DNA of 57,794 bases, from positions 1 through 57,794 of the IMG/VR virus record IMGVR_UViG_3300037313_000591; one strand, written 5' to 3'. Numbering within the stretch: position 1 is the first letter of the stretch; every line of letters starts with the position of its first letter. This document shows, one piece after another, positions 1 to 57,794 of the stretch. The notes under the pieces are model-generated. The model was not told the DNA's origin, did not search any database, and saw nothing but the letters and a program-made list of their open reading frames with translations. Origin of the DNA: a virus (lineage: Duplodnaviria; Caudoviricetes). Both the position numbers and the translations under genes were made by a program.

Positions 1-1007
1 CTTACCGCGGCTACGAGAAAGGGCTGGTGACTCCCGATCAGATGCGCGGCCAAGGCTGGAGCCTACGCACGCTCGCAGAATGCGCGGCAATTACCCCTGA
101 TGATTGGCCGACAAAGCAGCAGTACGTGTACTGGTACGAGAGCAACATGGCGTACTACAACGCCAAGTACACCGATGGCGCCGATAACCAGCTTGGCATC
201 GTCACCAACGGCTCGACGGTCGTCTACCCGACCAATGGCATTGGCAGCACCGGTATCGCACCCTGGCAAGACGATTTCTTCACTCAGGCTCTCGGGCATG
301 GCGTCGAGCTGCTTAGCTACGATTCGGTCAAGCGCCTCCTGAAGTGGAAGGCCAAGTTCCAGATCGGCCGGATGATCGGCGATGGCGTCTGCCAGATGGA
401 CGCTGCGGTGTATTCGCTCGGAGTGCGCTCTACTGCCACCTCGCCATATTTCGCGTCGCTGGCCGAGTGCTACAAGTTCACGCTGTCCGCCGACATGCAG
501 ACGTATGCGTGCAACTCGCCCGAGCGTATCGCAGCCGTGCTGAAAGAGCGCGGAGATACCATCAAGGCGGGAGATGTCGCAGGGTATGCAACCAGTACTG
601 AAGGCTATCCAGCAAACTATCAGCCAGCACTGGCAGCAGCTGTCGATTCTGGCTACGCGGACGGCCTGAAAGCCTGGGGTATGTTCGCAGCACGACCGAC
701 CAAACCAGATTACAGCGGTGGCGCACAGTTCGCCATTCTGCCGCGGCTGGTGACGGAAGCCGCAATTGCGCCGGCTCCGGCCCCAAGCCCAACGCCAGTA
801 CCTGCGCCGACTCCCATGCCCGCTCCAGCCCCAGTCCCTGTCGTAACCGTTCGCTACCAAGAGGCCAAGGCTGTCGATGTGATGGCAGCTTACGCCAAGA
901 GCCTGACCGTTCCGACCGGTGAGACGGTATCTGGCAGCGACTGGTTCTTTGACGCGACCAAGGGCGTTGTCGTCTTCAAGGTTACGACCACCAAGCCTGC
1001 CGCGTGA
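1..1007 (+). CDS. 3' part of a ~788-aa PcRGLX/YetA-like (putative polysaccharide lyase-like) protein that wraps round the window end; paralog of the central domain of tail protein 18008..23914
   Basis: The last base of the window (a) plus 'ct' gives ACT, in frame with TAC CGC GGC...GTG27. Motifs DQMRGQGWSLRTLAECAAITPDD, APWQDDFFTQ and EGYPANYQPAL match the tail protein. Pro-rich linker followed by a small C-terminal domain. Confidence 0.85.
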   Translation, partial: YRGYEKGLVTPDQMRGQGWSLRTLAECAAITPDDWPTKQQYVYWYESNMAYYNAKYTDGADNQLGIVTNGSTVVYPTNGIGSTGIAPWQDDFFTQALGHGVELLSYDSVKRLLKWKAKFQIGRMIGDGVCQMDAAVYSLGVRSTATSPYFASLAECYKFTLSADMQTYACNSPERIAAVLKERGDTIKAGDVAGYATSTEGYPANYQPALAAAVDSGYADGLKAWGMFAARPTKPDYSGGAQFAILPRLVTEAAIAPAPAPSPTPVPAPTPMPAPAPVPVVTVRYQEAKAVDVMAAYAKSLTVPTGETVSGSDWFFDATKGVVVFKVTTTKPAA

Positions 1008-1011
1008 GGAA

Positions 1012-1269
1012 ATGGGTCACATCGTTGACAAGTACAGGTCAGAAATCCTGTTAGCCGTCTTTGGCGAACTGTGGCATGAGGGGAAAGTAACTGACCTTCA
1101 TCGGCTCAATCAGTACGCCGAGCGCCTGGCCGAGTGCGAGCGTGCACATGAAATCTTGCTCGCGCTCGGTTACGGCAAAAGCTGGGACAGCATCGTAGAG
1201 TTGGCGGCGTCGGTGCCGCACTCCACAACCATGCTAATCCGGCCAAGCAAGAAGGTGCAGCGTGGCTAA
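1012..1269 (+). CDS. hypothetical protein (85 aa)
   Basis: ATG at 1012 after GAGGA, in the frame of ORF 919..1269. Confidence 0.6.
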   Translation: MGHIVDKYRSEILLAVFGELWHEGKVTDLHRLNQYAERLAECERAHEILLALGYGKSWDSIVELAASVPHSTTMLIRPSKKVQRG

Positions 1270-1423
1270 ACTCACAATCTCCTTTCGTGTTCGCACGGCG
1301 TGGTGGCTAAGGCCATACATATTTGGCGTCCGGTGCATGTGCATGATCACCGGAATGGATCCGGACATGGAGAAGGTGATGCGTACGGTTCGCCGCGCGA
1401 TTCGCTTTGAGGTCGCCAAGTAG
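1262..1423 (+). CDS. small hypothetical protein MAKLTISFRVRTAWWLRPYIFGV... (53 aa, not in the ORF track)
   Basis: GTG at 1262 after AGAAGG, overlapping the upstream stop; own translation ends TAG 1423. Confidence 0.55.
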   Translation: MAKLTISFRVRTAWWLRPYIFGVRCMCMITGMDPDMEKVMRTVRRAIRFEVAK

Positions 1424-1533
1424 TCGCACGACGACCCGCTTGGCCAGCTGGCACGAAGCCGTCCGAGGACAGGGCTGCGCTGGAAGAGACATTTGATATC
1501 TGGTCCATCGCGGTGACCTAAACAGAAAACAAT

Positions 1534-2001
1534 ATGGCCGACAAGCTCACCCCGAAGCAGGAGGCGTTCTGTCTTGCTTATGTGGAGACCGGGAACGCCA
1601 GCGAAGCATACCGGCGCGCGTACTCCGCCGAACGAATGAAGCCCGACGTGATCGCTGTCAAAGCGAGCGAATTACTCAAGAACGGTAAGGTCACGGTAAG
1701 GGTGCAAGAACTGCAGGGCGATATCCAGAAGCGCCACGAGATCACGGTTGATGACCTGATCGCGGAGCTCGAGGAGGCGAGGGTGGCAGCATTCTCCGCG
1801 CAGACCCCGCAAACATCTGCCGCGGTAGCCGCCACGATGGGCAAGGCAAAACTGCTTGGCTTCTTGAAGGAAAAGACGGAGATCAGCGGCCCGAACGGTG
1901 GCCCGATCCAAACAGAATCACGAAAACTCCAGGATCTAACCGACGATGAACTCCTCGCCCTTGCAACAGGCCGCGGCGAAGGAGCTTCTAATCCGGCGTA
2001 G
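1534..2001 (+). CDS. terS: terminase small subunit
   Basis: N-terminal LTPKQEAFCLAYVETGNASEAYRRAY HTH, EISGPNGGPI motif, directly upstream of terL. Confidence 0.93.
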   Translation: MADKLTPKQEAFCLAYVETGNASEAYRRAYSAERMKPDVIAVKASELLKNGKVTVRVQELQGDIQKRHEITVDDLIAELEEARVAAFSAQTPQTSAAVAATMGKAKLLGFLKEKTEISGPNGGPIQTESRKLQDLTDDELLALATGRGEGASNPA

Positions 2002-3427
2002 GGCGCGTCACAGCATTCTTCATTTCGTCAACGCGATCGACGTTCCCGGTCGCCCGATCGGTAACGACCCAGACAGTGAGATTTTTGAGCCGGTCGAGAC
2101 GACGATCGCGCACCACCATCGCCTCCTTCTGGAAAAGCTCGATGAAGTAAGCAAGACGCCGCACGGCCGCATGATGATCTTCATGCCGCCAGGTAGTGCG
2201 AAGTCGACGTATGCTTCGGTCGTATTTCCGTCCAAGTATTTGGGCGAGAAGGGTGGCCGGAAGTTGATCCTGGCGAGCTATGGCGACGACCTTGCACGCA
2301 AGATGGGCCGCCGAACACGCTCGATTGTCCGTCAGTCTCGATACAAGGGCGTCTTTAACGCGCAGCTGGCCAACGAATCGCAGGCCGCGCAGGAATTCGC
2401 GCTGACCAACGGTAGCGAGTACATGGCGTGCGGCATCCTGTCGGGCATCACCGGCAACCGTGCCAACGGCATCATCATCGACGACCCGATCAAGGGCCGC
2501 GAGCAAGCGAACTCCGAGACCGTCCGCGCCAAGACGTGGGACGCCTACGAGGACGACCTGAAAACCCGCCTTATCCCGGGCGGCTGGATCGTGCTGATTC
2601 AGACCCGGTGGCACGAGGATGATATCGCCGGGCGCATCCTACCTTCAGACTGGAAAGGTGAGAGCGGTCGAATCCTGTGTAAAGACGGTAACGAATGGGA
2701 AGTACTCTGTCTGCAGGCACGCTGCGAGGTCGAAAACGATCCGCTAGGCCGCAAGCAAGGCGAGTACCTCTGGCCTGAATGGTTCGACCGCAAGCATTGG
2801 GCGCAGTTCGAGCAGAACGCGCGAACCTGGGCCGCGCTATATCAACAGCGGCCGACGCCGCTTGATGGCGACTTGTTCAAGCCGGACCAGATCAGCGTGA
2901 TCGACGCACTGCCAGAGGCGCAAATCCAGTGGGTGCGCGGCTGGGACTTGGCAAGCACGACCGATGGCGACTATACCGCCGGCGTGAAGCTCGGCCGACT
3001 ACCGGATAACCGCTTCGTCATCGCTGACGTCGTGAGGCTGCGTGTTGGACCCGAACGGCGAGACGCGGCACTCGTAAATACTGCGGCGCTCGACGGCAAG
3101 AAGACGAAGCAGAGCATCCCGCAAGACCCGGGGCAGGCCGGCAAGACGCAGGTTCTGTACCTCACGCGCTCGCTAGCTGGCTACAACGTCGTTACCTCGC
3201 CAGAGACCGGTGACAAGGTGACACGCGCCGAGCCGGTCGCAGCCCAGGTCAACGTCGGCAATGTGTCGATGCTGCGCGGCGATTGGAATGCAGCGCTTAT
3301 CAATGAGCTGCGAGTTTTCCCGAACGGGACGAATGACGACCAGGTGGATGCGCTGTCGCGGGCATTTGGTGAGCTGCTCGTACCAAAGCATGCAATGAGT
3401 CTGAACCTGAGAAGCGCAACCAACTGA
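1946..3427 (+). CDS. terL: terminase large subunit
   Basis: Walker A-like MPPGSAKS, Walker B IIIDDP, QTRWHEDD, nuclease motifs GWDLA and DDQVDA. Confidence 0.95.
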   Translation: MNSSPLQQAAAKELLIRRRARHSILHFVNAIDVPGRPIGNDPDSEIFEPVETTIAHHHRLLLEKLDEVSKTPHGRMMIFMPPGSAKSTYASVVFPSKYLGEKGGRKLILASYGDDLARKMGRRTRSIVRQSRYKGVFNAQLANESQAAQEFALTNGSEYMACGILSGITGNRANGIIIDDPIKGREQANSETVRAKTWDAYEDDLKTRLIPGGWIVLIQTRWHEDDIAGRILPSDWKGESGRILCKDGNEWEVLCLQARCEVENDPLGRKQGEYLWPEWFDRKHWAQFEQNARTWAALYQQRPTPLDGDLFKPDQISVIDALPEAQIQWVRGWDLASTTDGDYTAGVKLGRLPDNRFVIADVVRLRVGPERRDAALVNTAALDGKKTKQSIPQDPGQAGKTQVLYLTRSLAGYNVVTSPETGDKVTRAEPVAAQVNVGNVSMLRGDWNAALINELRVFPNGTNDDQVDALSRAFGELLVPKHAMSLNLRSATN

Positions 3428-3435
3428 CCGAATCC

Positions 3436-4857
3436 ATGGCCGATAACGACATCACTTACAACCGCATTCCGGCAGAAGTGCTAGAGCGGTGGAAAGTCGT
3501 GCGCGATGTGTGCTCGGGCGACCAGGCGCTGCGCAAGGGCGACTACCTGCCGTACCTGAACAAGACCGACACGTCGGAAGAGAACGTCGAGCGCAACCGC
3601 GCCTACCGCGAGCGTGCCGTGCTGTACGCCGCAACCGGCTTTACGTTGGCAGGCTTGATCGGCCTCGCGTTCCGACACCAGCCAAAGCACAACCTGCCGG
3701 AGAAGCTGAAGTATCTCCTGAAGGACGCGGACGGTGCCGGCATCAGCATTTACCAGCAGGCGCAAGCGACGCTGGCGAACGTGCTCGGTCCGGGGCGGCA
3801 TGGCCTGTACACGGACTTCAGCAGCACGCTCAACCGCCCGATCATCAAGCCGTACTTGGCCGAAGACATCATCAACTGGCGTCCTACCGTCATCGGCGGC
3901 AAAACAGTCCTGTCGATGGTTGTCCTGCATGAAGACGCGCAGGAAGTCGACAAATACGCTACCCGAACAGAAAGCCAATGGCGCGAGCTGTTCCTGAATG
4001 AGCAAGGCCATTGCGCCTGCCGACTGTGGCGGTTGAAGGATGGGGTGCCCGAGATCGTCCAAGTCGAAGATGCGGACGGCAAGATGGTCGATGAGCTGGT
4101 CTTGCGCTCGGTCGGCGCTCCGCTCGACTACATCCCATTCGAGTTCGCTGGCAGCGAGAACAACGACCCGTCAATCGATCCAAGTCCGCTGTATGGGCTG
4201 GCAAAGGTCAACCTGGCGCACTTCCGCAATTCCGCAGACTACGAAGACGCCGCCTTCATGCACGGCCAGTCGCAGTTTTGGATCTCAGGTCTGACGGAGG
4301 AATGGCGCGACCACCTCGAGAAGCAGGGTATGTACATCGGCGCACGCAAGCCGATGCTGCTGCCGGAGAAGGGCGCATGCGGTTTCGCCCAAGCGCAACC
4401 TAACATGGTCGCCAAAGAGGCAATGGAGCACAAAGAGGCGCAGATGGTCGCACTCGGAGCCCGTCTGATTGACCGAACCGCTGCAGTAAAGACGGCAACG
4501 CAGTCCGAAGGCGAGCGCGAGGCTTCGACCTCTATCCTGGCGCTGTGCGTATCGAACGTGAGCGAGGCATACCAGCGCTCGATCCGTTCCTGCGCCCGCT
4601 ATCTCGACATTACCTTGCCAGAAGGCGAAGACCTCTTCGAGATCAACCAGGATTTCACGACCGTATCGAACGATCCGATGACGATTTCCGCACTGGTCGG
4701 TGCATGGCAGCAAGGTCTGATGGCGAAAGAGGACGTACGCAGCTACTTCCGGCGCCAGGGAACGATCGATCCCGAGCGCACTGACGAGCAGATCGACGCC
4801 GATCTGAAGAAGTCGCCACCACCAACACTGGCCGCGCCGGCAAAGCCAGCGGCATAA
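3436..4857 (+). CDS. portal protein (DUF4055-like)
   Basis: 473 aa directly after terL; AHFRNSADYE and MVALGARL motifs. Confidence 0.88.
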   Translation: MADNDITYNRIPAEVLERWKVVRDVCSGDQALRKGDYLPYLNKTDTSEENVERNRAYRERAVLYAATGFTLAGLIGLAFRHQPKHNLPEKLKYLLKDADGAGISIYQQAQATLANVLGPGRHGLYTDFSSTLNRPIIKPYLAEDIINWRPTVIGGKTVLSMVVLHEDAQEVDKYATRTESQWRELFLNEQGHCACRLWRLKDGVPEIVQVEDADGKMVDELVLRSVGAPLDYIPFEFAGSENNDPSIDPSPLYGLAKVNLAHFRNSADYEDAAFMHGQSQFWISGLTEEWRDHLEKQGMYIGARKPMLLPEKGACGFAQAQPNMVAKEAMEHKEAQMVALGARLIDRTAAVKTATQSEGEREASTSILALCVSNVSEAYQRSIRSCARYLDITLPEGEDLFEINQDFTTVSNDPMTISALVGAWQQGLMAKEDVRSYFRRQGTIDPERTDEQIDADLKKSPPPTLAAPAKPAA

Positions 4858-4930
4858 CGATTCTCCCCTCGATAGTCGAGGGTTTCAATCGGCACCAGGT
4901 GCCAGTCAATAACCATCCCAAGGGGATAAC

Positions 4931-5701
4931 ATGTTTCGTCCTTACCTTTTCGGCAAAAAATATCGCACTGAAGCTGACGGCAACGGCGATGGCGGCGGTG
5001 GTCAGCAGATCACTCCGGAAGTGCAAGCCATCATCGATGCCAAGGTCAACGATGCTGTTACTGGGCTTAAGGCCAAGAACAGCGAACTGATCGGCAAGCT
5101 GAAAGACGCGTCGACCAACCTGCAACGCTTCGACGGCATCGATCCCGACGCCGTGCGCACCATCCTGGCGAAGTTCGCCGATGACGAAGAGGCTGGCCTG
5201 ATCAAGTCGGGCAAGATCGACGAGGTGCTCAACAAGCGTACCGAGCGCATGCAGGCCGAGAACGCGAAAGCCCTGAAAGCCGAGCAGGAAAAGTACGAGC
5301 GCGCCGAATCGAAAGCTTCGAAGCTGGCCGCACGCACCCTGTCTGCCGCGATCAAGGACGCCGGCATCAAGTCCGGCGCCTATCCGGAAGCACTCGACGA
5401 CATCGTTCTGCGCGGTCAGAACCTCTGGCGCCTGAACGACGACGGCGAGCCAGTCGCGATGAATGGCGATGAAGTCGTGCTCGGCAAAGACGGCAAAACT
5501 CCGCTCACTCCGCTGGAATGGGCTGAATCCCTGCGGGAATCCGCGCCGCATCTGTGGCCCAAGGCCCAGGGCAGCAACGCACCCGGCAGCAACAGCGACA
5601 AAGGCGCACCGAAGAAGGGCAAGGCCCCGGAGCGCAAGGACTTCGTTGACGACATCTCCTATACGAAGGCGGCAGCACGCTATCACGCGGCAGCCGACTA
5701 A
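4931..5701 (+). CDS. capsid scaffolding protein
   Basis: Charged coiled-coil protein between portal and capsid; GLKAKNSEL, APHLWP motifs. Confidence 0.8.
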   Translation: MFRPYLFGKKYRTEADGNGDGGGGQQITPEVQAIIDAKVNDAVTGLKAKNSELIGKLKDASTNLQRFDGIDPDAVRTILAKFADDEEAGLIKSGKIDEVLNKRTERMQAENAKALKAEQEKYERAESKASKLAARTLSAAIKDAGIKSGAYPEALDDIVLRGQNLWRLNDDGEPVAMNGDEVVLGKDGKTPLTPLEWAESLRESAPHLWPKAQGSNAPGSNSDKGAPKKGKAPERKDFVDDISYTKAAARYHAAAD

Positions 5702-5744
5702 CCAATTACTGCCCTTGATAGGGCAACTCTGAAAGGTCAGCAAC

Positions 5745-6746
5745 ATGGCTATCGGCAAAGCAAGCGATTTCAAGATTTACAACGACCAGTTCTTCGGTGG
5801 TCTGGTCGAAACCATGACCCAGGACACCAAGGCGCTGGGCAGCGTCGGCATTCGCGTCAGCGGCCGTGCGATCAAGGGTGACTTCGAGCTGCAAAGCTTC
5901 ATGAAGAAGATCAGCGGCATCATCACCCGCCGCGATACCACCGTGGTGACCGCTGCGACCGACCTGTCGATCGGCATGGACGAGAACATCAGCGTCAAGC
6001 TGAACCGCAAGATCGGCCCGATCGCGCAGACCCTGGACGCCTGGAAGAAGGCTGCACTGCCGTTCCAGACCGATTTCGACGTCGATGGCGCACAGGGCTT
6101 CTCGCGCTATCTGGGCTCGATGATCGCCAAGGACATCGAAGGCGATATGCTGAACACCGCGCTGCTGGCTGGTCGCACCTTCCTGGAAGGCGCCGCAGGC
6201 GGTTCGAACCTGTACACCATCGCCTCGAATGGCACCATGACCACCGCTGCTCTGATCGCCACGCTGGCGAAGATGGGCGACGCATCGAGCCGCGTCAAGG
6301 CATGGGTCATGCACTCGAAGGTCTACTTCGACCTTATCCAGTACCAGGTCGCAGCTGCGAACAACGGTTCGGACGCCGCCTACGGCGTGATCCAGGCCGC
6401 GATGCCGCTGACCCTGAACCGTCCGGTCTACGTCACCGACTCGCCGTCGCTGGTCGTCGCCGGCACGCCGGATCTGTACCGCACCATCGGCCTGGTCGAC
6501 AATGGTATCGACATGATCAACAGCGAAGAGCAGACCGTCGTTCTGGATACCGTGACCGGCCTCGAGAACCTGGTCTCTCGCATGCAGGGTGAGTTCGCCT
6601 ATAACCTGGCGATCAAGGGCGCCAAGTGGGATACCACCAGCGGCGGCGCGAACCCGAACCAGACCGCGATCGGCACCTTCGCCAACTGGGACCAGGCCGC
6701 GACGTCGAGCAAGGACTTCGCCGGCTGCGTCTGCATCTCGGGCTAA
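5745..6746 (+). CDS. major capsid protein
   Basis: 333 aa, strong codon bias, WVMHSKVYFDL, LNRPVYVTD, WDTTSGGANP motifs; position. Confidence 0.9.
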   Translation: MAIGKASDFKIYNDQFFGGLVETMTQDTKALGSVGIRVSGRAIKGDFELQSFMKKISGIITRRDTTVVTAATDLSIGMDENISVKLNRKIGPIAQTLDAWKKAALPFQTDFDVDGAQGFSRYLGSMIAKDIEGDMLNTALLAGRTFLEGAAGGSNLYTIASNGTMTTAALIATLAKMGDASSRVKAWVMHSKVYFDLIQYQVAAANNGSDAAYGVIQAAMPLTLNRPVYVTDSPSLVVAGTPDLYRTIGLVDNGIDMINSEEQTVVLDTVTGLENLVSRMQGEFAYNLAIKGAKWDTTSGGANPNQTAIGTFANWDQAATSSKDFAGCVCISG

Positions 6747-6803
6747 CCGCCCGTCACCATGCCGGCCTGCGGCGATCCTGCGGGCCGGCAGTCAAGGACA
6801 ACT

Positions 6804-7109
6804 ATGCGGAAAAACATTGGCATCTACGCGTCGAATGATTGGCCTGACGCGAAAGTGTTCGCTGATCAGTTGCGAGCCGAAGGTCCGTGCACCGTCCGGA
6901 TCCGCGACGGGAGGCTGTTCACCCCGGATCAGCGCGAAAACTTCGACATCGTGTTCGTCAAGGGAGATTTTCCGGCTGTGATGGATGCATATCCGGATGT
7001 GAGACGGATCGACGAGCCTTCCGACGTTGAGGCGAACGAGCCGGAGAGCGCACCGACCAGGTCGAAGCGCGGAGCCAGAACCAAAGACGCCGCAGCAGAC
7101 ACTGAATAA
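6804..7109 (+). CDS. hypothetical head-associated protein
   Basis: ATG 6804 after AAGGA; lies directly after the capsid gene. Confidence 0.6.
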   Translation: MRKNIGIYASNDWPDAKVFADQLRAEGPCTVRIRDGRLFTPDQRENFDIVFVKGDFPAVMDAYPDVRRIDEPSDVEANEPESAPTRSKRGARTKDAAADTE

Positions 7110-7118
7110 GGCAACACC

Positions 7119-7511
7119 ATGCTCACCGACGCACAAAAGGTCGACTGCCGCCGCTGGATGGGCTACCCGACGCTGAATGCAGGGTATCCGGACACCATCT
7201 ACACGGTGGCGTGGGATCGCTCGCAATTTCCCGTGTCGATCACGGAAAAGCTCGCGAACCTGACCGACGGCGAAGAAAGGGTGCTCATCGAGAAGTTCCT
7301 GGACCCGCTGGCAAGTTTGGAGCAGGGCATCCTGGCTGTGGCCGATAACCTCGATACCGATGCCGCAGCCGTCTGGAAGCGCAACACCAACGAGCAGGCA
7401 GACCGCGAGCGTCTGTTCGACTCGGTGCGCCGCCGGATGTGCGCGTTCCTTGGCTTTAAGCCAGGACCGGAGCTGGGCGGCGGTAACGGCATTTCGCTGG
7501 TGCGAGCATGA
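7119..7511 (+). CDS. head-tail adaptor/connector (putative)
   Basis: MLTDAQKVDCRRWMGYP... DNLDTDAAAVW; position and size. Confidence 0.65.
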   Translation: MLTDAQKVDCRRWMGYPTLNAGYPDTIYTVAWDRSQFPVSITEKLANLTDGEERVLIEKFLDPLASLEQGILAVADNLDTDAAAVWKRNTNEQADRERLFDSVRRRMCAFLGFKPGPELGGGNGISLVRA

Positions 7512-7948
7512 CTGTCATCGCATGGGACGGCCGCACGATGGCCGCAGACAAGCGGATGGACTGCAATGGCTATCCTGCGACAGTCACCAAGATCTATCGC
7601 ATGCCGGACGGCGCCCTGCTTGGCGGCTCCGGCGACTCGGACGTCATCAGTGCTTTGCGTCATTGGTATCAGGACGGCTGCAACCCATCTGCCTACCCCG
7701 ACAACCGGGCGGAGCAGGGCTGTTATGCCACCTTGATGGTAGTGACTGCGGCCGGAGAAGTCCGGCTGTTTCTATCTAGCCCGATACCTATCCAGATGCA
7801 CAACAAGAAGTTCGCCATCGGCTCCGGCGCAGACTTTGCGATGGCGGCAATGTACCTCGGGTACAGCGCACGCAAGGCGGTGGAAGTAGCCTGCGCACTA
7901 GATACCGGCTGCGGCAACGGAATCGACACACTGAGACTCGAACCATGA
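7508..7948 (+). CDS. HslV/proteasome-beta-like Ntn hydrolase
   Basis: Thr directly after Met (M-TVIAWDG..AAD), AIGSGADFAMAAM, AVEVACALD. Confidence 0.7.
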   Translation: MTVIAWDGRTMAADKRMDCNGYPATVTKIYRMPDGALLGGSGDSDVISALRHWYQDGCNPSAYPDNRAEQGCYATLMVVTAAGEVRLFLSSPIPIQMHNKKFAIGSGADFAMAAMYLGYSARKAVEVACALDTGCGNGIDTLRLEP

Positions 7949-8559
7949 TGACCGGCAACCGCCTGCAAGACCTGCTCTATGCCGGCTACGCCAAGCTCGC
8001 GGCAAAGGCCGGCTTCATGTACGACGTCTACCGCTTCGACGAGCCAATTGCCGTAACGGACGATCTCTACAAGATCGCGCGCATTCCGGTTGCACTCGCC
8101 GCCGAGAAGAAGTTTGCGATCCCGAACAAGTATCAAACGCCGACCTGGTACTGCTACGCAGATGGACGTTTGCTGAGGCCACGCGACATCCTGATCGGCC
8201 CCGCCGGCACGTTCTACATCGGAGACATGCAGCCGAATCTGCCTATCCAGGCGGTATCGACAAACCATGTGATCTCCATCGGCCGCGGTTCCTACGATGG
8301 CGGCGACCAGACCGTCGAGTTCTACGCCACCGGCATCCCGGTCTTCATGCAGTTCAAGCGCGAAGACATCAAGCGCTCCGAATTTGCCGCGACGATGGGG
8401 CAGGCGATCACGCACTGGACCACGTTCATCCCGCTGCCCGAAGGGATGTTGAAGCAGGATGACGTTGTGCAGGACGAAGAAGGTATCCGGTACATCATAG
8501 ACGCACCGGACTTCACCAGTTTGGGCTACGTCGCTCACTTGAGGCTGATTACGATATGA
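7945..8559 (+). CDS. head-closure/neck protein (putative)
   Basis: Position in the neck module; GYAKLA and QPNLPIQAV motifs. Confidence 0.55.
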   Translation: MMTGNRLQDLLYAGYAKLAAKAGFMYDVYRFDEPIAVTDDLYKIARIPVALAAEKKFAIPNKYQTPTWYCYADGRLLRPRDILIGPAGTFYIGDMQPNLPIQAVSTNHVISIGRGSYDGGDQTVEFYATGIPVFMQFKREDIKRSEFAATMGQAITHWTTFIPLPEGMLKQDDVVQDEEGIRYIIDAPDFTSLGYVAHLRLITI

Positions 8560-8798
8560 CGATGTACTGCGATCACGTTGTTGGCGTCTGGGCTGCCGAC
8601 GACAACAACTTCCTGCGCGCCTCGGAGCTGAGCGAAGCTCTCGCAATCGCTCGTCGAATCTTCGATGAGTGGGCAGAAAACCCGAGGGCGCTTCCCTCTA
8701 TCGTTGCTGAAGGCCGCGCGATGACCGACCAGCAGCTTCTTGAGAGGCGCGCGAGCATGTTCTCATTTTGTCCGGACTGCGGAGCCCGACTCAAATGA
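8556..8798 (+). CDS. hypothetical protein with a CPDC motif
   Basis: ATGA overlaps on both sides. Confidence 0.55.
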   Translation: MTMYCDHVVGVWAADDNNFLRASELSEALAIARRIFDEWAENPRALPSIVAEGRAMTDQQLLERRASMFSFCPDCGARLK

Positions 8799-9217
8799 TG
8801 ACCATCGATCTGGGCCAGGCGCTCGCCGGCCTGAACCGGCTTGCCATGCTCAACATGTCGCCGTGGATGCAGTCGGTGGGCCAGAAGGCGCAGCAAGAGG
8901 TTCAGGCACGCATCCAGCAGTCGAAGCACGACCCGGAAAACCAGCCGTGGTCGCCGTGGCAGCCACGCACCGAGAAGCACCGCATCCGCAAAGGGAACGC
9001 GGGGCAGGGCCTGCTGTGGGACGAAGGCACGCTTTTGAACTCCATCAAATTTCAGGCTGACGGCCACGGCGTGACGGTTGGAACAGAAATCAGCTATGCG
9101 GGCTATCTGCAGGACGGGACCGAGCGTATGGCGGCCCGTCCTTTCCTTGGCTGGTCAGACGCCGAAACATCGGTAATGGAGTTCAGCGCGATCCAGTTCA
9201 TCGAGGCGCTGCTGTGA
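8795..9217 (+). CDS. virion morphogenesis/tail completion protein (Mu gpG-like)
   Basis: DPENQPW, LWDEGTLLNSI, YAGYLQDGT..M.ARPFLG motifs. Confidence 0.8.
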   Translation: MMTIDLGQALAGLNRLAMLNMSPWMQSVGQKAQQEVQARIQQSKHDPENQPWSPWQPRTEKHRIRKGNAGQGLLWDEGTLLNSIKFQADGHGVTVGTEISYAGYLQDGTERMAARPFLGWSDAETSVMEFSAIQFIEALL

Positions 9218-9417
9218 AGACGGTGCGTCTCTATCAAAACCATGACCAGCACATCGACGGCAAGGTGATCCGCCATTTGGCGGGATCGACCGTCGACCTG
9301 CCCGATGACGAAGCCGATTTCGTGATCCGCGCCACGCTCGGTGTGCGCGCGAAGCTTCTGGAGATGGCCGAAAACACACCCGGCACGCCGGAAAGGATGC
9401 GCAAGAATGATCGCTGA
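9214..9417 (+). CDS. small hypothetical protein
   Basis: GTGA coupling to the upstream gene; AGSTVDLPDDEA. Confidence 0.55.
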   Translation: MKTVRLYQNHDQHIDGKVIRHLAGSTVDLPDDEADFVIRATLGVRAKLLEMAENTPGTPERMRKNDR

Positions 9418-9856
9418 GAACGCCGAAGATTTGGTGGCGCGGGTGACTTCCGTGCCGGCGCTGGCGACATCTGCCGGCCTGGCGCTCGGTGGGCGTGGCG
9501 CTGACCCTGCGCTGACCAAGATTCCCCTTCCGGCAGCCTGGATCATGTTCGGCAAGGACCAAGTCAACGAGCCGCCATACGGCACGTCGCAAAGCGGCGG
9601 TTTTGGCGGGATGGTTCCGCAAATCGAGAACATCCAGCAGGTGTTTAGCGTCGTGATTTACGTCCCGTACATCAGCCAGGACGACCTGCTGACGACGCAG
9701 TACCCGTTACTGGAGTCGGTGATCGCTGCGGTGCGCGGCAACGGACGGCCCGCACCATCAGGGCACCGATGGCGATACATCGGCCAGAAGCTCGCAATGG
9801 TCTATCCAGACCGCCTCGCCTACGAACAGCATTACACCATCGACGCAGTCATGTAG
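9407..9856 (+). CDS. tail terminator protein (putative)
   Basis: ATG 9407; LPAAWIMF motif; position before the tail genes. Confidence 0.6.
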   Translation: MIAENAEDLVARVTSVPALATSAGLALGGRGADPALTKIPLPAAWIMFGKDQVNEPPYGTSQSGGFGGMVPQIENIQQVFSVVIYVPYISQDDLLTTQYPLLESVIAAVRGNGRPAPSGHRWRYIGQKLAMVYPDRLAYEQHYTIDAVM

Positions 9857-9911
9857 CAGCATCCCGCCCGCGATGAGCGGGTTTCTCTACCCACGAAGAT
9901 AAGGAATATCT

Positions 9912-10700
9912 ATGCCTCTCATCAGTAACGCCGCCCTGCAGGATATCGGCGACAAGCTCGCGCGGTTTGCCGCCATGTCGGTGGGCGACCCGAATTTCGA
10001 CGACTCCTTCACCGCCGGCCTCGACGCCGCAAGCAATGCCGTGCTATCCGGTTCGAACAGCATCGCCCAGTACCTGCTCGACTCCAACGACGAAGCGGTG
10101 ACCGCCGACCTGCTGCCAGCGGCACGTGACCTGGACGAAGCGCATCCGGCGATGCCGACCGGCTTCCTGCTCGGTATTCCAGGCATCAGCGCGATGATTA
10201 AGGCGCTGGACAGCCACCTGAAGCGTTACGCCGGCGTGACGAGCCTGGATGCGTACCTGTCGACCCTGAATGCCAGTGCACCGACGCTGCGCTTTCACGC
10301 TGCCTTTACCGACCACCTGAAAACGCTGTCGGCCAAGAACGTCTTCATCGGCGCGGATCTGGACCTGGCTCGCGTGAACGTCTCTGGCGCCGCGGCCGGC
10401 ACTTTTACCCACCTGGCCGCGATCGACAAAACCAAGTATTCGGGCGCCAAGCTGGTCGCGAAGAACGTCGGCGCGCTGACCTCGAGCACGAACCTGTCGA
10501 TCACCGGCAAGAAGTTCGACGGCACGACTGCAACCCTGACTGCCGCGATCACGACCCTGACCGACGGCGCCGAAACCAACCTGTCGGACGTCACCAAGGT
10601 CTTCATCGACGTGACCGGCATCACTGTCACCTCGGGCGGCACCGCCGGCAACGCGATCAAGATCGTCGCCAAGACCGACCGCAGCATCGCCGCAGCCTAA
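9912..10700 (+). CDS. highly expressed structural protein of unknown role
   Basis: AAGGA RBS, strong codon bias, Thr/Ala-rich beta-type C-terminus; between terminator and tube genes. Confidence 0.6.
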   Translation: MPLISNAALQDIGDKLARFAAMSVGDPNFDDSFTAGLDAASNAVLSGSNSIAQYLLDSNDEAVTADLLPAARDLDEAHPAMPTGFLLGIPGISAMIKALDSHLKRYAGVTSLDAYLSTLNASAPTLRFHAAFTDHLKTLSAKNVFIGADLDLARVNVSGAAAGTFTHLAAIDKTKYSGAKLVAKNVGALTSSTNLSITGKKFDGTTATLTAAITTLTDGAETNLSDVTKVFIDVTGITVTSGGTAGNAIKIVAKTDRSIAAA

Positions 10701-10728
10701 CCCTAACTCTCCGATAAGGTAATCAATC

Positions 10729-11487
10729 ATGGCATTTAACGACAATTCTTACGGCCTGTTCCAGGGGCAGTTGTTCCTCGCTGCGCGCACCATGAACGGC
10801 CCAATGACCGGCGGCTATATGCCGGTTGGCGACGCCGACATGTTCACGATCGACCCTAAGCAGAAGTTCGAGGACATCGAGGAAAGCCAGACCGGCCTCG
10901 GCCTGACTGCGGCGCACATTCCGACCCAGACCTCGGTCTCGGCGAAAATGCGCCTGCTGAACATCAAGCTGGACAACTGGGAGCGTGCCGTGTGGGGTAC
11001 CCAGTCGGGCGCGGTCGATGCCGGCACCGTCTCGAGCGAGCCGGTCGTGGCCTACGCGGGTTCGATGATCCCGCTGGCTCACCCTGGCGTGTCGAATGTG
11101 ACCATCGCCGGCCTGGCCGAAGGCACTGACTTCGTAGTCGACGCGCGTCAAGGCGCAGTGAGCATCCTGCCGACCTCGACCGCAACGTTCCCGCTGGAGA
11201 CTACCGCGTCGTATTCCTACGCCGCCTACAGCGGCAAGGTGGAAGCCTTTACCCAAAGCCAGCCGGTGTTCTCGATCATGATGTTGGGAATCAACACGGC
11301 GAACTCGAACCAGCCGGTGCGCGTCGAGTGCTACCAGTGGGCGCCGGACATGGCGAAGGTGCTGAACATGATCGAAAAGAAACACATGAACTTCGAGCTC
11401 GATGGCATGCTGCTGCAGGACCAGTCCCGCCCGCTGCCGAGCGGCGACTCGCCGCTGTCGCAGTTCTTCACTGTGACCAAAGGCTAA
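10729..11487 (+). CDS. major tail tube protein
   Basis: QGQLFLA..G...VG..D, EESQTG, GINTAN..PVRVE motifs; no sheath gene present, so siphovirus. Confidence 0.8.
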   Translation: MAFNDNSYGLFQGQLFLAARTMNGPMTGGYMPVGDADMFTIDPKQKFEDIEESQTGLGLTAAHIPTQTSVSAKMRLLNIKLDNWERAVWGTQSGAVDAGTVSSEPVVAYAGSMIPLAHPGVSNVTIAGLAEGTDFVVDARQGAVSILPTSTATFPLETTASYSYAAYSGKVEAFTQSQPVFSIMMLGINTANSNQPVRVECYQWAPDMAKVLNMIEKKHMNFELDGMLLQDQSRPLPSGDSPLSQFFTVTKG

Positions 11488-11490
11488 GCG

Positions 11491-11910
11491 ATGAGCGAAG
11501 ACCTGAAAGCCCTGTTTCCGGGGCAGGAGGTCGTCGCTGGCGGGGAGACGATCGTCGTTTCCCCGTTCGCATTCGGCCAGTTGCCGCAAGTAGCGAAGTG
11601 CTTCGCGTCGATCAAGGGTGTCATCGAGGGCGGCGACCTGGTGGAAATCGCGTCTGCTGGCGGCGAAGACCTACTAAAACTGCTGTGCCTGGCGGCAAAG
11701 AAGCCGCGGGCATGGTTCGACACGCTACCGTCCGACGAGGGCCTGACCCTGATGGCGGCTGTTATCCAGCAAAACCGCGATTTTTTCGTCCGCCGGATGT
11801 CCCCAGCTCTGCAACGCCTCACTCAGGCCGTGAATGGGACTGGGGCGCAATCGTCGCCAGACTCATCCGCGCCGGCCACCGATGGGGCGACATCCCAGGC
11901 TACACCCTGA
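11491..11910 (+). CDS. tail assembly chaperone (G-like)
   Basis: Between tube and tape measure; NRDFF motif. Confidence 0.75.
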   Translation: MSEDLKALFPGQEVVAGGETIVVSPFAFGQLPQVAKCFASIKGVIEGGDLVEIASAGGEDLLKLLCLAAKKPRAWFDTLPSDEGLTLMAAVIQQNRDFFVRRMSPALQRLTQAVNGTGAQSSPDSSAPATDGATSQATP

Positions 11911-12056
11911 GCCAGATCAAGCTGTTTATCCGCGAATCCACCGTTCTAGAGCGGGAAGAAGCGGCTGAGCGCCTGAAATACGGCTGGATGGCGGCGAATC
12001 TCGAAGGCGACAAGATCAACGACGCGGCCAAAGCACTCACCGAGCGCCGCGACTAA
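11781..12056 (+). CDS. -1 frameshift extension of the tail chaperone (GT-like)
   Basis: In-frame heptamer T TTT TTC at 11781-11787; the -1 frame reads WGAIVARLIRAGHRWGDIPGYTLSQ to a stop at 12056. Confidence 0.65.
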   Translation, partial: FFRPPDVPSSATPHSGREWDWGAIVARLIRAGHRWGDIPGYTLSQIKLFIRESTVLEREEAAERLKYGWMAANLEGDKINDAAKALTERRD

Positions 12057-12594
12057 CGCCGCCAGGGATTTTTGCCAGCCATTCCAACTGCGGCAACTGG
12101 TCGTGATGGAGAAGTAGAACCTGCGTGCTGGCGGCAAGCGCGTAAGCAGAGGCCGTGTATGTGGCCGTGCTGACGACGACGGCAACCTGCGCGCCGTAGT
12201 GTAGCCGCCCGGCGACGACTTCCTGCACAGCCCGGTTTCCCACTGGGTGCGTGTACATCTTGCATTGGATTGCAACCTTGGTGCCCCGCAGAATCGCGAT
12301 CACATCGACGCCCTGGTCCTGTAGCGGCGTCATATGCGTCTGCCATCCGGCATCGCGCAGCAGTAACGCGCAGTATTCCTCGTAGGCAAGCGGTGACAAG
12401 CTCCAGACGTCGGCCATGCGCAGTCCGTCGGCCTTTGCATCAATTTCGATACGCACCTTGCGTACCGCGACCGCGAGAACGAGGAAGCCAATGATTGTGT
12501 AGAGCAAAGGGATGCGCGAGACAACCCACACGGCACATGCGGCAATGATGCCGAGCCACGAGTAGTAGCAAAGCTTTTTCAGCAGCCACAGCAT
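12037..12594 (-). CDS. membrane-anchored Mrr-like restriction endonuclease (moron)
   Basis: Two N-terminal hydrophobic helices, then YEEYCA..L, DQGVDVIA, IQCKMY, AVQEVVAG (Mrr_cat signature); opposite strand to the tail genes. Confidence 0.85.
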   Translation of the reverse strand: MLWLLKKLCYYSWLGIIAACAVWVVSRIPLLYTIIGFLVLAVAVRKVRIEIDAKADGLRMADVWSLSPLAYEEYCALLLRDAGWQTHMTPLQDQGVDVIAILRGTKVAIQCKMYTHPVGNRAVQEVVAGRLHYGAQVAVVVSTATYTASAYALAASTQVLLLHHDQLPQLEWLAKIPGGVSRGAR

Positions 12595-12626
12595 TTCGTA
12601 AATCTAGCACAACCGAGCGAGCACAC

Positions 12627-15600
12627 ATGGCATCCATGAACATCGAAATGCGCCTGAACCTGGTCGACACGGCCAGCGCTCCGGTCAAGGCGTTCATTTC
12701 GACGCTGGAAGGGTTGGAGGCGGCCGTTTCGGGTGTCTCCAGCCGGATGGCTGGCCTTGCGGCAGGCATGGATGCTCTTGGCGCATCGCTCGGCCTCATC
12801 AAGACCAATTCTGCCGGCGCCGCGGCTGAACTCGGCACGATCGGCGCGCAGGCCGGCACGGCTGCGGGTGAAACGGCACGCCTGGAAACCACCATGGCAG
12901 CCCTGTCACTGTCGCTGGAGCGCATCGTCGGCCAACTCGGCACGACTACCGCCGGTCTCGCCCGCATGGGTGGCGCGGCGGTTGCCGCTGGCACGGAAGC
13001 CGGTGCCGCCATGAATGGCGTTGGCGTTGGCGCCCAAGGTGCGACTACCCACGTGAATACGCTTGCGTCGTCGATTCAGGGCATGGCCGCACTGTGGGCC
13101 GCCTTCAAGATCGAGAAGGGCCTGAAGGCTTCGGTCGAGAGCGCAGCAGAGTACGAACGTACGGATAATCGTCTGCGGAATCTGAATCTGACGCCGTCCG
13201 AATCAGCGGAAATCCATAAATCTGTGCGCCAGACCGGCCGCGATTTCCACCAGTTCGACCAGAATGAGTTACTGGGAATGGCGATCGACCTACGCAATGC
13301 TACTGGTAGCGCGCATGAAGCCGCAGAAGGACTAAAAGGCTTCGCCGAGTCTGTCTTCGCCATCAACTTGTCTATGCCAAGTGGACAGAAGCTAGATAAG
13401 CAGGGTGAACTAAACTTCGCAAAGCTGCTGGAAGGCCGGGGTGTCACCATGGATCCGGCGCGCATGGAGGCAATGCAAGATCTGGTCGTTAAGATGGTCG
13501 CCACCACGCAAGGTCGCGTGAACCCGAACAACCTGTTCGGCAATCTCAGCTATGCAAAAGGTGGTCTTGGCCAGACCATGGATGACGAAGCGTTCAAGGT
13601 TTTCGGCGCGCTCATTGAACAGGACCAAATCGGCGGCGGGACCGGCGGTCGAGTCGGTACGATGGTCACGTCCTTCGTCAACAGCATAACGAAGGGCAGG
13701 GCTATCACGACGAAGAATCGCGATGAATGGCTCAAGCTCGGCCTAGTCGACCCGGACAAGGTCAACATCAACAAGAACACCAATCAGATCACCAGCATCC
13801 AAGCTGGCGCGATCGCGGGCACCGAGATCGTCGGCAAGAACTTCAAGCGCTGGGTGGACGAATACCTGCGCCCGGCGCTAATTAAGGCTGGCGTCAATAT
13901 GGACGATCAGGCCGCGATCAAAGCCAAAACCGATGTGTTGTTCCCGGATCGGAACGCATCTGAAACAGGATTTCAGCTGCTTTCCCGTAAAAAGCTGATC
14001 GAGAAAGACGTCGAAAACTTCGACAAAACCGCCGGGAAGAAAGAGCAAGTCGAGAACGGCAAGAATCTTTCTGTCGCAGAGTGGGAAAGATTCCACAAGG
14101 TGATCAATGACCTGTCGATGGCGATCGGCGCAACGCTGCTGCCAGTACTGAACCCGGTGCTTGAAGCCTTTACGAAAGTCCTTGAAGTGATCGGCCGCCT
14201 CAGCCAGGATCATCCCGTCTTCGGATTCATGGTTGGCCTGAGTGGCGTCCTTGGCACTGTGTCGCTTGCAATCGCCGGCGTGACACGCCTGTTTGGTCCG
14301 CTCGGCGCAATGCTTGGCGTGACCGGCGCATCGTTTGGCGGCTTCGGCGCGATGGTAAGCGGCGCTGGTGCCGTCATCTCTACTGCCGTTGGCTTTATTC
14401 TGAGGTGGCTGCTGCGTTTGATCGGCCCGATCGGCCTGATCCTGCTGGCGTGGGACGCAGGCCTCGGTGACTGGATCTCGAAGCTCAATGTGTTCGGCCA
14501 CTCAGTCGGCGATTGGGCATCCTCCCTGTCCGACACCGTCGTCACCGCATTCAAGAACATGTGGGTGCGCACGAAGCAGTACTTCGGCTTCCTGTCGGAC
14601 GATGCAGCGGCTGCACAAATCGAAGCAAACAACAAGGCGAGCGCTCAGAAGCAAGGGAAGCTCGGCTTTGGTCCCAAATCCGTTGAAAAAGCGCCGGCTA
14701 CACCAGCAACGCGCGGCGGCGCATCGGGCGATTGGGGGCGCGGCGAGGAAATTTCGCCAGAGTCCAAGGCAACCGAGGATAAGGTTAAGCGCGAAAAGGC
14801 AATTGCCAAGCAGCGAGAGGAGAACCAGGCGGCAGCCGCAGGTCTGCTCGGTGGCGGCAAGAAGGGCGGTCGCTTCAAGAACTACGACGCCAATCTCGAC
14901 GACGCGAAGAACGATCTACGTCTGGAAGAGGATGAACTCGCCCGCCACATGAAGGCCGAGGACGAGCTCTACAAAGCGGGCAAGCTGTCGATCGACGAGT
15001 ATTACGACGACAAACTGGCAACGATGCGCAAGAGCGTCAACGCACAGATTGCTGAGCTCGAGCGAGAAAAGACTGCTTACCAAAAGCAGGGCGATAAAGC
15101 CGGTGCCAACCGTGCGGATACCGAGATCACCCTGCGTAAGCGTGACCTCTCGGATAACGAGAAGTCGGTCGAAGTGCAGCGGCAGAAAGATCTAAACGCG
15201 CTGAAAGAACGCGGTCTGCAACTTGATGCCCAGCAACTGCAGGCCGAGGGCAAACGCAGCCAAGCGGCTCTCGCCCGTGAGGTGCAGAAGCTCAAGAAGG
15301 ACCAGGAAGAATACCTGCGCAATGGCGACTACGAGCACGCGATGCTCGCGCAGCAGGCGATCGACACCGCCAAGCTGACTGCATCGTGGGAGCAGTACGG
15401 CGAAGCGGTCAAGAAGGTGCAGGAAGGCACGCAAACTCTGGAAGCCGCGGTCGACGCAGAGTTCAAGGCCGGCCACCTGAGCAGGTTCCAGGCCGAGCAG
15501 AAGGTGTTCGCGCTCCGGCAGCAGGAAGCCCAGCAACTCGACGAGCTGATCGCCAAGGAAAGGGCACTGATCCAGGCATCGGATGCTCCGCAGGGCGTGA

Positions 15601-16232
15601 AAGACCAGCGCCTGAAGACGCTCGACCTGTCGCAGGCAAGGGCACGTTCGACGCTGTCGGAAATGAACCCAGAGGATATGCGCGTCAAGCAAACGCTTGA
15701 TAGCAGTATCGAGGGCGGGCTCACGAACTTGTTCGACAGTGTTATCAGCCGCTCCAAGTCGGCGAGCGAAGCCATCAAGGATTTCGGTAACAGCATCAAG
15801 GCAACGTTCACCAAGCTGATTTCTGAGCAGTTGGGGCGCAGCCTGTTCCAGTCCCTGTTCGGCTCGGGCGGCGTGGATATGGGTTCTGGTGGCGGCCTAG
15901 GCTCGCTATTCGGTTCGGGTGGCTTCTTCGGAAGCCTGTTCGGATCGTCTGGCGGCTCCGGCGTAGCGTCAAGTGCAACGTATGCAGCAAACGATTTCCT
16001 CTCGTTCGACGTCGGCACCGACCGCGTGCCCGCGGACATGCTGGCGATGATCCACAAGGACGAAATGATCGTGCCTGCCTATGACGCGGAACGGCTGCGT
16101 AATCTGCAGCCAGGTAGCGGGCGTGCAAATGCCGCTCCTCAGCCGATCCTGCAAATTCATCCTGACGCCTTCCACATGAAGCTCGGCGACTGGTTTGAGT
16201 CAGAAATGGCACGTCAACTGGCAACGCGATGA
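12627..16232 (+). CDS. tape measure protein
   Basis: 1201 aa, Ala/Gly-rich with a TM-like centre and coiled coils; C-terminal SFDVGTDRVPADMLAMIHKDEMIVPA. Confidence 0.92.
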   Translation: MASMNIEMRLNLVDTASAPVKAFISTLEGLEAAVSGVSSRMAGLAAGMDALGASLGLIKTNSAGAAAELGTIGAQAGTAAGETARLETTMAALSLSLERIVGQLGTTTAGLARMGGAAVAAGTEAGAAMNGVGVGAQGATTHVNTLASSIQGMAALWAAFKIEKGLKASVESAAEYERTDNRLRNLNLTPSESAEIHKSVRQTGRDFHQFDQNELLGMAIDLRNATGSAHEAAEGLKGFAESVFAINLSMPSGQKLDKQGELNFAKLLEGRGVTMDPARMEAMQDLVVKMVATTQGRVNPNNLFGNLSYAKGGLGQTMDDEAFKVFGALIEQDQIGGGTGGRVGTMVTSFVNSITKGRAITTKNRDEWLKLGLVDPDKVNINKNTNQITSIQAGAIAGTEIVGKNFKRWVDEYLRPALIKAGVNMDDQAAIKAKTDVLFPDRNASETGFQLLSRKKLIEKDVENFDKTAGKKEQVENGKNLSVAEWERFHKVINDLSMAIGATLLPVLNPVLEAFTKVLEVIGRLSQDHPVFGFMVGLSGVLGTVSLAIAGVTRLFGPLGAMLGVTGASFGGFGAMVSGAGAVISTAVGFILRWLLRLIGPIGLILLAWDAGLGDWISKLNVFGHSVGDWASSLSDTVVTAFKNMWVRTKQYFGFLSDDAAAAQIEANNKASAQKQGKLGFGPKSVEKAPATPATRGGASGDWGRGEEISPESKATEDKVKREKAIAKQREENQAAAAGLLGGGKKGGRFKNYDANLDDAKNDLRLEEDELARHMKAEDELYKAGKLSIDEYYDDKLATMRKSVNAQIAELEREKTAYQKQGDKAGANRADTEITLRKRDLSDNEKSVEVQRQKDLNALKERGLQLDAQQLQAEGKRSQAALAREVQKLKKDQEEYLRNGDYEHAMLAQQAIDTAKLTASWEQYGEAVKKVQEGTQTLEAAVDAEFKAGHLSRFQAEQKVFALRQQEAQQLDELIAKERALIQASDAPQGVKDQRLKTLDLSQARARSTLSEMNPEDMRVKQTLDSSIEGGLTNLFDSVISRSKSASEAIKDFGNSIKATFTKLISEQLGRSLFQSLFGSGGVDMGSGGGLGSLFGSGGFFGSLFGSSGGSGVASSATYAANDFLSFDVGTDRVPADMLAMIHKDEMIVPAYDAERLRNLQPGSGRANAAPQPILQIHPDAFHMKLGDWFESEMARQLATR

Positions 16233-16447
16233 CTATCTCAGCTTATCCAACAAACGTCGCCGTCGACGCGACCTCGCTTCTGATTTTCTCGGGGCCGCCG
16301 AACGTTACTGTCCAATGGACGTTGACCGGAAGCGGCATTCTGGAACCGGTCGAAGCCTATACGGACGTCAACGGCAAGGCGCACGCCAAGTACACGCCAG
16401 GCACGGTAGGCGACGTAGTGACGATCGAAGTAACACACGGCATCTAG
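16229..16447 (+). CDS. small Ig-like (Big_1-type) tail protein
   Basis: VQWTLTGSG...TDVNGKAHAKYTPG; ATGA-coupled to the tape measure gene. Confidence 0.55.
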   Translation: MTISAYPTNVAVDATSLLIFSGPPNVTVQWTLTGSGILEPVEAYTDVNGKAHAKYTPGTVGDVVTIEVTHGI

Positions 16448-16455
16448 GGATATCA

Positions 16456-16992
16456 ATGACGACTTTGACCAGTTCGACGACTATCACGGTCGGCGATGGC
16501 GCTACAGCCGTCGATTCGGTGCAATTGACCGTTCTACCCGCCGTAAGTGCGCCCAATGGCCGCGGGCGCCTCGTTCATCCGTCGCTCGGGACCTACGATT
16601 ACGTGCGCGGCCCTGACGAATGGGTGAACATCGATGGCGACGTGATCGTTGCTCCCACCTGGGCTAGCTCCAAGACCTTGCTTGGCTCGGCAAACACGCT
16701 TTTCGTGGGCGATATTCGTGACGTCACGGTAGAAGAACGCTGGGTGCAGTCGGTGGCAGGAGAACTGTCTCTGGTGAGGACGCTACTCGCGTTTTGGATG
16801 AACCCGCCGGATCCGTCGCTTGCGTATGTCGAGTGGTACCCGACCTACACCAGCAATCTTGGCTTCAAAGTCATCCTGCTTTCGCTGACGGTCGCCGGCA
16901 AGGAGATCACCCTGTCGTCGCTCGCGCACCAGGGCTGGGTTCGCGGGCCGATTGTGCTGCGGATGAAGATCGCGGGGCGGATCACGCCATGA
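16456..16992 (+). CDS. distal tail-like protein (putative)
   Basis: ATG 16456 after AGGGA; position after the tape measure gene. Confidence 0.5.
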   Translation: MTTLTSSTTITVGDGATAVDSVQLTVLPAVSAPNGRGRLVHPSLGTYDYVRGPDEWVNIDGDVIVAPTWASSKTLLGSANTLFVGDIRDVTVEERWVQSVAGELSLVRTLLAFWMNPPDPSLAYVEWYPTYTSNLGFKVILLSLTVAGKEITLSSLAHQGWVRGPIVLRMKIAGRITP

Positions 16993-18008
16993 TGGAGTTG
17001 CTTTCAGGGCCGCACTTGGTGGCTCGCGTAGGGGAGGATTCCGCTTATACGGGCCCCTACGATACCAACAGGGCATTCTGGGATGACGAGCTCGGTATTG
17101 GGTCGCTGGCCGGCTATACAACGGCCCATGACGCGTTTGGATATGGCGCGAACTACTTCATTGCTCAGTTGGATGGTACGTGTGGCGCCAGAGCAAAGGC
17201 TTTTCATGGAGCTGTACTCGTCGACTTGTCGGGACAGTACGAATGGGCGCTATACGACGCTAATTTCAACGCTGACCTCGGGGCGCCAACTGGTTACGTG
17301 TATGGCCTCGATAAGCAGAGCGGAGTCTACGCCGACAAGCTGATTGCTATGAGCGCCGGCATTTATGCCAACCCCGTCATCTTCCCGCAAATCCGCACGA
17401 ACGATCGACTAATTTCCATTCATGGCGCTGCAGTCACGAAGCGTGCGCTCGATGGGAGCGATGCTGACTGGATCACGGAATGCACGCTAACGCCCGGCCC
17501 ATCCGATCCAATTTACGCCGGTCAGGTGCCTTCTGTTTCGAGGACGAAGGACCCTGGGATCGTCTGCCTGATTTATCCGAGCGGCGGCATCCTTTTCTAC
17601 GATGTCTTCGCAAAACAGCAAGTCGTCAAACCATGGATTGCTCGCATCGGTGCAAACAAGGGCGCGTGGTACAGCGTCAAGTTCGATATCTACGTTAGCT
17701 ACACGATAAGCGGTGGTGAGTGGTACGTGAGCGTGTGGGCCAATTCCGTGCGCCCGGCGACGCTAAGCAATCCGGAGCCGCTAACGTCAGTAGCAAGCGC
17801 GACCATAACTCAGCTTCGCGTGCGCCTGCTGGGTGACCATGACGAGCCGTGTGAGGGCGAACTGATTTCGTGGTCGATAACCGATGGTAGCGGCTCGTTG
17901 ACCGCACCGCAGTCCAAGACTAATGCCGAGGGCTATGCCTACATCGGCTACGTGGCACCAATAACTGGCGGATCCACGTCGACCATTCAGGCAGTAGCGG
18001 AGTTCTGA
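16989..18008 (+). CDS. tail protein with a C-terminal Ig-like domain
   Basis: ATGA overlap; C-terminal ISWSITDGSGSL...TNAEGYAYIGY. Confidence 0.6.
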   Translation: MMELLSGPHLVARVGEDSAYTGPYDTNRAFWDDELGIGSLAGYTTAHDAFGYGANYFIAQLDGTCGARAKAFHGAVLVDLSGQYEWALYDANFNADLGAPTGYVYGLDKQSGVYADKLIAMSAGIYANPVIFPQIRTNDRLISIHGAAVTKRALDGSDADWITECTLTPGPSDPIYAGQVPSVSRTKDPGIVCLIYPSGGILFYDVFAKQQVVKPWIARIGANKGAWYSVKFDIYVSYTISGGEWYVSVWANSVRPATLSNPEPLTSVASATITQLRVRLLGDHDEPCEGELISWSITDGSGSLTAPQSKTNAEGYAYIGYVAPITGGSTSTIQAVAEF

Positions 18009-21000
18009 TGTACAAGAAAATCTTCGAAATCATGGTTCCGTACCGGATGCCGGACGACACGACGTTGACTGGTCCGTTCGGCCAGGTTCCCTATGCTCCT
18101 TTGGTAGCCTACTTTACGACAGCGCCCAGAATCTATGGCGAAGAATTCACCTTTGTGAATGCCATGCTGGTGAAGAAAGAGGCAACCCCAAATGGCCCGG
18201 CAACCATCACGTTGAACGTGATGAGCAGTAACATTTACTTCCCAAGCGTCGGCTTTTCGATGAAGTTCGACGGCTCGAACGGTTCGTTTATGGGGTATGG
18301 CCCGCTTATCGGTGATTCTCTCGATACGGAGATCGTGCAGAGCCAGGATGGCTCCCTGTGGAGTACGAAAAACACCGCCGGGAACAACAGCACACTGCAC
18401 GAACTCGACCCGACCACCTACTCGGTGATCGACACGATCAGCGGCGATTTCTTCGAAACCCCGACTGACCAGCAGTTTCACGGCATTGTGCATCCGATGA
18501 TCGACAGGTCACGCGGCATCATCGTGATGGCTGGATATCCGGCGACAGTAGATTCCCGTTACATCTTGGTGAACGACTTCTCGACCGGCGCCCTGATTCG
18601 CCGTATCTGGGTCTCCGGCCCTGTGGCGCAGATCATGCAGGAGGACGACCGACGCTGCTTCGTGGTCTGCACCAATGGCATCATCAATGTGGTCGACTTC
18701 ACGACCGGCGAAATCGTGTCGACGACGCGCACTCCAGTCGCTGACCCGCATGAGTCGTTTGGGGCCGGCGGCGTGACCTATGCCTGGGATTTCGTGCTGC
18801 GCCGGCTGCTGGCTTTCAATTTCGTCGACGGCGCCTACAACACGCCACCTGTAAATCCTGACGGATCGTCGTCCAACACGATCACCGGCTACTACCCGGT
18901 GCCGATCGCAACGAATATCACCAAGCCGATTCCGCTCAAGCCGCCACGCAAGGGCAGCACCGTACCAATGCTGGTGCGCGCCGTGGGCGATGCCGGCGAA
19001 CCGATTCCCAGCTTGCCTATTACCGTTACCGCGACTGCTCCCGGTGCGATTGGTTCTGGTGCGCGGATCACGGATAGCTTCGGATACGCCACGATCAACC
19101 TTATTGGCACCGATGCCGGGTCGAGCGTAGTGACCGTCAGCGCAAATGTCGACGACAGCTCCACTGGAGCCGTTGGCGGTGGCACTGGTGGAAGTGGCGG
19201 GAGTGGAAGTGGCGGCACTGGCTCTGTCGCTCCAACCTTGTCCTCGCCGACCGCTACGCAAACTGGCGCTTCGACGGCAACCGGCACCGTCTCGACCAAT
19301 CAGGGTAACGGCTCGCTCTACACCCTCGTGTCTACCAGCGCGACCGCAACGGCTTCGGAGGTCAAGGCAGGCCAGGTTCAGAGTGTAACGGTAACCGGCA
19401 CGCAAAGTGTGAGCATCGCCGGGCTTGCGGCCAGCACGACGTACTACCCGCATTACCTGCATCGAAATAGATCAGGGCTGGATTCCGCAGTCGCAACCGG
19501 TGCGGGCTTCATGACCGCGGCCGATGGCGCAGGCGCTGGCAGTGACCCGTACATGCAACTCCCACAAGAGGGATTGCCAACCTCCACTGGCAAGGGGGCC
19601 GTTAATAACATCAATGCGGTACAGATTGCTTGGGGCGATGCCTGGTACAAGAAGCCGGATGGCACTTACACCACTGATTCGACTCAAGGAACTATCAGCC
19701 ACATCACGGAGCGCCATATCTTTGGTATCAACCTGCATGCGGACCAATCAATGCCGTACGCCGTGGGTAATTACATCAAGATTCGCGATCTGCCTCAACC
19801 GAACCTTAACGAGCCGGTCCCATCAAAAACGTGGGTTGTCGATGGCATAACCATGACCACAGAGGTTCGCGATTCAAACTGGGAGTTTGAGCCAGATGTC
19901 AACGTGTCGAGCTACGTTTACTTCCACCGGGTTGCACGGGTAACTGCTTCAACGTTCGAACTATGGACCATTCGGCCCGTGTCCTCATTGGACGAGCTCA
20001 ATCGACTACTGGCGATGCCTGATGAGCTGACCGTGCCGTACACTTCCTTTGCAACGGCACAGCGGGATACATACGGCAACTACACCTCTCATACTGATCC
20101 GAGACCGCGCTCGTACAATGGCATTCTGGCTCCAACTGTCGCGGGGCCATGGCCAAGCGCGCCAAAGGAATATGGCATCGCACCGAGCAGCTCCGTGCCG
20201 CTTTTGCGTAATCCGTCCTTCTGGACCGTCCGATCGTATGAGGCCTTACTCGGGGATGTCTATTACAAAAAACAAGATGGCACCTTTACCACAGACCCCA
20301 GCCAGGGCGCGGCGAGCCATCTAACATTGCGAACCCGCTTCAAGACTTGGGGTAGCTTGTGGAGGGTCAACGATATAGTTTCCTTCGACTATATCCCTTA
20401 CGGTAACGACGCAGCTGCCGCGTACAAAGAGTGGGTGGCTCCTGATGGTACTACCAGGAGGTACACCTACATTGACCACAACCTGTGGGGAACTGGCCTG
20501 GAGTACGCCACGAAGTATTTTGAGCACGTCATTCGGGTTGTCGAGGATGACTACTTCGAAATCTGGAAGGCAATTCCGCTTGCCAACGACGCTGATTTGC
20601 AAGGCTGGCTGGCTATGCCTGCAGGGTGGCAAAACTACAACAATGTTGACGCTGCCACTGGGACCTTTGGTATTAATCCTGAAGTAGTTACTTACAATAA
20701 TCCATATCCGCTTTCCTACAACGGCGTAGTGGTGGGGAGCGGAGTTCAAAACATGAGTGGGTCTGGTAGTGGGGCCGGCTCGGGTGGCGGCTCGGGCGGC
20801 GGTGGTGGCACTGGCGCTGGTACCGGTACTGGTGGCGGACAAAGCGGGCAGCCGGTCGCTGTGGGCAGCGAGATCGCCCCGCTGTCGGTCGAGAACACCT
20901 CTACCAGCGCAGCCACGAACCAGCCGTTCAGCATCGGGCATGTGTTCGCGAAGGGCCATCTGCCTAGCAGTGGCGCCGCAATCACGCTGCACCTGCCGGA

Positions 21001-23914
21001 CGGAAGCCAGATCAGTGCCCAGCTTAACGTCAAGGCGACCCACGCAGACGGATCGGTGCGCCACGCCATTGTTAGTGGCGTGATCCCGAGCATCGCAGCC
21101 GGCGCCATCGTGCCACTGTCGATGAAGCGGGCCAGCGCTGCCAACGCTGGTCAGAATGTCGGCCTGCCGGCAGCCTTGCCATCGGCTCGGCTCGTGATCG
21201 GTGGTGTGCAATACACCGCTGCACCAACCAGCGCGACCGCCCACGACACGTGGTTCTCCGGCCCCGTGGCCAGTGACTACATTTTCAACATGCCATTCGT
21301 GAATGGCAGCGGTACGTCACATCCGACCCTGACCGCGCAGTTCTCGGTGCGCGTGTTCAGTACTGGCCATGTTCGTATCGACTACGTCATCGAGCACTGC
21401 AAGGCCTATGCCTCGGCTTCCGACATTACCTACGACGCCAGCCTTATCGCCGGTGGCTCTACGGTCTACACCCGGGCCGGCCTGGTCCACACCCCGGCGG
21501 CGCGCTGGAAGCGGACGATCTGGCAGGGACCGGCCTCAACTCTGCACGTAAAACACGACATCAACTACCTGATCGACAGCCGGCAGGTCCCGAACTACGA
21601 TCGCAGCATCACGATTGATGAATCGGTACTGGCCGGTTATATGACGAGCCTAGCAACCACGAAGTTTGACCCGATGGGCTTTGGCACGCTACAGCCGGCA
21701 ATGCCCACCACCGGTGGCCGCCCTGATCTGGGGATCATGCCCGACACTTATGTCGCCACGATCCTGTCGATGGACAGGCGGGCTAAAGCGGTCATGCTGG
21801 CAACCGCCGACATCGGCGGTACCTGGCCGATGTGCCGGCGCGACGACAGCGCTGGGCCGGGCGCTGGCTATCCACTGTCCGTCATCAACTTCCCGTATGC
21901 CTCGATCAACGGCAACCCGGGCGACTGCATCAACCCGGCCACCGGCAAGAACGAGCACCTGCCGACCCTGTCAACTGTTACCAAGGCCGTGGCTGACAGC
22001 TCGCACCAGCCGGACATGTACTACCTGCCGTACCTGCTAACCGGCGACCTGTTCTACCTAGAGGGCCTACAGTTCTGCGGCACCTTCAACCATTACCAGG
22101 ACAACCCGTACTACCGCGAGTTCGCCAAGGCGCTGGTCAAGGGCGATCAGGTGCGCGGTCAATCGTGGAGCCTGCGCACGATGGCCGAGTGCGCCGCGAT
22201 TACACCAGACGACCATCCTCTCAAGTCGCACTTCATCGGCTGGTACAACAACAACATGAAGTGGTATCTGGACAACTACCTCGATGCCCCGAGCACGCTC
22301 TACGCCAACCAGTTGGGCGTCATTACCAACGGCTCGGCGGTCGTGTACAGCATCAACGGCGGCACGACCAACGGCTTGGCCCCGTGGCAGGACGACTTCT
22401 TCACGCAGTCGCTGGGGCACCAGTTCGAACTGCTGGGGCTGGACACCACCAAGCGCCTGCTGACGTGGAAGGCGAATTTCCAGATCAGCCGCCTGATGGG
22501 GGATGGCGTATGTATCCAGAACGCGTGCATCTACGCGCTGGGCGTTCGTCAGACCTCGACCTCGCCGTATTTCTCGACCATCGGCGATTGCATGGCCTTC
22601 AGCGTCCCGCCGGACCAACAGGCCTACCCATGCAATTCGCCGCAGCGCCTGGTCCTGATGAACCAGAATCTGCAGCCCGGAGACATTGGCGGATACCCAG
22701 CCTCTGCCGAAGGTTATCCGTCGAACTACCAGCCGGCTCTGTCGTACTGCGTCGACATCGGCTACCCCGGTGGCGCACAGGCCTGGACCAAGTTCATGGC
22801 GCGCCCGACGAAGCCGAACTACGGCTTGGACGGCGCACAGTTCGCGATCGTGCCGCGCCAAGGTACTACCAGCGGCACGGGCGCGACGCGCGACCCACTG
22901 CAACAACCGTTCGCGTCAAGCTCGATCTGGAACATGCCAATCGGCTCCGGTGCCGTGTACGTGCCCGCCAACCTCGACCCGAACCCAGCTGGCAGCCAGT
23001 ATGCGTACATGCCTGCCGGTGACGAGGAGCAGATCGTGCTGACGCCGACCGCGCCGCTGACCGACATCAGGTACAGCAGCGCCGCGTGGACTGGGGCCGA
23101 CCGCTGCGTGACTGGTGGCGCGGTGCTGGCGCAAGTGCCGATGCCGTCCAACTTTGTCGTGCCGAACTCGACCCACAACAACGGGGCATCGTTCCTGAAG
23201 GCCGATGGCCGCACTATCGTGCAGGTCCAGCCGCTGGCCCGCTGCACCGCTGGCGGGTATGCCACGGCGCTGACCAACCCGATCAGCGTCGACCTGTATG
23301 GCGACGGAATCGCCGGCATGCACGGTGGCTCCGGCCTGTCTTCCATAGGCGGCTCGATCCGTGTGGGCGAGCTGCGACCGGGGCAGCAGGGTCCGAAGCA
23401 CGCCTTGAAGATCAACGTGTACGCCAAGGGCGCGCTTTTCAAGGCAACCACCCATGCCGAAGGTTTCCGCTGGCCTGCCACCACCTGTGACAGCTACGCC
23501 ATCGGCTGGTATGGGACGGATGGCAACAACACGAACACCGCGATGAAGATGGGTTCGCTGCTGGCAATTCCGGCCAGCGTGTCCATCGACTCGCTAGGCC
23601 TAACAACCGAACCGGCCAAGCAACTAGCATGGACCCTCCAAAACTACGGCGGGTACATCGTGGACGACTGTTATGCAGCGGGCTTCAACTTCAGCGTCGA
23701 AGAGGGGCCGGGCGGCAGCAAGAAGGCCGAGTTCCTGGCTGACTATGGCTTTGCCTTTGACCAGAAGGTGGAGGCGCAGAGCACATGGGTCAAGGACATC
23801 CAGAAGATCGTCTCAGCCCTGCATGTGGTCGACAACAACGGCTCAGGCAACATTGGTGGTGGTGGCACGCCACGTCAACCGTTGGCGCAGGCGATCAGTG
23901 CGCCGGCGCCGTAG
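18008..23914 (+). CDS. giant modular tail adhesin/depolymerase-like protein (1968 aa)
   Basis: Modules separated by Gly/Ser linkers: Ig-like, FN3-like, a tandem duplicated domain, a PcRGLX/YetA-like domain (GGRPDLG, SHQP..Y.PYLLTGD, QVRG.SWSLR, PWQDDF) and a C-terminal PFASSSIWNMPIG domain. Confidence 0.8.
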   Translation: MYKKIFEIMVPYRMPDDTTLTGPFGQVPYAPLVAYFTTAPRIYGEEFTFVNAMLVKKEATPNGPATITLNVMSSNIYFPSVGFSMKFDGSNGSFMGYGPLIGDSLDTEIVQSQDGSLWSTKNTAGNNSTLHELDPTTYSVIDTISGDFFETPTDQQFHGIVHPMIDRSRGIIVMAGYPATVDSRYILVNDFSTGALIRRIWVSGPVAQIMQEDDRRCFVVCTNGIINVVDFTTGEIVSTTRTPVADPHESFGAGGVTYAWDFVLRRLLAFNFVDGAYNTPPVNPDGSSSNTITGYYPVPIATNITKPIPLKPPRKGSTVPMLVRAVGDAGEPIPSLPITVTATAPGAIGSGARITDSFGYATINLIGTDAGSSVVTVSANVDDSSTGAVGGGTGGSGGSGSGGTGSVAPTLSSPTATQTGASTATGTVSTNQGNGSLYTLVSTSATATASEVKAGQVQSVTVTGTQSVSIAGLAASTTYYPHYLHRNRSGLDSAVATGAGFMTAADGAGAGSDPYMQLPQEGLPTSTGKGAVNNINAVQIAWGDAWYKKPDGTYTTDSTQGTISHITERHIFGINLHADQSMPYAVGNYIKIRDLPQPNLNEPVPSKTWVVDGITMTTEVRDSNWEFEPDVNVSSYVYFHRVARVTASTFELWTIRPVSSLDELNRLLAMPDELTVPYTSFATAQRDTYGNYTSHTDPRPRSYNGILAPTVAGPWPSAPKEYGIAPSSSVPLLRNPSFWTVRSYEALLGDVYYKKQDGTFTTDPSQGAASHLTLRTRFKTWGSLWRVNDIVSFDYIPYGNDAAAAYKEWVAPDGTTRRYTYIDHNLWGTGLEYATKYFEHVIRVVEDDYFEIWKAIPLANDADLQGWLAMPAGWQNYNNVDAATGTFGINPEVVTYNNPYPLSYNGVVVGSGVQNMSGSGSGAGSGGGSGGGGGTGAGTGTGGGQSGQPVAVGSEIAPLSVENTSTSAATNQPFSIGHVFAKGHLPSSGAAITLHLPDGSQISAQLNVKATHADGSVRHAIVSGVIPSIAAGAIVPLSMKRASAANAGQNVGLPAALPSARLVIGGVQYTAAPTSATAHDTWFSGPVASDYIFNMPFVNGSGTSHPTLTAQFSVRVFSTGHVRIDYVIEHCKAYASASDITYDASLIAGGSTVYTRAGLVHTPAARWKRTIWQGPASTLHVKHDINYLIDSRQVPNYDRSITIDESVLAGYMTSLATTKFDPMGFGTLQPAMPTTGGRPDLGIMPDTYVATILSMDRRAKAVMLATADIGGTWPMCRRDDSAGPGAGYPLSVINFPYASINGNPGDCINPATGKNEHLPTLSTVTKAVADSSHQPDMYYLPYLLTGDLFYLEGLQFCGTFNHYQDNPYYREFAKALVKGDQVRGQSWSLRTMAECAAITPDDHPLKSHFIGWYNNNMKWYLDNYLDAPSTLYANQLGVITNGSAVVYSINGGTTNGLAPWQDDFFTQSLGHQFELLGLDTTKRLLTWKANFQISRLMGDGVCIQNACIYALGVRQTSTSPYFSTIGDCMAFSVPPDQQAYPCNSPQRLVLMNQNLQPGDIGGYPASAEGYPSNYQPALSYCVDIGYPGGAQAWTKFMARPTKPNYGLDGAQFAIVPRQGTTSGTGATRDPLQQPFASSSIWNMPIGSGAVYVPANLDPNPAGSQYAYMPAGDEEQIVLTPTAPLTDIRYSSAAWTGADRCVTGGAVLAQVPMPSNFVVPNSTHNNGASFLKADGRTIVQVQPLARCTAGGYATALTNPISVDLYGDGIAGMHGGSGLSSIGGSIRVGELRPGQQGPKHALKINVYAKGALFKATTHAEGFRWPATTCDSYAIGWYGTDGNNTNTAMKMGSLLAIPASVSIDSLGLTTEPAKQLAWTLQNYGGYIVDDCYAAGFNFSVEEGPGGSKKAEFLADYGFAFDQKVEAQSTWVKDIQKIVSALHVVDNNGSGNIGGGGTPRQPLAQAISAPAP

Positions 23915-23942
23915 CGGTGTCTCAGCAGTGATATTCAGTCAG

Positions 23943-23964
23943 AGCCACCTTCGGGTGGCTTTTT
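23943..23964 (+). terminator. intrinsic terminator
   Basis: AGCCACC-TTCG-GGTGGCT followed by TTTT. Confidence 0.85.
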
Positions 23965-23976
23965 AATGGGATACCT

Positions 23977-25425
23977 ATGGATATGACATGGGAGCCGTAT
24001 CCGCTTGACAGCGTACGGGCTACGACGGTGTTCGTCCATGCAGCGACCCCACTGGAGGTTTTGCAGGGCACGTCAATGACTCCGTACGAGATTACGCGGT
24101 TCTGCACGTCGGTTCGCCAGTCTCCAAGCGAGGTGTCGGTCGGCCTGGCATGGCACGATGAACTGTACGGAGAAAGCCAGCCGCGATTCGGCCAAATCCT
24201 CGAGGTCAAGCTGGAAGGACGTAGTTTCTGGATCGGGATTATCCAGTCGATCAACGATTTCCGCCTGTCGTCTGGACAAAAGTCGATGACGCTTGTCGCG
24301 CGGTCGCGTGACGCCTCACCGCTTTGGCGAGAAACGCGTCGCCTGACCGACATTTACCCGGTCTCGACGCCACTCGATTACATTGCGCGCCAAATTTGCC
24401 GCGGAATCGGAGTTGCCGACGCCGAGATCGGCCCGCTGAATATTCCGGGCTACACGGTGCATTCGAACACACAGCTGGCCGACCTACCGCCATGGCAGAT
24501 GTTGACGGTCCTGATGCAACCTTCGGGACTTGAGCCTTACGTCGATGCGCTTGGACGTCTGAAGTCCATTTCACGCGATACGACACGCGCGGCTGATGTC
24601 GAGCTAGCGGACAACACGAGGCTACTAAGCGTCAATGGTTCGAAGTCTCGCGCCCCGGTCACGGAAGTAAAGATCAAGTGGCTCGACCCGAACCTGAAGG
24701 AAGTCTCGCAGGTCGACAGGGTTCTCGACAAGGTCACGATGACGGCCGGCTTCTTCAAGCTGAAGATCGAGCGTGATGTTACGTTCAGTCAGGATGGATC
24801 GCAGCGCGCCCGTGATACGCACATGGTGGTCAGGCAGTCGGCCAATGCCGGTTTGCTGCCAGTGTGTAGCGAAGACTACAGCCCAAAAAGTATCACTGGA
24901 GGGCAGATCGTGCTGCGGACCTCGGCGTGGGTACCTGGGCTCGCTACGACGGCCATCGCGGCAAAGCTTTTGGCGCACAAAATTCCAGATGGCGTGCTTG
25001 GCGGTATCACTGTCCCACAAGGCAGGCTGGTGGAAGGTGCCGCCGACGTCGCAATCATGGTGACGATGATGTCGATTGGCACTGGTGTGTACGAGATTTG
25101 GGGTACGCCCTACGACATGGTGCATGCCCGCAATACGACTACCGCCTACGGTAAGACCGTCAAGGATTGGGAGGTCAACGTCTCCGAAATCGAAAACGAC
25201 TTCGTGATGAACCAGGAGCAGTCAGAGGGGTTCGCGGTCAGGGAACTGACTTACTCCTATCGCGCCGCCAGTTCCTATAACATTTCGATTGTCGATGACC
25301 CGCGTATCGAACGCGGCGACATCATTTCACTGAAGGACGGTAGCCGCGTGTACGTCACGGACTACGCGCGCGATCTGTCGCACGGCTCGCCGGCGAAGCT
25401 CGATATCACCGGATTCAGGTGCTAA
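23977..25425 (+). CDS. baseplate hub/Tal-like tail protein (putative)
   Basis: 482 aa; C-terminal DPRIERGDII motif typical of hub proteins. Confidence 0.55.
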   Translation: MDMTWEPYPLDSVRATTVFVHAATPLEVLQGTSMTPYEITRFCTSVRQSPSEVSVGLAWHDELYGESQPRFGQILEVKLEGRSFWIGIIQSINDFRLSSGQKSMTLVARSRDASPLWRETRRLTDIYPVSTPLDYIARQICRGIGVADAEIGPLNIPGYTVHSNTQLADLPPWQMLTVLMQPSGLEPYVDALGRLKSISRDTTRAADVELADNTRLLSVNGSKSRAPVTEVKIKWLDPNLKEVSQVDRVLDKVTMTAGFFKLKIERDVTFSQDGSQRARDTHMVVRQSANAGLLPVCSEDYSPKSITGGQIVLRTSAWVPGLATTAIAAKLLAHKIPDGVLGGITVPQGRLVEGAADVAIMVTMMSIGTGVYEIWGTPYDMVHARNTTTAYGKTVKDWEVNVSEIENDFVMNQEQSEGFAVRELTYSYRAASSYNISIVDDPRIERGDIISLKDGSRVYVTDYARDLSHGSPAKLDITGFRC

Positions 25426-25429
25426 GACC

Positions 25430-25942
25430 ATGAGCGTACTTACCTATCTGATCGAAGCGCAGCAGCGCGACTCGCAGCAGGAGATTGACGGCAAGGTGCT
25501 CACCCGCCCGACGTTGAGCGTGACCGATGGACTGTCCACGACTTACGCATGCGACGTCGATATCGGAATTACCAACCAGCAGGGCAATGACCAGAGCACG
25601 AATCTGCTGAATGTCGGCTCCATAGGGTCGGTGCTGCACAACGTCCCGATCGCACGCGGAAACATGGACGTGATCTACGCCGATGTCGGAGCGGCAGTGC
25701 GCCTTCGCCGGTCCACGTCGGGGCGCTACGAAATCATCGGCTTCTCGAAACAGATGCCTGGCACGTATATCAGGGTCCCGGTCGACCTTGAGGACTTCAC
25801 CTTCGGTCAGATCGAGGATCTGTCGATCACTTCGCGCGCGGTTGCCTATGGGGACCTGGTCAATTTCGGCGGATACGGAACCGCAGCATACGGCATCGTC
25901 GCAATTTACCAGGGCACGAACTTGATTAAGGTCACGGCATGA
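25430..25942 (+). CDS. tail protein, hypothetical
   Basis: Co-directional, tightly packed in the tail module. Confidence 0.55.
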   Translation: MSVLTYLIEAQQRDSQQEIDGKVLTRPTLSVTDGLSTTYACDVDIGITNQQGNDQSTNLLNVGSIGSVLHNVPIARGNMDVIYADVGAAVRLRRSTSGRYEIIGFSKQMPGTYIRVPVDLEDFTFGQIEDLSITSRAVAYGDLVNFGGYGTAAYGIVAIYQGTNLIKVTA

Positions 25943-27798
25943 ACGAACTCCAGGTTTTCAACAACGGCGACACCAACTATATCCAGAAGCACAACGCCAA
26001 CTATGCCAACCTCAAGGCGGCGATTGAGGCGCTGGAAAACAACCTGGCGGCGCAAGTTGCGGCGGCTTCTGGTCCAGGCTCGGCATTCGACGCACTGTTT
26101 GGCCCGACAGCCGCCATCATCGGCGCTGACAGCTACGCCATGACCGGCAGCGGCGATGTACTAAACGTCGCACCAGGGTTTAACTGGAAGCCATCAATCC
26201 CGATGGTGGTACGCAACCCGGCGCCGACAACGCTGTCCTTCACTGGCCTTGCCGCAGGAACGTACTACGTCTACGCGGACAAGACTGGCACACCAGTGCG
26301 CAGCGCGACAGCGGGCGTCGAAGACATTTACTCGATAGCGTGGACCGGATCGACTTTCGGTGCGATCACCCGTCTCGCGCCTATCGTGTGGGGAGCAGCG
26401 GACGATTTTGCGGCTCAGGTCAGCGCGGCACTCGGCCAGACTTTCACTACGCTAGACGCCCGGCTGGAAGCGGGCGAGGCAGCCGCTGCTGGCGGCGCCC
26501 TAGCGCGTGCCTGGCAAATCGGCAAACTGGACAAGGACGTCTCCGGTAGTACAGATGTCACGTTGTCCGCGGCAGAAGCGAACAACATGGTGATCAACCT
26601 CACCGGGGCGCTGACTGCCGATATCGACGTAATTCTTCCTGTCGGAGCCAGTTCCAGGCTATGGGCCGTCACGAATAACACAATCGGCGCCTATACGGTG
26701 ACGATGAAGGGTGCCTTGGGAGCTGGTGCAGTAGTTGCGCAGGGCAGCAAAGCGCTCTTCGGACAGGATGGCACAAACGTCTTTGCATTAGGGCTCAGCC
26801 AGCAGACAATTATTGACGCGATTACCGCGCACGAAGCGGAGGCGGACCCGCATCCGCAATACCTGACGCAAACCGAAGCAGATGGACGCTATGCGTCGTC
26901 GACAGCCGCGACAGGTGTATCGAGCGTGAATGGTCATACAGGAGCAGTCACGTTAGCGGCGTCCGACGTTGGCGCTGTGGCAAGTAGCGCGCTTGGCGCG
27001 GCAAACGGCGCAGCATCGCTTGATGATGGTGGCAAATTGCCAGCTTCTCAGCTACCGAACCTGGCAATCATCGACTTCCTCGGCACGGTAGCAAATCAAG
27101 CTGCCATGCTTGCGCTGTCCGGCCAAAAGGGCGACTGGTGCGCGCGATCGGACACGAGCACTGTCTATGTTATTACTGGCTCGGACCCTACCCAAGTCAG
27201 CTCATGGACTGCCCTGAGCTATCCGACTGGAGCTGGCGGCACCGTAACCAGCGTTGCACTGACTACACCGGGACTTCTGTTTAACGTAACAGGCTCGCCC
27301 GTTACAGGTGCCGGCACGTTGGCAATGACGCTCAAAACGCAGGCCAAGAATACTGTGCTGGCTGGCCCAGCTACCGGCGCAGATGCAGTGCCGACAATGC
27401 GTCCACTGGTGCAGGCAGACCTGCCAGCGCAGCCGTTAATCCCGGTCCCGTTTTACCCCGGCGTACCAGCGGCAAGCGCGCTGATGCTGATGTTCCCGGC
27501 GCCGGCTGGCACCGGAACGCTTACCTTCGCCGCCGCACTCGCTGGCAGCTCTGGCAAGGCGCTGGTTGCCGCAACGGCCCAAACCGACTTCGATGTACGC
27601 AAGAATGCGACCAGCCCGAGTAGCGGGACAAGCGTCGGAACCATGCGCTTCGCGGCCGGCGCGACTGTGCCGAGCTTCATTGCCGCAAGTGGCTTCACTT
27701 TAGATGGCGGGACTGAGTGGCTGACTATGTGGGCTCCCGCAACGCCCGACGCGACCCTTGCCAATATCGCCGCGTCGTTGTACTGCACCCGTTCATAA
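25939..27798 (+). CDS. tail fibre-like protein
   Basis: HEAEADPHPQY, VSSVNGHTGAVTL, GAASLDDGGKLP.SQLP, GTVTSVAL fibre motifs. Confidence 0.75.
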   Translation: MNELQVFNNGDTNYIQKHNANYANLKAAIEALENNLAAQVAAASGPGSAFDALFGPTAAIIGADSYAMTGSGDVLNVAPGFNWKPSIPMVVRNPAPTTLSFTGLAAGTYYVYADKTGTPVRSATAGVEDIYSIAWTGSTFGAITRLAPIVWGAADDFAAQVSAALGQTFTTLDARLEAGEAAAAGGALARAWQIGKLDKDVSGSTDVTLSAAEANNMVINLTGALTADIDVILPVGASSRLWAVTNNTIGAYTVTMKGALGAGAVVAQGSKALFGQDGTNVFALGLSQQTIIDAITAHEAEADPHPQYLTQTEADGRYASSTAATGVSSVNGHTGAVTLAASDVGAVASSALGAANGAASLDDGGKLPASQLPNLAIIDFLGTVANQAAMLALSGQKGDWCARSDTSTVYVITGSDPTQVSSWTALSYPTGAGGTVTSVALTTPGLLFNVTGSPVTGAGTLAMTLKTQAKNTVLAGPATGADAVPTMRPLVQADLPAQPLIPVPFYPGVPAASALMLMFPAPAGTGTLTFAAALAGSSGKALVAATAQTDFDVRKNATSPSSGTSVGTMRFAAGATVPSFIAASGFTLDGGTEWLTMWAPATPDATLANIAASLYCTRS

Positions 27799-27807
27799 GG
27801 AATTCCC

Positions 27808-28833
27808 ATGGCAGGCACATATTATTTTGTTGGCGGCGAGGATCATGATTTCCTCAAAATCGGCAATGCAACGATTGATACGGCCACTACTGCGGCAAGG
27901 CGTACAGCAAATTCTAGGTGCACCTTAAAAAGCGTTAGTGGATCTGGAACCGTTGCCGGGGAAGGGTGGCAATGTGCATTCTCCGCGTCTGCGTCAACAT
28001 TCTGGCTCACCGGCAGGTTCTACCTCGGAACGCTCACCACTGGAAATGCCAACCACTTCCTCGCGCTGCTATCAGGAGCTGTCCGCCGCCTCGTCCTGAC
28101 CCCATCGACGAATACTACGAGCGGCTTTTTCAGGCTGAACAAGATTAACTCGGCCGGGACTGTTACTACGCTCGCGACATCGTCCACAGGGTTCTCGGCG
28201 AACACGATCATAAAACTTGATATGTTCGTAAATTACGCTGTTGCGGGGCAGGTGCAAGTCTATCTGGACGGGGTCAAGATCATCGACTATAGCGGAGACG
28301 TTACGACGGACAGCGCAACGTCGCTCGACGGGGCAGTACTCGGCCATCCATTCTATGCTGGCAGTTCAGCGAGCCAAGTGTACTGGTCCGAGATCATCGC
28401 AACCAGTGACGACACCCGCGCCTTAAATCTGAAGACGACGGCGGTCACTGCGAACGGAAACACCTATACGTTCGATAACGGCAACTATGCCAATGTGAAC
28501 GAGACCGTCACGGATGATACCGGACTGATTTCGAGCGGCACTGCCGGGCAATTGGCTCAGTTCGCCGTGGACGCTAGTGGCATTACTGGTACGCCAGCCA
28601 TTCGGGCGCTGTGCATCTCGGCGCGGGCGCAGAAGGGCGGCACCGGACCGCAGAACGCGAAGATGAGTGTCCGTGCTGGTGGCATTGACCAGTTGAGCGG
28701 TGTACTCGCGCTGCCAGCCGCAATGAACCGCGTGTCGTACATCTTTACGACGAACCCGAATACATCCGGCCCATGGGCGTATTCGGACCTGACTGCCGCA
28801 GGCTTCAACATCGGCATCAGGTCGGAGACGTAA
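27808..28833 (+). CDS. Thr/Ser-rich virion protein (lectin-like beta sandwich, putative)
   Basis: AAGGA RBS; GQVQVYLDG..IIDYSGD, F.TNPNT..PW. Confidence 0.55.
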   Translation: MAGTYYFVGGEDHDFLKIGNATIDTATTAARRTANSRCTLKSVSGSGTVAGEGWQCAFSASASTFWLTGRFYLGTLTTGNANHFLALLSGAVRRLVLTPSTNTTSGFFRLNKINSAGTVTTLATSSTGFSANTIIKLDMFVNYAVAGQVQVYLDGVKIIDYSGDVTTDSATSLDGAVLGHPFYAGSSASQVYWSEIIATSDDTRALNLKTTAVTANGNTYTFDNGNYANVNETVTDDTGLISSGTAGQLAQFAVDASGITGTPAIRALCISARAQKGGTGPQNAKMSVRAGGIDQLSGVLALPAAMNRVSYIFTTNPNTSGPWAYSDLTAAGFNIGIRSET

Positions 28834-28837
28834 TGCG

Positions 28838-29035
28838 ATGGCTGACGTCTCAAAAATCAACGGCTATGCGGTCACGGGCGGTTTTGACGACCGGATAACA
28901 GTGGGTAAGCTGGTCGGTTATGCCGTTACCAACGACGCCGATACCCATGCAAGCGTATCGAAGCTGGTTGCCTATGCCGTGGTCGTAGATAGCCCCGCGA
29001 GCACAGCGCGCCCCCAAGTCTTTGTCTGTACCTAA
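28838..29035 (+). CDS. small protein with three VxK(I/L)xxYAV repeats
   Basis: VSKINGYAV / VGKLVGYAV / VSKLVAYAV. Confidence 0.6.
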   Translation: MADVSKINGYAVTGGFDDRITVGKLVGYAVTNDADTHASVSKLVAYAVVVDSPASTARPQVFVCT

Positions 29036-29050
29036 CATCGAAAGGTCATC

Positions 29051-29437
29051 ATGGATTACATCATCAGCGTCAACGGAAACGCTAAAACCGTCGCACTCCA
29101 ACGAGCTCTTGCAGCCTACAACGCGAGCAACCCGACCATCAGCGTCGAGGACTTCATCCAGAAGCTAGTCGACGGCCAGCTGTCGAACCTCGTCGCATCG
29201 TACACCGTCGCGCAGATGGACCGCATCACTTGGCTCAAGGAGCGATTCACACAGACCGAGCGCGCAGCTATCCGCCAGGCGGCAATGACGAACGGCGCGA
29301 TCGCAGACCTGTGCTCGCTGGTCGATGGTGCGTCAGTCGTACATTTCACCGATCCTGTGACGATTGAGGGCGTCGCGGCGCTCGAAGCAGCCGGGCTGAT
29401 TGATGAAGGTCGAGGCGCGCAAATCCTCGCGATCTGA
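29051..29437 (+). CDS. tail fibre-associated/chaperone-like protein
   Basis: RFTQTERAAI...AAGLIDEGRGAQIL motif typical of fibre-adjacent genes. Confidence 0.6.
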   Translation: MDYIISVNGNAKTVALQRALAAYNASNPTISVEDFIQKLVDGQLSNLVASYTVAQMDRITWLKERFTQTERAAIRQAAMTNGAIADLCSLVDGASVVHFTDPVTIEGVAALEAAGLIDEGRGAQILAI

Positions 29438-29492
29438 CAGTTTGTCTGCCGGGCGTGCGCCACGTGCACGCCAAGTTTCTCGATGCCTCAAA

Positions 29493-30482
29493 CTAACGAC
29501 CAGTTGGAGATCGGATCCCGTCGTTAGCCTTATCGCTATCGTAGGCTGCGGATACAACATGAGCACAACGATCTGTCCGGTATTTATCGCCAGACACGGA
29601 TACGTCAATCCACCTGTGATACGCAAAAATAGCGAACGTCGCGACGAACGCGCCGCCGATCATATCGACCAGGTAGTGTCCTCCTTGAGTTGGCAGGGAA
29701 ATCATCATTAATCCATTGAGAGAGGCGATCAATGGGAAAAGCCTTGAATAGCGGTAGGCATACGACAAGAGTACGACGCCGACCATATGAAATGAAGGGA
29801 ACGCTATCAGGCCCTTCACCATTAGCAAGGAAAGAGACTTCGTCGCGCCACTACGCAGCGAGAGGATTTCTGCCGTCTCCGGCGAGTCCATTTGGTGATA
29901 AGGGTATGCGCCAAGTGCGGGGAGAAAGCTGGAAACAACGCAGCAAATTAGCAGGGATATTATCGCGGTCCACCACAACTCTCTTGCGCGCGCTACTCTC
30001 CTGGCGTGCGAGAAGAAGACGACCGCAATAAATGTTTGAGGGATCAGGCTCACATATGCGAGCGCTAGTGTTTTGTGAAAAACCGGATGCGCTTGGACGA
30101 ACTCAAACCAACTGAGCCAATGAAAGCCTAGGGCGCTGTCGATGCTCGAAAATGTAGAGTCGAGCAATGGAAAAGATAGCGTCGTACAAAGGTAGGAGAA
30201 AGTCGCTCCGACAACTATCTTCCCAAGCCATAGCGAGAGGTAATTGCATATTTGCGCAAGGCGTTGAGCGAGCCCACTCAACTCAAGGATTAACCCAAAT
30301 GAGAACGGGATAACGATCAAGACGAAAGCCTCACCTACATCGACCAGTTCAATATCAGCAAAGTGCGCCCAAACGCCTTCGATCCCCGCAAGAGCAAGAA
30401 GCAGCATTAACGCGCGCTTGTCCACCGTTGCTCTATTGCGATCAAGTAATGGGCGACTTACGGATATATTTGCTTCGTTCAT
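29493..30482 (-). CDS. PAP2/Aur1-Ipt1-like integral membrane phosphoesterase/phosphotransferase (moron)
   Basis: Multiple TM helices, PALG.Y, AFPSFH and GGHYLVD catalytic motifs; lower GC; opposite strand; start approximate. Confidence 0.82.
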   Translation of the reverse strand: MNEANISVSRPLLDRNRATVDKRALMLLLALAGIEGVWAHFADIELVDVGEAFVLIVIPFSFGLILELSGLAQRLAQICNYLSLWLGKIVVGATFSYLCTTLSFPLLDSTFSSIDSALGFHWLSWFEFVQAHPVFHKTLALAYVSLIPQTFIAVVFFSHARRVARARELWWTAIISLLICCVVSSFLPALGAYPYHQMDSPETAEILSLRSGATKSLSLLMVKGLIAFPSFHMVGVVLLSYAYRYSRLFPLIASLNGLMMISLPTQGGHYLVDMIGGAFVATFAIFAYHRWIDVSVSGDKYRTDRCAHVVSAAYDSDKANDGIRSPTGR

Positions 30483-30597
30483 CGGCATGCATCCTCTAGG
30501 AAATGTTTTCAACATTAGTCGGTAGCGGACTGGACAGACGATAAACCTGTTTTGCATCCGTTGCAACGGAATCCGGTCCGTGATCGGCTAATACAAC

Positions 30598-30624
30598 AAC
30601 CCGCCACGAGCGGGTTTTCTTTTG
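30598..30624 (+). terminator. intrinsic terminator
   Basis: AACCCGC-CACGA-GCGGGTT followed by TTCTTTT. Confidence 0.7.
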
Positions 30625-30634
30625 TGGAGTCGCT

Positions 30635-30910
30635 ATGCAGCGCATCGGGTTACTCGGGATTTGGCTGGTTTGCATCCTATGCGCTGCGGTCGCCTTGCCG
30701 TGGATGCTTTTCTCGATCCTCGTTGGCTCTCCGCGCGCCTGGGCGATTGCAAAAGGCTTCGACAGGGTTGGCAACGCCTCGACAGGCGGTGACGACAGCG
30801 AATACCTGAGCGGAAGGGCGCAGCGTGTGCGAAAAGAGGGGCGACGGTGGGCCTGCATCTTGTGTCGGCTTCTCGACAAGATAGACCCTGGCCACTGCGA
30901 CAAATATTGA
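30635..30910 (+). CDS. small membrane protein
   Basis: GGAG RBS; D..GNA..GG..E..S.R...WAC.LC..LD.IDPGHC motif. Confidence 0.65.
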   Translation: MQRIGLLGIWLVCILCAAVALPWMLFSILVGSPRAWAIAKGFDRVGNASTGGDDSEYLSGRAQRVRKEGRRWACILCRLLDKIDPGHCDKY

Positions 30911-30980
30911 CTTAGCCGGCGACGACCGGATACCACATCTCCTCAACCAACCCGCTCATCGCGGTCACCTGCGAGTCCAC

Positions 30981-31181
30981 ATGGACCACATCAAACATAT
31001 CTTCGACACCGCATCCACGGTTGCCGCCACCGTCACTATCGCTGGGTGGTTCGCCAATGCGCTTCCTCCTTTGGCAGCCCTGGTATCGATCCTTTGGATC
31101 GCCTTTCAGTTCTATCACTCGGTGCCAATGAAGACCCGGCGCGAACGAAAAGCGCAGAAGGAGGGGCAATGCGACTCGTAG
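30981..31181 (+). CDS. holin-like protein
   Basis: 66 aa, hydrophobic LPPLAALVSILW, basic C-terminus, upstream of the endolysin. Confidence 0.6.
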   Translation: MDHIKHIFDTASTVAATVTIAGWFANALPPLAALVSILWIAFQFYHSVPMKTRRERKAQKEGQCDS

Positions 31182-31393
31182 ATGACTGGCAGACGATCTT
31201 GCGCAAGGCGTGGTCGGTCAAGTTCAATGTGGCCGCGGCGTTGTTCGGCGCCGGGGAAATCGTGGTGCAGATCTGGCAGCCGACTGGCGTGCGCCCCGGT
31301 GTATTTGCTGGCATCGCGGCATCGGTGTCGATCGCTGCAACCGCCGCCCGGGTGATGGCGCAGAAGGAGCTTAGCGATGACACTTCCAAATAG
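31169..31393 (+). CDS. second holin/antiholin-like protein
   Basis: MRLVDDW..ILRKAWSV, two TM segments, ARVMAQ; GGAGG RBS. Confidence 0.65.
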   Translation: MRLVDDWQTILRKAWSVKFNVAAALFGAGEIVVQIWQPTGVRPGVFAGIAASVSIAATAARVMAQKELSDDTSK

Positions 31394-31865
31394 GCCGGGC
31401 AAACGTGGGCTAGCGGCCATTGTCGGTTCGGTTGCTGCGGCTAGCCTGCTGGTGTTCACGCCAGCCCAAGAGGGCACCGTCTACGCCACCTATAAGGATC
31501 TCGGCGGCGTGCTTACTTACTGTACGGGAGCGACGGAGGACGCGCAGTGGGGGAAGATCTACTCGCCCGCAGAGTGTGCGGCCCAGCTTGATCGCGACCT
31601 CGAGCGGCACGCGGCAGGGATTGCCAAGTGCGTGAACATGGATCGCCTTACGGACGGCCAGCGCGTCGCATTCGTCGACGCAGCTTTCAATTTAGGTGTG
31701 CCAGCGTTCTGCGGGTCGAGCATGGCGCGCAAGACTAATGCTGGCGATATACGTGGCGCCTGTGATGCGCTGCTGTTGTGGAACCGGGTTGGTGGGCGGG
31801 AAGTAGCGGGGCTGACGAAGCGACGGCAGCGCGAGCGCGAACTCTGTCTGAAGGGACTGACATGA
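31377..31865 (+). CDS. SAR endolysin, GH24 lysozyme
   Basis: Weakly hydrophobic Ala/Gly N-terminus; catalytic EG...Y.D..GV.T.C.G.T; GL.KRR..E. Confidence 0.9.
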   Translation: MTLPNRPGKRGLAAIVGSVAAASLLVFTPAQEGTVYATYKDLGGVLTYCTGATEDAQWGKIYSPAECAAQLDRDLERHAAGIAKCVNMDRLTDGQRVAFVDAAFNLGVPAFCGSSMARKTNAGDIRGACDALLLWNRVGGREVAGLTKRRQRERELCLKGLT

Positions 31866-32236
31866 TCGCCGCCCTCATGTTGCGCCTCTCGCCGTACAAG
31901 CTGCTGTTGGTCTTGGCCATTGGCTTCGGTGCAGGCTGGCTCGTCAACGGCTGGCGGCTGCACTCCGCGCTGGCCAAGGTCGAGGCAGCGCGCGCTAAAG
32001 AGAAGGCCGATCAGGCAACAGCTGCCATGACAACGCTGAAGGCTGACGCTGCGGCGATCCATCAAGCAGCTACCGAGTACGCCGGCATCCAAAACACTCT
32101 CGCGCCCAAGATTGCGGCGCTCACCAAGGAGCTACGCAATGCGCCTCGCCTCCCTGTGGATTGCAAGCCTGACCCTGTGCGGGTGCGCAACCTCGACTCC
32201 GCCATCGACGCAGCCAATCAGGCCGTCCCTCGATAG
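31862..32236 (+). CDS. Rz: i-spanin
   Basis: N-terminal TM (GAGWLVNGWR), coiled coil, after the endolysin. Confidence 0.8.
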   Translation: MIAALMLRLSPYKLLLVLAIGFGAGWLVNGWRLHSALAKVEAARAKEKADQATAAMTTLKADAAAIHQAATEYAGIQNTLAPKIAALTKELRNAPRLPVDCKPDPVRVRNLDSAIDAANQAVPR

Positions 32237-32381
32237 CGCGCTCGCCGCTCCATGCCCGGCAATCGTAAAGCCGGACGCACCCGACTACGACGTCTGGCAG
32301 CTGTGGGCAATCGACCTGCTGCACCAGTACGCTAACTGCGCCGCCCGCCATGCCAAGACCGTCCAGGCTTGGCCAAAGTGA
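32139..32381 (+). CDS. Rz1: o-spanin lipoprotein (overlaps Rz)
   Basis: AAGGAG RBS, lipobox LCGC, Pro-rich, C..RH motif. Confidence 0.8.
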   Translation: MRLASLWIASLTLCGCATSTPPSTQPIRPSLDSALAAPCPAIVKPDAPDYDVWQLWAIDLLHQYANCAARHAKTVQAWPK

Positions 32382-32390
32382 AGGAAAAGC

Positions 32391-33170
32391 ATGACAAAGA
32401 TCCTGTTCATTCCAGATAGCCAAGTGAAGCCAGGCGACGATCTTGGCTTCCTGACTCGCATCGGTAGGTACATCGTAGACAAGAAGCCGGACGTCATTGT
32501 GCATGCAGGTGACTTCGCGGACATGGAAAGCCTAAGTAGCTACGACAAGGGCAAGCGGTCCTATGAAGGGCGAAGGTACAAGGCCGACATAAAGGCCGCG
32601 CGTGATGGGATGGAGGCGCTTCTAGGCCCTCTGCGCGAATACAACCTCATGCGAATACGGAACAAGAAATCCCCATATCGCCCCCGCATGGTTCTCACGC
32701 TCGGCAACCATGAGAATCGCATCAATAGGACCATCGACGATGAGCCGCTACTGGACGGGACCATATCGACGGATGACCTGATGTACAAGGAATACGGCTG
32801 GGAAGTCCATCCGTTCCTTGAAGTAGTGGTCATTGAAGGCATCGCCTTCGCCCACTATTTCACGACTGGCGCAATGGGGCGTCCAGCATCCTCCGCGCAG
32901 GCGATGTTGAACAAGAAGCACATGTCGTGTATCGCCGGCCACCAGCAAGGTAGGCAATCGGCTACAGGCGTCAAGGCTGACGGGCGGCAAATTACCGCAA
33001 TCATCGCGGGATCCTGCTACGAGCATGCTGAAGAATATCTGGGACCACAAGGGAATAAGCACTGGCACGGCGTCATCATGCTGCACAACGTGAGCAACGG
33101 AGAATTTGATGAGTGCTTCGTGCCCCTGCATTACATCAACGAGAGATATGGAGAGGCACATGCTGCGTGA
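32391..33170 (+). CDS. calcineurin-like metallophosphoesterase
   Basis: IPDSQ, GDFAD, LGNHENR, FAHY, GHQQ motifs. Confidence 0.85.
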   Translation: MTKILFIPDSQVKPGDDLGFLTRIGRYIVDKKPDVIVHAGDFADMESLSSYDKGKRSYEGRRYKADIKAARDGMEALLGPLREYNLMRIRNKKSPYRPRMVLTLGNHENRINRTIDDEPLLDGTISTDDLMYKEYGWEVHPFLEVVVIEGIAFAHYFTTGAMGRPASSAQAMLNKKHMSCIAGHQQGRQSATGVKADGRQITAIIAGSCYEHAEEYLGPQGNKHWHGVIMLHNVSNGEFDECFVPLHYINERYGEAHAA

Positions 33171-33224
33171 GCGAGCAGAAGTGCACAGCCGCGCCAGAAA
33201 TGCTGGCTCCGTCATAGCCCGGTC

Positions 33225-33455
33225 ATGGTATATTCACTCAACGGAACATCGGATGAAAGGCTATGCTTTATGTCTCTCGTTGTTGATCAACTCCAATCTT
33301 ATTCCAATGAGCTGGACAAGGCCGTGATCGCCCTCGGCTCGGACAGTATCAGGCTGGAACTTGCGTCAATCCGCACGGGAATTGAGCGAGCTAAGCTGCA
33401 GCTCAGCTCCTGTGCTATGCCAGTTCTACCGAAGATCATTTTCGACATCTCCTGA
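33225..33455 (+). CDS. hypothetical protein
   Basis: ORF only; start uncertain. Confidence 0.35.
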   Translation: MVYSLNGTSDERLCFMSLVVDQLQSYSNELDKAVIALGSDSIRLELASIRTGIERAKLQLSSCAMPVLPKIIFDIS

Positions 33456-33459
33456 CCCG

Positions 33460-33630
33460 CTAGACCGAAAGCCTACGTTCCAAAGGCATGGTCATCACCC
33501 GTGCCGCAACCTCAGCCGGCACTCCGCTGGCGGCAAGCGTGACTGACGTCGCCAGCCAGCCCACCAACGGCAGCAGGATCAGCGCCAGGTCGACCCGGCT
33601 GGCGGTGATGTGGTCAATGCGTTCGATCAT
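33460..33630 (-). CDS. small hypothetical protein MIERIDHITASRVDLAL... (56 aa, not in the ORF track)
   Basis: Own translation; divergent from the SOS box at 33688. Confidence 0.5.
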   Translation of the reverse strand: MIERIDHITASRVDLALILLPLVGWLATSVTLAASGVPAEVAARVMTMPLERRLSV

Positions 33631-33687
33631 GGCGGCAGGATACAGCCCGACAGCCGTGCGCTAGTTGAGCTCACGCAGGCTGCTATA

Positions 33688-33703
33688 CTGTACGCATGCA
33701 CAG
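33688..33703. promoter_or_regulatory. LexA (SOS) box
   Basis: CTGTACGCATGCACAG fits CTGT-N8-ACAG, within the palindrome CTATACTG...CAGTATAG; overlaps the ATG at 33696. Confidence 0.8.
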
Positions 33704-33986
33704 TATAGTCAAACGTCTACGCGACAAGGGAGTGACGCGCTCCCGCGACGATATCGCCCTTGACCACGGTTACGAAGGCGAACTGCGCTTTGGCGCGGTA
33801 GGCCTGGTGCCGACCGCAACGCTGACCGAGCCGGACGACGAGCACTTCCGACCTATCATCCCTGCGCTCGAGCACGCGGAGCTGGTCGTCATTCGCGTGG
33901 ACATGATGATGTTCCGCGGCATTGAGCGGGACAAGGGTGGAGCAGGGTACGAGCAGGAGTGGTCAGTGCGGATCATCGGGTACTAG
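33696..33986 (+). CDS. putative SOS-inducible protein
   Basis: Start codon lies inside the SOS box; stop overlaps the int stop (CTAG). Confidence 0.65.
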   Translation: MHSIVKRLRDKGVTRSRDDIALDHGYEGELRFGAVGLVPTATLTEPDDEHFRPIIPALEHAELVVIRVDMMMFRGIERDKGGAGYEQEWSVRIIGY

Positions 33987-35236
33987 GCCGCTACTTGGCG
34001 TTTGAGAGGCACAACGTTCCACTCGTCGCCACGCTCGCACGCAATAAGAAATCGCGCCCAAAGCTCCAAAGCTTCGCGACGCTCTGGAATTTCCTCCCGC
34101 ACGTCGTATATGCCCTCCATTCCCTTCAACGTATGGTTCAGGGCGATTTCCGAAATTTCGCGCGAGACGCCAAGGTTTCGCATATGCCCCTTTGCGGTGC
34201 TGCGCGTATCATGCGGAGTGAAACGCCGGGTAGCAATGTGGCCGCGCTTGAAGGCTTGGTCAATCGAGTTCCATAGGGTTGTTTGCCCTGCGTGTGAATC
34301 TGCAGTTTGAGGCGTTCGACCAGGCAAAACCCATTCTGACCCGTCCGCCAACTTTCGCAATTCCTCAAACCATCCGGCGACCGATGCGGTCAGCGGGACC
34401 AGAAAGCCTACTCTCGTTTTTACAGAGTCATCAGGCACAAACCAGGTTCCGCGCTCAAAATCCACGTGCTCCCACTTCGCCTTGAGTAGCTCGACAGACC
34501 TAACGCAGGTTGCAAGCAATATTCTCAGGGCAAGCGCGTTTTCCGTGCCTATGACGTCAATTCCGGAAAGCAGATGCCGTAGCTCATCCTTAGATAGCAT
34601 CACTCGTTTGCGCACTGGCGGGCGCGGGCCAAGCAGGGCGGCGAGCTTGATCCCGGTAGCTGGATTCACACGTATGAGCTGGCGACCGATCGCATGGTCA
34701 AATAGCTTGCTGACCGTACCAAGGATGCGCCTTTGAATTGCCCATGTTCTGCCTGACTTCTCCAGCATGTCGACGACATCTTCGGCCGAAACATCCTTTA
34801 CTTCAAGCGAGCCAAGGCTAGGAATAATCACGTCTTCAAGGTCGCTCTTACGATAGGCAACTGTCCGCTCCGCGTACTGACCAGTCTCAAGTGCCTTTTC
34901 TATATAATCCTTCACAAGCATGCGTACTAGCCATGCATTACGCTTAGCGAGTCGCTCCTTTCGCTTTTCAGACGCCGGATCCAGCCCCTTGTCGACGTCT
35001 ACGCGCTTCTCTGCCGCCAACTTCCTTGCTGCAGAAAGGCTCAGATCAGGGTAGTTCCCTAGCGTGAGTTCGCGCGGCCTTCGAGCGATCATGTAGCGCA
35101 ATACCCAGGTCGCAGTTCCTGCTTTGGACAAAGTGAAGGTTAAGCCACCGCCATCTGACTTGGCAACTGGCTCACCCGCGGCGACCCACCGCCGGATTTG
35201 CATGTCACTGAGTAGATTGGTTCCTCGGCCGGCCAT
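33983..35236 (-). CDS. int: tyrosine integrase with an N-terminal arm-binding domain (P4-like)
   Basis: DGGGL..W..RY...LG.YP..SL..AR arm domain; catalytic R (TCVRSVE), HDTR, LNH, Y. Confidence 0.95.
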   Translation of the reverse strand: MAGRGTNLLSDMQIRRWVAAGEPVAKSDGGGLTFTLSKAGTATWVLRYMIARRPRELTLGNYPDLSLSAARKLAAEKRVDVDKGLDPASEKRKERLAKRNAWLVRMLVKDYIEKALETGQYAERTVAYRKSDLEDVIIPSLGSLEVKDVSAEDVVDMLEKSGRTWAIQRRILGTVSKLFDHAIGRQLIRVNPATGIKLAALLGPRPPVRKRVMLSKDELRHLLSGIDVIGTENALALRILLATCVRSVELLKAKWEHVDFERGTWFVPDDSVKTRVGFLVPLTASVAGWFEELRKLADGSEWVLPGRTPQTADSHAGQTTLWNSIDQAFKRGHIATRRFTPHDTRSTAKGHMRNLGVSREISEIALNHTLKGMEGIYDVREEIPERREALELWARFLIACERGDEWNVVPLKRQVAA

Positions 35237-35274
35237 TGTTCGTATCCTGTAAAAATGCGCTGAAGCTGCCTATT

Positions 35275-35520
35275 CTAGCTACAAATCTAGCCACAATTGG
35301 AGGCTGCGATTCTGGTAGTCTGAGTTAGACAACAGGATACAGCAAGCGAGAACGCTATAGAGGGAAAACTCAGCAACCTAAGATGCGCACGGACACCCAT
35401 AGATACCAATGAAGCTTGCAGGTGAGGAGTTCCATTGGGTGGCGCAAACCTAGTACTCGAGCGCATTTCGGGCTTTTTGGTGTAGTAAGTCTTGAGCCTA
35501 GCTACAAACCTAGCTACAAA
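35275..35520. other. attP region with four arm-type direct repeats
   Basis: CTAGCTACAAA/CTAGCCACAA at 35275, 35287, 35498 and 35510, flanking about 200 bp between int and xis. Confidence 0.75.
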
Positions 35521-35565
35521 ATACAGATGAGCCAGAAACCTACAGTGGGAGACGGTTTACTGTAG

Positions 35566-35739
35566 TCATTCCCTCGGCTTGCCTGAGGCAAGCCGATTGA
35601 TGCTGGCGGCAGTGATGCGGGTCGCGCTTCCGACTTTTACCACCTCGAGCTCGCCTCGCTGGACCAATCGATAGATTGTTGCCCGGCAAACGTCCAGGCG
35701 CTTCATTGCACTGCTGACCTTGTAGAGGATCTGATCCAT
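35566..35739 (-). CDS. xis: excisionase (HTH_17-like, 57 aa, not in the ORF track)
   Basis: MDQILYKVSSAMKRLDVCRATIYRLVQRGELEVVKVGSATRI; AAGGAG RBS; next to attP. Confidence 0.85.
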   Translation of the reverse strand: MDQILYKVSSAMKRLDVCRATIYRLVQRGELEVVKVGSATRITAASINRLASGKPRE

Positions 35740-35751
35740 TGTCTTGCTCCT

Positions 35752-36282
35752 TCACTTCGATAATTCATTATTAGTTGGGGCGGCTGCCGGCTCCTTCCCG
35801 GCTTTGGCGCCAGACCCGGAGACTGCGTCCCACTGCCGGGACAGCTCGGCACATTTCGTTGCCCAGCTTGGATACGGCAGCGCTGACTTCGATAGGCCGT
35901 ACAGCCATGCGGCCATCTTTTCGCCAACCGCATCCTTCTCTGTTCCCGCTGCGGGAGCCGTTCCGCAGTTGTCGCAGATGGGCTTGTACCATTTCTGGAA
36001 GCTCGGGCGCAGCCGCTGGTAGCGCGAGTCGGTGATGAAGCGGGTATAGAACAGTGTGGTCGATTCCCACTTTAACGGCTCTGCATCTGGCTCCGAACCG
36101 GCAGCCCGCAGGCGCTCGACTTCGGCGATCAGTTCAAGCACAGCAGCGGGGCTCAACGCTTCGATGAAGTTTGCCGCAGGCTCGTAGGTGATTCCGTCAG
36201 CGATATGCAAGCTTCTGTACCAGTGCCCGGTGTTTTCGTTCAGATACGCCAGTGCCCGCGCCTTTATCTTGTTGATGTCCAT
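35752..36282 (-). CDS. Ead/Ea22-like mosaic early protein
   Basis: A.FI.A.SPAAVLELIAEVERLR motif. Confidence 0.65.
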   Translation of the reverse strand: MDINKIKARALAYLNENTGHWYRSLHIADGITYEPAANFIEALSPAAVLELIAEVERLRAAGSEPDAEPLKWESTTLFYTRFITDSRYQRLRPSFQKWYKPICDNCGTAPAAGTEKDAVGEKMAAWLYGLSKSALPYPSWATKCAELSRQWDAVSGSGAKAGKEPAAAPTNNELSK

Positions 36283-36283
36283 G

Positions 36284-36523
36284 TCATGCCTCCTTGGTGG
36301 CGATGAGTTCGCAAGCAGCGTTTTGCACCATGCGCTCGGCGAGCTTTAGCGAGTCGTATTCGCCCATGTACACTGCGCAAAGGCTTGCAAGCTCGCGCAC
36401 TTTGCCATCGCGGAGCAATGCTGTCCGCGACCACTCGACCAACTCAGCGCAGCAGGCTTTGAGGTTGGCAGCGCAGAAAGCTTCGGCAGCTTCGCGCGCT
36501 AAGTTCAATTCAGTGCGATCCAT
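36284..36523 (-). CDS. hypothetical early protein
   Basis: GGAGG RBS; packed in the leftward operon. Confidence 0.6.
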   Translation of the reverse strand: MDRTELNLAREAAEAFCAANLKACCAELVEWSRTALLRDGKVRELASLCAVYMGEYDSLKLAERMVQNAACELIATKEA

Positions 36524-37278
36524 CAGGCTTCCTCCCTTCCACTCTTGATAGGTGTAGGGGCGGCAGCGATCCGCACTTCAGACAGCAAGCGGGCGTTGTC
36601 GTAGCCTTGGTCGTCCTTCACGTGGACGAATACGCGGTGCGCGTGCTTCTCGCCTTCGCGGACTTGATGCGACAGCGCGCCCCACACGTAATAACCAATG
36701 ACGGTGTGCTCGACCCATGCGTCTTGGCGGCCAAGGTGGATCAGCACGCGGGAGCCGACTGGTGGCAACAGATCGCCTTCAACCGGATCAAGTGGCGCTG
36801 TTCCAGCGGTGCGACCGTCGATGTAGGCGACCAATTCAGCGTAGACGCGCTCAATGTCGGTGGTGAGGCACAATTGCCACTTGTCGGCCAGCGCGCGGAA
36901 CTCGCGGCTGTCGATGCTCCGCACCGTTCCCCACGCCCGTTCTGCATCCTTGCGCGCGTTCTCGCTGCCGATAAAGGCGGCACGGGCCTGTTCCAGATCG
37001 CGCTCTAACTCGGCGATTCGTGCATCTTTTGCCCGCATGCTGTTTGCGTGATTGGCAGCAGAGGCAAGAGCTTCCAATTCGTTCATAACGACAATAGACC
37101 CGTCGCTCATCTCGTATTTGTGCTTGCCCGTCCCTTTGCGTCCAAACTCGTGGATGCGTACCACATGGGGCGGCGGCAGGGGGATGGCTTCGCCATTCGT
37201 CCCCATAGGGGAGGAGCGAACGCAGTCAGGGTCATGCACGGAATTCGTGCCGAGTTCACAAAAGCGGCAAAGTGTCAT
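36523..37278 (-). CDS. mosaic hypothetical early protein
   Basis: Overlapping start/stop with its neighbours. Confidence 0.6.
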   Translation of the reverse strand: MTLCRFCELGTNSVHDPDCVRSSPMGTNGEAIPLPPPHVVRIHEFGRKGTGKHKYEMSDGSIVVMNELEALASAANHANSMRAKDARIAELERDLEQARAAFIGSENARKDAERAWGTVRSIDSREFRALADKWQLCLTTDIERVYAELVAYIDGRTAGTAPLDPVEGDLLPPVGSRVLIHLGRQDAWVEHTVIGYYVWGALSHQVREGEKHAHRVFVHVKDDQGYDNARLLSEVRIAAAPTPIKSGREEA

Positions 37279-38270
37279 TTCGATCCTTTCTGTGGTTGAC
37301 TGGCGGCGATAAGACTGTCGAGCGCATCGTCAAGCGCGGCGCCGTCTGGAATGTCTAACGTCCACGACATCGGAATCGGCTCGCGCTTATGGCGCAAATA
37401 CCGATAGCGCGCCGCATCCCGTTCGGTATCCGCGCCAGCATGCGCTGCCTGTGCCGCGCCCTGCTGGGCAAGGTCGGCAAAGCGGACGTATTCGCCGTGC
37501 TTGTCGTCACGTTCAGGCACGCCGGATGCGTCGAAACTGTAACGGGCCAGCGGTGCAGCTTCCTGGCTGGGTGCTGGAGCGCGAGAGGTAGGACAGTTGC
37601 TAACGCTGCAATAATCGGCGCTATTCACGCGCCAGCCGCATTTGGCACAAGTTACGATCTCATCGGTGCTCGCGCTTGCCGTGGTGGCCGCTGGGCTAGC
37701 GCGCAGACCTTCGGCGTACGCTTCGCGCATGGCATTGCTTACCGTGCGGCCCTTCCGCTGCTCAGCAGCCATCCATGCATAACTGGCATCATCGGGATCG
37801 ACAGCCGCCCCTGCCTGCTGGGTGGCCGGCGCGCTGTCATATAGCGGGAAGAACTCGGTGCAGCCTTCCCCGGCGCGGCGCTTCGCTTCTTCCTTCGTGA
37901 ACGCCACGTCACCACGGCCATCCAGATCAGTCGCAAGCCACGCGGTCGGTGCTTCGGGCGCGGCTTGCTGGGACAAATACAACGAGTATGTGCCGTCAGG
38001 TAGCGAGCCTAGGTTTTCGCTCATCCATTGCCGTTCGGCGCCATGTTTGATGACTGTTGCGACTGGAGCATCTTGGGCGGCAGGACGAGCACGCGAAGCC
38101 TGCCATGCGCGCCAGCAAAGCTCCGTGTCGCCATCCAGGTATCGACCGCCATTCGGGTGCGGCGTGAAGCTAAATACATGCGACAGGGTAGTAGTCGGGC
38201 CACTACGCGCCCACGCTTCAAACTGCCCCCGTTCCGCCTGCTCGGTGACGCGCTGGTTCTGGTTATCCAT
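37275..38270 (-). CDS. mosaic hypothetical early protein
   Basis: ATG (MDNQNQ) after AAGGA; ER..FEAW, AWQA.RA, RDAARYRYLR modules. Confidence 0.65.
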   Translation of the reverse strand: MDNQNQRVTEQAERGQFEAWARSGPTTTLSHVFSFTPHPNGGRYLDGDTELCWRAWQASRARPAAQDAPVATVIKHGAERQWMSENLGSLPDGTYSLYLSQQAAPEAPTAWLATDLDGRGDVAFTKEEAKRRAGEGCTEFFPLYDSAPATQQAGAAVDPDDASYAWMAAEQRKGRTVSNAMREAYAEGLRASPAATTASASTDEIVTCAKCGWRVNSADYCSVSNCPTSRAPAPSQEAAPLARYSFDASGVPERDDKHGEYVRFADLAQQGAAQAAHAGADTERDAARYRYLRHKREPIPMSWTLDIPDGAALDDALDSLIAASQPQKGSK

Positions 38271-38435
38271 TGCTTTGTCCTTTCTCTGCTGGCACCGGGC
38301 CGGCTTTAATCTGGTAGGCTCGGTCGCACATGCGGCAATACGTCCGAACGACTTTCCCAGTGGTTCCAATGCGGCGCGGTACGATGAACTGATGACCGGC
38401 AGGGCACTTCACTTGGTCGCGATAAGTCTTTGCAC

Positions 38436-38870
38436 TCATTTCGCCTCTCCAGTCTTGCTAGTAGCTGTGCCGCTTTCGAGCGCACGAAACAGGTTCTGCA
38501 TCAGCGGCGTAAGTTGACGCACGACTGCCTCATCGTTGTTCTGATCGCAGGGATGCACTCGGCCGCGCATTTCTTCGATGGCATCGGCAACGACAGCTTG
38601 CGCAGCATTGCGGATTGCCTCGGCGTTCTGTGCGCTGGCCGAAGAGACGAGCTTGCAGAATGCTTCACGCAGGCGGTCGGCGATCTGTGCATATGCGCCG
38701 CCTACTGCGGTTGCGTTTCGGTACAGCACGACTCGCTGCTCATCCATCGTGTGCGGGCAGGCCAGCAGTGCGCGGCACAGATCGCGCTCGGCATCTTGCG
38801 CGGCCTGCTGGGTAGGTTGGGCGTTCTGTGCGCTGGCAGGAGCTACCGCCACTTTCTCATTCTTATTCAT
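38436..38870 (-). CDS. hypothetical early protein with an ASAQNA repeat
   Basis: GGAG RBS; 18-bp direct repeat at 38622 and 38820. Confidence 0.55.
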   Translation of the reverse strand: MNKNEKVAVAPASAQNAQPTQQAAQDAERDLCRALLACPHTMDEQRVVLYRNATAVGGAYAQIADRLREAFCKLVSSASAQNAEAIRNAAQAVVADAIEEMRGRVHPCDQNNDEAVVRQLTPLMQNLFRALESGTATSKTGEAK

Positions 38871-39370
38871 TTGTCTACTCCAATCGGGTTGAGCACGGCG
38901 AGATCGCCAAAGTAATGAATTGCGGCTTTGTTATAGGCGTGGGCCGCTTCATCAATCGTGTGGTAGTTGCCCAGGTACTTATTCACCTTGTTGACCTTGA
39001 TCTGCGCGGTATAGCGATCCCCTCGGGTATTCCTGAACACACCCTTTGCCGGCACCGCACCGCGAACGCCTTTGTTCACGTTATTTTCAAAGCTCGTAAC
39101 ACTTCGCAAGTTACTAATCCTGTTGTTCGCCCGATCACGGTCGATATGGTCGATTTGATCCGGCCATTCACCGTAATGCAGCGCCCATGCAATTCGATGA
39201 ACTGCAACGTCCCTGCCCATTACCCCAACCCTGAGATAGCCCTTCCCTTTGGTCCCGACCGGAACAGTTGGATCAAAAGACCCGCGTTTCACTGATAGGC
39301 GATAAACAAAGCCCGTTTCAGGGTCGTAACGGAAGATTTTGCGCAACTCCTCGATGTCGATGACGATCAT
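38867..39370 (-). CDS. HNH homing endonuclease with an AP2 domain
   Basis: YDPETG, HRIAW, IDHIDR...NNRISNLR, YLG.Y....EAA.AY..AA..YFG. Confidence 0.9.
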   Translation of the reverse strand: MIVIDIEELRKIFRYDPETGFVYRLSVKRGSFDPTVPVGTKGKGYLRVGVMGRDVAVHRIAWALHYGEWPDQIDHIDRDRANNRISNLRSVTSFENNVNKGVRGAVPAKGVFRNTRGDRYTAQIKVNKVNKYLGNYHTIDEAAHAYNKAAIHYFGDLAVLNPIGVDK

Positions 39371-39828
39371 TTGCCGCTACCTTCCTGAGCCTGTCTTGCA
39401 AGGTGCGCGCGAAGGTCGGCGATTTCGGCATTGCGGGCTTCAAGTGGCGCCCTGTCGCCGATGTAGATTTTTGCGACACCGCCTACGTCAGCGCGGAACG
39501 TGTTGCCAACCATGCGCTCTTGCCACGTCTTGATGACTGGCTGCTCTGCTTTCGGTTGGCGTGCGAGGTGGGCAGCAATCGCAGCGCGCTCGATGGCGCG
39601 GGCGAAGTATAGCGATGGCGAGATGCCGCTCGTGCTTTGGTCTTGCGCTTCGCGGTAAAGCTGGCCGATCTGCTCATCCGTCAGATCGCCGGCGCCGTTT
39701 TCTTCGCTCGTTATGCCAGCATTCACCGCACCGGCCGCCAGTTCCTGCCACGCTGCGTCTTCAGCCTCGGTCCAGTCCAGCGGCTCAGTCGGCAATTTGT
39801 CTTCGATGCGGCGCTTCTGATTCGTCAT
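39367..39828 (-). CDS. hypothetical early protein
   Basis: GGAG RBS before MTNQK; LTDEQI, FARAIE modules. Confidence 0.55.
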   Translation of the reverse strand: MTNQKRRIEDKLPTEPLDWTEAEDAAWQELAAGAVNAGITSEENGAGDLTDEQIGQLYREAQDQSTSGISPSLYFARAIERAAIAAHLARQPKAEQPVIKTWQERMVGNTFRADVGGVAKIYIGDRAPLEARNAEIADLRAHLARQAQEGSGK

Positions 39829-39905
39829 GTCTTCTCCAAAGGTCTCTAGGCGTGCTGTCTTGTATTCGGGGTAAAGGGCATCAGCCGTGTAGCAAACGCG
39901 AGCAG

Positions 39906-40475
39906 TCATATCGGCGCCTCGGACTCAAGACCCAAGCTCTTGCGCAGGGCGTACATCGCGGAGAAGTGCGCGTTGCGCCGCTCGATGTGCGAGATCAGCA
40001 AGGTCTGCTCGACCATTTTCTGTATGCGCCACTCGACAGCACCCATACGAATTGGCGGCGAGTCCTTCCGGTCGCAGTCGCAGCCGATGGACAGACCAAT
40101 GTCTTCCATCAGACGCGACCTAAGGGTCCGGTATGCCGGGATATCGCGCGCCCACTCCTGCAAGCGTGCGAGCGCGTCTTCGTAGCGACGGCGGAGCTCT
40201 GCTCGTGCGATTTGGCGCGACTCCCACTCGGCGCACCGTTTGGCGTAATCTGCATCGCACGCCAGTTGTGCCGCGGCTTCGTCCATGCCCTCGAGCTCGA
40301 CCAGGTACGCTCGTGCTTCCGCCAGTTCCACAGCAAGCGGCGATTCGTCGTCGCTTACCACGTCCGCCGCCGGGCAACTCAGCCCCAGCTGCGAACCCAG
40401 CATCGTGGCACTTTGGAGCACGAACTCTTCGAACGTCACTCCCCGCGTAATCGCTCCTGCGCATCCTATTGGCAT
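39906..40475 (-). CDS. hypothetical protein
   Basis: GGAG RBS; ORF in the leftward operon. Confidence 0.55.
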   Translation of the reverse strand: MPIGCAGAITRGVTFEEFVLQSATMLGSQLGLSCPAADVVSDDESPLAVELAEARAYLVELEGMDEAAAQLACDADYAKRCAEWESRQIARAELRRRYEDALARLQEWARDIPAYRTLRSRLMEDIGLSIGCDCDRKDSPPIRMGAVEWRIQKMVEQTLLISHIERRNAHFSAMYALRKSLGLESEAPI

Positions 40476-40506
40476 GGCTGTCTCCGCTCTTGTCAGGTGA
40501 AATTCA

Positions 40507-41160
40507 TCAATTGGTTAGCTGCTGCTTAGTCGGGTTCATTCCGATCCTTCGCTCCACTTCACGTAGTGCAGCAGCATGTCTTGAATAAAGAGTCGTCTTC
40601 TTCATGTTCAACCTCTCTGCAATCTCGGAAAGGCAGAGGCGTTCACCCTGGAAGTTCGCCATGATGTTCCGGCGGGTGTTCTGCGCTTGCTGCTTTGGTG
40701 TCGCCCAACGACAGTTTCCTGGTTCATAATTTCCATTCTTGTCGGGCCAGCGATCTAACGTCATCCCCTCCGGTGGGTCGCCCATATCAGCGACAAAGTT
40801 CTGCAGCGTCTTCCAGCGATCGGAAACCACGATTCCTCGGCCGCCGTAGTCGCTGTAGTGCTTATTCCTCGGGTTCTCGCAACGGTCAATCATGTGATGC
40901 CAAGTGTTCCGGGCACGCACGTGGTGTATCCCAAAGGCGTCGGCCTTACGTTTCTTGGCCAGCTCCTGGAACGCTTTCGAACGCATGCACCCACACGATT
41001 TGGTATTCCCCGACAATAGGCTGCTAATATCGACAAGGACGATGCAACCGCAAGCACAAATGCACTCCCATTGCGTCTTTCCAAACCTGTCTTTTCCGCA
41101 GCGCTTTGATGCTGTCAAATATCCAAATACTTGACCGGCTACCTCTTTGAACTTAGGCAT
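40507..41160 (-). CDS. HNH-like homing endonuclease
   Basis: W.C.C.CG, SCGC, YGGRGI.V..RW, F..DMG..P.G.TLDR...NGNYEPGNCRWAT. Confidence 0.85.
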   Translation of the reverse strand: MPKFKEVAGQVFGYLTASKRCGKDRFGKTQWECICACGCIVLVDISSLLSGNTKSCGCMRSKAFQELAKKRKADAFGIHHVRARNTWHHMIDRCENPRNKHYSDYGGRGIVVSDRWKTLQNFVADMGDPPEGMTLDRWPDKNGNYEPGNCRWATPKQQAQNTRRNIMANFQGERLCLSEIAERLNMKKTTLYSRHAAALREVERRIGMNPTKQQLTN

Positions 41161-41602
41161 TTGCATCCTCGCTGTTTAGGCGCCGTGACTCGCTCCACTG
41201 CACGCCTCGCGCAGCACCGAAGGCGTACAGGAACTCGATAAACTGCGCGGCCTCCTTAACGTAGAAGTCTCGCGACTGGATGCCAAGCTGGACAATTCGC
41301 TGTCCATCTAAGCTCGGTACAACGCGACCGTCATGGTGCAGGGGAGTCCCAGCCATTCGCATCTCATCCGCGAAGTCGTCGATCAGGAGGCGCTTCATAT
41401 CGTCGGCGTCCCACTTGCGGCCGATATGCTCTATCTGGCGGGCGATATCGCCGATCATGGCGTGGTACTTCTCTTCCTGAATGCGGCGCTTGATCGGCTC
41501 GGACATAACTACCATCCAACCTGCCGGAGCTTCCATGCAGAAGCGGGCGGCGTTATTGCGGGCCTGATCGTGAACCAGAACGAAGGTACGTTTGGCGGTC
41601 AT
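41153..41602 (-). CDS. ninB: NinB/YbcN-like recombination protein
   Basis: R...Q....HAMIGDIARQ, FIEFLYAFGA.RGV.WS. Confidence 0.8.
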   Translation of the reverse strand: MTAKRTFVLVHDQARNNAARFCMEAPAGWMVVMSEPIKRRIQEEKYHAMIGDIARQIEHIGRKWDADDMKRLLIDDFADEMRMAGTPLHHDGRVVPSLDGQRIVQLGIQSRDFYVKEAAQFIEFLYAFGAARGVQWSESRRLNSEDANA

Positions 41603-41823
41603 GGCGTCACCACTTCCCGCAGCGAAGCAACGTCCACACGCGCCAATCGCTCGGCCATCTGAGTCATCGACGTGTCGAACGCTTCCGCCAGCACGTAGAG
41701 CGTTTCAGCGTCAGTCGGAGCGTCAGCCATCACATCGGCCATATCGGCTAGACGAGGGTAGTCGCCATTGCGGGCGTCACGCAGGAATTGCGCTGCCATT
41801 TCGTTTGCGTGGTCGAGGGTCAT
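41599..41823 (-). CDS. hypothetical protein
   Basis: ATG at 41823 overlapping the upstream stop. Confidence 0.5.
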   Translation of the reverse strand: MTLDHANEMAAQFLRDARNGDYPRLADMADVMADAPTDAETLYVLAEAFDTSMTQMAERLARVDVASLREVVTP

Positions 41824-42335
41824 CACTTGATCTCCAACCTGGTTGCCTGCGACAGCTTCGCGCCCGGGATCTCGCGGCCAGCTTTGATGGCGTCCTTGAT
41901 CGCGGCCTTGTCCGGCGCAGGCGGGGGTGGTGGAGGAGGTTCCGGTGCGCGCATGAACTCCGCCGGGATCTGCTTCTCGTCCCAAATCTCGACGGACGGC
42001 GGGTTCTTCTTGATCGTCAGGGCAAAGTGAGGGCAATCTAGCTTCGAGACGCCGGCAATCTCCAGGCCAACCTTCAGGTGCTCGGTGAGAGAGGTGGCAC
42101 GCTTCTCGATCGCCAGACGCCGGGCCTTCATCTGCTCCTCTGCATCCTCGATGCTGGCGGCGGTTGCTTGCAGGTTGCGAATCACGAAGCCATAGTTCTG
42201 TGCCTTCAGTTCCAGTGGCCAGATTTCGGCTTCCAGCGTGTCGGCCAGGGTCTGTTCGTCGACGCCGGCATCCATCAGGACGTCAGTGATGTGGCGGAAC
42301 TCGGAAGCGATCTGAAATAAAGTAAGTGAGCTCAT
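41823..42335 (-). CDS. siphovirus Gp157-like protein
   Basis: DTLE..., KNPPSVEI.DE..IP.EF, DK.AIK.AIK.G..IPGA.L. Confidence 0.85.
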   Translation of the reverse strand: MSSLTLFQIASEFRHITDVLMDAGVDEQTLADTLEAEIWPLELKAQNYGFVIRNLQATAASIEDAEEQMKARRLAIEKRATSLTEHLKVGLEIAGVSKLDCPHFALTIKKNPPSVEIWDEKQIPAEFMRAPEPPPPPPPAPDKAAIKDAIKAGREIPGAKLSQATRLEIK

Positions 42336-43225
42336 TTGGCGGTCTCCACGTTCGCTTCAAATTCAGCCTTGCGGCCGTTGTAGACACTCTGCGCTGCGGC
42401 CATGGCATCGGTGTTACCGAAGCCCTTCGCGTACTTGTAGGCGGTCGCGAAGTGGCGTTGCAGCGTTTCCAGAGAGTCGGCGTCGACGATCGCACCAGTC
42501 AGGCTAGTCATCGTGTCTTCGTCGAACCTGGCCGGCTCCGCGCCCATTTCAAGCCATTGCTTCAGTTGTTTGCCTGTGTCGACAGTGATCGGCGCAGGGT
42601 TGGCGTTGGAGAACAGTCCAGTACGGTCCTTGGTCGCGGTAGCGAAGTTACCGTCGTGGATCAGGTCCAGTACAACGGTCATCTCGTATTCGAAGCCGTC
42701 GCGCTGCTCGGCCTTCATGCCCAGCTTGACGACCTTCTTGCGTCCGTTCTCTTCGGTCTGCGCGGTCTCGGTCTTACTGCGCAGGGTGACGATGATGTGC
42801 ATGGAGCTATGCAGGATCGCGTCGAGCAGGGCGCGGTGACGCGGCGTCACATCATTCCAGGCGCTCCATGAGTTGCCCTTGTACTTGGCGCGTGCGATCT
42901 GGTCGACCAGCTCCAGGCAGCCACCGACGCCGCTCCACTCGTGCGTGATGCTGTCGATGATGCAGGTGTCGTAACCCGCTTCCTCAGCAGCCTTGATTGC
43001 CTCGATATAGCGTTCTGGCGTGAACGGCGAACCCAGGTTGAGCGTGTCGAAGTCGGTCAGGTGCGAATAGAGCGATGCGCTCTCTCGCTCGGTATCGACC
43101 ACTGCGATCCTGCCGCCCAGGCCAGTCGCGAGCAGGAGGGCGCCCCAGGTCTTGCCCGATCCGCTCGGCCCCGTCACTGCCAGCCGTAGCTTGGCCTTCT
43201 GACGCGTAGCTTTGGTGAATTTCAT
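42332..43225 (-). CDS. Sak4-like AAA recombinase ATPase
   Basis: GPSGSGKT, VDTE, IIDSITHEW, EQRDGFEYE, KDRTGLF. Confidence 0.85.
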   Translation of the reverse strand: MKFTKATRQKAKLRLAVTGPSGSGKTWGALLLATGLGGRIAVVDTERESASLYSHLTDFDTLNLGSPFTPERYIEAIKAAEEAGYDTCIIDSITHEWSGVGGCLELVDQIARAKYKGNSWSAWNDVTPRHRALLDAILHSSMHIIVTLRSKTETAQTEENGRKKVVKLGMKAEQRDGFEYEMTVVLDLIHDGNFATATKDRTGLFSNANPAPITVDTGKQLKQWLEMGAEPARFDEDTMTSLTGAIVDADSLETLQRHFATAYKYAKGFGNTDAMAAAQSVYNGRKAEFEANVETAK

Positions 43226-43242
43226 TGCAAGCTCCATTCAAG

Positions 43243-43437
43243 TTAGAAAGGAAGGTTTTCGTCTTTCACGCGCTGCTCGTGTTCCTTGCGCTGCTGTTCC
43301 ATCATCCGCGGCGACCACACGCTCGTGTAACCGACCGTGCGGAGCGGGGGAAACAGCTTTGCTGCCAGGCTCCTGCGGCGCTGCTCCATTTCTTCGTACT
43401 GCTGGAGCGCGTCTGATGCGTCTTCGATCTTGTTCAT
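43243..43437 (-). CDS. hypothetical protein
   Basis: GAGGAG RBS; ends in LPF. Confidence 0.5.
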   Translation of the reverse strand: MNKIEDASDALQQYEEMEQRRRSLAAKLFPPLRTVGYTSVWSPRMMEQQRKEHEQRVKDENLPF

Positions 43438-43452
43438 GTCTGACTCCTCAGA

Positions 43453-43578
43453 TCAGGGCGGGCTTACCATCAGAACCACTGTGCAGATCAGCCCCAGGAT
43501 CGTCAGGCCAGCCAGCTTCACTTTTGCGACAAGGATTTCAGCCTCGGTCACGCGAACTACTTGCTGCATGTGGTTCAT
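43453..43578 (-). CDS. small single-TM protein (41 aa, not in the ORF track)
   Basis: AAGGAGG RBS; MNHMQQ...LAGLTILGLICTVVLMV. Confidence 0.45.
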   Translation of the reverse strand: MNHMQQVVRVTEAEILVAKVKLAGLTILGLICTVVLMVSPP

Positions 43579-43597
43579 GGCTTCCTCCTTGGTTGAG

Positions 43598-43804
43598 TTA
43601 CCAGCCTTCGATTTGGCGACGCTTTGCGGTTAGTGCGATCTGGCGCTTACGCTCTGCCAGCTCCATCGGGATCGACTGCACACGCATGACGTAGAAGTGG
43701 TCGGCGCGGTATTCGCAGCGGGCCAGCTGGTAGTTCGTCCACCAGAGGGCCAGCGGCTTGGTGATCTTGCGCACCAGACGGCGGGCGATGCGGGCGGCGA
43801 TCAT
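43598..43804 (-). CDS. hypothetical protein
   Basis: ATGA-coupled to the upstream gene. Confidence 0.55.
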   Translation of the reverse strand: MIAARIARRLVRKITKPLALWWTNYQLARCEYRADHFYVMRVQSIPMELAERKRQIALTAKRRQIEGW

Positions 43805-44328
43805 GCGGCCACCTCATCTTTCTGCGCCTCTGCAGCCGCGTATTCACTCGCCAGAATCTCGACCATGTGCTCGTTCAGCTTGGCTGTGGTCGCGACGTAG
43901 ACGGCGTCGCTACGGTCAAGCAATGCGAAGCTGCCGCCGAAGATCAGGGCGCCCCAAGTTGTACCCATCGCTTGCAGTACCGGGTCAAAGGGAACGTCGT
44001 CAGTCGGACACCAGTCCTTCCACTGCGCCTTCAAGTCGGCCAGCTCGGCCTTTTCCTCCGCAGTGGCCTTCACGATCGAATTGCGCGGGCGCTGCTGGCC
44101 GAGCGATTGCCTGTCAGGGCACGTCCAAAGGCGAGTCGGTTTGGGCGGCTCGAACACGAGTCCGCAGATGCGGTAGCCTTGCGTGTTATTGCTGACGACC
44201 AGATGCTTAGCGCCGAAGTGTGCTTGAAAAGCCTCGCCGCGCTTACGCAGGGCCGCCAGCTTTTCATTGCGCTCACTGAGCACGGACAGCACTTCCGGGG
44301 CGCTCGTCTTGTAGTAAGCCTTGCTCAT
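43801..44328 (-). CDS. hypothetical protein
   Basis: GAGGAG RBS before MSKAYYK; EILASEY C-terminal motif. Confidence 0.6.
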   Translation of the reverse strand: MSKAYYKTSAPEVLSVLSERNEKLAALRKRGEAFQAHFGAKHLVVSNNTQGYRICGLVFEPPKPTRLWTCPDRQSLGQQRPRNSIVKATAEEKAELADLKAQWKDWCPTDDVPFDPVLQAMGTTWGALIFGGSFALLDRSDAVYVATTAKLNEHMVEILASEYAAAEAQKDEVAA

Positions 44329-44460
44329 TACGTCTGCTCCTCGTTTGTTATTAGGTGTGGCGCACCGGGCGGCCTTCACTCTCTCGTGAGTGGCGGCGGT
44401 CCTTACTACCCGCTCGCGCTTCCGGTCTGGGTACTAGCCAGACAGTTCCGGTCATGCGGT

Positions 44461-44602
44461 TCACCACACTAGACCCGGCTGGAGTTGAACCAGCGACTAG
44501 GACCATTGACGGTCGCGCGTGTCCGTCGATCCTGCGGCTTGCCTTTCGGCTTCGCATCCGCCCTTGACTCTACCTAGCTGAGTTACGGGCCTAGTGTGGT
44601 GA
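44461..44602 (-). ncRNA. tRNA-like RNA with an extended acceptor stem and a two-hairpin insert replacing the anticodon loop
   Basis: Acceptor AGGCCCG/CGGGTCT extended to 17 bp; D-arm ACTC-AGCTAGGTA-GAGT; T-arm GCTGG-TTCAACT-CCAGC. Confidence 0.7.
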
Positions 44603-44629
44603 CTGGCTTACGACCAGTCAGGCGTCCTG

Positions 44630-44869
44630 CTACTGCTTGAATCGTGCAACTGCCAACTCGTATTGGCGGGAGTACTGCAGCTCGCGCTCGATGGCGCTCA
44701 GCGCAATCTCCAAGCCGTCGTTGAGGCCGTTGATGTACTGACTCTCGTGCTGATGAACGGCGTTGCGAGCGGCCTGCACGACTTTCTGGAGTGCTTCGAG
44801 GCGCTCGCTGGCAGCGGGCATGATCGACCCCGCGACGCGCTGCTGGCTAATCTGTGGTGTCACATTCAT
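44630..44869 (-). CDS. hypothetical protein
   Basis: AGGAG RBS; NGL.DGLEIAL. Confidence 0.55.
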   Translation of the reverse strand: MNVTPQISQQRVAGSIMPAASERLEALQKVVQAARNAVHQHESQYINGLNDGLEIALSAIERELQYSRQYELAVARFKQ

Positions 44870-44909
44870 GTCTCCTCTCCTTATTCGTCGGACTGCGTTC
44901 TATCGTTTC

Positions 44910-45093
44910 CGCTACTAGAGCAAGGGGCTGGGCGCCACTCCAGCATGAGACTGTAGGCACGTCTCTCAGTAGTCAGCCGCATGGTTTCGGTAGCGGCCAA
45001 GCTTCTTTCTTCCCCGGTTTAGAATCCCGGCATATTTCCGACTTTTGCGTGTACCGCGTAACTACCTTCCACGCCGCCCTTGCTCTAGTAACG
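44910..45093 (-). ncRNA. degenerate tRNA-shaped RNA with a 17-bp terminal stem and a ~110-nt insert
   Basis: CGTTACTAGAGCAAGGG/CCCTTGCTCTAGTAGCG stem; D-like GCGT-GGAAGGTAGTT-ACGC; T-like GCTGG-AGTGGCGC-CCAGC. Confidence 0.55.
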
Positions 45094-45459
45094 CCGTCTT
45101 TCCGGCTGCCAGATGCACCACGCGCCCTAAAGCCTTGCGAGGCAAGGAGGATCAGGCTTCCCGTACGCGCGCACCTGCCGGTGTTATCTGCCCCACTACC
45201 GGCTTGGGTCGAAAGCACTACTACCTGCTTGCCACAACACCTAATCGACGCTGATACGGCTTTGCCGGCGCCTCTGCGCGCATCGCCTTGTGTTCTTCCC
45301 AAGCTTCGGCCTGAAGCTCTTCGCTGGGCTGCATGTACTGCACGATGGTTCGGATAACCCAATACTTCGCTTCTCGTTCCCATTGCGGGGCAGGGTGGTG
45401 CCCCAGTCGCATGTCATCGATCGTGTGGCGCAGCGCGCTGTCGCCGATGTGTCGGAGGC

Positions 45460-45753
45460 TCAAAGCAACCCCCATTGGTGGTCGTACTTTGCTGCCAGCT
45501 GGTCGTAGGCCACGCGTTCTGCCTTCGCTTCGCGCCGGGCTTCGTCGTATTGCACGCGCTTTTCGACGTCGAGCCACCGGCCCATTTCATCCAGCGCCTC
45601 GTCGTCGAGCAGGTAGGTCACGTTTAGCTTCGTCCCTGCCCGCATCACATCAGTAACAACGTAGCCTTCATCTTCCGTAGCACGCCGGCCATACAGGTCC
45701 AGCTTGCGGCTGCCGTACTGATAGCCGCTGTAGAGGAGGGTTCCGATCGACAT
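45460..45753 (-). CDS. hypothetical protein
   Basis: GAGGA RBS; ORF in the leftward operon. Confidence 0.55.
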   Translation of the reverse strand: MSIGTLLYSGYQYGSRKLDLYGRRATEDEGYVVTDVMRAGTKLNVTYLLDDEALDEMGRWLDVEKRVQYDEARREAKAERVAYDQLAAKYDHQWGLL

Positions 45754-45763
45754 GGCATCATCC

Positions 45764-45907
45764 TCACCGTGCGCACTCGGGCGCTTTGCCGTTGATCAGA
45801 TGCCAGCCAAGCTGGCGACGGACTTCAGCCGGTGGTGGAGGCGGGGTTTTCTCCATCTGACGTTGCTGCATCCAATCCCGTAGCTTCTGCTTGTCTGGAC
45901 GAGTCAC
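45764..45907 (-). CDS. small protein with a PPPPPAEVRRQLGW motif
   Basis: GTG start after GGGAG. Confidence 0.55.
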   Translation of the reverse strand: MTRPDKQKLRDWMQQRQMEKTPPPPPAEVRRQLGWHLINGKAPECAR

Positions 45908-45918
45908 GATTAACTCCC

Positions 45919-46050
45919 TTATTTGGCGTTCAGCGTTTTGGAAACTTCCGATACAGAGTGATTGATCGTCTTTACCAGGACGTAGGCGCCGACTGTGCCG
46001 AGGACAATCCCGAGGATGATCAGAGCTGCTATTTCGTAGGCTTGCTTCAT
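45919..46050 (-). CDS. first pL gene: 43-aa single-TM protein (not in the ORF track)
   Basis: MKQAYEIAALIILGIVLGTVGAYVLVKTINHSVSEVSKTLNAK. Confidence 0.5.
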   Translation of the reverse strand: MKQAYEIAALIILGIVLGTVGAYVLVKTINHSVSEVSKTLNAK

Positions 46051-46090
46051 GGTCTTGGTTGAGCCAAAGTGGTTGTGATCCAATGGCTTC

Positions 46091-46129
46091 AATATATACC
46101 AGAAAAACTAGCAAGACAAGAAAAACTGG
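46091..46129 (-). promoter_or_regulatory. pL promoter with two CI operators
   Basis: -35 TTGTCT, 17 bp, -10 TATATT; 13-bp operators CCAGAAAAACTAG (46099) and CAAGAAAAACTGG (46117). Confidence 0.7.
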
Positions 46130-46187
46130 TAAATTTTTCGAAGTGTTGTTTTAACCAGGTCAAAATGCTTGTTGTTTGGTACAGACG

Positions 46188-46214
46188 AAAAAAAATCCCG
46201 CACTTGGCGGGATG
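46188..46214 (-). terminator. intrinsic terminator after the lipoprotein gene
   Basis: ATCCCGC..GCGGGAT stem followed by a T-run on the minus strand. Confidence 0.7.
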
Positions 46215-46250
46215 GTGTGAAGCGGCCTGGCTATACAGGCATGGAGGAGG

Positions 46251-46523
46251 CTAGGGGATGATGGGTGCGCCGTTCATCTCAAGTCCAGAGCAGACCTTAC
46301 GGGCTCGCGGATCGGTACGCACTAACCTTTCCGCCTCATCTCTGGAGCTCGACTTGGTGATCGCGCGCTGAATGATCTCGGCGCAGGCTTGCTTATCCGG
46401 CTCAGGGCTGGTATCGCGCGGCTGGCAACCGGCAGCCAGGAGGCATGCGGCAGTGATGGCAACAGCAGCGTAGCAGGTCGACCTGGATTTTAGCTTGAGC
46501 CCACATCTATCTCTCAACTGCAT
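46251..46523 (-). CDS. small lipoprotein
   Basis: AGGAGG RBS, signal peptide with lipobox LAAGC, a Cys pair. Confidence 0.65.
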   Translation of the reverse strand: MQLRDRCGLKLKSRSTCYAAVAITAACLLAAGCQPRDTSPEPDKQACAEIIQRAITKSSSRDEAERLVRTDPRARKVCSGLEMNGAPIIP

Positions 46524-46615
46524 CTCTACGCCTCCTTGGCCCCTAAACGGCACTGCGAGATTGGTGCCTGCGCAACATAATCTAGTAGATCAGCTGAACG
46601 GAAGCATGTACACTA

Positions 46616-46631
46616 CTGTATAAATAAACAG
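46616..46631. promoter_or_regulatory. LexA (SOS) box
   Basis: CTGTATAAATAAACAG, near-consensus. Confidence 0.8.
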
Positions 46632-46739
46632 TGTTTCAACGAGTATGTATTGCAGTTACATGTAGAAACAATCGCCGCGCAACCGCTATTTCTTTTGGCA
46701 TAGAATCGTATGGAAACTTATAACGAATCCCTTGCAACG

Positions 46740-46970
46740 CTAGCTTCGCAGGTGCCCCAGTACCTGACGCAACATCATCTTCAGTTCTTCATTCTGCCGC
46801 TTGATGTCGTCCAGCGGAGATGAGCTCAAGCGGGAGAGCATCTCTGCATTCAATGAATGGCCGTTCTGTTCCGCTGCCGCCGTCAGCTCCCGATGAAGTG
46901 CGGCAGGCATGCGGATCGCGGTCTTGATGTGGTTCTGCTGTTTCGGTTTCTGAATTGGAGGTGTGCTCAT
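46740..46970 (-). CDS. Arc-like ribbon-helix-helix regulator
   Basis: TAIRMPAALH..L..AAE.NGHSLNAEM..RL. Confidence 0.8.
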   Translation of the reverse strand: MSTPPIQKPKQQNHIKTAIRMPAALHRELTAAAEQNGHSLNAEMLSRLSSSPLDDIKRQNEELKMMLRQVLGHLRS

Positions 46971-47199
46971 CCTCCAATTTTTCCATGTTGCTAGAAAAAC
47001 ACAGTAATCTGCCTTCAAATTGAAGGCTGTTGTTTAGTGAGTATTGGTGAGAAATATTTCATTACCAGCGTGTAATAATGAATTTGCGTAGGAATAATCG
47101 TACACAGGAATCTCCGTGCATCACTTTGATTCATGTACCCGCGCTATAGAAGTACCAGCTGGCGTGGCTCCCGCGCTTAACTACTACCAGAGTGCCTCG

Positions 47200-47466
47200 A
47201 TGACGAACCATAACGACGAGTCGACCGAACATCGAGTTCTCGCCGCGCTCCGCGAGATCAATCCACAAAAGCGTGCCGAGCTTGTGGCTGTGATCGAGGC
47301 GATGGCAGCTGCGTTTCCGAAACCAGCCAAGGCGTCGATTACCAAGCCGGCGTCACTTAGTCTTGTGGTCAGCGACGGCCGCGTTGTCCGCGCTGGGAAG
47401 CGCCCTGGCCATCACCAGGAGCGAATTTTTCCCGCTCTCAGTCATTCTGCGGTACTCACTAAGTAA
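47200..47466 (+). CDS. small protein resembling the CI C-terminal helical domain
   Basis: TEHRVLAALREINPQKRAELVAVIEAMA; converges on and overlaps the 3' end of cI; start uncertain. Confidence 0.5.
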   Translation: MTNHNDESTEHRVLAALREINPQKRAELVAVIEAMAAAFPKPAKASITKPASLSLVVSDGRVVRAGKRPGHHQERIFPALSHSAVLTK

Positions 47467-47754
47467 AGCCGCTTCATCCTCTGATACCCACTGCAGGTTC
47501 GGCGACTGACGTTCGCCGCGGCCGTCTGTGCCGCTCGGCGCCGTATCGTCGCCAACGCCCGTCATAAGCCATTCGGGCGTCGTCCCAAGAACCTCCGCAA
47601 CCTTCTTGATGCGGTTACGGTTCGGCGCGGTCCCATCCTCGTTCTCCCACTGCTGAACAGTCTGCCAAACCACGCCCACGGCCTTCGCAAGGGCCTCTTG
47701 GCTATGGTAGCCGCGCTCGATGCGCTTCTGCTTGATTCGTTGATGGATGCTCAT
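47353..47754 (-). CDS. cI: CI-like repressor (XRE HTH, no S24 peptidase domain)
   Basis: RIKQKR...SQEALAKAVGV.WQTVQQWE...P...I.KVAEVLGTTPEWL; 133 aa; divergent from cro. Confidence 0.85.
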   Translation of the reverse strand: MSIHQRIKQKRIERGYHSQEALAKAVGVVWQTVQQWENEDGTAPNRNRIKKVAEVLGTTPEWLMTGVGDDTAPSGTDGRGERQSPNLQWVSEDEAALLSEYRRMTESGKNSLLVMARALPSADNAAVADHKTK

Positions 47755-47767
47755 TCCGCAACTATGC

Positions 47768-47829
47768 CAAGAAGGACTAGTACGCGATACACAGATTTTT
47801 CTTGTGTCTGCTAGATTTTCTAGTACAAT
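47768..47829 (+). promoter_or_regulatory. oR/pR region with three operators
   Basis: CAAGAAGGACTAG (47768), CAGATTTTTCTTG (47792), CTAGATTTTCTAG (47811); -35 TTGTGT and -10 TACAAT. Confidence 0.7.
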
Positions 47830-47836
47830 GGCGTTC

Positions 47837-48106
47837 ATGGATACCTCATCTCACCAAGCGCTTTCTCGCGCAATTGCTCAATACCCGACTCTGAAGGCGT
47901 TTTCGGACGCTCTTGATGTTCGCTACCAGGTCGTTCAGCAGTGGCTCGTCAACGGCGTGCCAGCTGAGTATTGCCCGCTGATCGAAAAGTTGACTGGCGA
48001 GCGCTGCGAAGACCTGAACAGCAAAGTTGATTGGGCATTCATCCGATCGAACAAACCAGGGCGCACCAAGCGCCAAAGGGTCGCATCAAAAAATTCTAGG
48101 CATTGA
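47837..48106 (+). CDS. cro: Cro/YdaS-like regulator
   Basis: L.V.YQVVQQW...VPAEYCP.IEK.TG..CEDL..VDW; probably leaderless. Confidence 0.8.
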   Translation: MDTSSHQALSRAIAQYPTLKAFSDALDVRYQVVQQWLVNGVPAEYCPLIEKLTGERCEDLNSKVDWAFIRSNKPGRTKRQRVASKNSRH

Positions 48107-48178
48107 TCCACCGTTTCAGAAGTAGCAGTCCAGGTAGTAGCAGTCACCCATCCTTGTAGTCCGTCATAGGAGCAGTGA

Positions 48179-48436
48179 ATGAAGAACCCGAGGAATGTTG
48201 TTGTGAAAGCTCTGTTCAACGCCGACGAGTTTGTGGCCTTGAACGATGCATGCGCCAGAGAGGACGTGTCACACAGCAGGCTCCTTCGGAAGTTGGCGAT
48301 GGAATTTGTGAAGCAACGCCAGTCTACCGAAGTTGCAAGCACAGAGAAATGTGCAGGCCCTGGCCAAAAGCTGGCCATGCCAAATCCGCACTCCAGGGTG
48401 AACTACGGCATCGCGCCTGTGCGGTTAAGGGTTTGA
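48179..48436 (+). CDS. small regulator in the CII position
   Basis: AGGAG RBS; directly after cro. Confidence 0.5.
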   Translation: MKNPRNVVVKALFNADEFVALNDACAREDVSHSRLLRKLAMEFVKQRQSTEVASTEKCAGPGQKLAMPNPHSRVNYGIAPVRLRV

Positions 48437-48543
48437 GGCAGCGATGTACGCATGGCGTGGCTGATTCCCGGTTAAGCGGGAATGTCCTTGAAACAAGGAG
48501 CCCGCCATAGCGCGGGCTTCCGACTAAATAACACGGGAGGGTT

Positions 48544-48729
48544 ATGACAGAGGAAACCCAAACAGCACTTGAGAGAAAAGTAGTGCGTTACGCGCGCTTG
48601 TGGCGAGAGACCGAAAAATCGGCGATATGCGCTACCAAGGAGCAGAAAGAAACCGCGAACACGAAGCATTGGGAAGCAAAAGTAGCTCTTCGCGATGCCG
48701 TCGACAGATTGACCAGGAGCGAGTCATGA
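48544..48729 (+). CDS. hypothetical protein
   Basis: GGAGG RBS. Confidence 0.55.
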   Translation: MTEETQTALERKVVRYARLWRETEKSAICATKEQKETANTKHWEAKVALRDAVDRLTRSES

Positions 48730-49037
48730 GTTTGAACCTGTTCACGTCGAACAGCCGACAGGAAGTGCTCGACACGATCCAGTGTACGCCGAACATCACG
48801 GCAGGCGAGATCGCCAAGGAAGTTGGCCTGTCGTCCGGCCGCGTCTTATCGATCCTGTCCGACCTGAAGGAGCAAGGGCGTATCGATTGGAAGATGCTGC
48901 CGCCCGAGCAAGGCATCCGCAACAACCCGCGCCGCGGTTATTTCGTCGGCGAGTACCAGGGTTCGGCAATCCCGAAGGCATGGGACGTCCTTGCGCACTT
49001 CTTCGGCCGCATCGCTGCAGAACCGGCAGTCGCCTAA
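48726..49037 (+). CDS. winged-HTH protein
   Basis: ITAGEIAKEVGLSSGRV..IL..L...G.I. Confidence 0.7.
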   Translation: MSLNLFTSNSRQEVLDTIQCTPNITAGEIAKEVGLSSGRVLSILSDLKEQGRIDWKMLPPEQGIRNNPRRGYFVGEYQGSAIPKAWDVLAHFFGRIAAEPAVA

Positions 49038-49045
49038 ATCAGCCC

Positions 49046-49079
49046 GATGGCGCGGCACTAACACCGCGCCATCTTTTTC
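49046..49079 (+). terminator. intrinsic terminator
   Basis: GATGGCGCGG..CCGCGCCATC followed by TTTTT. Confidence 0.75.
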
Positions 49080-49151
49080 ACCAGCGGGAGTCACCATGCA
49101 ACGTTTCAAAGTCAGCTTCGCCGGCAGCAGCAACCTGATGCGGGGCATGCC

Positions 49152-49610
49152 ATGACTACCCAGCGTCTCGCTCGCTCGACGCCCATGAAGCGCACGAAGC
49201 CGATGGAACAGAAGACTCCATTGAAGCGTACCGGCTTCCTGCGTCGCACCAAGGAACAAGTCACGAAGAAGGTTTCCAGCCTGAAGTCCCGCGGCATGAA
49301 AGGTCGTACGCCGACCGCACTTGAGCGCCGCTTCATGGACGCTGTTGCTGGCCTGGGCTGCATTGCATGCCTGAAGGACGGCCGTGTCAATCCTTGGATC
49401 TCGCTCCACCACATCGCCGGCCGCACCGCTATCAACGCACACATGTACGTGCTACCGCTGTGCGCTTGCCATCACCAGCACGACGACGCCGACCCTGCAG
49501 GGCGTATCGGTGTGCATCCTCATAAAGCTAGGTTCGAAGAAATGTACGGCACGCAGATGGAACTGCTGGTCGAGTGCATGGCAAGAATCGGATGGGACTC
49601 CACATGCTGA
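49152..49610 (+). CDS. Ref-like (HNH-type) recombination-enhancement nuclease
   Basis: GCIAC..HHI.GRT...LPLC..HH...H...FE..YG. Confidence 0.75.
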   Translation: MTTQRLARSTPMKRTKPMEQKTPLKRTGFLRRTKEQVTKKVSSLKSRGMKGRTPTALERRFMDAVAGLGCIACLKDGRVNPWISLHHIAGRTAINAHMYVLPLCACHHQHDDADPAGRIGVHPHKARFEEMYGTQMELLVECMARIGWDSTC

Positions 49611-49822
49611 CCTACGAAGTCAAAGGCCCGACCGCCAGTGGTCACTACCTAGTCGGCTACCCGACGCCAGGCGCCCCCCAAGTTTTTACGCTGGCCGGCT
49701 GCGCTACGAATGAGGCGCTTGCTAAGCGCGAGTGCGCACGCCTGAACGAAGAGCAGGTTGTCGATCGCCGCCAGGATCTCGTGCGTCAGGCCGACATGAT
49801 CGTTCGGGACGAGGAGAGCTGA
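49604..49822 (+). CDS. hypothetical protein
   Basis: MLTYEVKGP...; packed in the operon. Confidence 0.5.
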   Translation: MLTYEVKGPTASGHYLVGYPTPGAPQVFTLAGCATNEALAKRECARLNEEQVVDRRQDLVRQADMIVRDEES

Positions 49823-49823
49823 C

Positions 49824-50648
49824 GTGGCGAATCAGTGGCTGCGGCTGTGGCATGACCTGCCGAACGATCCGAAGTGGCGCACGATCGCGCGCGTGTCGAA
49901 GCAAAGCATCGGGAACGTGATGGCCGTGTACGTTCATCTGCTGGTGAACGCTTCGAACGCAAGCGAACGCGGAAGAACTCAGAACGTATCAAGCGAAGAC
50001 ATAGCGAGCGCACTGGATATCGACACCGAGCAGGTGGACGCAATCCTGAGTGCGATGCAAGGGCGCGTACTGGAAGGCGATCTGATTAGCGGATGGAGAA
50101 AGCGTCAGCCAGAACGTGAAGATGGCGCGGCTGAACGGGCGAAAGCATGGCGCGAGGCGAAAAAGGCGGAGAAACAGGCTCAAGAAAACGCAGATCAAAC
50201 GCAAACGAACGCAGCCGAACGCAAACAAACGCTAGATAAAGATAAGAATAGAGAAGAACTAAAAGAACCCCCCAAACCCCCCGCTGGGGGGCTCACCGTG
50301 GTCGCCAAGCCTGAAGGCAAGCCCAAGACCCGCGGCATCACGCTGAAGACCTTCCTTGCAGACTGCAAGGCCAACGACATTCGTCCGATGCGGGACTACG
50401 AACCGCTGTGGACCTACACCCGTAACGCCAAGCTGCCTGACGACTTTGTCGCCTTGGCCTGGGTCGAGTTCTGCCGACGCTTCGGCGCTGGCGGCGTGAA
50501 GGAGGCGAATCTGCAGAAGGACTGGCGCAAGACGTTCCGGAATTACGTGGAGAACAACTACCTGAAGCTCTGGGCGGTCAACGCCGATGGCGAGTACTAC
50601 CTGACTACGCAAGGCAAGCAGGCACAAACCGTAGCGGAGGCAGCGTGA
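49824..50648 (+). CDS. replication initiator protein
   Basis: MANQWLRLWHD.PNDPKWRTIAR, W.KRQP.RED, C-terminal KDW..TFRN.V..N; upstream of the helicase. Confidence 0.8.
   Translation: MANQWLRLWHDLPNDPKWRTIARVSKQSIGNVMAVYVHLLVNASNASERGRTQNVSSEDIASALDIDTEQVDAILSAMQGRVLEGDLISGWRKRQPEREDGAAERAKAWREAKKAEKQAQENADQTQTNAAERKQTLDKDKNREELKEPPKPPAGGLTVVAKPEGKPKTRGITLKTFLADCKANDIRPMRDYEPLWTYTRNAKLPDDFVALAWVEFCRRFGAGGVKEANLQKDWRKTFRNYVENNYLKLWAVNADGEYYLTTQGKQAQTVAEAA
50187..50266. repeat. putative origin: iteron-like AACGC(A) repeats plus an A-rich tract
   Basis: AACGC at 50187, 50198, 50208, 50218 and 50228 (10-11 bp period) inside the initiator gene. Confidence 0.55.
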
Positions 50649-50887
50649 ACGAAAACCTTATCTTCCTTGGACTCGGCATGTTAGTCGGCGTGGTCATGTG
50701 CTTTCCAGCCGCTGCGCTGCTAATGCAAAAGCCACTGCAGCAGCCGGTAGCCTGGCGCAAGCATAACGGTCAATTCTGGTCATTCCAGAAGGACGTTCCG
50801 CAGATGCGCGATGCCTTCAAAGCTAACGGTTGGATGCCATTGTTTTCCGACAGAGCAGCGGCAGCAGGGCCGGAGGACTCAGCATGA
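50645..50887 (+). CDS. small membrane protein
   Basis: N-terminal TM, QPVAW motif; GTGA-coupled. Confidence 0.5.
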   Translation: MNENLIFLGLGMLVGVVMCFPAAALLMQKPLQQPVAWRKHNGQFWSFQKDVPQMRDAFKANGWMPLFSDRAAAAGPEDSA

Positions 50888-52236
50888 GCGACATCAAACC
50901 CCCGCCACACAGCATCGAGGCCGAGCAAAGCGTCATCGGCGCCCTGTTGCGCGACAACGACGCCATTGACCGCATGGGCGACCTGCGAGCCGAGCACTTC
51001 TACCTGGGCGACCACCAGGTCATCTTCGCCGAGCTGATCAAGCAGCTGAACGCCGGCCGCTCCTGCGACGTCATCTCACTGATGGTCGCCCTCGACGGCA
51101 AGGTCAACGAGCCCGGCAAGTACCTGAACCAGATGGCGCAGAACACGCCGTCGTCGGCCAGTATCGGGCGCTATGCTGCCATCGTGCGTGACAAGGCTGT
51201 CAAGCGTGGACTGATCGGCTTCGGTCGCGACACCGCAGACTTGGCGCTCAACTCGCCGGAAGACTCTGGCGCACTCGTGGACAAAGCATCGTCGCGCCTC
51301 GAGCAGTTGGCCGTCTCGCGCATCACTGTGGAACCGGTTCGCGCCGGCGACGAGATGGCCGCACACATCGACCTGCTGCAGAAACGCGAGGCAGGTGGCG
51401 TCAAGGCAATCCCGACCGGCTACGAAGACATCGACACGAAGCTGAGTGGAGGACTGCACCGCGGCTGCCTGTACGTCGTCGCAGGCCGCCCGAAGATGGG
51501 CAAGACCGCCTTCGTCCTCAACATCGCCAACAACGTGGCCGAGGAATATTCGGTGGCGATCCTGTCGATGGAGATGCCGAAGAGCCAGATCCACGACCGG
51601 AACCTGGCAAGCCTCGGCAAGATCCCCCTGCAGCACGTGGTCGAGCCCAAGTACATGACCGACGCGGACTGGGCCGGACTGACCGCCGCAACCCTCAAGA
51701 TCGACCGCCTGCACCTGTACCTCGATGACCAGGGTGGACTGCGCCTGCTGGACGTGCGCATGAAGGCCAAGGGCGTCAAGCGCCGGCACGGTCTGGATGT
51801 CCTGATCATCGACTACCTGCAGCTGATGGAAGGCGACGGCGATAACCGCAACGCGCAGATCGAAGGCATCACGCGCGGCCTGAAGTCGCTCTCCAAGGAA
51901 CTCGACATTGCAGTGGTCCTGCTGTCGCAGCTGAACCGCAAGCTCGAGGAGCGCCCGAACAAGCGCCCGCAGCCATCAGACCTGCGCGACTCCGGCGCCA
52001 TCGAGCAGGACGCTGATGCCGTGATCTTCCTGTACCGCGACGAGGTCTACAACCCCGATTCGATCGACAAGGGGATCTGCGAAGTCGACATAGCACTTTG
52101 CCGCCAGGGCGCGCCGGGCAGGGTAGCCCTGACCTACCTGGGCGAATACACACGATTCGAGAACTGCGCCAGGTGGGTGCAGCGACAGCCGGAGGATCGG
52201 CGCAAGTCGGGTAACGGGCTGTCGAAGTTTTTGTAA
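50884..52236 (+). CDS. dnaB: replicative DNA helicase
   Basis: PPHSIEAEQSVIG, AGRPKMGKT, IDYLQL, LSQLNR, DLRDSGAIEQDAD. Confidence 0.95.
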   Translation: MSDIKPPPHSIEAEQSVIGALLRDNDAIDRMGDLRAEHFYLGDHQVIFAELIKQLNAGRSCDVISLMVALDGKVNEPGKYLNQMAQNTPSSASIGRYAAIVRDKAVKRGLIGFGRDTADLALNSPEDSGALVDKASSRLEQLAVSRITVEPVRAGDEMAAHIDLLQKREAGGVKAIPTGYEDIDTKLSGGLHRGCLYVVAGRPKMGKTAFVLNIANNVAEEYSVAILSMEMPKSQIHDRNLASLGKIPLQHVVEPKYMTDADWAGLTAATLKIDRLHLYLDDQGGLRLLDVRMKAKGVKRRHGLDVLIIDYLQLMEGDGDNRNAQIEGITRGLKSLSKELDIAVVLLSQLNRKLEERPNKRPQPSDLRDSGAIEQDADAVIFLYRDEVYNPDSIDKGICEVDIALCRQGAPGRVALTYLGEYTRFENCARWVQRQPEDRRKSGNGLSKFL

Positions 52237-52242
52237 GCAGGC

Positions 52243-52929
52243 ATGAGCAACCAAAACACAGGAGGAGAAATGACAGCTCGTCGATCGACTTTCCAGTCGA
52301 AGCGCGCCCAGATCCGTATCAAGCGTCTGTTGGCACTTCTCGAAGACCGGACCCTGTCATCTAGCGAGATCGCCAAAAAGCTGTATTGCGACCAATCGCT
52401 GGTAACCGAATACCTACGCCACCTTCGCACTGGCCCGAGTCGCCGGGCTCGGATCGCCGACTACGAAGTGGTCAATGGTACCAAGCGCGCGCTGTATGGT
52501 CTCGGTAGCGAGCCAGATGCACCGTTGACGCGCCAGACGAACCAAGAGCGTTACGCAAAGGTCCAGGCCGATCCCGTGAAGTATGAGCGTCACCTGACGA
52601 AAGCCCGCGATCTGCACCGCCGCAAACGCGCCACCGTGCCACCAGAGCAACGCCAGCGCGACCGCCGGATTTATGAGCCGCCGCTTCCGGTGCAGGTTGT
52701 CGACCTACTCAAGCGCATGCCCGGCTGCACGAACGAGCAGATCGCCGATCGGCTGCAAGCCAACGAACGCGCCGTGCAGCGCGTCACGCAACGCCTGAGC
52801 AAGACCGGAGCTATCCAGCGGGCGAAGGCAAGCACTATGAAGAAATGGCAGTGGGAGACGCCAGACCGTCCGATGGCGTTTGTTCCGAGAGTGGCGCGGC
52901 AGACGATCTTTGCGGCACTGGGGATCTGA
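52243..52929 (+). CDS. protein with two HTH domains
   Basis: SSSEIAKKL...V.EYL..L and TNEQIADRL......V. Confidence 0.6.
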   Translation: MSNQNTGGEMTARRSTFQSKRAQIRIKRLLALLEDRTLSSSEIAKKLYCDQSLVTEYLRHLRTGPSRRARIADYEVVNGTKRALYGLGSEPDAPLTRQTNQERYAKVQADPVKYERHLTKARDLHRRKRATVPPEQRQRDRRIYEPPLPVQVVDLLKRMPGCTNEQIADRLQANERAVQRVTQRLSKTGAIQRAKASTMKKWQWETPDRPMAFVPRVARQTIFAALGI

Positions 52930-52931
52930 CC

Positions 52932-53144
52932 ATGAGCATCTACGGCTGCTTCAACAAACCACGCCCCACCAAGCACAGCACCTACAAGGCCCAAAGCGGC
53001 TGGAAGGTGTGGCAGGGCACGCGCAAGCCTATGTACGTCGATATCAAGTCGGCGTTTGGCACGACGGAGTGTCAGTACACCCAGCAGCACGTAAGCGATC
53101 CGCAGTGCCTGGGGTGCGCGCACCGGGCGAAGGAGGCTGCATGA
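52932..53144 (+). CDS. hypothetical Cys-containing protein
   Basis: YGCFN...CQY....DPQC.GC. Confidence 0.55.
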   Translation: MSIYGCFNKPRPTKHSTYKAQSGWKVWQGTRKPMYVDIKSAFGTTECQYTQQHVSDPQCLGCAHRAKEAA

Positions 53145-53458
53145 AGATCATCACGAGGCAGAAGTGCGCCGATGAAGTGGTTGAGAAGTGGGAGCGCGTC
53201 TACGGTAAGGCGCAATACGGCGCTGACAAGCTTGTGATTCTTCGACTGCTGAAGCAGCTACCAAAGCCAGTCGACCCTGATGAGGTTGATCGCATCATCG
53301 GCAATACAAGTTGGACATACACCCATCATTGCAGCCAGTGCGGACAGCAGAGTGAGGTCGTTATCGAGGTCGGCCAAGAGCCTGATTATGAATCAGCGAC
53401 CGCATGGTTATGTGTTCCGTGCGTGCGCAAGCTGGCGAAGTTTGCGGAGGGACTATGA
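53141..53458 (+). CDS. zinc-finger protein
   Basis: CSQCG...LCVPC; AGGAGG RBS. Confidence 0.55.
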   Translation: MKIITRQKCADEVVEKWERVYGKAQYGADKLVILRLLKQLPKPVDPDEVDRIIGNTSWTYTHHCSQCGQQSEVVIEVGQEPDYESATAWLCVPCVRKLAKFAEGL

Positions 53459-53826
53459 AGATCATTGTTTGCGGTGGCCGTGATTTCAACAATACGTCTG
53501 CGGTGCGCCATGCCCTGACCGCGGCGCACGCGAAGCGCCCGATCGAACTCCTGATCGAGGGCGGTGCAGCCGGTGCCGATCGGCTGGCACGCGAATGGGC
53601 GGGCGCAAATGGCGTACTGCATGTGACCGTTATGGCTGACTGGAAGCGCTACGGGCCAGCTGCCGGTCCGCTTCGCAATGCCGAGATGCTGCGCGAGTAC
53701 CAGCCTGACGGCGTGATCGCTTTCCCGGGCGGGAAAGGTACTGCAGACATGATCAAGAAGGCTCGCCAAGCCGGCGTCAAGGTTTGGGAGCCGTTCGCTC
53801 AACACAGCTACGAAGGTGCCGAATGA
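53455..53826 (+). CDS. DUF2493/YspA SLOG-family protein
   Basis: IIVCGGRDF, GGAAGAD, AGP.RN..ML, AFPGG.GT.DM. Confidence 0.85.
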   Translation: MKIIVCGGRDFNNTSAVRHALTAAHAKRPIELLIEGGAAGADRLAREWAGANGVLHVTVMADWKRYGPAAGPLRNAEMLREYQPDGVIAFPGGKGTADMIKKARQAGVKVWEPFAQHSYEGAE

Positions 53827-54203
53827 TCGTCGTCCATCTACCTTTTCCGGACTCGAGACTAAATCCGAACCGCTGCAAGGGCAAGCACTGGGCCGCAACC
53901 GTCGCCCTACGCAGGTCTGCCCGGGAAGCCGCGACGCTCCTCACGAGGCAGGCCAGCCGCGGTGTGACGTTCCCAATGGGGCATGAGGTATCGCTGAAGG
54001 TGGTCTTCGTCCAGCCAGATAAGCGACTGAGGGACCGAGACAACCTCATGGCTAGTTTCAAAAACGCGATCGATGGCGTTGCCGACGCTCTCGGAATTAA
54101 TGACGTCCAGTTTAACCCGGTCACCGTCTGCCGGGAGTACGGCCCCAAGCCAGGGAGCGTGCGCATCGAAATAGGCGGTAAGCCAGAAGTCCAATCAGCG
54201 TAA
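53823..54203 (+). CDS. rusA: RusA-like Holliday junction resolvase
   Basis: LPFP...LNPN, PDKR.RDRDN...K..IDG.ADALG.ND..F. Confidence 0.8.
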   Translation: MIVVHLPFPDSRLNPNRCKGKHWAATVALRRSAREAATLLTRQASRGVTFPMGHEVSLKVVFVQPDKRLRDRDNLMASFKNAIDGVADALGINDVQFNPVTVCREYGPKPGSVRIEIGGKPEVQSA

Positions 54204-54215
54204 CAGGGGGAGAGC

Positions 54216-54512
54216 ATGAGCTTCAAAGATAACCACAAATTAGCAGACCTGCGCATCGAGGTGGAGCGAGACATCGTCCCCGGTCTGCCGGCAGTCGATC
54301 GCGCCATCGCATTCGTACGCACACGCGGCACCGCAACATCGGCCGAGCTGCACGCGGTGATGGACTTGCCGCCTGACGAACTGCCTTCGACGCACCTTGT
54401 CGACGCACTGGAAGATGGGCGGCTGGTCAAGGATGGCAAGCACTGGACGCTGGGTGCGGCGGCGCTGGAAGAGGGTGGCTTGATTGATGTTTTGGAAGTG
54501 GAGGCGGCATGA
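54216..54512 (+). CDS. hypothetical protein (winged-HTH-like)
   Basis: GGAG RBS; ATSAELH..M. Confidence 0.5.
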   Translation: MSFKDNHKLADLRIEVERDIVPGLPAVDRAIAFVRTRGTATSAELHAVMDLPPDELPSTHLVDALEDGRLVKDGKHWTLGAAALEEGGLIDVLEVEAA

Positions 54513-54796
54513 GACGCGAATACGTAACCAACGAGCAAGCCAAGAGACTGCCCCACGCTGGCCGAATTCGCATTCGATTCAAGACTTGGTGGTTTGCGCG
54601 GGCTTGGGGTGATCGCAAACAGCCGTGGCGCCTCCAGCGTACCAACTTCTGGATGAGCACTCGTGGCGCGAATTACGGTCAAGTGTGGGTCGGTCCATTC
54701 TCAATCATATGGCCCGCTCGATGGCTGAAGGGGCCTGCACGCGCCCTGCATCCGGAGGTGTTTGTGAATGAAGTCGCAGACGAGGGGGTGGTATGA
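54509..54796 (+). CDS. hypothetical Trp-rich protein
   Basis: ATGA-coupled on both sides. Confidence 0.5.
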   Translation: MRREYVTNEQAKRLPHAGRIRIRFKTWWFARAWGDRKQPWRLQRTNFWMSTRGANYGQVWVGPFSIIWPARWLKGPARALHPEVFVNEVADEGVV

Positions 54797-55122
54797 CTGA
54801 TCGTGAGCTGTTAGACCTGGCAGCAAAGGCGGCGGGGATTACTCTTGATTGGCAAGAAGGCTGGAACGGGATGCCTGACTCCGCATCAAATATGGGCCGT
54901 GTTTGGAGCCCTTTGACCGACGATGGCGACGCGCTGCGGCTAGCCGTGAAGCTGAACATGGAAGTATGTTCGCATGCGGACGCCGATATTGGAGGTATTT
55001 CCTGGGCTGATGCGTCGGGCCACGCTTTCGCTTATATCGAATTGCCTCACGACGGCGACCAGATGGCCGCAACCCGTCGCGCCATCGTCCGCGCTGCCGC
55101 TGAAATCGGGAGGTCCGAATGA
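54793..55122 (+). CDS. conserved phage hypothetical protein
   Basis: MTDRELL.LAAKAAG...W.PLTDDGDALRLAVKL...ATRRAIVRAAAEIG. Confidence 0.7.
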   Translation: MTDRELLDLAAKAAGITLDWQEGWNGMPDSASNMGRVWSPLTDDGDALRLAVKLNMEVCSHADADIGGISWADASGHAFAYIELPHDGDQMAATRRAIVRAAAEIGRSE

Positions 55123-55478
55123 ACGCCCCAACCAACCAAGCAATCCTCGAAGAAGCCCCGCAAGCCGACAGCCCCTTCGTCACCGTCATGAAGACATGGG
55201 CACGCTGGATGACACTAACCGACAGGCAGCACGCAGGCGGCTGGGCGCACCCGCAGGACGTGAAGGAGTTTATGCGCGCAGGGGAGGCGGTCGATACGAT
55301 GGTTAACGATTTGCCAAGTTCGCACCGGTGGGCGATCTACCGGGCGTATGGCATCGCTACCGTGTGGCGTTTCCCGGCTTTGTCGCTGGCTGATACGGTG
55401 ATCGAGGCTGAGAACCTTCTGACGCCGAGGATGCTGCGGAACGTGGATGTGCGAAGATATTTCGCTGATTCCCGTTGA
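55119..55478 (+). CDS. putative late antiterminator/regulator (Q position)
   Basis: Last early-right gene, ahead of a promoter-terminator pair; W..W and D.M...L....R.AI pattern. Confidence 0.5.
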   Translation: MNAPTNQAILEEAPQADSPFVTVMKTWARWMTLTDRQHAGGWAHPQDVKEFMRAGEAVDTMVNDLPSSHRWAIYRAYGIATVWRFPALSLADTVIEAENLLTPRMLRNVDVRRYFADSR

Positions 55479-55484
55479 AAACTA

Positions 55485-55513
55485 TTGCGTTCGGAAAATA
55501 CTTATATTAGTAT
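55485..55513 (+). promoter_or_regulatory. candidate late promoter (pR'-like)
   Basis: TTGCGT, 17 bp, TAGTAT. Confidence 0.45.
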
Positions 55514-55551
55514 GGTTGAGCTAGATTCCGTTACTGCGCTCTAGCGACACG

Positions 55552-55587
55552 AAACCCGCCCCGAAAGGTCAGCGGGTTTTTGTTTTT
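55552..55587 (+). terminator. tR'-like terminator
   Basis: AAACCCGC-(CC GAAA GG)-GCGGGTTT followed by TTGTTTTT. Confidence 0.8.
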
Positions 55588-55720
55588 CGGCGTCATCCAG
55601 TACACGGGCAATAAAACCCACTCTGGCACCGGCACGCCGCCAACTGCCGGTGACACCTAAATCATAGGAGCTAGCAATGAAGCGAGAAGGTATCGGTTTG
55701 GCTGGTGGTATCGGCGGCGC

Positions 55721-55951
55721 ATGAGAATCTCTACGTTCACCGTTCTGATCTACTTCGGCATGCTGGTCTTCGATGCTGCCGTACTTGGCGGCTTCGCGTA
55801 CCTCGTTGCTGAAAGAGGATGGTCGGCATGGTGGATGCTGTTGGCAGTCCTGATGTGCTCAGGATCGAATCCTAGCAAGATCATCGAAGCGAATAAGGAG
55901 GCGTCATGCGTAACGAAGGTGCAGGAATCGCCTGACAATAAGGCCAAGTAG
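55721..55951 (+). CDS. small two-TM membrane protein
   Basis: Hydrophobic, GWSAWW motif; coupled to a 15-codon upstream ORF (55677..55724) that carries the RBS. Confidence 0.55.
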   Translation: MRISTFTVLIYFGMLVFDAAVLGGFAYLVAERGWSAWWMLLAVLMCSGSNPSKIIEANKEASCVTKVQESPDNKAK

Positions 55952-56306
55952 CGCGTAACTTCGGGATAAGCGCGAGCCTAGTGAAAGCCTAGGCGCCACA
56001 CGCATGCATCCAGCAGAAGTGATCTAGACACTTGAGGCGTCAGTCTCCGCTGGGTGCAGCCGTGTGGTAAATGCGTAGGGAATTCCGGTTGATGACCGGC
56101 TAAGCCGTAGTCCATGACGCCGAACGCGACGGCAAACTCCTCTTTGGAAGTCATGGCGACCACACGCTTCACTGGCGTAACCAGTGACCACACGCATGCA
56201 GGCTTGCTGGAATTCCGAGAGGGTCAACCCGGTGGCCCGGTAGTGAGTCTACAGCCGTGTGGTTAAGCGCAGCAATGCGTAGGGTCGGGAGATCCCAGTC
56301 GCCACT
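55951..56306 (+). ncRNA. late-leader structured RNA array
   Basis: Two CCACACGCATGCA...CAGCCGTGTGG modules, several hairpins, and an rRNA H62-like hairpin. Confidence 0.6.
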
Positions 56307-56343
56307 AATTGTCTCCTCCAAGACGTCCTAGTTTTGGATTTCG

Positions 56344-56376
56344 CCGCCTGTCGCAGCAATGCACAGGCGGTTTTTT
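56344..56376 (+). terminator. intrinsic terminator closing the RNA array
   Basis: CCGCCTGT..GCA-GCAA-TGC..ACAGGCGG followed by TTTTTT. Confidence 0.8.
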
Positions 56377-56434
56377 ATTTAGAGGTTCGCCGCACGAAGC
56401 AGCGCGGCTAGCCTCAACACGATTGAGGCAACCA

Positions 56435-57794
56435 ATGCCGTTCCCGCCAGAGCTTCCTGTCCCGACCTACGCGAAGGGCACGATGCCCGTTGGTACGCCG
56501 GTTAAGGTGTTTGCGCCGTACGTTGTGCCAGCATTTACCTTGCCGGCAGTCTCGCTGGGCGGAATCGTCACCAGCGTGACGCTGCAAAGCACGACGGCGA
56601 TGGATCAGGCTAATGTGCCGTTCACGTTTGCGCAGCCCTTCAAGCGCGGCGACCTGGCTCCAGACTGCGCTCTTGTCGGCGCGATCGCTGGCAAGACGGA
56701 TATTCCGCTACAGGTGAACGTCAAGGCGACGCACGATGACGGATCGGTGCGCCATGCGATCATCAGTGGCGTGCTACCGAGTCTGCCAGCCAGCGCGTCG
56801 GTTGTGATGGGTCTGAAGCGTTCCGCTCCGGTAGCGAAGGGTGCGAACGTTCCGCTGCCGAGCAATCTACCGTCGGCAAAGCTGACCATCGCAGGCGTCG
56901 CATACACCGCCGCACCGAAGGCCGGCGATTTTACCTACGTCTGGCTGGCCGGTTCGCTACTAAGCGACAGTGTAGCCAACGTCTCGTTCGTTGACGCCTC
57001 GGGAAATCCTCACCCGACCCTGACCGCACAGTTCTCGGTGCGCGCTTCTAGCAGTGGCGCCGTACGCGTCGATGCCGTCATTGAGCACTGCAAGGCATAT
57101 CAGTCGACCGCTGACATCACGTACGACGTCACCATCGCAGCTAATGGCGCGACCGTGTACAGTCAGGCTGGTCTCGTCCACACGCCTTGCGCCCGCTGGA
57201 AGAAATCGTTCTGGTACGGCACCGCGCCGGCTCTGCACATCAAGCACGACACCGCATACCTGATCGCTACCAGGGCTGTACCGAACTACGACCAGAGCAT
57301 CAAGATTTCGGAATCCGTGCTGGCCGGGTACGCGACGCAACTCGCGAGCGGCAAGTTCGCTCCGATGGGTTTCGGTAACCTGCAGCCGGCAATGCCTACG
57401 ACAGGCGGACGCCCGGATCTCGGCATCATGCCGGATACCTACGTCGCAGCAGTCCTCTCGATGGACAAGCGCGCCAAGGACATCATGCTCGCCTCCGCCG
57501 ATGTGGGAGGCAGCTGGACTGCGCATCGCCGCGACGACAGCAGCGGCCCGATGAAGGGCATGCCGCTCAGTGTTCTGTGCTTCCCGTACTCTACGGTCTA
57601 CGGTAGCTCAGGCGACTGCGCAAACCCGATGACGGGCAAGAACGAATACCTGCCGAAGCTGGTAACGACGTCGAAGGGCAACTTCGACAGCAGCCACCAG
57701 CCCGGGTTGTACTACCTGCCATATCTCCTGACTGGTGATTTCTACTACCTGGAAGGCCTGCACTTCTGGTGCGCCTGGAACGCCTACAACTCGA
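56435..57794 (+). CDS. 5' part of the stand-alone PcRGLX/YetA-like protein (continues at position 1)
   Basis: ATG 56435 after GAGG, open to the window end; QVNVKATHDDGSVRHAI, HPTLTAQFSVR, GGRPDLGIMPDTY, SHQP..Y.PYLLTGD. Confidence 0.85.
   Translation, partial: MPFPPELPVPTYAKGTMPVGTPVKVFAPYVVPAFTLPAVSLGGIVTSVTLQSTTAMDQANVPFTFAQPFKRGDLAPDCALVGAIAGKTDIPLQVNVKATHDDGSVRHAIISGVLPSLPASASVVMGLKRSAPVAKGANVPLPSNLPSAKLTIAGVAYTAAPKAGDFTYVWLAGSLLSDSVANVSFVDASGNPHPTLTAQFSVRASSSGAVRVDAVIEHCKAYQSTADITYDVTIAANGATVYSQAGLVHTPCARWKKSFWYGTAPALHIKHDTAYLIATRAVPNYDQSIKISESVLAGYATQLASGKFAPMGFGNLQPAMPTTGGRPDLGIMPDTYVAAVLSMDKRAKDIMLASADVGGSWTAHRRDDSSGPMKGMPLSVLCFPYSTVYGSSGDCANPMTGKNEYLPKLVTTSKGNFDSSHQPGLYYLPYLLTGDFYYLEGLHFWCAWNAYNS

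Follow-up and report, generated by a model that had tools for sequence, protein, structure and literature searches.

The annotation of phage genomes rests almost entirely on proteins. Lambdoid phages carry tRNA genes behind the late regulator, and the tRNA cluster of phage T4 includes two small stable RNAs of unknown function. In rRNA operons, the sequences flanking 16S and 23S rRNA pair with each other and are cut by RNase III; the put RNAs of phage HK022, in turn, are cis-acting folded RNAs on the sense strand, which occur in more than one operon.

Two further systems are of interest for comparison. The bacterial Y RNA YrlA contains a T arm, a closed acceptor stem-loop and a D arm, in permuted order, with a protein-binding stem at the position of the anticodon; one member of the Y RNAs is cut by RNase P and given CCA, and Y RNAs are also found in phages (PMC4201824). 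In T4-type phages, the PeSL cassettes are described as promoter-terminator stem-loop motifs that flank protein genes and mark the breakpoints of module shuffling (PMC2839356, PMC4122927).

The window analysed here is a stretch of 57,794 nucleotides, which represents a whole virus record, rated 100% complete, with 59% G+C and a lambdoid layout. In its early-left and late operons, RNA segments are framed by the same unit: a hairpin, termed P0, is directly followed by the word CCACAC, which pairs across the framed segment (the insert) with GUGUGG and forms a helix, termed P1. P0 and P1 together are referred to as the clamp. It is a well-supported conclusion that the clamp is a recurrent RNA architecture, absent from RNA databases and occurring in temperate phages of soil Betaproteobacteria, in their early as well as in their late operons; searches of published papers did not find a description of such a frame.

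The unit is neither a tRNA, nor a Y RNA, nor any Rfam family, and by analogy it would work most like a phage array of tRNAs and stable RNAs combined with an rRNA-type stalk. Like the phage arrays, it occupies the leader of an operon or a 3′ position, it has real tRNAs and tmRNA alongside, and it includes tRNA shapes that do not decode; unlike them, it frames each insert with a clamp conserved in sequence, and the closing helix extends the acceptor stem. Like the rRNA stalks, it encloses a stable RNA in a long helix made by the flanks, the module helix and its stacked hairpin reaching at least two turns; unlike them, the helix of the phage hardly varies in sequence and has a 5′ hairpin stacked on it, and its cleavage is only proposed. 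Sequence reading located GUGUGGG in the 16S stalk of Massilia; however, the word shared with GUGUGG is only 6-7 nt long, and this likeness was set aside as evidence and kept as an analogy. A 13-nt match of P0 to 23S rRNA was treated as due to chance, since there is no rRNA hairpin at that place, and hammerhead-like words in the inserts were rejected, as on reading they are plain helix strands. No boxA-like word was noticed when the sequences were read, with no dedicated scan.

The unit resembles YrlA in that a conserved stem adjoins a tRNA-like domain containing D and T arms; unlike YrlA as described, the insert of the early-left module (insert A) is in the normal tRNA order and the stem extends the acceptor (PMC4201824). 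A Y RNA reading was rejected, since the Rfam YrlA model gave no match in 44300-44680 and 55480-56420 at E up to 10, no match to a TROVE gene (Ro60/Rsr, PF05731) was found in the complete phage record, and the order of the arms is not permuted. The PeSLs also place conserved stem-loop motifs around variable modules, with breakpoints between related phages at the motif; unlike the PeSLs as they are described, the clamp is a covarying RNA helix, no promoter-like site was found within P0/P1, and the cargo is non-coding RNA (PMC2839356, PMC4122927).

Three modules in one genome and their relatives

The early-left operon of the phage, on the minus strand, codes for an HNH endonuclease, NinB, Gam, a Sak4-like protein and a PHROG 2314 protein, which starts at 44328; the repressor is located at 47353-47838, and the early-right operon, on the plus strand, comprises a replication protein, DnaB and RusA. 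The position occupied by the late regulator in lambdoid phages is taken by a 119-aa protein (55119-55478), in which no recognisable domain was found; it is followed by the late region, the large terminase being at 1946-3427. One module occupies the space that separates a 79-codon ORF (44869-44630) from the PHROG 2314 gene, and two late modules are flanked by a small membrane-protein-like ORF (55721-55951) on one side and by a terminator (56346-56376) on the other (Table 1).

Reading of the sequence confirmed the order of the elements on the minus strand, that is hairpin, CCACAC, tRNA-like segment, GTGTGG, 103-nt segment and CCACAC, and the words on the plus strand, with CCACAC at 55996, 56160 and 56188 and GTGTGG at 56062 and 56257. 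All the elements that the preliminary description had placed on the two strands are thus where it put them, and its proposal of one architecture shared by the early-left and late arrays was borne out also by the conservation of the motifs in relatives. The hairpin of the second late module, TCACTGG-CGTAA-CCAGTGA, is nearly identical to that of the early-left module, which recurs in one of the related loci (L033); the final A of the early-left hairpin (44600) pairs with U44463.

Table 1. Elements of the early-left and late arrays (coordinates of the window).
Element	Position	Strand	Remarks
P0 hairpin, TGACTGG-TCGTAAG-CCAGTCA	44620-44600	-	stem of 7-8 bp; loop CGUAA within UCGUAAG
CCACAC, 5′ strand of P1	44599-44594	-	partner is 44469-44464
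Insert A, tRNA-derived RNA without anticodon	44592-44470	-	homologues in L033 and L162 above the Rfam tRNA threshold
GUGUGG, 3′ strand of P1	44469-44464	-	also possible 5′ strand of a helix with 44360-44355
Insert B, structured 103-nt segment	44463-44361	-	no homologues in the fetched loci
Second CCACAC	44360-44355	-	alternative partner of GUGUGG; 27 nt before the ATG at 44328
Leading hairpin of the late array	55951-55973	+	15-nt loop copies a 23S rRNA hairpin loop
Late module A	55971-56069	+	P0 variant GCCUAG/CUAGGC 55976-55994, CCACAC 55996-56001, hairpin insert, GUGUGG 56062-56067; 70.8 bits
Inter-module segment	56068-56165	+	ends in CCACAC 56160-56165, downstream partner of GUGUGG 56062
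Late module B	56165-56264	+	P0 56169-56187, CCACAC 56188-56193, hairpin insert, GUGUGG 56257-56262; 79.7 bits
Tail	56263-56305	+	pair of small hairpins; the GCCAC after them (56301-56305) is a shortened downstream partner of GUGUGG
CU-rich small RNA with intrinsic terminator	56310-56376	+	closes the late array; related to a Betaproteobacteria toxic small RNA (RF02278)

In the late array the inserts are long hairpins. The four inserts of the window gave no homologue in any fetched locus; the parts of the frame that have homologues there are the tail, which is common to the window, L001, L173, L070 and L041, the leading hairpin and the terminator RNA. The latter matches RF02278 over its full length with 41.9 bits (E 7.4e-07), below the cut-off of 50 bits, and 19 of 29 modules have a CU-rich motif with a T run after them, on their own strand. 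RF02278 is a multicopy RNA family, which 60 of 61 Massilia-family genomes contain; beside its 30 best chromosomal loci, no clamp was detected with the model described below.

By itself, the hexamer shows no enrichment in the window, with 27 matches where shuffles give 29.97 ± 5.39; the composite of hairpin and CCACAC occurs twice, against 0.00 in 100 shuffles, and the triple CCACAC..GTGTGG..CCACAC once, against 0.00 in shuffles. A covariance model, R1, was built from 12 modules of relatives; run over the 57.8 kb with filters off, it returned exactly three sense-strand modules, at 79.7, 70.8 and 17.4 bits, the last being the early-left one (E 0.017), and below E 1 the only other matches in the window were antisense echoes of the same sites.

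Relatives were recovered from several collections. A scan of viral sequences for the 3′ half of the hairpin with CCACAC..GTGTGG gave 17 stretches, 10 of which also carry the 5′ half of the hairpin, which was outside the search pattern; the remaining 7 are coding sequence and represent chance loci. When hairpin and CCACAC alone were searched for in viral sequences, the full unit was present in 23 of 39 stretches. Among 113 stretches from species-representative genomes, 4 had it, and these belong to three genomes of Massilia and to one MAG (a simple filter was applied to all 113, and R1 to 15 of them). R1 gave 30 non-echo matches on the sense strand, distributed over 27 of the 63 fetched loci (numbered with the prefix L), and none in the 7 chance loci; L008 and L041 contain the exact words and score below threshold. 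The 27 loci include three Massilia prophages, to which L079, L153 and L070 belong, the three Massilia genomes being the named hosts, and it is from these prophages, together with the RF02278-like end of the late array, that we infer the probable host of the phage.

Other searches were less productive. No Rfam family matched the unit at gathering scores, and blastn of both regions against the phage collection gave no match; relatives of the locus were also sought with the downstream protein, and none was obtained, tblastn of this protein yielding distant matches only (27-32% identity), and tblastn of the 119-aa protein no match. A metagenome scan for the tRNA-like insert had 0 matches; a second metagenome scan produced 5 stretches with 4 true members, two of these repeating known viral loci, and a viral scan for the insert word produced 10 stretches, which are real only in L033, L038 and L162. 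The search of genomes at the order level with R1, in which 25 candidates per genome were scored, identified 1 of 151 genomes, that is the centre genome itself, and is weak as evidence on distribution.

A conserved RNA helix at the base of the inserts

CCACAC and GUGUGG each provide one strand of P1, a conserved RNA helix located at the base of the insert. In the alignment of 12 modules, P1 comprises 8 pairs (A-CCACACG with CGUGUGG-U) and begins directly after the 3′ strand of P0, without any gap, so that stacking of the two helices is possible; in the late-type class, a conserved 2x2 internal loop comes next, and beyond it a 10-pair helix. The alignment contains 24 pairs, 12 of them with changes on both sides, and compensatory changes are located in P0, P1 and P1b; paired cells amount to 96.5%, against 81.5% in shuffles (0 of 500 reach the observed value), and sliding the partners leaves no more than 41.9%.

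The two parts of the clamp vary in different ways. The stem of P0 is swapped for unrelated complementary sequences in several modules, including the window's own late module A, and P1 is nearly invariant, with a variant CUACAC/GUGUAG in L162 and L012, which also have unrelated P0 stems. Such near-invariance exceeds what a generic double-strand nuclease would need and, judging from sequence, suggests a sequence-specific partner. The signal depends moreover on the strand, as the two late modules have sense scores of 79.7 and 70.8 bits versus 16.9 and 21.6 bits for their antisense echoes, and one U.G pair is kept in 8 of 12 sequences; it follows from this strand specificity, together with the conserved U.G pair, that the constraint lies on the transcribed strand, in its RNA. 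The two words had been proposed as common signals in the arrays: they are indeed conserved motifs, but they are not free-standing, being the strands of a covarying, sense-biased helix stacked on P0.

In the early-left module, P1 and the acceptor stem of the insert form a continuous helix of 14 pairs, with P0 stacked on top; here and in the late modules, where the 8 bp of P1 are followed by the 2x2 internal loop and another 10 bp, the flanks of the insert provide a helix of about two turns, as is found in a stalk of the RNase III type.

tRNA-derived inserts and their exchange

In the fold of insert A, a D arm and a T arm accompany an acceptor stem of 7 bp, and the anticodon stem-loop is replaced by two hairpins, the first of which ends in a GAAA loop. 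The elbow of a tRNA is marked by U8, A14, G18 G19, UUC and A58, and all of these are kept in insert A, where the T loop reads UUCAACU. In the Rfam tRNA alignment of the homologues, an anticodon stem with a 7-nt loop is absent and a 61-nt two-hairpin insertion is found instead. The alignment of four homologues (window, L033, L162 and L038) comprises 43 pairs, 16 of which are compensatory, and the homologues from L033 and L162 score 42.1 and 38.1 bits with the Rfam tRNA model (RF00005), above its cut-off of 29 bits. The acceptor stem runs on into P1 and the discriminator is followed by GUG, thus no CCA is encoded; in L038, the homologous RNA uses GUGUGGU/ACCACAC itself as its acceptor stem. Insert A is hence a tRNA derivative unable to decode.

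The inserts of phages sharing the frame are entirely different, as they may consist of a long hairpin, of a tRNA-like RNA, such as those of L029 and L027, which exceed the Rfam tRNA threshold with 41.4 and 38.6 bits, or of 18 nt only, as in L046. The preliminary description had proposed that cargo is exchanged at the CCACAC/GTGTGG boundaries, and loss of the motifs, or breakpoints unrelated to them, were looked for among relatives; the motifs turned out to be conserved and the breakpoints to cluster at the edges of the frame. In particular, 28 modules with 500-nt flanks were compared all-against-all and alignments of at least 50 nt were considered: of the 182 alignment ends, 38 fall no more than 7 nt from a frame edge, compared with 5.7% expected (binomial P 3e-12, for pairs that are related and non-independent). 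Selection on the frame alone can also make alignments stop at its edges.

Individual comparisons illustrate the same point. The match between L033 and the window is confined to one stretch of 162 nt with 90% identity, which starts 3 nt ahead of P0 and stops 1 nt past GUGUGG; when L070 is compared with L030 and L041, both flanks are shared and the insert is replaced exactly; in L008, homology to L079 and L003 starts at the first G of GUGUGG. The frame is the core of the unit, and the inserts are interchangeable. Since the sequence of the clamp is nearly invariant among diverged phages, the clamp may double as a joint for the exchange of inserts.

The clustering of breakpoints at the frame edges, the tRNA derivation of the inserts and the phage recombination genes that adjoin the early-left module (coding for the Sak4-like protein, Gam and NinB) might also be taken to indicate functionless relics of tRNA genes or repeats, or recombination sites acting as DNA only, in which the words are kept by recombination and not by RNA folding. 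This explanation is disfavoured because of the covariation, that is the compensatory changes in P0, P1 and P1b, and it appears very unlikely; the strong sense-strand bias with the conserved U.G pair, the replacement of the P0 stem by unrelated sequence with the structure maintained, and the retention of the tRNA elbow nucleotides in the insert also argue against it.

Alternative pairing and the proposed role of the clamp

Every CCACAC of the arrays sits 0-2 nt after a hairpin, which may be P0, a T arm or a small hairpin of the tail, and the central GUGUGG can indeed pair either way, as had been noted from the window. In the upstream register the helix is conserved in all modules and is backed by covariation; in L038 and L027, the tRNA-like RNAs have an 8-bp acceptor stem that is built in the downstream register, so that both registers are found in nature. 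Of 33 modules, 10 contain an exact CCACAC downstream, compared with 2 of the 33 control stretches taken from upstream, about 1 being expected across the modules (145 positions / 4096 per module); moreover, L033 keeps the downstream partner with one wobble change (CCGCAC), and the minimal unit of L046 carries a shortened one. These findings would agree with a two-state switch, in which the central GUGUGG toggles between the two CCACACs and closes one neighbouring insert at a time, ordering their folding or processing or controlling what is downstream.

However, the upstream register is favoured in the model by 9.8 kcal/mol in the early-left and by 6.3 kcal/mol in the late array, and several of the downstream CCACACs are simply the start of the next module. 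When one wobble is allowed, a downstream partner occurs in 14 of 33 modules, hardly above the 9 of 33 of the upstream controls; L162, which contains the same tRNA-like module, has no downstream partner at all, and no ligand pocket, terminator or ribosome-binding site was found overlapping either register. The alternative downstream pairing is possible, being recurrent but neither universal nor favoured; the conformational switch that was suggested from the window alone is not supported by these data, and we consider it unlikely.

A link to terminator read-through fared no better in the early-left array, as no terminator-like site was found on the minus strand 3′ of that module within 33000-44400. 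Terminator passage is also the purpose of the nut and put sites, and P0 and P1 could act in their manner, as a cis site bound by RNA polymerase or by a phage protein, for instance the 119-aa protein. Like the put RNAs of HK022, the modules recur in different operons of a temperate phage and are folded RNAs on the sense strand, which by analogy may be cis-acting. The sequence of P0/P1 is nearly invariant while the adjacent pairs covary, a terminator comes after the late-type modules, and of the 8 loci in which a homologue of the 119-aa protein was found, 7 carry it upstream of the module on the same strand; in L024 and L012 the module is also close to a strong promoter-like site, found about 110 nt upstream of P0.

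Unlike the put RNAs, the modules contain large and variable inserts, and their position relative to terminators gives a mixed picture in the window: the late modules precede the terminator that closes the array but follow a terminator-like hairpin at about 55552-55580, and the early-left module has no such site after it on its strand in the range given above. Inserts of up to 124 nt would be unusual amid polymerase-binding RNA, and the lack of a recognisable domain in the 119-aa protein also weighs against this possibility. In addition, L004, L008 and L044 seem to have a convergent gene, and not late genes, after the terminator, as suggested by a crude and noisy ORF caller and by sequence reading. 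A cis site of this kind is therefore judged quite improbable.

The best explanation, to which we give about an even chance, is that the clamp works at the RNA level as a folding and processing stalk for small stable RNAs, beside real tRNAs and tmRNA, and also as a joint for the exchange of inserts. P0 stacks without a gap on the 8-bp P1, and the insert, which folds independently, sits on the clamp that the two form. The clamp would insulate the fold of each insert, and it would act as a stalk for processing and stability, from which small stable RNAs may be released out of long operon transcripts, in analogy with the RNase III-cut helices that flank rRNAs. Inserts shaped like tRNAs might subsequently be trimmed by tRNA-type enzymes, as is described for one Y RNA (PMC4201824), and recombination at the near-invariant sequence of the clamp would swap the inserts. 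The company of the modules is in line with such a role, as the leaders of relatives also hold tRNA-Tyr, tRNA-Gly, tRNA-Ser and a permuted betaproteobacterial tmRNA (RF01850, 127 bits; RF04321, 121 bits); the promoter-like site ahead of P0 in L024 and L012 agrees with it too. Some observations speak against it: the recurrence of an exact second CCACAC in 10 of 33 modules and the near-invariance of P1 do not suit a simple stalk, and insert A of the window itself scores 21.7 bits with RF00005 (E 0.036), below the cut-off of 29 bits, with 0 genes reported by ARAGORN.

A more speculative view, which at present we find rather doubtful, is that the clamp represents a universal socket for non-coding RNA cassettes, a phage counterpart of the integron for folded RNAs, whose fixed sequence would allow unrelated phages to take up, express and trade structured RNAs. 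GUGUGG would be handed over from the upstream to the downstream CCACAC, thus ordering folding or maturation, and the tRNA-derived inserts may serve as decoys for host enzymes or defences directed at tRNA.

If the clamp is a stalk for processing and stability, it would account for the way in which sets of small stable RNAs are expressed by phages out of long transcripts, and it would represent a natural scaffold for RNA expression. The breakpoints at the frame edges provide a concrete case of module exchange among RNA genes, and the tRNA derivatives devoid of an anticodon are candidate mimics of host tRNA.

The region ahead of the late RNA array

The gene at the late-regulator position (Table) codes for a protein that gave no match in PHROGs, Pfam, NCBIfam and the PDB sequences; homologues with 31-86% identity lie 5′ of the RNA module, i.e., the CCACAC/GUGUGG helix enclosing an exchangeable insert, in the related loci L018, L153, L004, L013, L029/L170 and L041. 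The protein is a candidate for a late regulator and would belong to a family not described so far. About 50 nt past the promoter-like site that follows its gene, there is a strong terminator-like hairpin and a T run; either the early-right operon ends in this stretch, or a short leader RNA may be transcribed from it, both being possible readings. The next ORF product looks like a small membrane protein; a T-arm-like word within this ORF matched Rfam at chance level only (E 7).

Features of the late region and of related loci
Feature	Position	Strand	Basis or remark
119-aa protein, late-regulator position	55119-55478	+	homologues in relatives
Promoter-like site TTGAAA-16-AATACT, then terminator-like hairpin	55475-55580	+	directly 3′ of the 119-aa gene
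76-codon ORF, small-membrane-protein-like	55721-55951	+	between terminator-like hairpin and RNA array
Hairpin with 15-nt loop resembling a 23S rRNA loop	55951-55973	+	comparison with Massilia 23S rRNA
CU-rich small RNA and terminator, end of late array	56310-56376	+	Rfam RF02278 match
Permuted (two-piece) betaproteobacterial tmRNA	L041 5873-6206	+	RF01850 127 bits, RF04321 121 bits
Whole late unit in minimal form	L046 1810-1920	-	~150 nt, insert 18 nt

Host-like RNAs at the two ends of the array

The hairpin at the head of the array is identical to a Massilia 23S rRNA hairpin at 14 of the 15 loop positions, with unlike stems; it looks like a mimic of an rRNA hairpin. The match includes an exact 13-nt run to L186 (4039-4051). 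On other stems, the element is also found 5′ of modules in L001, L040 and L021. At the other end of the array, RF02278, the Betaproteobacteria toxic small RNA family, matched over its full length with 41.9 bits, under the 50-bit cut-off. Since this family is present in 60 of 61 Massilia-family genomes, with several copies per genome, the phage seems to carry, ahead of its late genes, a look-alike of a multicopy host RNA.

RNA elements in related loci

In the viral contig L041, the leader containing the module also harbors the permuted tmRNA, which has a G3:U70 pair in its acceptor, encodes the tag ANDAEFKVAAYA and is directly preceded by a tRNA-Gly. The loop word UUAGCUGA occurs among the relatives at two distinct sites: in a hairpin 3′ of GUGUGG (L003, L004, L008, L079 and L153) and in the enlarged anticodon loop of a tRNA-like insert (L029, L172 and L173); its presence in two different places suggests a contact site common to both RNA contexts. 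For experimental work on the frame, the minimal late unit of L046 would offer the best entry.

Follow-up and report, generated by a model that had tools for sequence, protein, structure and literature searches.

The window, i.e., the whole stretch of DNA analysed here, corresponds to a complete virus record in IMG/VR (57,794 bp). The record is circularly permuted, and the gene starting at 56435 leaves the end and resumes in frame at 3-1007. Its predicted gene order matches that of a temperate, lambda-like phage, with the following landmarks:

1534-4857: terminase small and large subunits and portal
33983-35236, minus strand: integrase
47353-47838, minus strand: repressor
53404-54203: RusA-like and SLOG-domain genes
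55119-55478: 119-aa protein, the last rightward early gene
55475-55502, plus strand: promoter-like site (TTGAAA-16-AATACT), candidate late promoter right after the 119-aa ORF, position kept in relatives
about 55552-55587, plus strand: terminator-like hairpin and T-run, ~50-85 nt past the promoter-like site
55721-55951: 76-aa ORF, hydrophobic membrane-type protein

The integrase match was to a general phage integrase family. The terminator-like hairpin at 55552-55587, which was read from the sequence and is also present in relatives, is absent from the listing of the consensus scan. After this first terminator come the 76-aa ORF, the RNA-module region and the first gene upstream of the terminase, and because of this place in the gene order "late leader" is a plausible description of the module region. 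For the 119-aa protein we found no match in Pfam, PHROG or NCBIfam, and its 69 homologues are all unnamed. Its AlphaFold model (pLDDT 82) gave no fold match in the PDB at E up to 0.001, with only weak similarity to sigma-factor chains. Since it lacks both a family and a fold match, the label of Q-type antiterminator or regulator is unproven for this protein.

Some other features of the surroundings deserve mention. Besides the 76-aa ORF, the stretch from the first terminator to the RNA modules contains an ORF of 15 codons (55678-55725); two relatives (L004 and L006) have kept both, and neither has a family match. The first gene past the leader (56435-57794 plus 1-1007) codes for a protein of about 788 aa across the record ends, which weakly matches a PcRGLX-like N-terminal domain (22.6 bits against a cut-off of 22.1). 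It is unusual to find a polysaccharide-lyase-like protein encoded right before the terminase. ORFs for HNH-type endonucleases were found in or beside the leader of some relatives, at about 2620-3030 in L009 and upstream of the promoter-like site in L013 and L018.

The module region itself (55951-56376) contains the following elements, where H0 stands for the short hairpin that precedes each module, P1 for the stem closing the module and K for a helix that closes a second domain downstream:

55951-55974, plus strand: hairpin with conserved loop GUAACUUCGGGAUAA, occupying other positions in relatives
55976-55994, plus strand: H0a, GCCTAG-TGAAAGC-CTAGGC, abutting module 1 with a 1-nt spacer
55996-56067, plus strand: module 1, 72 nt, P1 followed by a 2x2 loop, a 10-bp stem and two hairpins
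56070-56080, plus strand: copy of AATGCGTAGGG, matching the 3' half of the unit 2 hairpin H2 plus AGGG
56112-56156, plus strand: long hairpin CCAUGAC...GUCAUGG inside the first K domain
56159-56166, plus strand: ACCACACG, 3' strand of K helix 1, pairing with CGUGUGGU at 56061-56068
56169-56187, plus strand: H0c, TCACTGG-CGTAA-CCAGTGA, abutting module 2 with no spacer
56188-56262, plus strand: module 2, 75 nt, with P1 formed by 56188-56194 and 56256-56262
56259-56305, plus strand: compact K domain of unit 2, GUGGU (56259-56263) with GCCAC (56301-56305)
56310-56376, plus strand: sRNA-like double hairpin containing CUCCUCC and an intrinsic terminator, related to RF02278 at a sub-threshold score

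The original prediction had described here an array of two structured RNA modules with common ends, preceding hairpins and a repeated AATGCGTAGGG, and all of these elements are real and lie where it had placed them. The two modules have identical 13-nt 5' ends (CCACACGCATGCA at 55996-56008 and 56188-56200) and identical 12-nt 3' ends (CAGCCGTGTGGT, ending at 56068 and 56263), AATGCGTAGGG follows each of them (56070-56080 and 56274-56284), and GACCACACGC occurs at 56158-56167 and 56186-56195. The module stems correspond to the inverted repeats I1 and I3, and the alternative pairing with the next CCACACG corresponds to I2. In module 1, P1 pairs CCACACG (55996-56002) with CGUGUGG (56061-56067). 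The inner stem of module 2 is rich in G-U pairs (5 on the sense strand vs 3 on the antisense strand), and the K domain of unit 2 encloses the hairpins H2 (56267-56280) and H3 (56282-56295); L014 and L010 contain domains homologous to it. Folding each module with its hairpin reproduced the structures described before, with z-scores of -5.9 for module 1 and -2.9 for module 2. Over the whole 446 nt the score was nearly equal on the two strands (z = -5.2 on the plus strand and -5.3 on the minus strand), so that the z-score alone picks no strand. In the closest relative, the long hairpin at 56112-56156 has a G-C pair replaced by U-A, with both arms changed and the pairing kept. As the AATGCGTAGGG that follows module 1 copies the 3' half of the unit 2 hairpin H2 together with AGGG, it is the trace of a duplication of one unit from which the window array arose.

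Other parts of the first description stood only in part. The region was said to be bounded by terminators; its 3' end is indeed an intrinsic terminator, but its 5' border is the stop codon of the 76-aa ORF. It was also said to hold no credible ORF, and mechanical ORFs of 50-71 aa do overlap it; the one starting at 56114, in the long hairpin, has ATT in place of its ATG in the closest relative. Finally, the CA/GC 2x2 internal loop reported for both stems belongs to one subclass only, whereas other modules pair straight through; the two loop positions were unpaired in 13/16 and 12/16 aligned modules.

The GUAACUUCGGGAUAA hairpin that opens the region has a life of its own. Its loop (55955-55969 in the window) is invariant while the stem covaries (GCUGU/ACAGC, AUGC/GCAU, GCUGC/GCAGC), and the exact 15-mer was present in 11 fetched records including the window, some of which are overlapping pieces of one contig. 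The hairpin was also found in L006, L016, L018, L038, L039, L052, L059, L060, L062 and L070, and its position varies, before H0 in the window and within the K domain in other leaders. It resembles an independent mobile RNA motif and may bind a protein. Within module 1, a hairpin with a 5-bp stem and the 7-nt loop AUCUAGA (56022-56028) has the size of an anticodon loop, with U at 33, a purine at 37 and CUA in the centre; it was called by no tRNA program and the likeness may be a coincidence. A kissing contact between the loops of H2 and H3 was considered and dropped, the compatible bases having been seen by eye only.

Loci with related modules were fetched via neighbouring proteins and via conserved motifs, and only a curated set was used for counting modules, as a relaxed pentamer scan falsely hits coding regions. 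This set has 50 distinct modules, and their design is a short hairpin H0 followed by CCACA, a variable folded cargo and UGUGG. The interiors fall into 34 clusters at 70% identity, whereas pairs 1-5 (CCACA with UGUGG) are nearly invariant; the 3' strand UGUGG (TGTGG) was unchanged in 49/50 modules and the variants of the 5' strand mostly keep a wobble pair. Pairs 6 (CG 43, UA 5, AU 1, GU 1; n = 50) and 7 (GC 23, AU 11, UA 10, CG 4, mismatches 2; n = 50) covary. The earlier proposal of a conserved carrier stem presenting unrelated, internally folded cargo is thus borne out by these 50 modules and 34 clusters. A C-C/A-G internal loop is conserved in one subclass of modules.

Covariation, one of the checks suggested at the outset, was found among the homologous modules. 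Over 16 aligned modules (H0, P1, inner stem and H2) 89% of the cells were paired and 17/28 pairs changed on both sides, a level reached by 0/500 shuffles, while controls in which the alignment was slid gave 26-42% paired; the aligned sequences are related, so these shuffle statistics overstate independence. Covariation supports H0, pairs 6 and 7 and the inner stem. A hairpin of at least 5 bp ending 0-2 nt before CCACA was found in 37/38 modules vs 14% of 20,000 random positions. The sense strand folded better in 24/34 modules (mean -3.2 kcal/mol, Wilcoxon p = 0.0017) and contained more G-U pairs (91/964 vs 50/910 on the antisense strand). Units are placed between genes or in leaders, always on the strand of the flanking genes. 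Among loci with the gene for the 119-aa protein, 21/33 carried a sense-strand module no more than 1.8 kb downstream; this figure comes from the relaxed scan, which misses three short-form loci without H0 (L025-L027) and gives false positives elsewhere.

As a control, the bare pattern CCACAC-N30-60-GTGTGGTGAA proved unspecific, with 1/81 matches in the fetched loci (L149) showing the family hairpin and inner stem. The exact two-end pattern had no match in viral contigs, and the hairpin-H2 pattern had none in 401 sampled Burkholderiales genomes or in 3 Massilia or Burkholderiaceae genomes. The cultured-phage collection contained no match to the window region or to the units of two relatives, and a look for RNA runs containing the sequence gave none. 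That a real, conserved family of structured-RNA cassettes exists here is highly probable. Its lineage is one of uncultivated soil phages, whose hosts are probably Burkholderiales.

The new element of the structure is the predicted K helix, by which UGUGG also pairs with a downstream CCACA and closes a second structured domain. When only the sequence downstream of the module was given to RNAalifold, UGUGGUG paired with CRCCRCA, stacked on a hairpin, in 15/15 late-leader sequences. The 8 early-operon domains yielded a matching K helix whose extension shows two-sided changes, and in 8 short-form units a reduced P1 and K were predicted side by side on the common strand. K was predicted independently in three subgroups (15 late-leader, 8 early-operon and 8 short-form). 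In the window the K helices are formed by 56061-56068 with 56159-56166 and by 56259-56263 with 56301-56305 (K2, 5 bp only) on the plus strand, and by 44462-44469 with 44355-44362 on the minus strand. The alternative pairing of a third CCACACG (56160) with 56061-56067, noticed at first as an isolated option, is one case of this conserved helix. Under constrained folding P1 was the minimum-energy fold in 41/41 units, and forcing K cost 0.7-21.6 kcal/mol (median 8.9 over the 41 units, with some K partners mispicked by the script). With P1 at the energy minimum and K at a median of 8.9 kcal/mol above it, K requires a cut or a factor. The K domain gave no Rfam tRNA match, and the idea that it is a true tRNA mimic ending in ACCA was rejected, as CCA follows the K 3' strand in only 5/15 sequences (alignment read by eye).

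The system had been described as a feature of the late leader, but it is not restricted to it. A third unit was found between two genes of the early leftward operon:

44355-44620, minus strand: third unit
44600-44620, minus strand: its H0
44464-44599, minus strand: its module, with tRNA-like cargo
44355-44469, minus strand: its K domain, closed by GUGUGGUG with CGCCACAC

The exact 21-nt H0 of this unit is common to 15 loci, which hold 12 distinct units, and early-operon units lie 20-30 nt before a ribosome-binding site. In this cargo both the T arm and the D arm are present, and the place of the anticodon arm is taken by a long insert. Against the Rfam tRNA family (RF00005) the module at 44464-44599 scored 21.7 bits (E = 0.056), below the 29 bits of the threshold, and the homologous cargo of a relative (L206) reached 42.1 bits.

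The window was also compared with its closest relative. The flanks align with mismatches that are only scattered. At unit 1 and at the early-operon unit the relative has another cargo, exchanged exactly between CCACA(C) and (N)UGUGG; at unit 2 it has another K domain as well as another cargo. The region appears to be part of a conserved modular slot for RNA cassettes, with exact replacement of the cargo between close relatives.

Some of the cargos are tRNAs or resemble them. Those of L205, L206, L211 and L064 scored 32.6-51.8 bits on the Rfam tRNA model (gathering score 29) and that of L010 scored 37.8 bits. The L205 cargo is called by ARAGORN as a tRNA-Arg(ccg) at 7479-7561, within a module at 7471-7567, and true tRNAs adjoin the modules in L007, L039 and L059. 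In tRNA-like cargo the acceptor stem runs on into the closing stem. In the window ARAGORN found 0 genes, and RF00005 had no match at E up to 10 in 55400-56600, i.e., modules 1 and 2 are not tRNA-like. The possibility that H0, one nucleotide and CCA mimic the 3' end of a tRNA was dropped in the absence of a supporting feature.

The late leader closes with an element of a different kind. The original prediction had seen a terminator at its end, and there is an intrinsic terminator, but the element is itself sRNA-like. The segment 56310-56376 matched RF02278 with 41.9 bits (E = 9.4e-7) over the full length of the model (1-64 of 64) without reaching the gathering score of 50. It has the traits of this family, i.e., a CU-rich anti-Shine-Dalgarno stretch, two hairpins and a 3' U-run, in the form of a UGUCUCCUCCA start, hairpins at 56317-56338 and 56343-56371 and UUUUUU. 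Nine matches of 32-45 bits were found in 8 related loci, and no other part of the leader is kept so widely. The stretch from the late promoter to 56310-56376 showed no promoter-like site. In Burkholderia cenocepacia, ncS03, ncS05, ncS27 and ncS62 are members of RF02278, described in the cited accounts as abundant double-hairpin sRNAs whose function is there called unknown (PMC5688073, PMC4603805). The window element shares with them the UGUCUCCUCCA start, the two hairpins, the U-run and the end-to-end alignment, but it stays below the gathering score and lies inside a phage operon leader, and the likeness covers only the last 67 nt of the region. It links a little-understood family of toxic sRNAs of Betaproteobacteria with phage late transcription. 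In L028 (5300-5840) two small genes on the opposite strand are located between the K domain and the double hairpin (L028/L029); the pair looks like a toxin-antitoxin-like or HTH pair.

As we read it, the slot runs from H0 through CCACA, a cargo hairpin of 39-166 nt, UGUGG and the K domain to another CCACA, which is also able to pair with that UGUGG; its cargo may be a tRNA, a tRNA-like RNA or an unrelated fold. A tsRNA-like double hairpin with terminator follows in the late leader. The best explanation that we can offer is a slot for RNA cassettes that can be excised, with a leader-trailer stem serving in processing, and this whole statement, processing included, we put forward tentatively, at somewhat less than an even chance. 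The CCACA/UGUGG helix would be the processing stem, and host RNases would cut the cargo from the long early or late transcript; cargo of the tRNA type would be handled by RNase P and the 3' tRNA-processing enzymes, the rest by RNase III or RNase E. After the cut, H0 would cap the 3' end of the upstream RNA, while the freed UGUGG would re-pair with the downstream CCACA and the downstream RNA would begin with a closed helix. Modules 1 and 2 of the window would then be small RNAs released in this way. The two pairings of UGUGG would account for a frozen strand whose two partners drift in a wobble-compatible manner.

Of the functions first suggested for the modules, the RNase-processing handle is the one that we keep, on the strength of the L205 cargo, an ARAGORN tRNA above the Rfam tRNA threshold, since a working tRNA must be cut out and excision would be needed there. 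Neither a decoy role nor one in antitermination is supported by anything measured. Antitermination was abandoned, including that of a nut- or put-like antiterminator: the modules are placed after the first terminator and therefore cannot help the polymerase through it. What speaks against excision is that P1 is the minimum-energy state in 41/41 units, that modules 1 and 2 of the window are not tRNA-like and that its K2 helix has only 5 bp. Extended leader-trailer pairing slows RNase P. Furthermore, generic RNases fail to explain why five pairs are conserved in sequence and not in structure alone, which suggests either a specific factor or the double pairing constraint by itself. RNase III sites of the T7 or rRNA type lie within a helix of roughly two turns; the basal helices of the units measure about 12-19 bp. 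RNase P has been documented to process non-tRNA phage RNAs, e.g., M3 and C4 (PMC11143913).

Several other explanations have to be weighed against excision. A protein of the phage or of the host could recognise H0 and the CCACA/UGUGG junction by their sequence and use them as a handle, as Ro does with Y RNA, the cargo remaining attached as the effector or decoy part of an RNP. Such a scaffold would account for five pairs conserved in sequence beyond mere pairing and for the C-C/A-G internal loop kept in one subclass, and the modular cargo with tRNA-like domains recalls the YrlA-type Y RNAs. We consider it improbable, however, as the Y RNA and YrlA families of Rfam gave no match, the TROVE domain of Ro is absent from the phage record (positive controls were found), no candidate binding protein was identified and the tRNA cargo of L205 would need release to work. 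That the leader is cis-regulatory and switches between P1 and K as mutually exclusive states, which would set downstream expression or termination at the tsRNA-like terminator, is quite improbable: P1 was the favoured state of 41/41 units (median margin 8.9 kcal/mol), the short form has a reduced P1 together with K, neither P1 nor the K 3' strand overlaps the terminator or the ribosome-binding site, and there is no conserved pocket for a ligand or factor because the cargos are unrelated. All this stands against the two conserved partners that UGUGG has in all subgroups and the location of the units before a terminator (late leader) or 20-30 nt before a ribosome-binding site (early operon), both of which speak for a switch.

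Phages commonly carry tRNAs in such a place, and the modules might be remnants of tRNA or tRNA-like genes and their spacers, retained only as a stable structured spacer. True tRNAs are found beside or inside the modules of relatives and the window modules are tRNA-sized (72 and 75 nt), yet mere decay is hardly probable for an array with strong covariation, 34 distinct types of well-folded cargo, a precisely conserved H0 and junction, a copy in a second operon and a handle that stays intact through cargo replacement. Very improbable, in our opinion, is a function at the DNA level, in which the CCACA...TGTGG hairpins would be single-stranded DNA recombination sites similar to integron attC and would mobilise the cargo. 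The phage does encode an integrase, the core is conserved and inverted around a variable centre, and the cargo is swapped exactly at the cores. Nevertheless, these cores differ from the attC consensus (compared by eye), their orientation always follows transcription, the cargo codes for no protein but is a folded, covarying RNA whose G-U pairs lie on the transcribed strand, and the flanking homology of H0 and the K domain explains the swaps via ordinary recombination. Coming back to excision, it could be taken further: the H0/CCACA/UGUGG/CCACA junction might be a universal adaptor for RNA cassettes, the equivalent of integron cassettes at the level of RNA, into which any small structured RNA (tRNAs, tRNA mimics or decoys and regulators aimed at the host) could be plugged within early or late transcripts and released by a dedicated cut-and-refold, with a specific nuclease or binding protein reading the five-pair junction. 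This generalisation is possible but doubtful.

The nearest known things each share one trait with the slot and fail on others. An Rfam search of the whole window at the gathering threshold gave 0 matches, and the modules are covered by no Rfam family. C4 and isrK (RF01695, RF01394) had no match in the whole window at the gathering score, nor at E up to 10 in 55400-56600 and 44200-44800, which sets the window apart from the M3/C4-type RNAs processed by RNase P; a retron is not indicated either, RVT_1 being absent from the record. In rRNA operons, a leader-spacer helix around the 16S or 23S rRNA is cut by RNase III. As in that case, the flanks here pair at the base of a structured RNA, and there too an RNA is freed from a long transcript, with tRNAs in the same transcripts; but here the cargo is only 39-166 nt long and interchangeable, and the base of the helix is a fixed pentamer with a second partner downstream. 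Phage tRNAs and small stable RNAs, e.g., those of T4, are co-transcribed and excised by host tRNA-processing enzymes. Like these clusters, the units are small RNAs in phage operons, and some of their cargos reach tRNA thresholds. Y RNAs and YrlA have a Ro-binding stem and a variable, tRNA-like module, and the paired ends of our modules are likewise a conserved stem carrying a variable, sometimes tRNA-like effector domain; in YrlA, however, the stem joins the tRNA-like module differently, while here the closing stem continues the acceptor stem. Integron attC sites resemble the slot by their conserved inverse cores around a variable hairpin and by cassette-like exchange, and differ in that here the features are those of an RNA on the transcribed strand, with covariation of the flanking hairpin, no gene cassettes and another core sequence.

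In the literature on the toxic sRNA and on tRNA-like prophage sRNAs of Burkholderia and on RNase P with C4 or tRNA-like phage leader RNAs we found no described counterpart of the H0/CCACA/UGUGG junction with its K domain, which does not imply that none is in print. The kind to which the slot belongs, i.e., processed small RNAs embedded in phage operons, is already known; new here are the K helix, the third unit in the early operon and the tRNA or tRNA-like cargos of some relatives. Phage operon leaders and tRNA slots hold many unexplained small RNAs, and this lineage is a tractable case: at least 34 different cargos have been swapped through a five-pair junction that itself does not change, and both real tRNAs and tRNA mimics are among them. 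Should the junction prove to be an adaptor for processing or for protein binding, it would represent a new means by which phages express and exchange small RNAs; it would also yield a list of candidate RNAs directed against the host and a small natural tag by which designed RNAs could be freed from long transcripts.

One more structured domain, CCGACGC...CAGCGGCCCGGCCCCGCUG...GCGUCGG, is located about 100 nt upstream of H0 in many relatives, where it is conserved, and not in the window. We found it in L009, L010, L011, L012, L013, L015, L028, L051, L053, L054, L056, L066 and L067. In L028 this domain is followed by H0 and then by an ORF, with no cargo between them, an arrangement that looks like an empty slot.

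What the first reader, a model, noticed from the sequence alone, without database searches (positions are those of the whole stretch)
55951..55973. Isolated mimic of large-subunit rRNA helix 62 in the late transcript
Seen: GCGC-GTAACTTCGGGATAA-GCGC. Established (from memory): 23S/28S rRNA H62 is a stem enclosing GUAACUUCGGGA(G/U)AA (E. coli GUGCC-GUAACUUCGGGAGAA-GGCAC). The 15-nt core is kept while the closing stem has a different but fully paired sequence, and the flanks are not rRNA-like. That points to a selected structural mimic rather than a captured rRNA fragment. Inference: a decoy for an rRNA-targeting toxin, nuclease or ribosome-binding factor, or reuse of the fold as a tertiary module.
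Basis: partly seen in the sequence, partly recalled or inferred. Interest (0 to 1): 0.75.

Follow-up and report, generated by a model that had tools for sequence, protein, structure and literature searches.

The report
rRNA-like hairpin module in phage RNA
A 23-base hairpin that copies the tip of a universally conserved ribosomal RNA helix is real and recurs, with changing stems, in many uncultured phages as one building block of a long non-coding leader RNA ahead of their late genes; what it binds is still unknown.

Summary
GCGC-GTAACTTCGGGATAA-GCGC lies at 55951-55973 on the + strand. Its 15-nt cap equals the tip of 23S rRNA helix 62 (H62), and nothing else nearby is rRNA-like.

It is not chance. 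In IMG/VR, 27 of 92 distinct occurrences of the 15-mer have a closing stem of 4 bp or more, against 3.7 expected. There are 14 stem types, and the stems covary. The cap varies only at the N of GA(N)AA.

It is not an isolated hairpin. It is the first module of a roughly 430-nt ORF-free, strongly structured RNA (55951-56376). That RNA sits between a promoter/terminator pair behind a 119-aa gene and the packaging genes. It ends in a CU-rich double hairpin with terminator that resembles the Betaproteobacteria toxic small RNA family. Only 5 of 33 related phages carry the H62-like module. Other phages put plain hairpins in the same slot, or use the module to cap terminators or place it beside tRNAs.

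Best reading: a portable, sequence-fixed structural cap, made of a UAA/GAN-type loop and a cUUCGg tetraloop, reused as a folding or stability module. A ribosome-directed decoy is not excluded and not supported. Transcription could not be tested. No Rfam family covers the module or the leader as a whole.

The parts
55119..55478 (+). 119-aa gene of unknown family, last gene of the early-right block. It is a candidate late regulator by position only.
   Evidence: ORF. No Pfam or PHROG hit. 69 homologues, all 'hypothetical', two named from Pseudoduganella and Massilia. AF2 model pLDDT 81; Foldseek PDB best E 1.2.
55475..55502 (+). Promoter-like site (TTGAAA-16-AATACT) directly behind the 119-aa gene.
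   Evidence: The scan is not enriched over shuffles: 1 found against 0.8 expected. A TAGGATAT-type element sits at the same place in relatives L124, L131, L135 and L142 (by eye).
55552..55587 (+). Intrinsic-terminator-like hairpin with T-run (AAACCCGC...GCGGGTTTTTGTTTTT). Together with the promoter it forms a pR'/tR'-like pair.
   Evidence: Sequence. The same hairpin occurs in L121 and L131. The tool's own terminator scan did not list it.
55721..55951 (+). 76-aa ORF with hydrophobic stretches. Its stop codon overlaps the start of the hairpin.
   Evidence: No family hit.
55951..55973 (+). Module A, the finding. A 4-bp stem GCGC/GCGC closes the cap G-UAA-C(UUCG)G-GAU-AA, which equals the tip of 23S H62.
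55976..55994 (+). Module B: a 6-bp hairpin with a conserved 7-nt loop UGAAAGC (T-arm-sized).
   Evidence: Five of its 6 pairs covary in 21 sequences. The 16-mer CCGGTGAAAGYCCGGC occurs in at least 116 viral contigs.
55996..56067 (+). Module C1: a long hairpin bracketed by CCACACG...CGUGUGG.
   Evidence: Centroid fold. The same bracket occurs in relatives. The bracket differs but stays complementary in L062, L087, L153 and L155 (by eye).
56112..56156 (+). Hairpin whose loop carries a first CU-rich stretch (AAACUCCUCUUUGG, 56134-56147).
   Evidence: One compensatory G-C to U-A change against L120 (by eye).
56188..56262 (+). Module C2: a second CCACACG...CGUGUGG hairpin.
56267..56305 (+). Two short hairpins (GCGCAGCAAUGCGU, then UCGGGAGAUCCCAGUC) followed by CGCCAC.
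   Evidence: The same order occurs in L106 and L130.
56310..56376 (+). 3' module: single-stranded UGUCUCCUCC, a small hairpin, then an intrinsic terminator. It resembles the Betaproteobacteria toxic small RNA family.
   Evidence: RF02278 scores 41.9 bits (gathering score 50), E 7.8e-7, model positions 1-64 of 64.
56432..57794 (+). First protein gene after the leader. It has a PcRGLX-like (polysaccharide-lyase-like) N-terminal domain and runs over the record's end into 3-1007.

Best explanation
The 23 bases encode an RNA hairpin on the + strand. A short Watson-Crick stem closes a 15-nt cap that has the sequence of the tip of 23S rRNA H62. The cap is a C(UUCG)G tetraloop stacked on a 5'-UAA/5'-GAN internal loop, with a G/AA closure.

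Shown here:
- It is a portable, sequence-fixed module that selection keeps in many uncultured phages.
- In this phage it is the first module of a roughly 430-nt non-coding leader (55951-56376).
- The leader is a chain of separable hairpin modules. It ends in a CU-rich, toxic-small-RNA-like double hairpin with terminator, just before the late and packaging genes.

Inferred:
- The cap works in cis as a structural element.
- As H62 does in the ribosome, it would offer a rigid, nuclease-resistant helix end with a stack of adenines in the minor groove.
- That stack could dock into another helix and help the leader, or the small RNA cut from it, to fold and survive.
- On this reading the likeness to H62 reflects reuse of one very sequence-specific fold. 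Its first origin may have been an rRNA fragment. It would not be a need to imitate the ribosome.
For: Not chance:
- 27 of 92 distinct IMG/VR occurrences have an adjacent stem of at least 4 bp.
- Re-dealing the flanks 2000 times gives 3.66 +/- 1.76, maximum 10.
- There are 14 stem types.

Structure is kept:
- In 21 sequences, 96.1% of cells are paired against 78.4% in shuffles.
- 8 of 11 pairs change on both sides, and 0 of 500 shuffles reach this.
- Slid controls are 12-38% paired.
- RNAalifold finds the same two hairpins on its own.

Strand: five G-U cells fit the + strand.

The cap is fixed:
- In 1.27 Mb of loci found by other criteria, stem-closed matches have 0-1 mismatch (7 hits, all at N) or at least 3 mismatches (9 hits, noise). 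None has 2.
- Anchoring on the stem plus module B with the cap left free gave 5 of 5 exact caps in IMG/VR.
- N is T in 25, G in 3 and C in 2 of 30 distinct copies.

The module is portable and replaceable:
- Only 5 of 33 relatives carry it, though most keep the rest of the leader.
- The slot before module B holds plain UUCG, CACG or GAAG-loop hairpins elsewhere. One search shows this, and one search gave 5 of 10 hits plain and 2 of 10 with the exact cap.
- In AT-rich phages the module caps terminator-like hairpins or lies beside tRNAs.
- Stem-closed copies lie in ORF-poor DNA, with a median open frame of 98 codons. Stemless copies are mostly coding, with a median of 293.

The leader is structured: MFE -184.5 against -157.5 +/- 5.2, z -5.24.

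Against: - No RNA data exist: whether it is transcribed, and where the RNA ends, are unknown.
- The nearest-neighbour energy model sees nothing special in the hairpin alone (-6.0 kcal/mol, z 0.10). The claimed stability therefore rests on non-canonical pairs known from H62, not on a computation here.
- No receptor helix was identified.
- That H62's loop is a UAA/GAN motif is my reading of the sequence signature. The papers I saw list other 23S examples, not H62.
- If only a stable cap were needed, variants such as other UNCG loops would be expected among the H62-like caps, and none was seen. Full invariance in phages of 34-65% G+C also fits recognition by a universal partner.
- The sequences are related, so the shuffle statistics overstate significance. 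Most copies were found by the exact 15-mer, and the independent tests of invariance are small (7, 5 and 2 copies).
Confidence: 0.55

Rival explanations
1. Trans-acting H62 mimic. The cap is kept identical to H62 because it binds a partner of H62. Candidates are helix 44 of free 30S subunits (bridge B6), a factor that sits on H62 (YchF/OLA1-type GTPase, an RH39-type helicase), or an rRNA-directed toxin. It would thereby titrate that partner or tether the leader RNA to it.
For: - All 14 non-N cap positions are fixed in phages of very different G+C and context. This is the pattern expected for a universal partner.
- H62 forms bridge B6 with h44, and replacing 1685-1703 is lethal (PMC3592451, table passage).
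- YchF contacts the H62 backbone at G1703-A1705 (PMC11814078, abstract and passages).
- A chloroplast helicase binding probe contains the H62 hairpin (PMC7384196, methods passage).
- The same RNA carries two CU-rich stretches resembling the anti-Shine-Dalgarno sequence.
Against: - There is no direct evidence of binding.
- Most relatives do without the module (28 of 33).
- Plain hairpins fill the same slot elsewhere.
- The YchF contacts are to the backbone and also need uL14 and bL19.
- A single A-minor patch is a weak handle in trans.
- No known toxin targets H62 (recalled).
- No other part of the RNA is rRNA-like.
Confidence: 0.15
2. End-protecting or boundary hairpin. The module serves mainly as a barrier to 3' exonucleases for the upstream mRNA, or as the protected 5' end of a processed small RNA. 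It would have no tertiary partner.
For: - In the window the stem starts in the stop codon of the upstream ORF.
- 13 of 31 stem-closed copies have an open frame of at least 60 codons ending within 60 nt upstream.
- In L038 and L111 the cap tops terminator-like hairpins.
- C(UUCG)G hairpins in phage T4 intercistronic regions are a classic case (recalled, Tuerk et al. 1988, not seen here).
Against: - 18 of 31 copies have no such ORF end.
- In the short forms the module lies inside the leader, between other hairpins.
- A 4-bp stem is a weak barrier, and the computed energy is ordinary.
- This reading does not explain why the UAA/GAN part is fixed.
Confidence: 0.15
3. A captured rRNA fragment without function of its own: a piece of some bacterium's 23S (H62, perhaps with H63) picked up by a phage and carried along.
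For: One real 23S (L262) has the identical AGCGC-cap-GCGCT, followed at once by a short hairpin, the same layout as modules A and B. One viral contig (L104) carries 23S-like sequence that begins exactly at the cap.
Against: - Compensatory stem changes among phage copies, with an unchanged cap, show selection after any capture.
- The flanks carry no rRNA signal.
- The H62 stems of the order searched are (a/c)cc/gg(t/g) in 23 of 24 copies, unlike the phage's. That this is the host's order is only my guess: it contains a Hydrogenophilus genome, and the tool names no order.
- Capture may still be the origin.
Confidence: 0.05
4. Chance match of a 15-mer to rRNA.
For: Short exact matches between a 58-kb window and 4.5 kb of rRNA are not rare in principle. 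59 of 92 distinct IMG/VR occurrences are stemless and mostly coding, so they are chance hits.
Against: The window's copy belongs to the stem-closed, covarying, non-coding class. The expected count in the window is 0.06 even with 2 mismatches allowed.
Confidence: 0.02

Closest known systems
Helix 62 of 23S/28S rRNA (E. coli 1685-1703; intersubunit bridge B6 with 16S h44)
   Same: The 15-nt cap is identical, including which position may vary (G or U in rRNA; U, G or C in phages). It is closed by a covarying Watson-Crick stem.
   Different: It is not part of an rRNA, and there are no H61 or H63 flanks. It lies in a phage leader next to a T-arm-like hairpin. Its stem is only 4-9 bp. Its partner is unknown.
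UAA/GAN internal-loop motif (Lee, Gutell and Russell 2006, cited in PMC2615604 and PMC12550061)
   Same: The sequence signature is 5'-UAA-3' opposite 5'-GAN-3' with N free. [quoted passage not shown]
   Different: The fold was not tested here. On the stem side the loop is closed by G opposite AA, not by a Watson-Crick pair. The papers I saw do not list H62 among the examples.
Betaproteobacteria toxic small RNA (Rfam RF02278; ncS03, ncS05, ncS27 and ncS62 of Burkholderia cenocepacia)
   Same: The 3' module (56310-56376) aligns over the whole 64-position model. It has a single-stranded CU-rich stretch, two hairpins and a terminator (PMC5688073 and PMC4603805 passages).
   Different: It scores 41.9 bits, below the gathering score of 50, and none of 20 related loci reached that score. 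Here it is the tail of a much longer modular RNA in a phage. The H62-like module is not part of RF02278.
Late leader of lambdoid phages (pR' - 6S RNA - tR' under Q) and the modular late leaders noted earlier in this scan
   Same: The position matches: a promoter-like site and a terminator directly behind the last early gene, then a non-coding stretch, then the packaging genes.
   Different: The 119-aa protein matches no Q family or fold. There is no sequence likeness to lambda's leader. No antitermination was shown.
C(UUCG)G hairpins in phage T4 intercistronic regions
   Same: Both are extra-stable tetraloop hairpins placed between phage genes.
   Different: Here a further 9 fixed nucleotides around the tetraloop are conserved, giving the complete H62 tip.

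Membership tests
23S rRNA helix 62 | Cap sequence GUAACUUCGGGA(G/U)AA | tested here: met
   Window 55955-55969 is identical to the cap in real 23S loci.
23S rRNA helix 62 | Cap closed by a Watson-Crick helix that covaries | tested here: met
   GCGC/GCGC in the window. Three of 4 stem pairs change on both sides among 21 phage copies. There are 14 stem types.
23S rRNA helix 62 | Embedded in 23S domain IV (H61 upstream strand ...GGCAAAUU..., H63 downstream) | tested here: not met
   No LSU rRNA hit at E up to 10. No shared 11-mers outside 55952-55973 beyond chance.
23S rRNA helix 62 | Contacts 16S h44 as bridge B6 | not testable with these tools
   The function is known from PMC3592451.
UAA/GAN internal loop | 5'-UAA-3' opposite 5'-GAN-3', with N variable | tested here: met
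   The cap reads G-UAA-C ... G-GAU-AA. N is T in 25, G in 3 and C in 2 of 30 distinct copies, and all other positions are fixed.
UAA/GAN internal loop | Flanked by Watson-Crick pairs on both sides | tested here: inconclusive
   There is a C-G pair on the tetraloop side. On the stem side G faces AA before the first Watson-Crick pair.
UAA/GAN internal loop | Cross-strand AAA stack and A-minor docking in 3D | not testable with these tools
   No RNA 3D tool is available. The nearest-neighbour fold treats the cap as an open 15-nt loop.
Rfam RF02278 Betaproteobacteria toxic small RNA (3' module only) | Score at or above the gathering score (50 bits) | tested here: not met
   41.9 bits, E 7.8e-7. There were 0 hits at gathering score in the window and in 20 related loci.
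Rfam RF02278 Betaproteobacteria toxic small RNA (3' module only) | Unpaired CU-rich stretch, two hairpins, the second a terminator | tested here: met
   The alignment covers model positions 1-64 of 64 with both hairpins and the U-run.
Lambda-type Q-controlled late leader | Promoter and terminator directly behind the regulator gene, upstream of the packaging genes | tested here: inconclusive
   A promoter-like site at 55475-55502 and a terminator-like hairpin at 55552-55587 are seen and recur in relatives. The scan is not enriched over shuffles, and nothing was tested functionally.
Lambda-type Q-controlled late leader | A Q-family antiterminator protein | tested here: not met
   The 119-aa protein has no Pfam or PHROG hit. 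Foldseek PDB best E is 1.2.

The most novel reading that the evidence does not exclude
The cap is a true ribosome-directed mimic. By presenting the same adenines that H62 lays into helix 44 of 16S rRNA (bridge B6), the late leader RNA would dock on free 30S subunits, or soak up a factor that reads H62. Its two CU-rich, anti-Shine-Dalgarno-like stretches would meanwhile pair with ribosome-binding sites. In this way a phage RNA built from pieces that imitate both ribosomal RNAs would redirect translation late in infection.
Probability: 0.08. Interest if true: 0.85.

Novelty: new variant of a known kind. Interest (0 to 1): 0.5.

Why it matters
It shows that one of the most conserved hairpin tips of the ribosome also exists outside the ribosome, as a free-standing, selected building block of phage RNAs. 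That gives a clean natural test of how far an rRNA 3D module is portable.

It also adds a defined, easily searched module to the still uncatalogued modular leader RNAs that many temperate phages carry in front of their late genes.

If the cap turned out to bind the small subunit or an H62-reading factor, it would be a new way for a phage to touch translation. If it is purely structural, it is a compact natural stabilising cap of possible use in RNA design.

Tried and rejected
RNA evidence: no RNA holder listed. Only 8 DNA runs from soil or rhizosphere were found.

Known RNA families:
- Rfam at gathering score gave 0 hits in the window.
- It gave only tRNAs in 20 related loci.
- At E up to 10 it gave only the RF02278-like tail and two chance hits.
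- ARAGORN found no tRNA or tmRNA in the window.
- Likenesses I recalled to the cobalamin riboswitch T-loop and to the RNase P 'GAAAGUCCGG' box found no support in Rfam and were dropped.

Named phages:
- blastn of the region gave nothing relevant in 50,697 records.
- tblastn of the 119-aa protein gave nothing.
- TerL is at best 45.7% identical to Microcystis, Acetobacter and Brucella phages.

Hosts:
- The single genome-contig scan (GCGTAACTTCGGGANAAGC) was swamped by real 23S genes whose H62 stem also ends in GC.
- The same pattern in 95 and 401 genomes of two orders hit only the seed genomes' own rRNA.
- The host guess (Oxalobacteraceae) rests on two named homologues.

The 119-aa protein: the AF2 model is good, but Foldseek found no significant match. 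There are only weak sigma-factor chains with probability up to 0.41.

Other checks:
- The hairpin alone has an ordinary computed energy.
- The link to ORF ends is ambiguous, at 13 of 31.
- Earlier findings by place and by sequence returned nothing.

Literature:
- 'guaacuucggga' is in 1 paper, on a chloroplast helicase.
- 'gtaacttcggga' is in 27 papers. The 15 listed, judged by title and abstract only, look like rRNA primers or sequences, and none concerns phage.
- Searches for 'UAA GAN' gave 0 because of the slash. 'GAN internal loop', 'GAN motif' and 'cross-strand AAA stack' gave 41 papers.
- Supplementary tables of PMC2615604, which may list H62 among UA_handle or UAA/GAN motifs, could not be seen.

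Full report
**What is there.** The window is a complete IMG/VR phage record of 57,794 bases with about 59% G+C. It is circularly permuted. Early-right genes run on the + strand to about 55.5 kb, and the small and large terminase genes lie at 1534 and 1946. The stem begins inside the TAG stop codon of a 76-aa ORF. The 15-mer occurs once in the window. Even with two mismatches allowed, shuffles give 0.06 matches.

**Is the cap really H62?** I did not rely on memory for this.
- A 23S-like stretch in one viral contig reads ggtgcc-GTAACTTCGGGAGAA-ggcac (L109).
- A scan of bacterial genomes for GC-cap-GC returned 120 hits, of which at least 116 have 23S flanks. N is T in 85 and G in 31.
- In 41 genomes of the large order that holds a Hydrogenophilus genome, 24 rRNA copies read (a/c)cc-cap-gg(t/g) or, once, gc-cap-gc. 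N is G in 19 and T in 5.
- PMC3592451 (table passage) names H62-h44 as bridge B6 and reports that replacing 23S 1685-1703 is lethal.

So the recalled identity is right. The real-rRNA data also correct one argument. H62's own stem covaries among bacteria, and one genuine 23S (L262) has exactly AGCGC-cap-GCGCT. A stem unlike E. coli's therefore does not by itself exclude capture.

**Are the flanks rRNA-like?** No. Rfam finds no LSU rRNA match at E up to 10 in 55500-56500. Among the 11-mers of 55940-56385, only those in 55952-55973 are shared with all 121 rRNA loci. Three other single 11-mers, shared with 5-19 loci, are within what shuffles give.

- Of 92 occurrences distinct by their 10-nt flanks, 27 have an adjacent closing stem of 4 bp or more.
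- When upstream and downstream flanks are re-dealt among loci, the count is 3.66 +/- 1.76, with a maximum of 10 in 2000 trials.
- The 27 use 14 different stems. One of these, TGCC/GGCA, is the real-rRNA piece.
- Stem-closed copies sit in ORF-poor DNA, with a median longest open frame over the site of 98 codons.
- The 59 copies with 0-1 bp of stem are mostly inside long frames, with a median of 293 codons and 45 of 59 at 150 codons or more. These are the chance hits.

In an alignment of 21 copies with their next hairpin, 96.1% of cells pair, against 78.4% in shuffles. Eight of 11 pairs change on both sides, and no shuffle of 500 reaches this. Sliding the partners drops pairing to 12-38%. RNAalifold predicts the same two hairpins unaided. 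Five G-U cells favour the + strand as the RNA strand. The sequences are related, so these shuffle figures overstate significance. The many distinct stems in very different genomes (locus G+C 0.34-0.65) carry the argument.

**How fixed is the cap?** Most copies were found through the exact 15-mer, so I looked for independent samples.
- In 1.27 Mb of loci collected by a neighbouring protein or by the next hairpin, stem-closed matches have 0-1 mismatch (7 hits, always at the N of GA(N)AA) or 3-4 mismatches (9 hits, unrelated sequences). None has 2.
- Anchoring on AGCGC...GCGC plus the next hairpin, with the cap left free, gave 34 IMG/VR hits. Five of them have the complete next hairpin, and all five carry the exact cap.
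- The same anchor with the full hairpin gave 10 metagenome hits. Two have the exact cap, five have a plain GAAG-loop hairpin in that slot, and three have something else.
- N is T in 25, G in 3 and C in 2 of 30 distinct stem-closed copies.

When the cap is H62-like it is exact. These independent samples are small.

**What it belongs to.** The hairpin is not isolated. From 55951 to the terminator at 56376 there is no credible ORF. The stretch folds far better than shuffles: -184.5 against -157.5 +/- 5.2 kcal/mol, z -5.24. The modules are listed below; coordinates are, and the folds and comparisons.

| Module | Coordinates | Description |
|---|---|---|
| A | 55951-55973 | The H62-like hairpin |
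| B | 55976-55994 | 6 bp with loop UGAAAGC; the size and G-C closure of a tRNA T-arm |
| C1, C2 | 55996-56067, 56188-56262 | Long hairpins bracketed by CCACACG...CGUGUGG |
| (unnamed) | 56112-56156 | Hairpin with a CU-rich loop |
| (unnamed) | 56267-56305 | Two short hairpins, then CGCCAC |
| 3' tail | 56310-56376 | UGUCUCCUCC, a small hairpin and a terminator |

The tail aligns over all 64 positions of Rfam RF02278 (Betaproteobacteria toxic small RNA). It scores 41.9 bits, below the gathering score of 50. Those RNAs are CU-rich double hairpins of 57-92 nt in Burkholderia (PMC5688073 and PMC4603805, passages).

Upstream, directly behind a 119-aa gene, lie a promoter-like site (55475-55502) and a terminator-like hairpin with a T-run (55552-55587). 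This pair recurs in relatives. The layout is that of a lambdoid late leader. However, the 119-aa protein matches no Q family or known fold, so 'late transcript' remains an inference from position.

**The module is portable.** Thirty-three viral contigs encode a relative of the 119-aa protein.
- Of the 16 A-less relatives scanned for the markers, 13 have the tail and 10 have a CCACAC...GUGUGG pair.
- Only 5 of the 33 have module A, with stems GCGC/GCGC or GCUGU/ACAGC and N = U, G or C.
- In short forms (L034, L002, L134, L132, L037, L103), A is followed by one hairpin and the tail.
- In some loci real tRNAs or T-arm-like pieces sit between modules.
- In AT-rich phages the same cap tops terminator-like hairpins (L038, and the second of two tandem copies in L111), or precedes tRNAs (L083, L008).
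- Module B's 16-mer alone occurs in at least 116 viral contigs, often after tRNAs. In one family it is preceded by a plain UUCG or CACG hairpin.

Earlier unchecked notes of this scan describe similar mix-and-match phage leaders in other genomes. I used them only as leads.

**How it most likely works.** The cap's signature is 5'-UAA-3' opposite 5'-GAN-3' with N free, stacked under a C(UUCG)G tetraloop. [quoted passage not shown] It forms a cross-strand adenine stack and long-range A-minor contacts (PMC12550061 and PMC2615604, passages). That H62 belongs to this class is my reading of the sequence, not something I saw stated. I recall, but did not see here, that A1689-A1690, the two adenines of this UAA, are the H62 residues that touch h44.

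The best-supported reading is that phages reuse this very sequence-specific fold as a rigid, stable helix cap with a docking surface. It would help a modular leader or small-RNA precursor fold or survive. The interchangeability with plain hairpins in the same slot favours a structural role over a specific decoy.

Against it:
- No receptor is known.
- The energy model sees nothing special.
- The complete invariance of 14 positions across very different phages would also fit a universal partner such as the 30S subunit or a factor that reads H62. YchF contacts H62, uL14 and bL19 (PMC11814078), and a chloroplast helicase probe contains H62 (PMC7384196).

That mimic reading stays open at low probability. 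Origin from a captured H62-H63 piece is possible (L262, L104) but would not change the verdict of present selection.

**Novelty.** No Rfam family covers module A or the leader as a whole. None of 50,697 deposited phage records has a relevant match. The text searches for the cap sequence found only rRNA primers and one chloroplast paper. The kind of thing, a recurrent rRNA 3D module in a modular phage leader, is known in outline. The exact H62 tip as a portable phage module appears undescribed.

**Verdict.** The finding is moderately interesting.

Noticed in passing
window 56310-56376 (+): A toxic-small-RNA-like tail (UGUCUCCUCC, hairpin, terminator) closes the leader just before the first late protein gene. 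RF02278 scores 41.9 bits, below the gathering score. The same tail ends the leader in most of the 16 A-less relatives scanned, sometimes directly after an ORF (L121, L133).
   Followed up: partly
window 55475-55587 (+): A promoter-like site and a strong terminator-like hairpin lie directly behind the 119-aa gene. They are conserved in relatives and form a lambda pR'/tR'-like arrangement, although the protein matches no known antiterminator family or fold.
   Followed up: partly
window 55976-55994; loci L276-L391: The hairpin CCGG-UGAAAGY-CCGG has a 7-nt loop and a G-C closure like a tRNA T-arm. It is itself a widespread phage module, with at least 116 viral contigs carrying the exact 16-mer. 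It often lies right after tRNA genes, and one large family reads ...GGGUCGCUCCCA-hairpin-GCAGGCAAAACGCGAUAG.
   Followed up: partly
window 56134-56147 and 56310-56320: The leader has two single-stranded CU-rich stretches (CUCCUCUUU and GUCUCCUCC) that resemble the anti-Shine-Dalgarno sequence. Target pairing was not examined.
   Followed up: no
window 56432-57794 continuing at 3-1007: A large gene with a PcRGLX-like (rhamnogalacturonan-lyase-like) N-terminal barrel lies between the leader and the terminase genes. It is a possible polysaccharide depolymerase in an unusual place, and it spans the ends of the record.
   Followed up: no
L104:1533 (IMG/VR contig): A viral contig in which E. coli-like 23S sequence begins exactly at the H62 cap, with unrelated sequence upstream. 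This may be an assembly chimera or a captured rRNA piece.
   Followed up: no
L111:1357-1410: Two copies of the exact cap lie 36 bases apart in an AT-rich phage. The second sits at the tip of a terminator-like hairpin followed by a T-run.
   Followed up: no
L262 (genome contigs, real 23S): A genuine 23S gene whose H62 reads AGCGC-cap-GCGCT, identical to the phage stem. It is followed at once by a short H63 hairpin, the same two-hairpin layout as modules A and B.
   Followed up: partly
L030:1644-1735, L033:2046-2135, L132:3467-3563: Over-long 'tRNAs' (90-97 nt; Tyr and Gln by ARAGORN) are embedded between leader modules. In L030 the tRNA-Tyr with encoded CCA stands exactly where other loci have a hairpin followed by CCACCA.
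   Followed up: no
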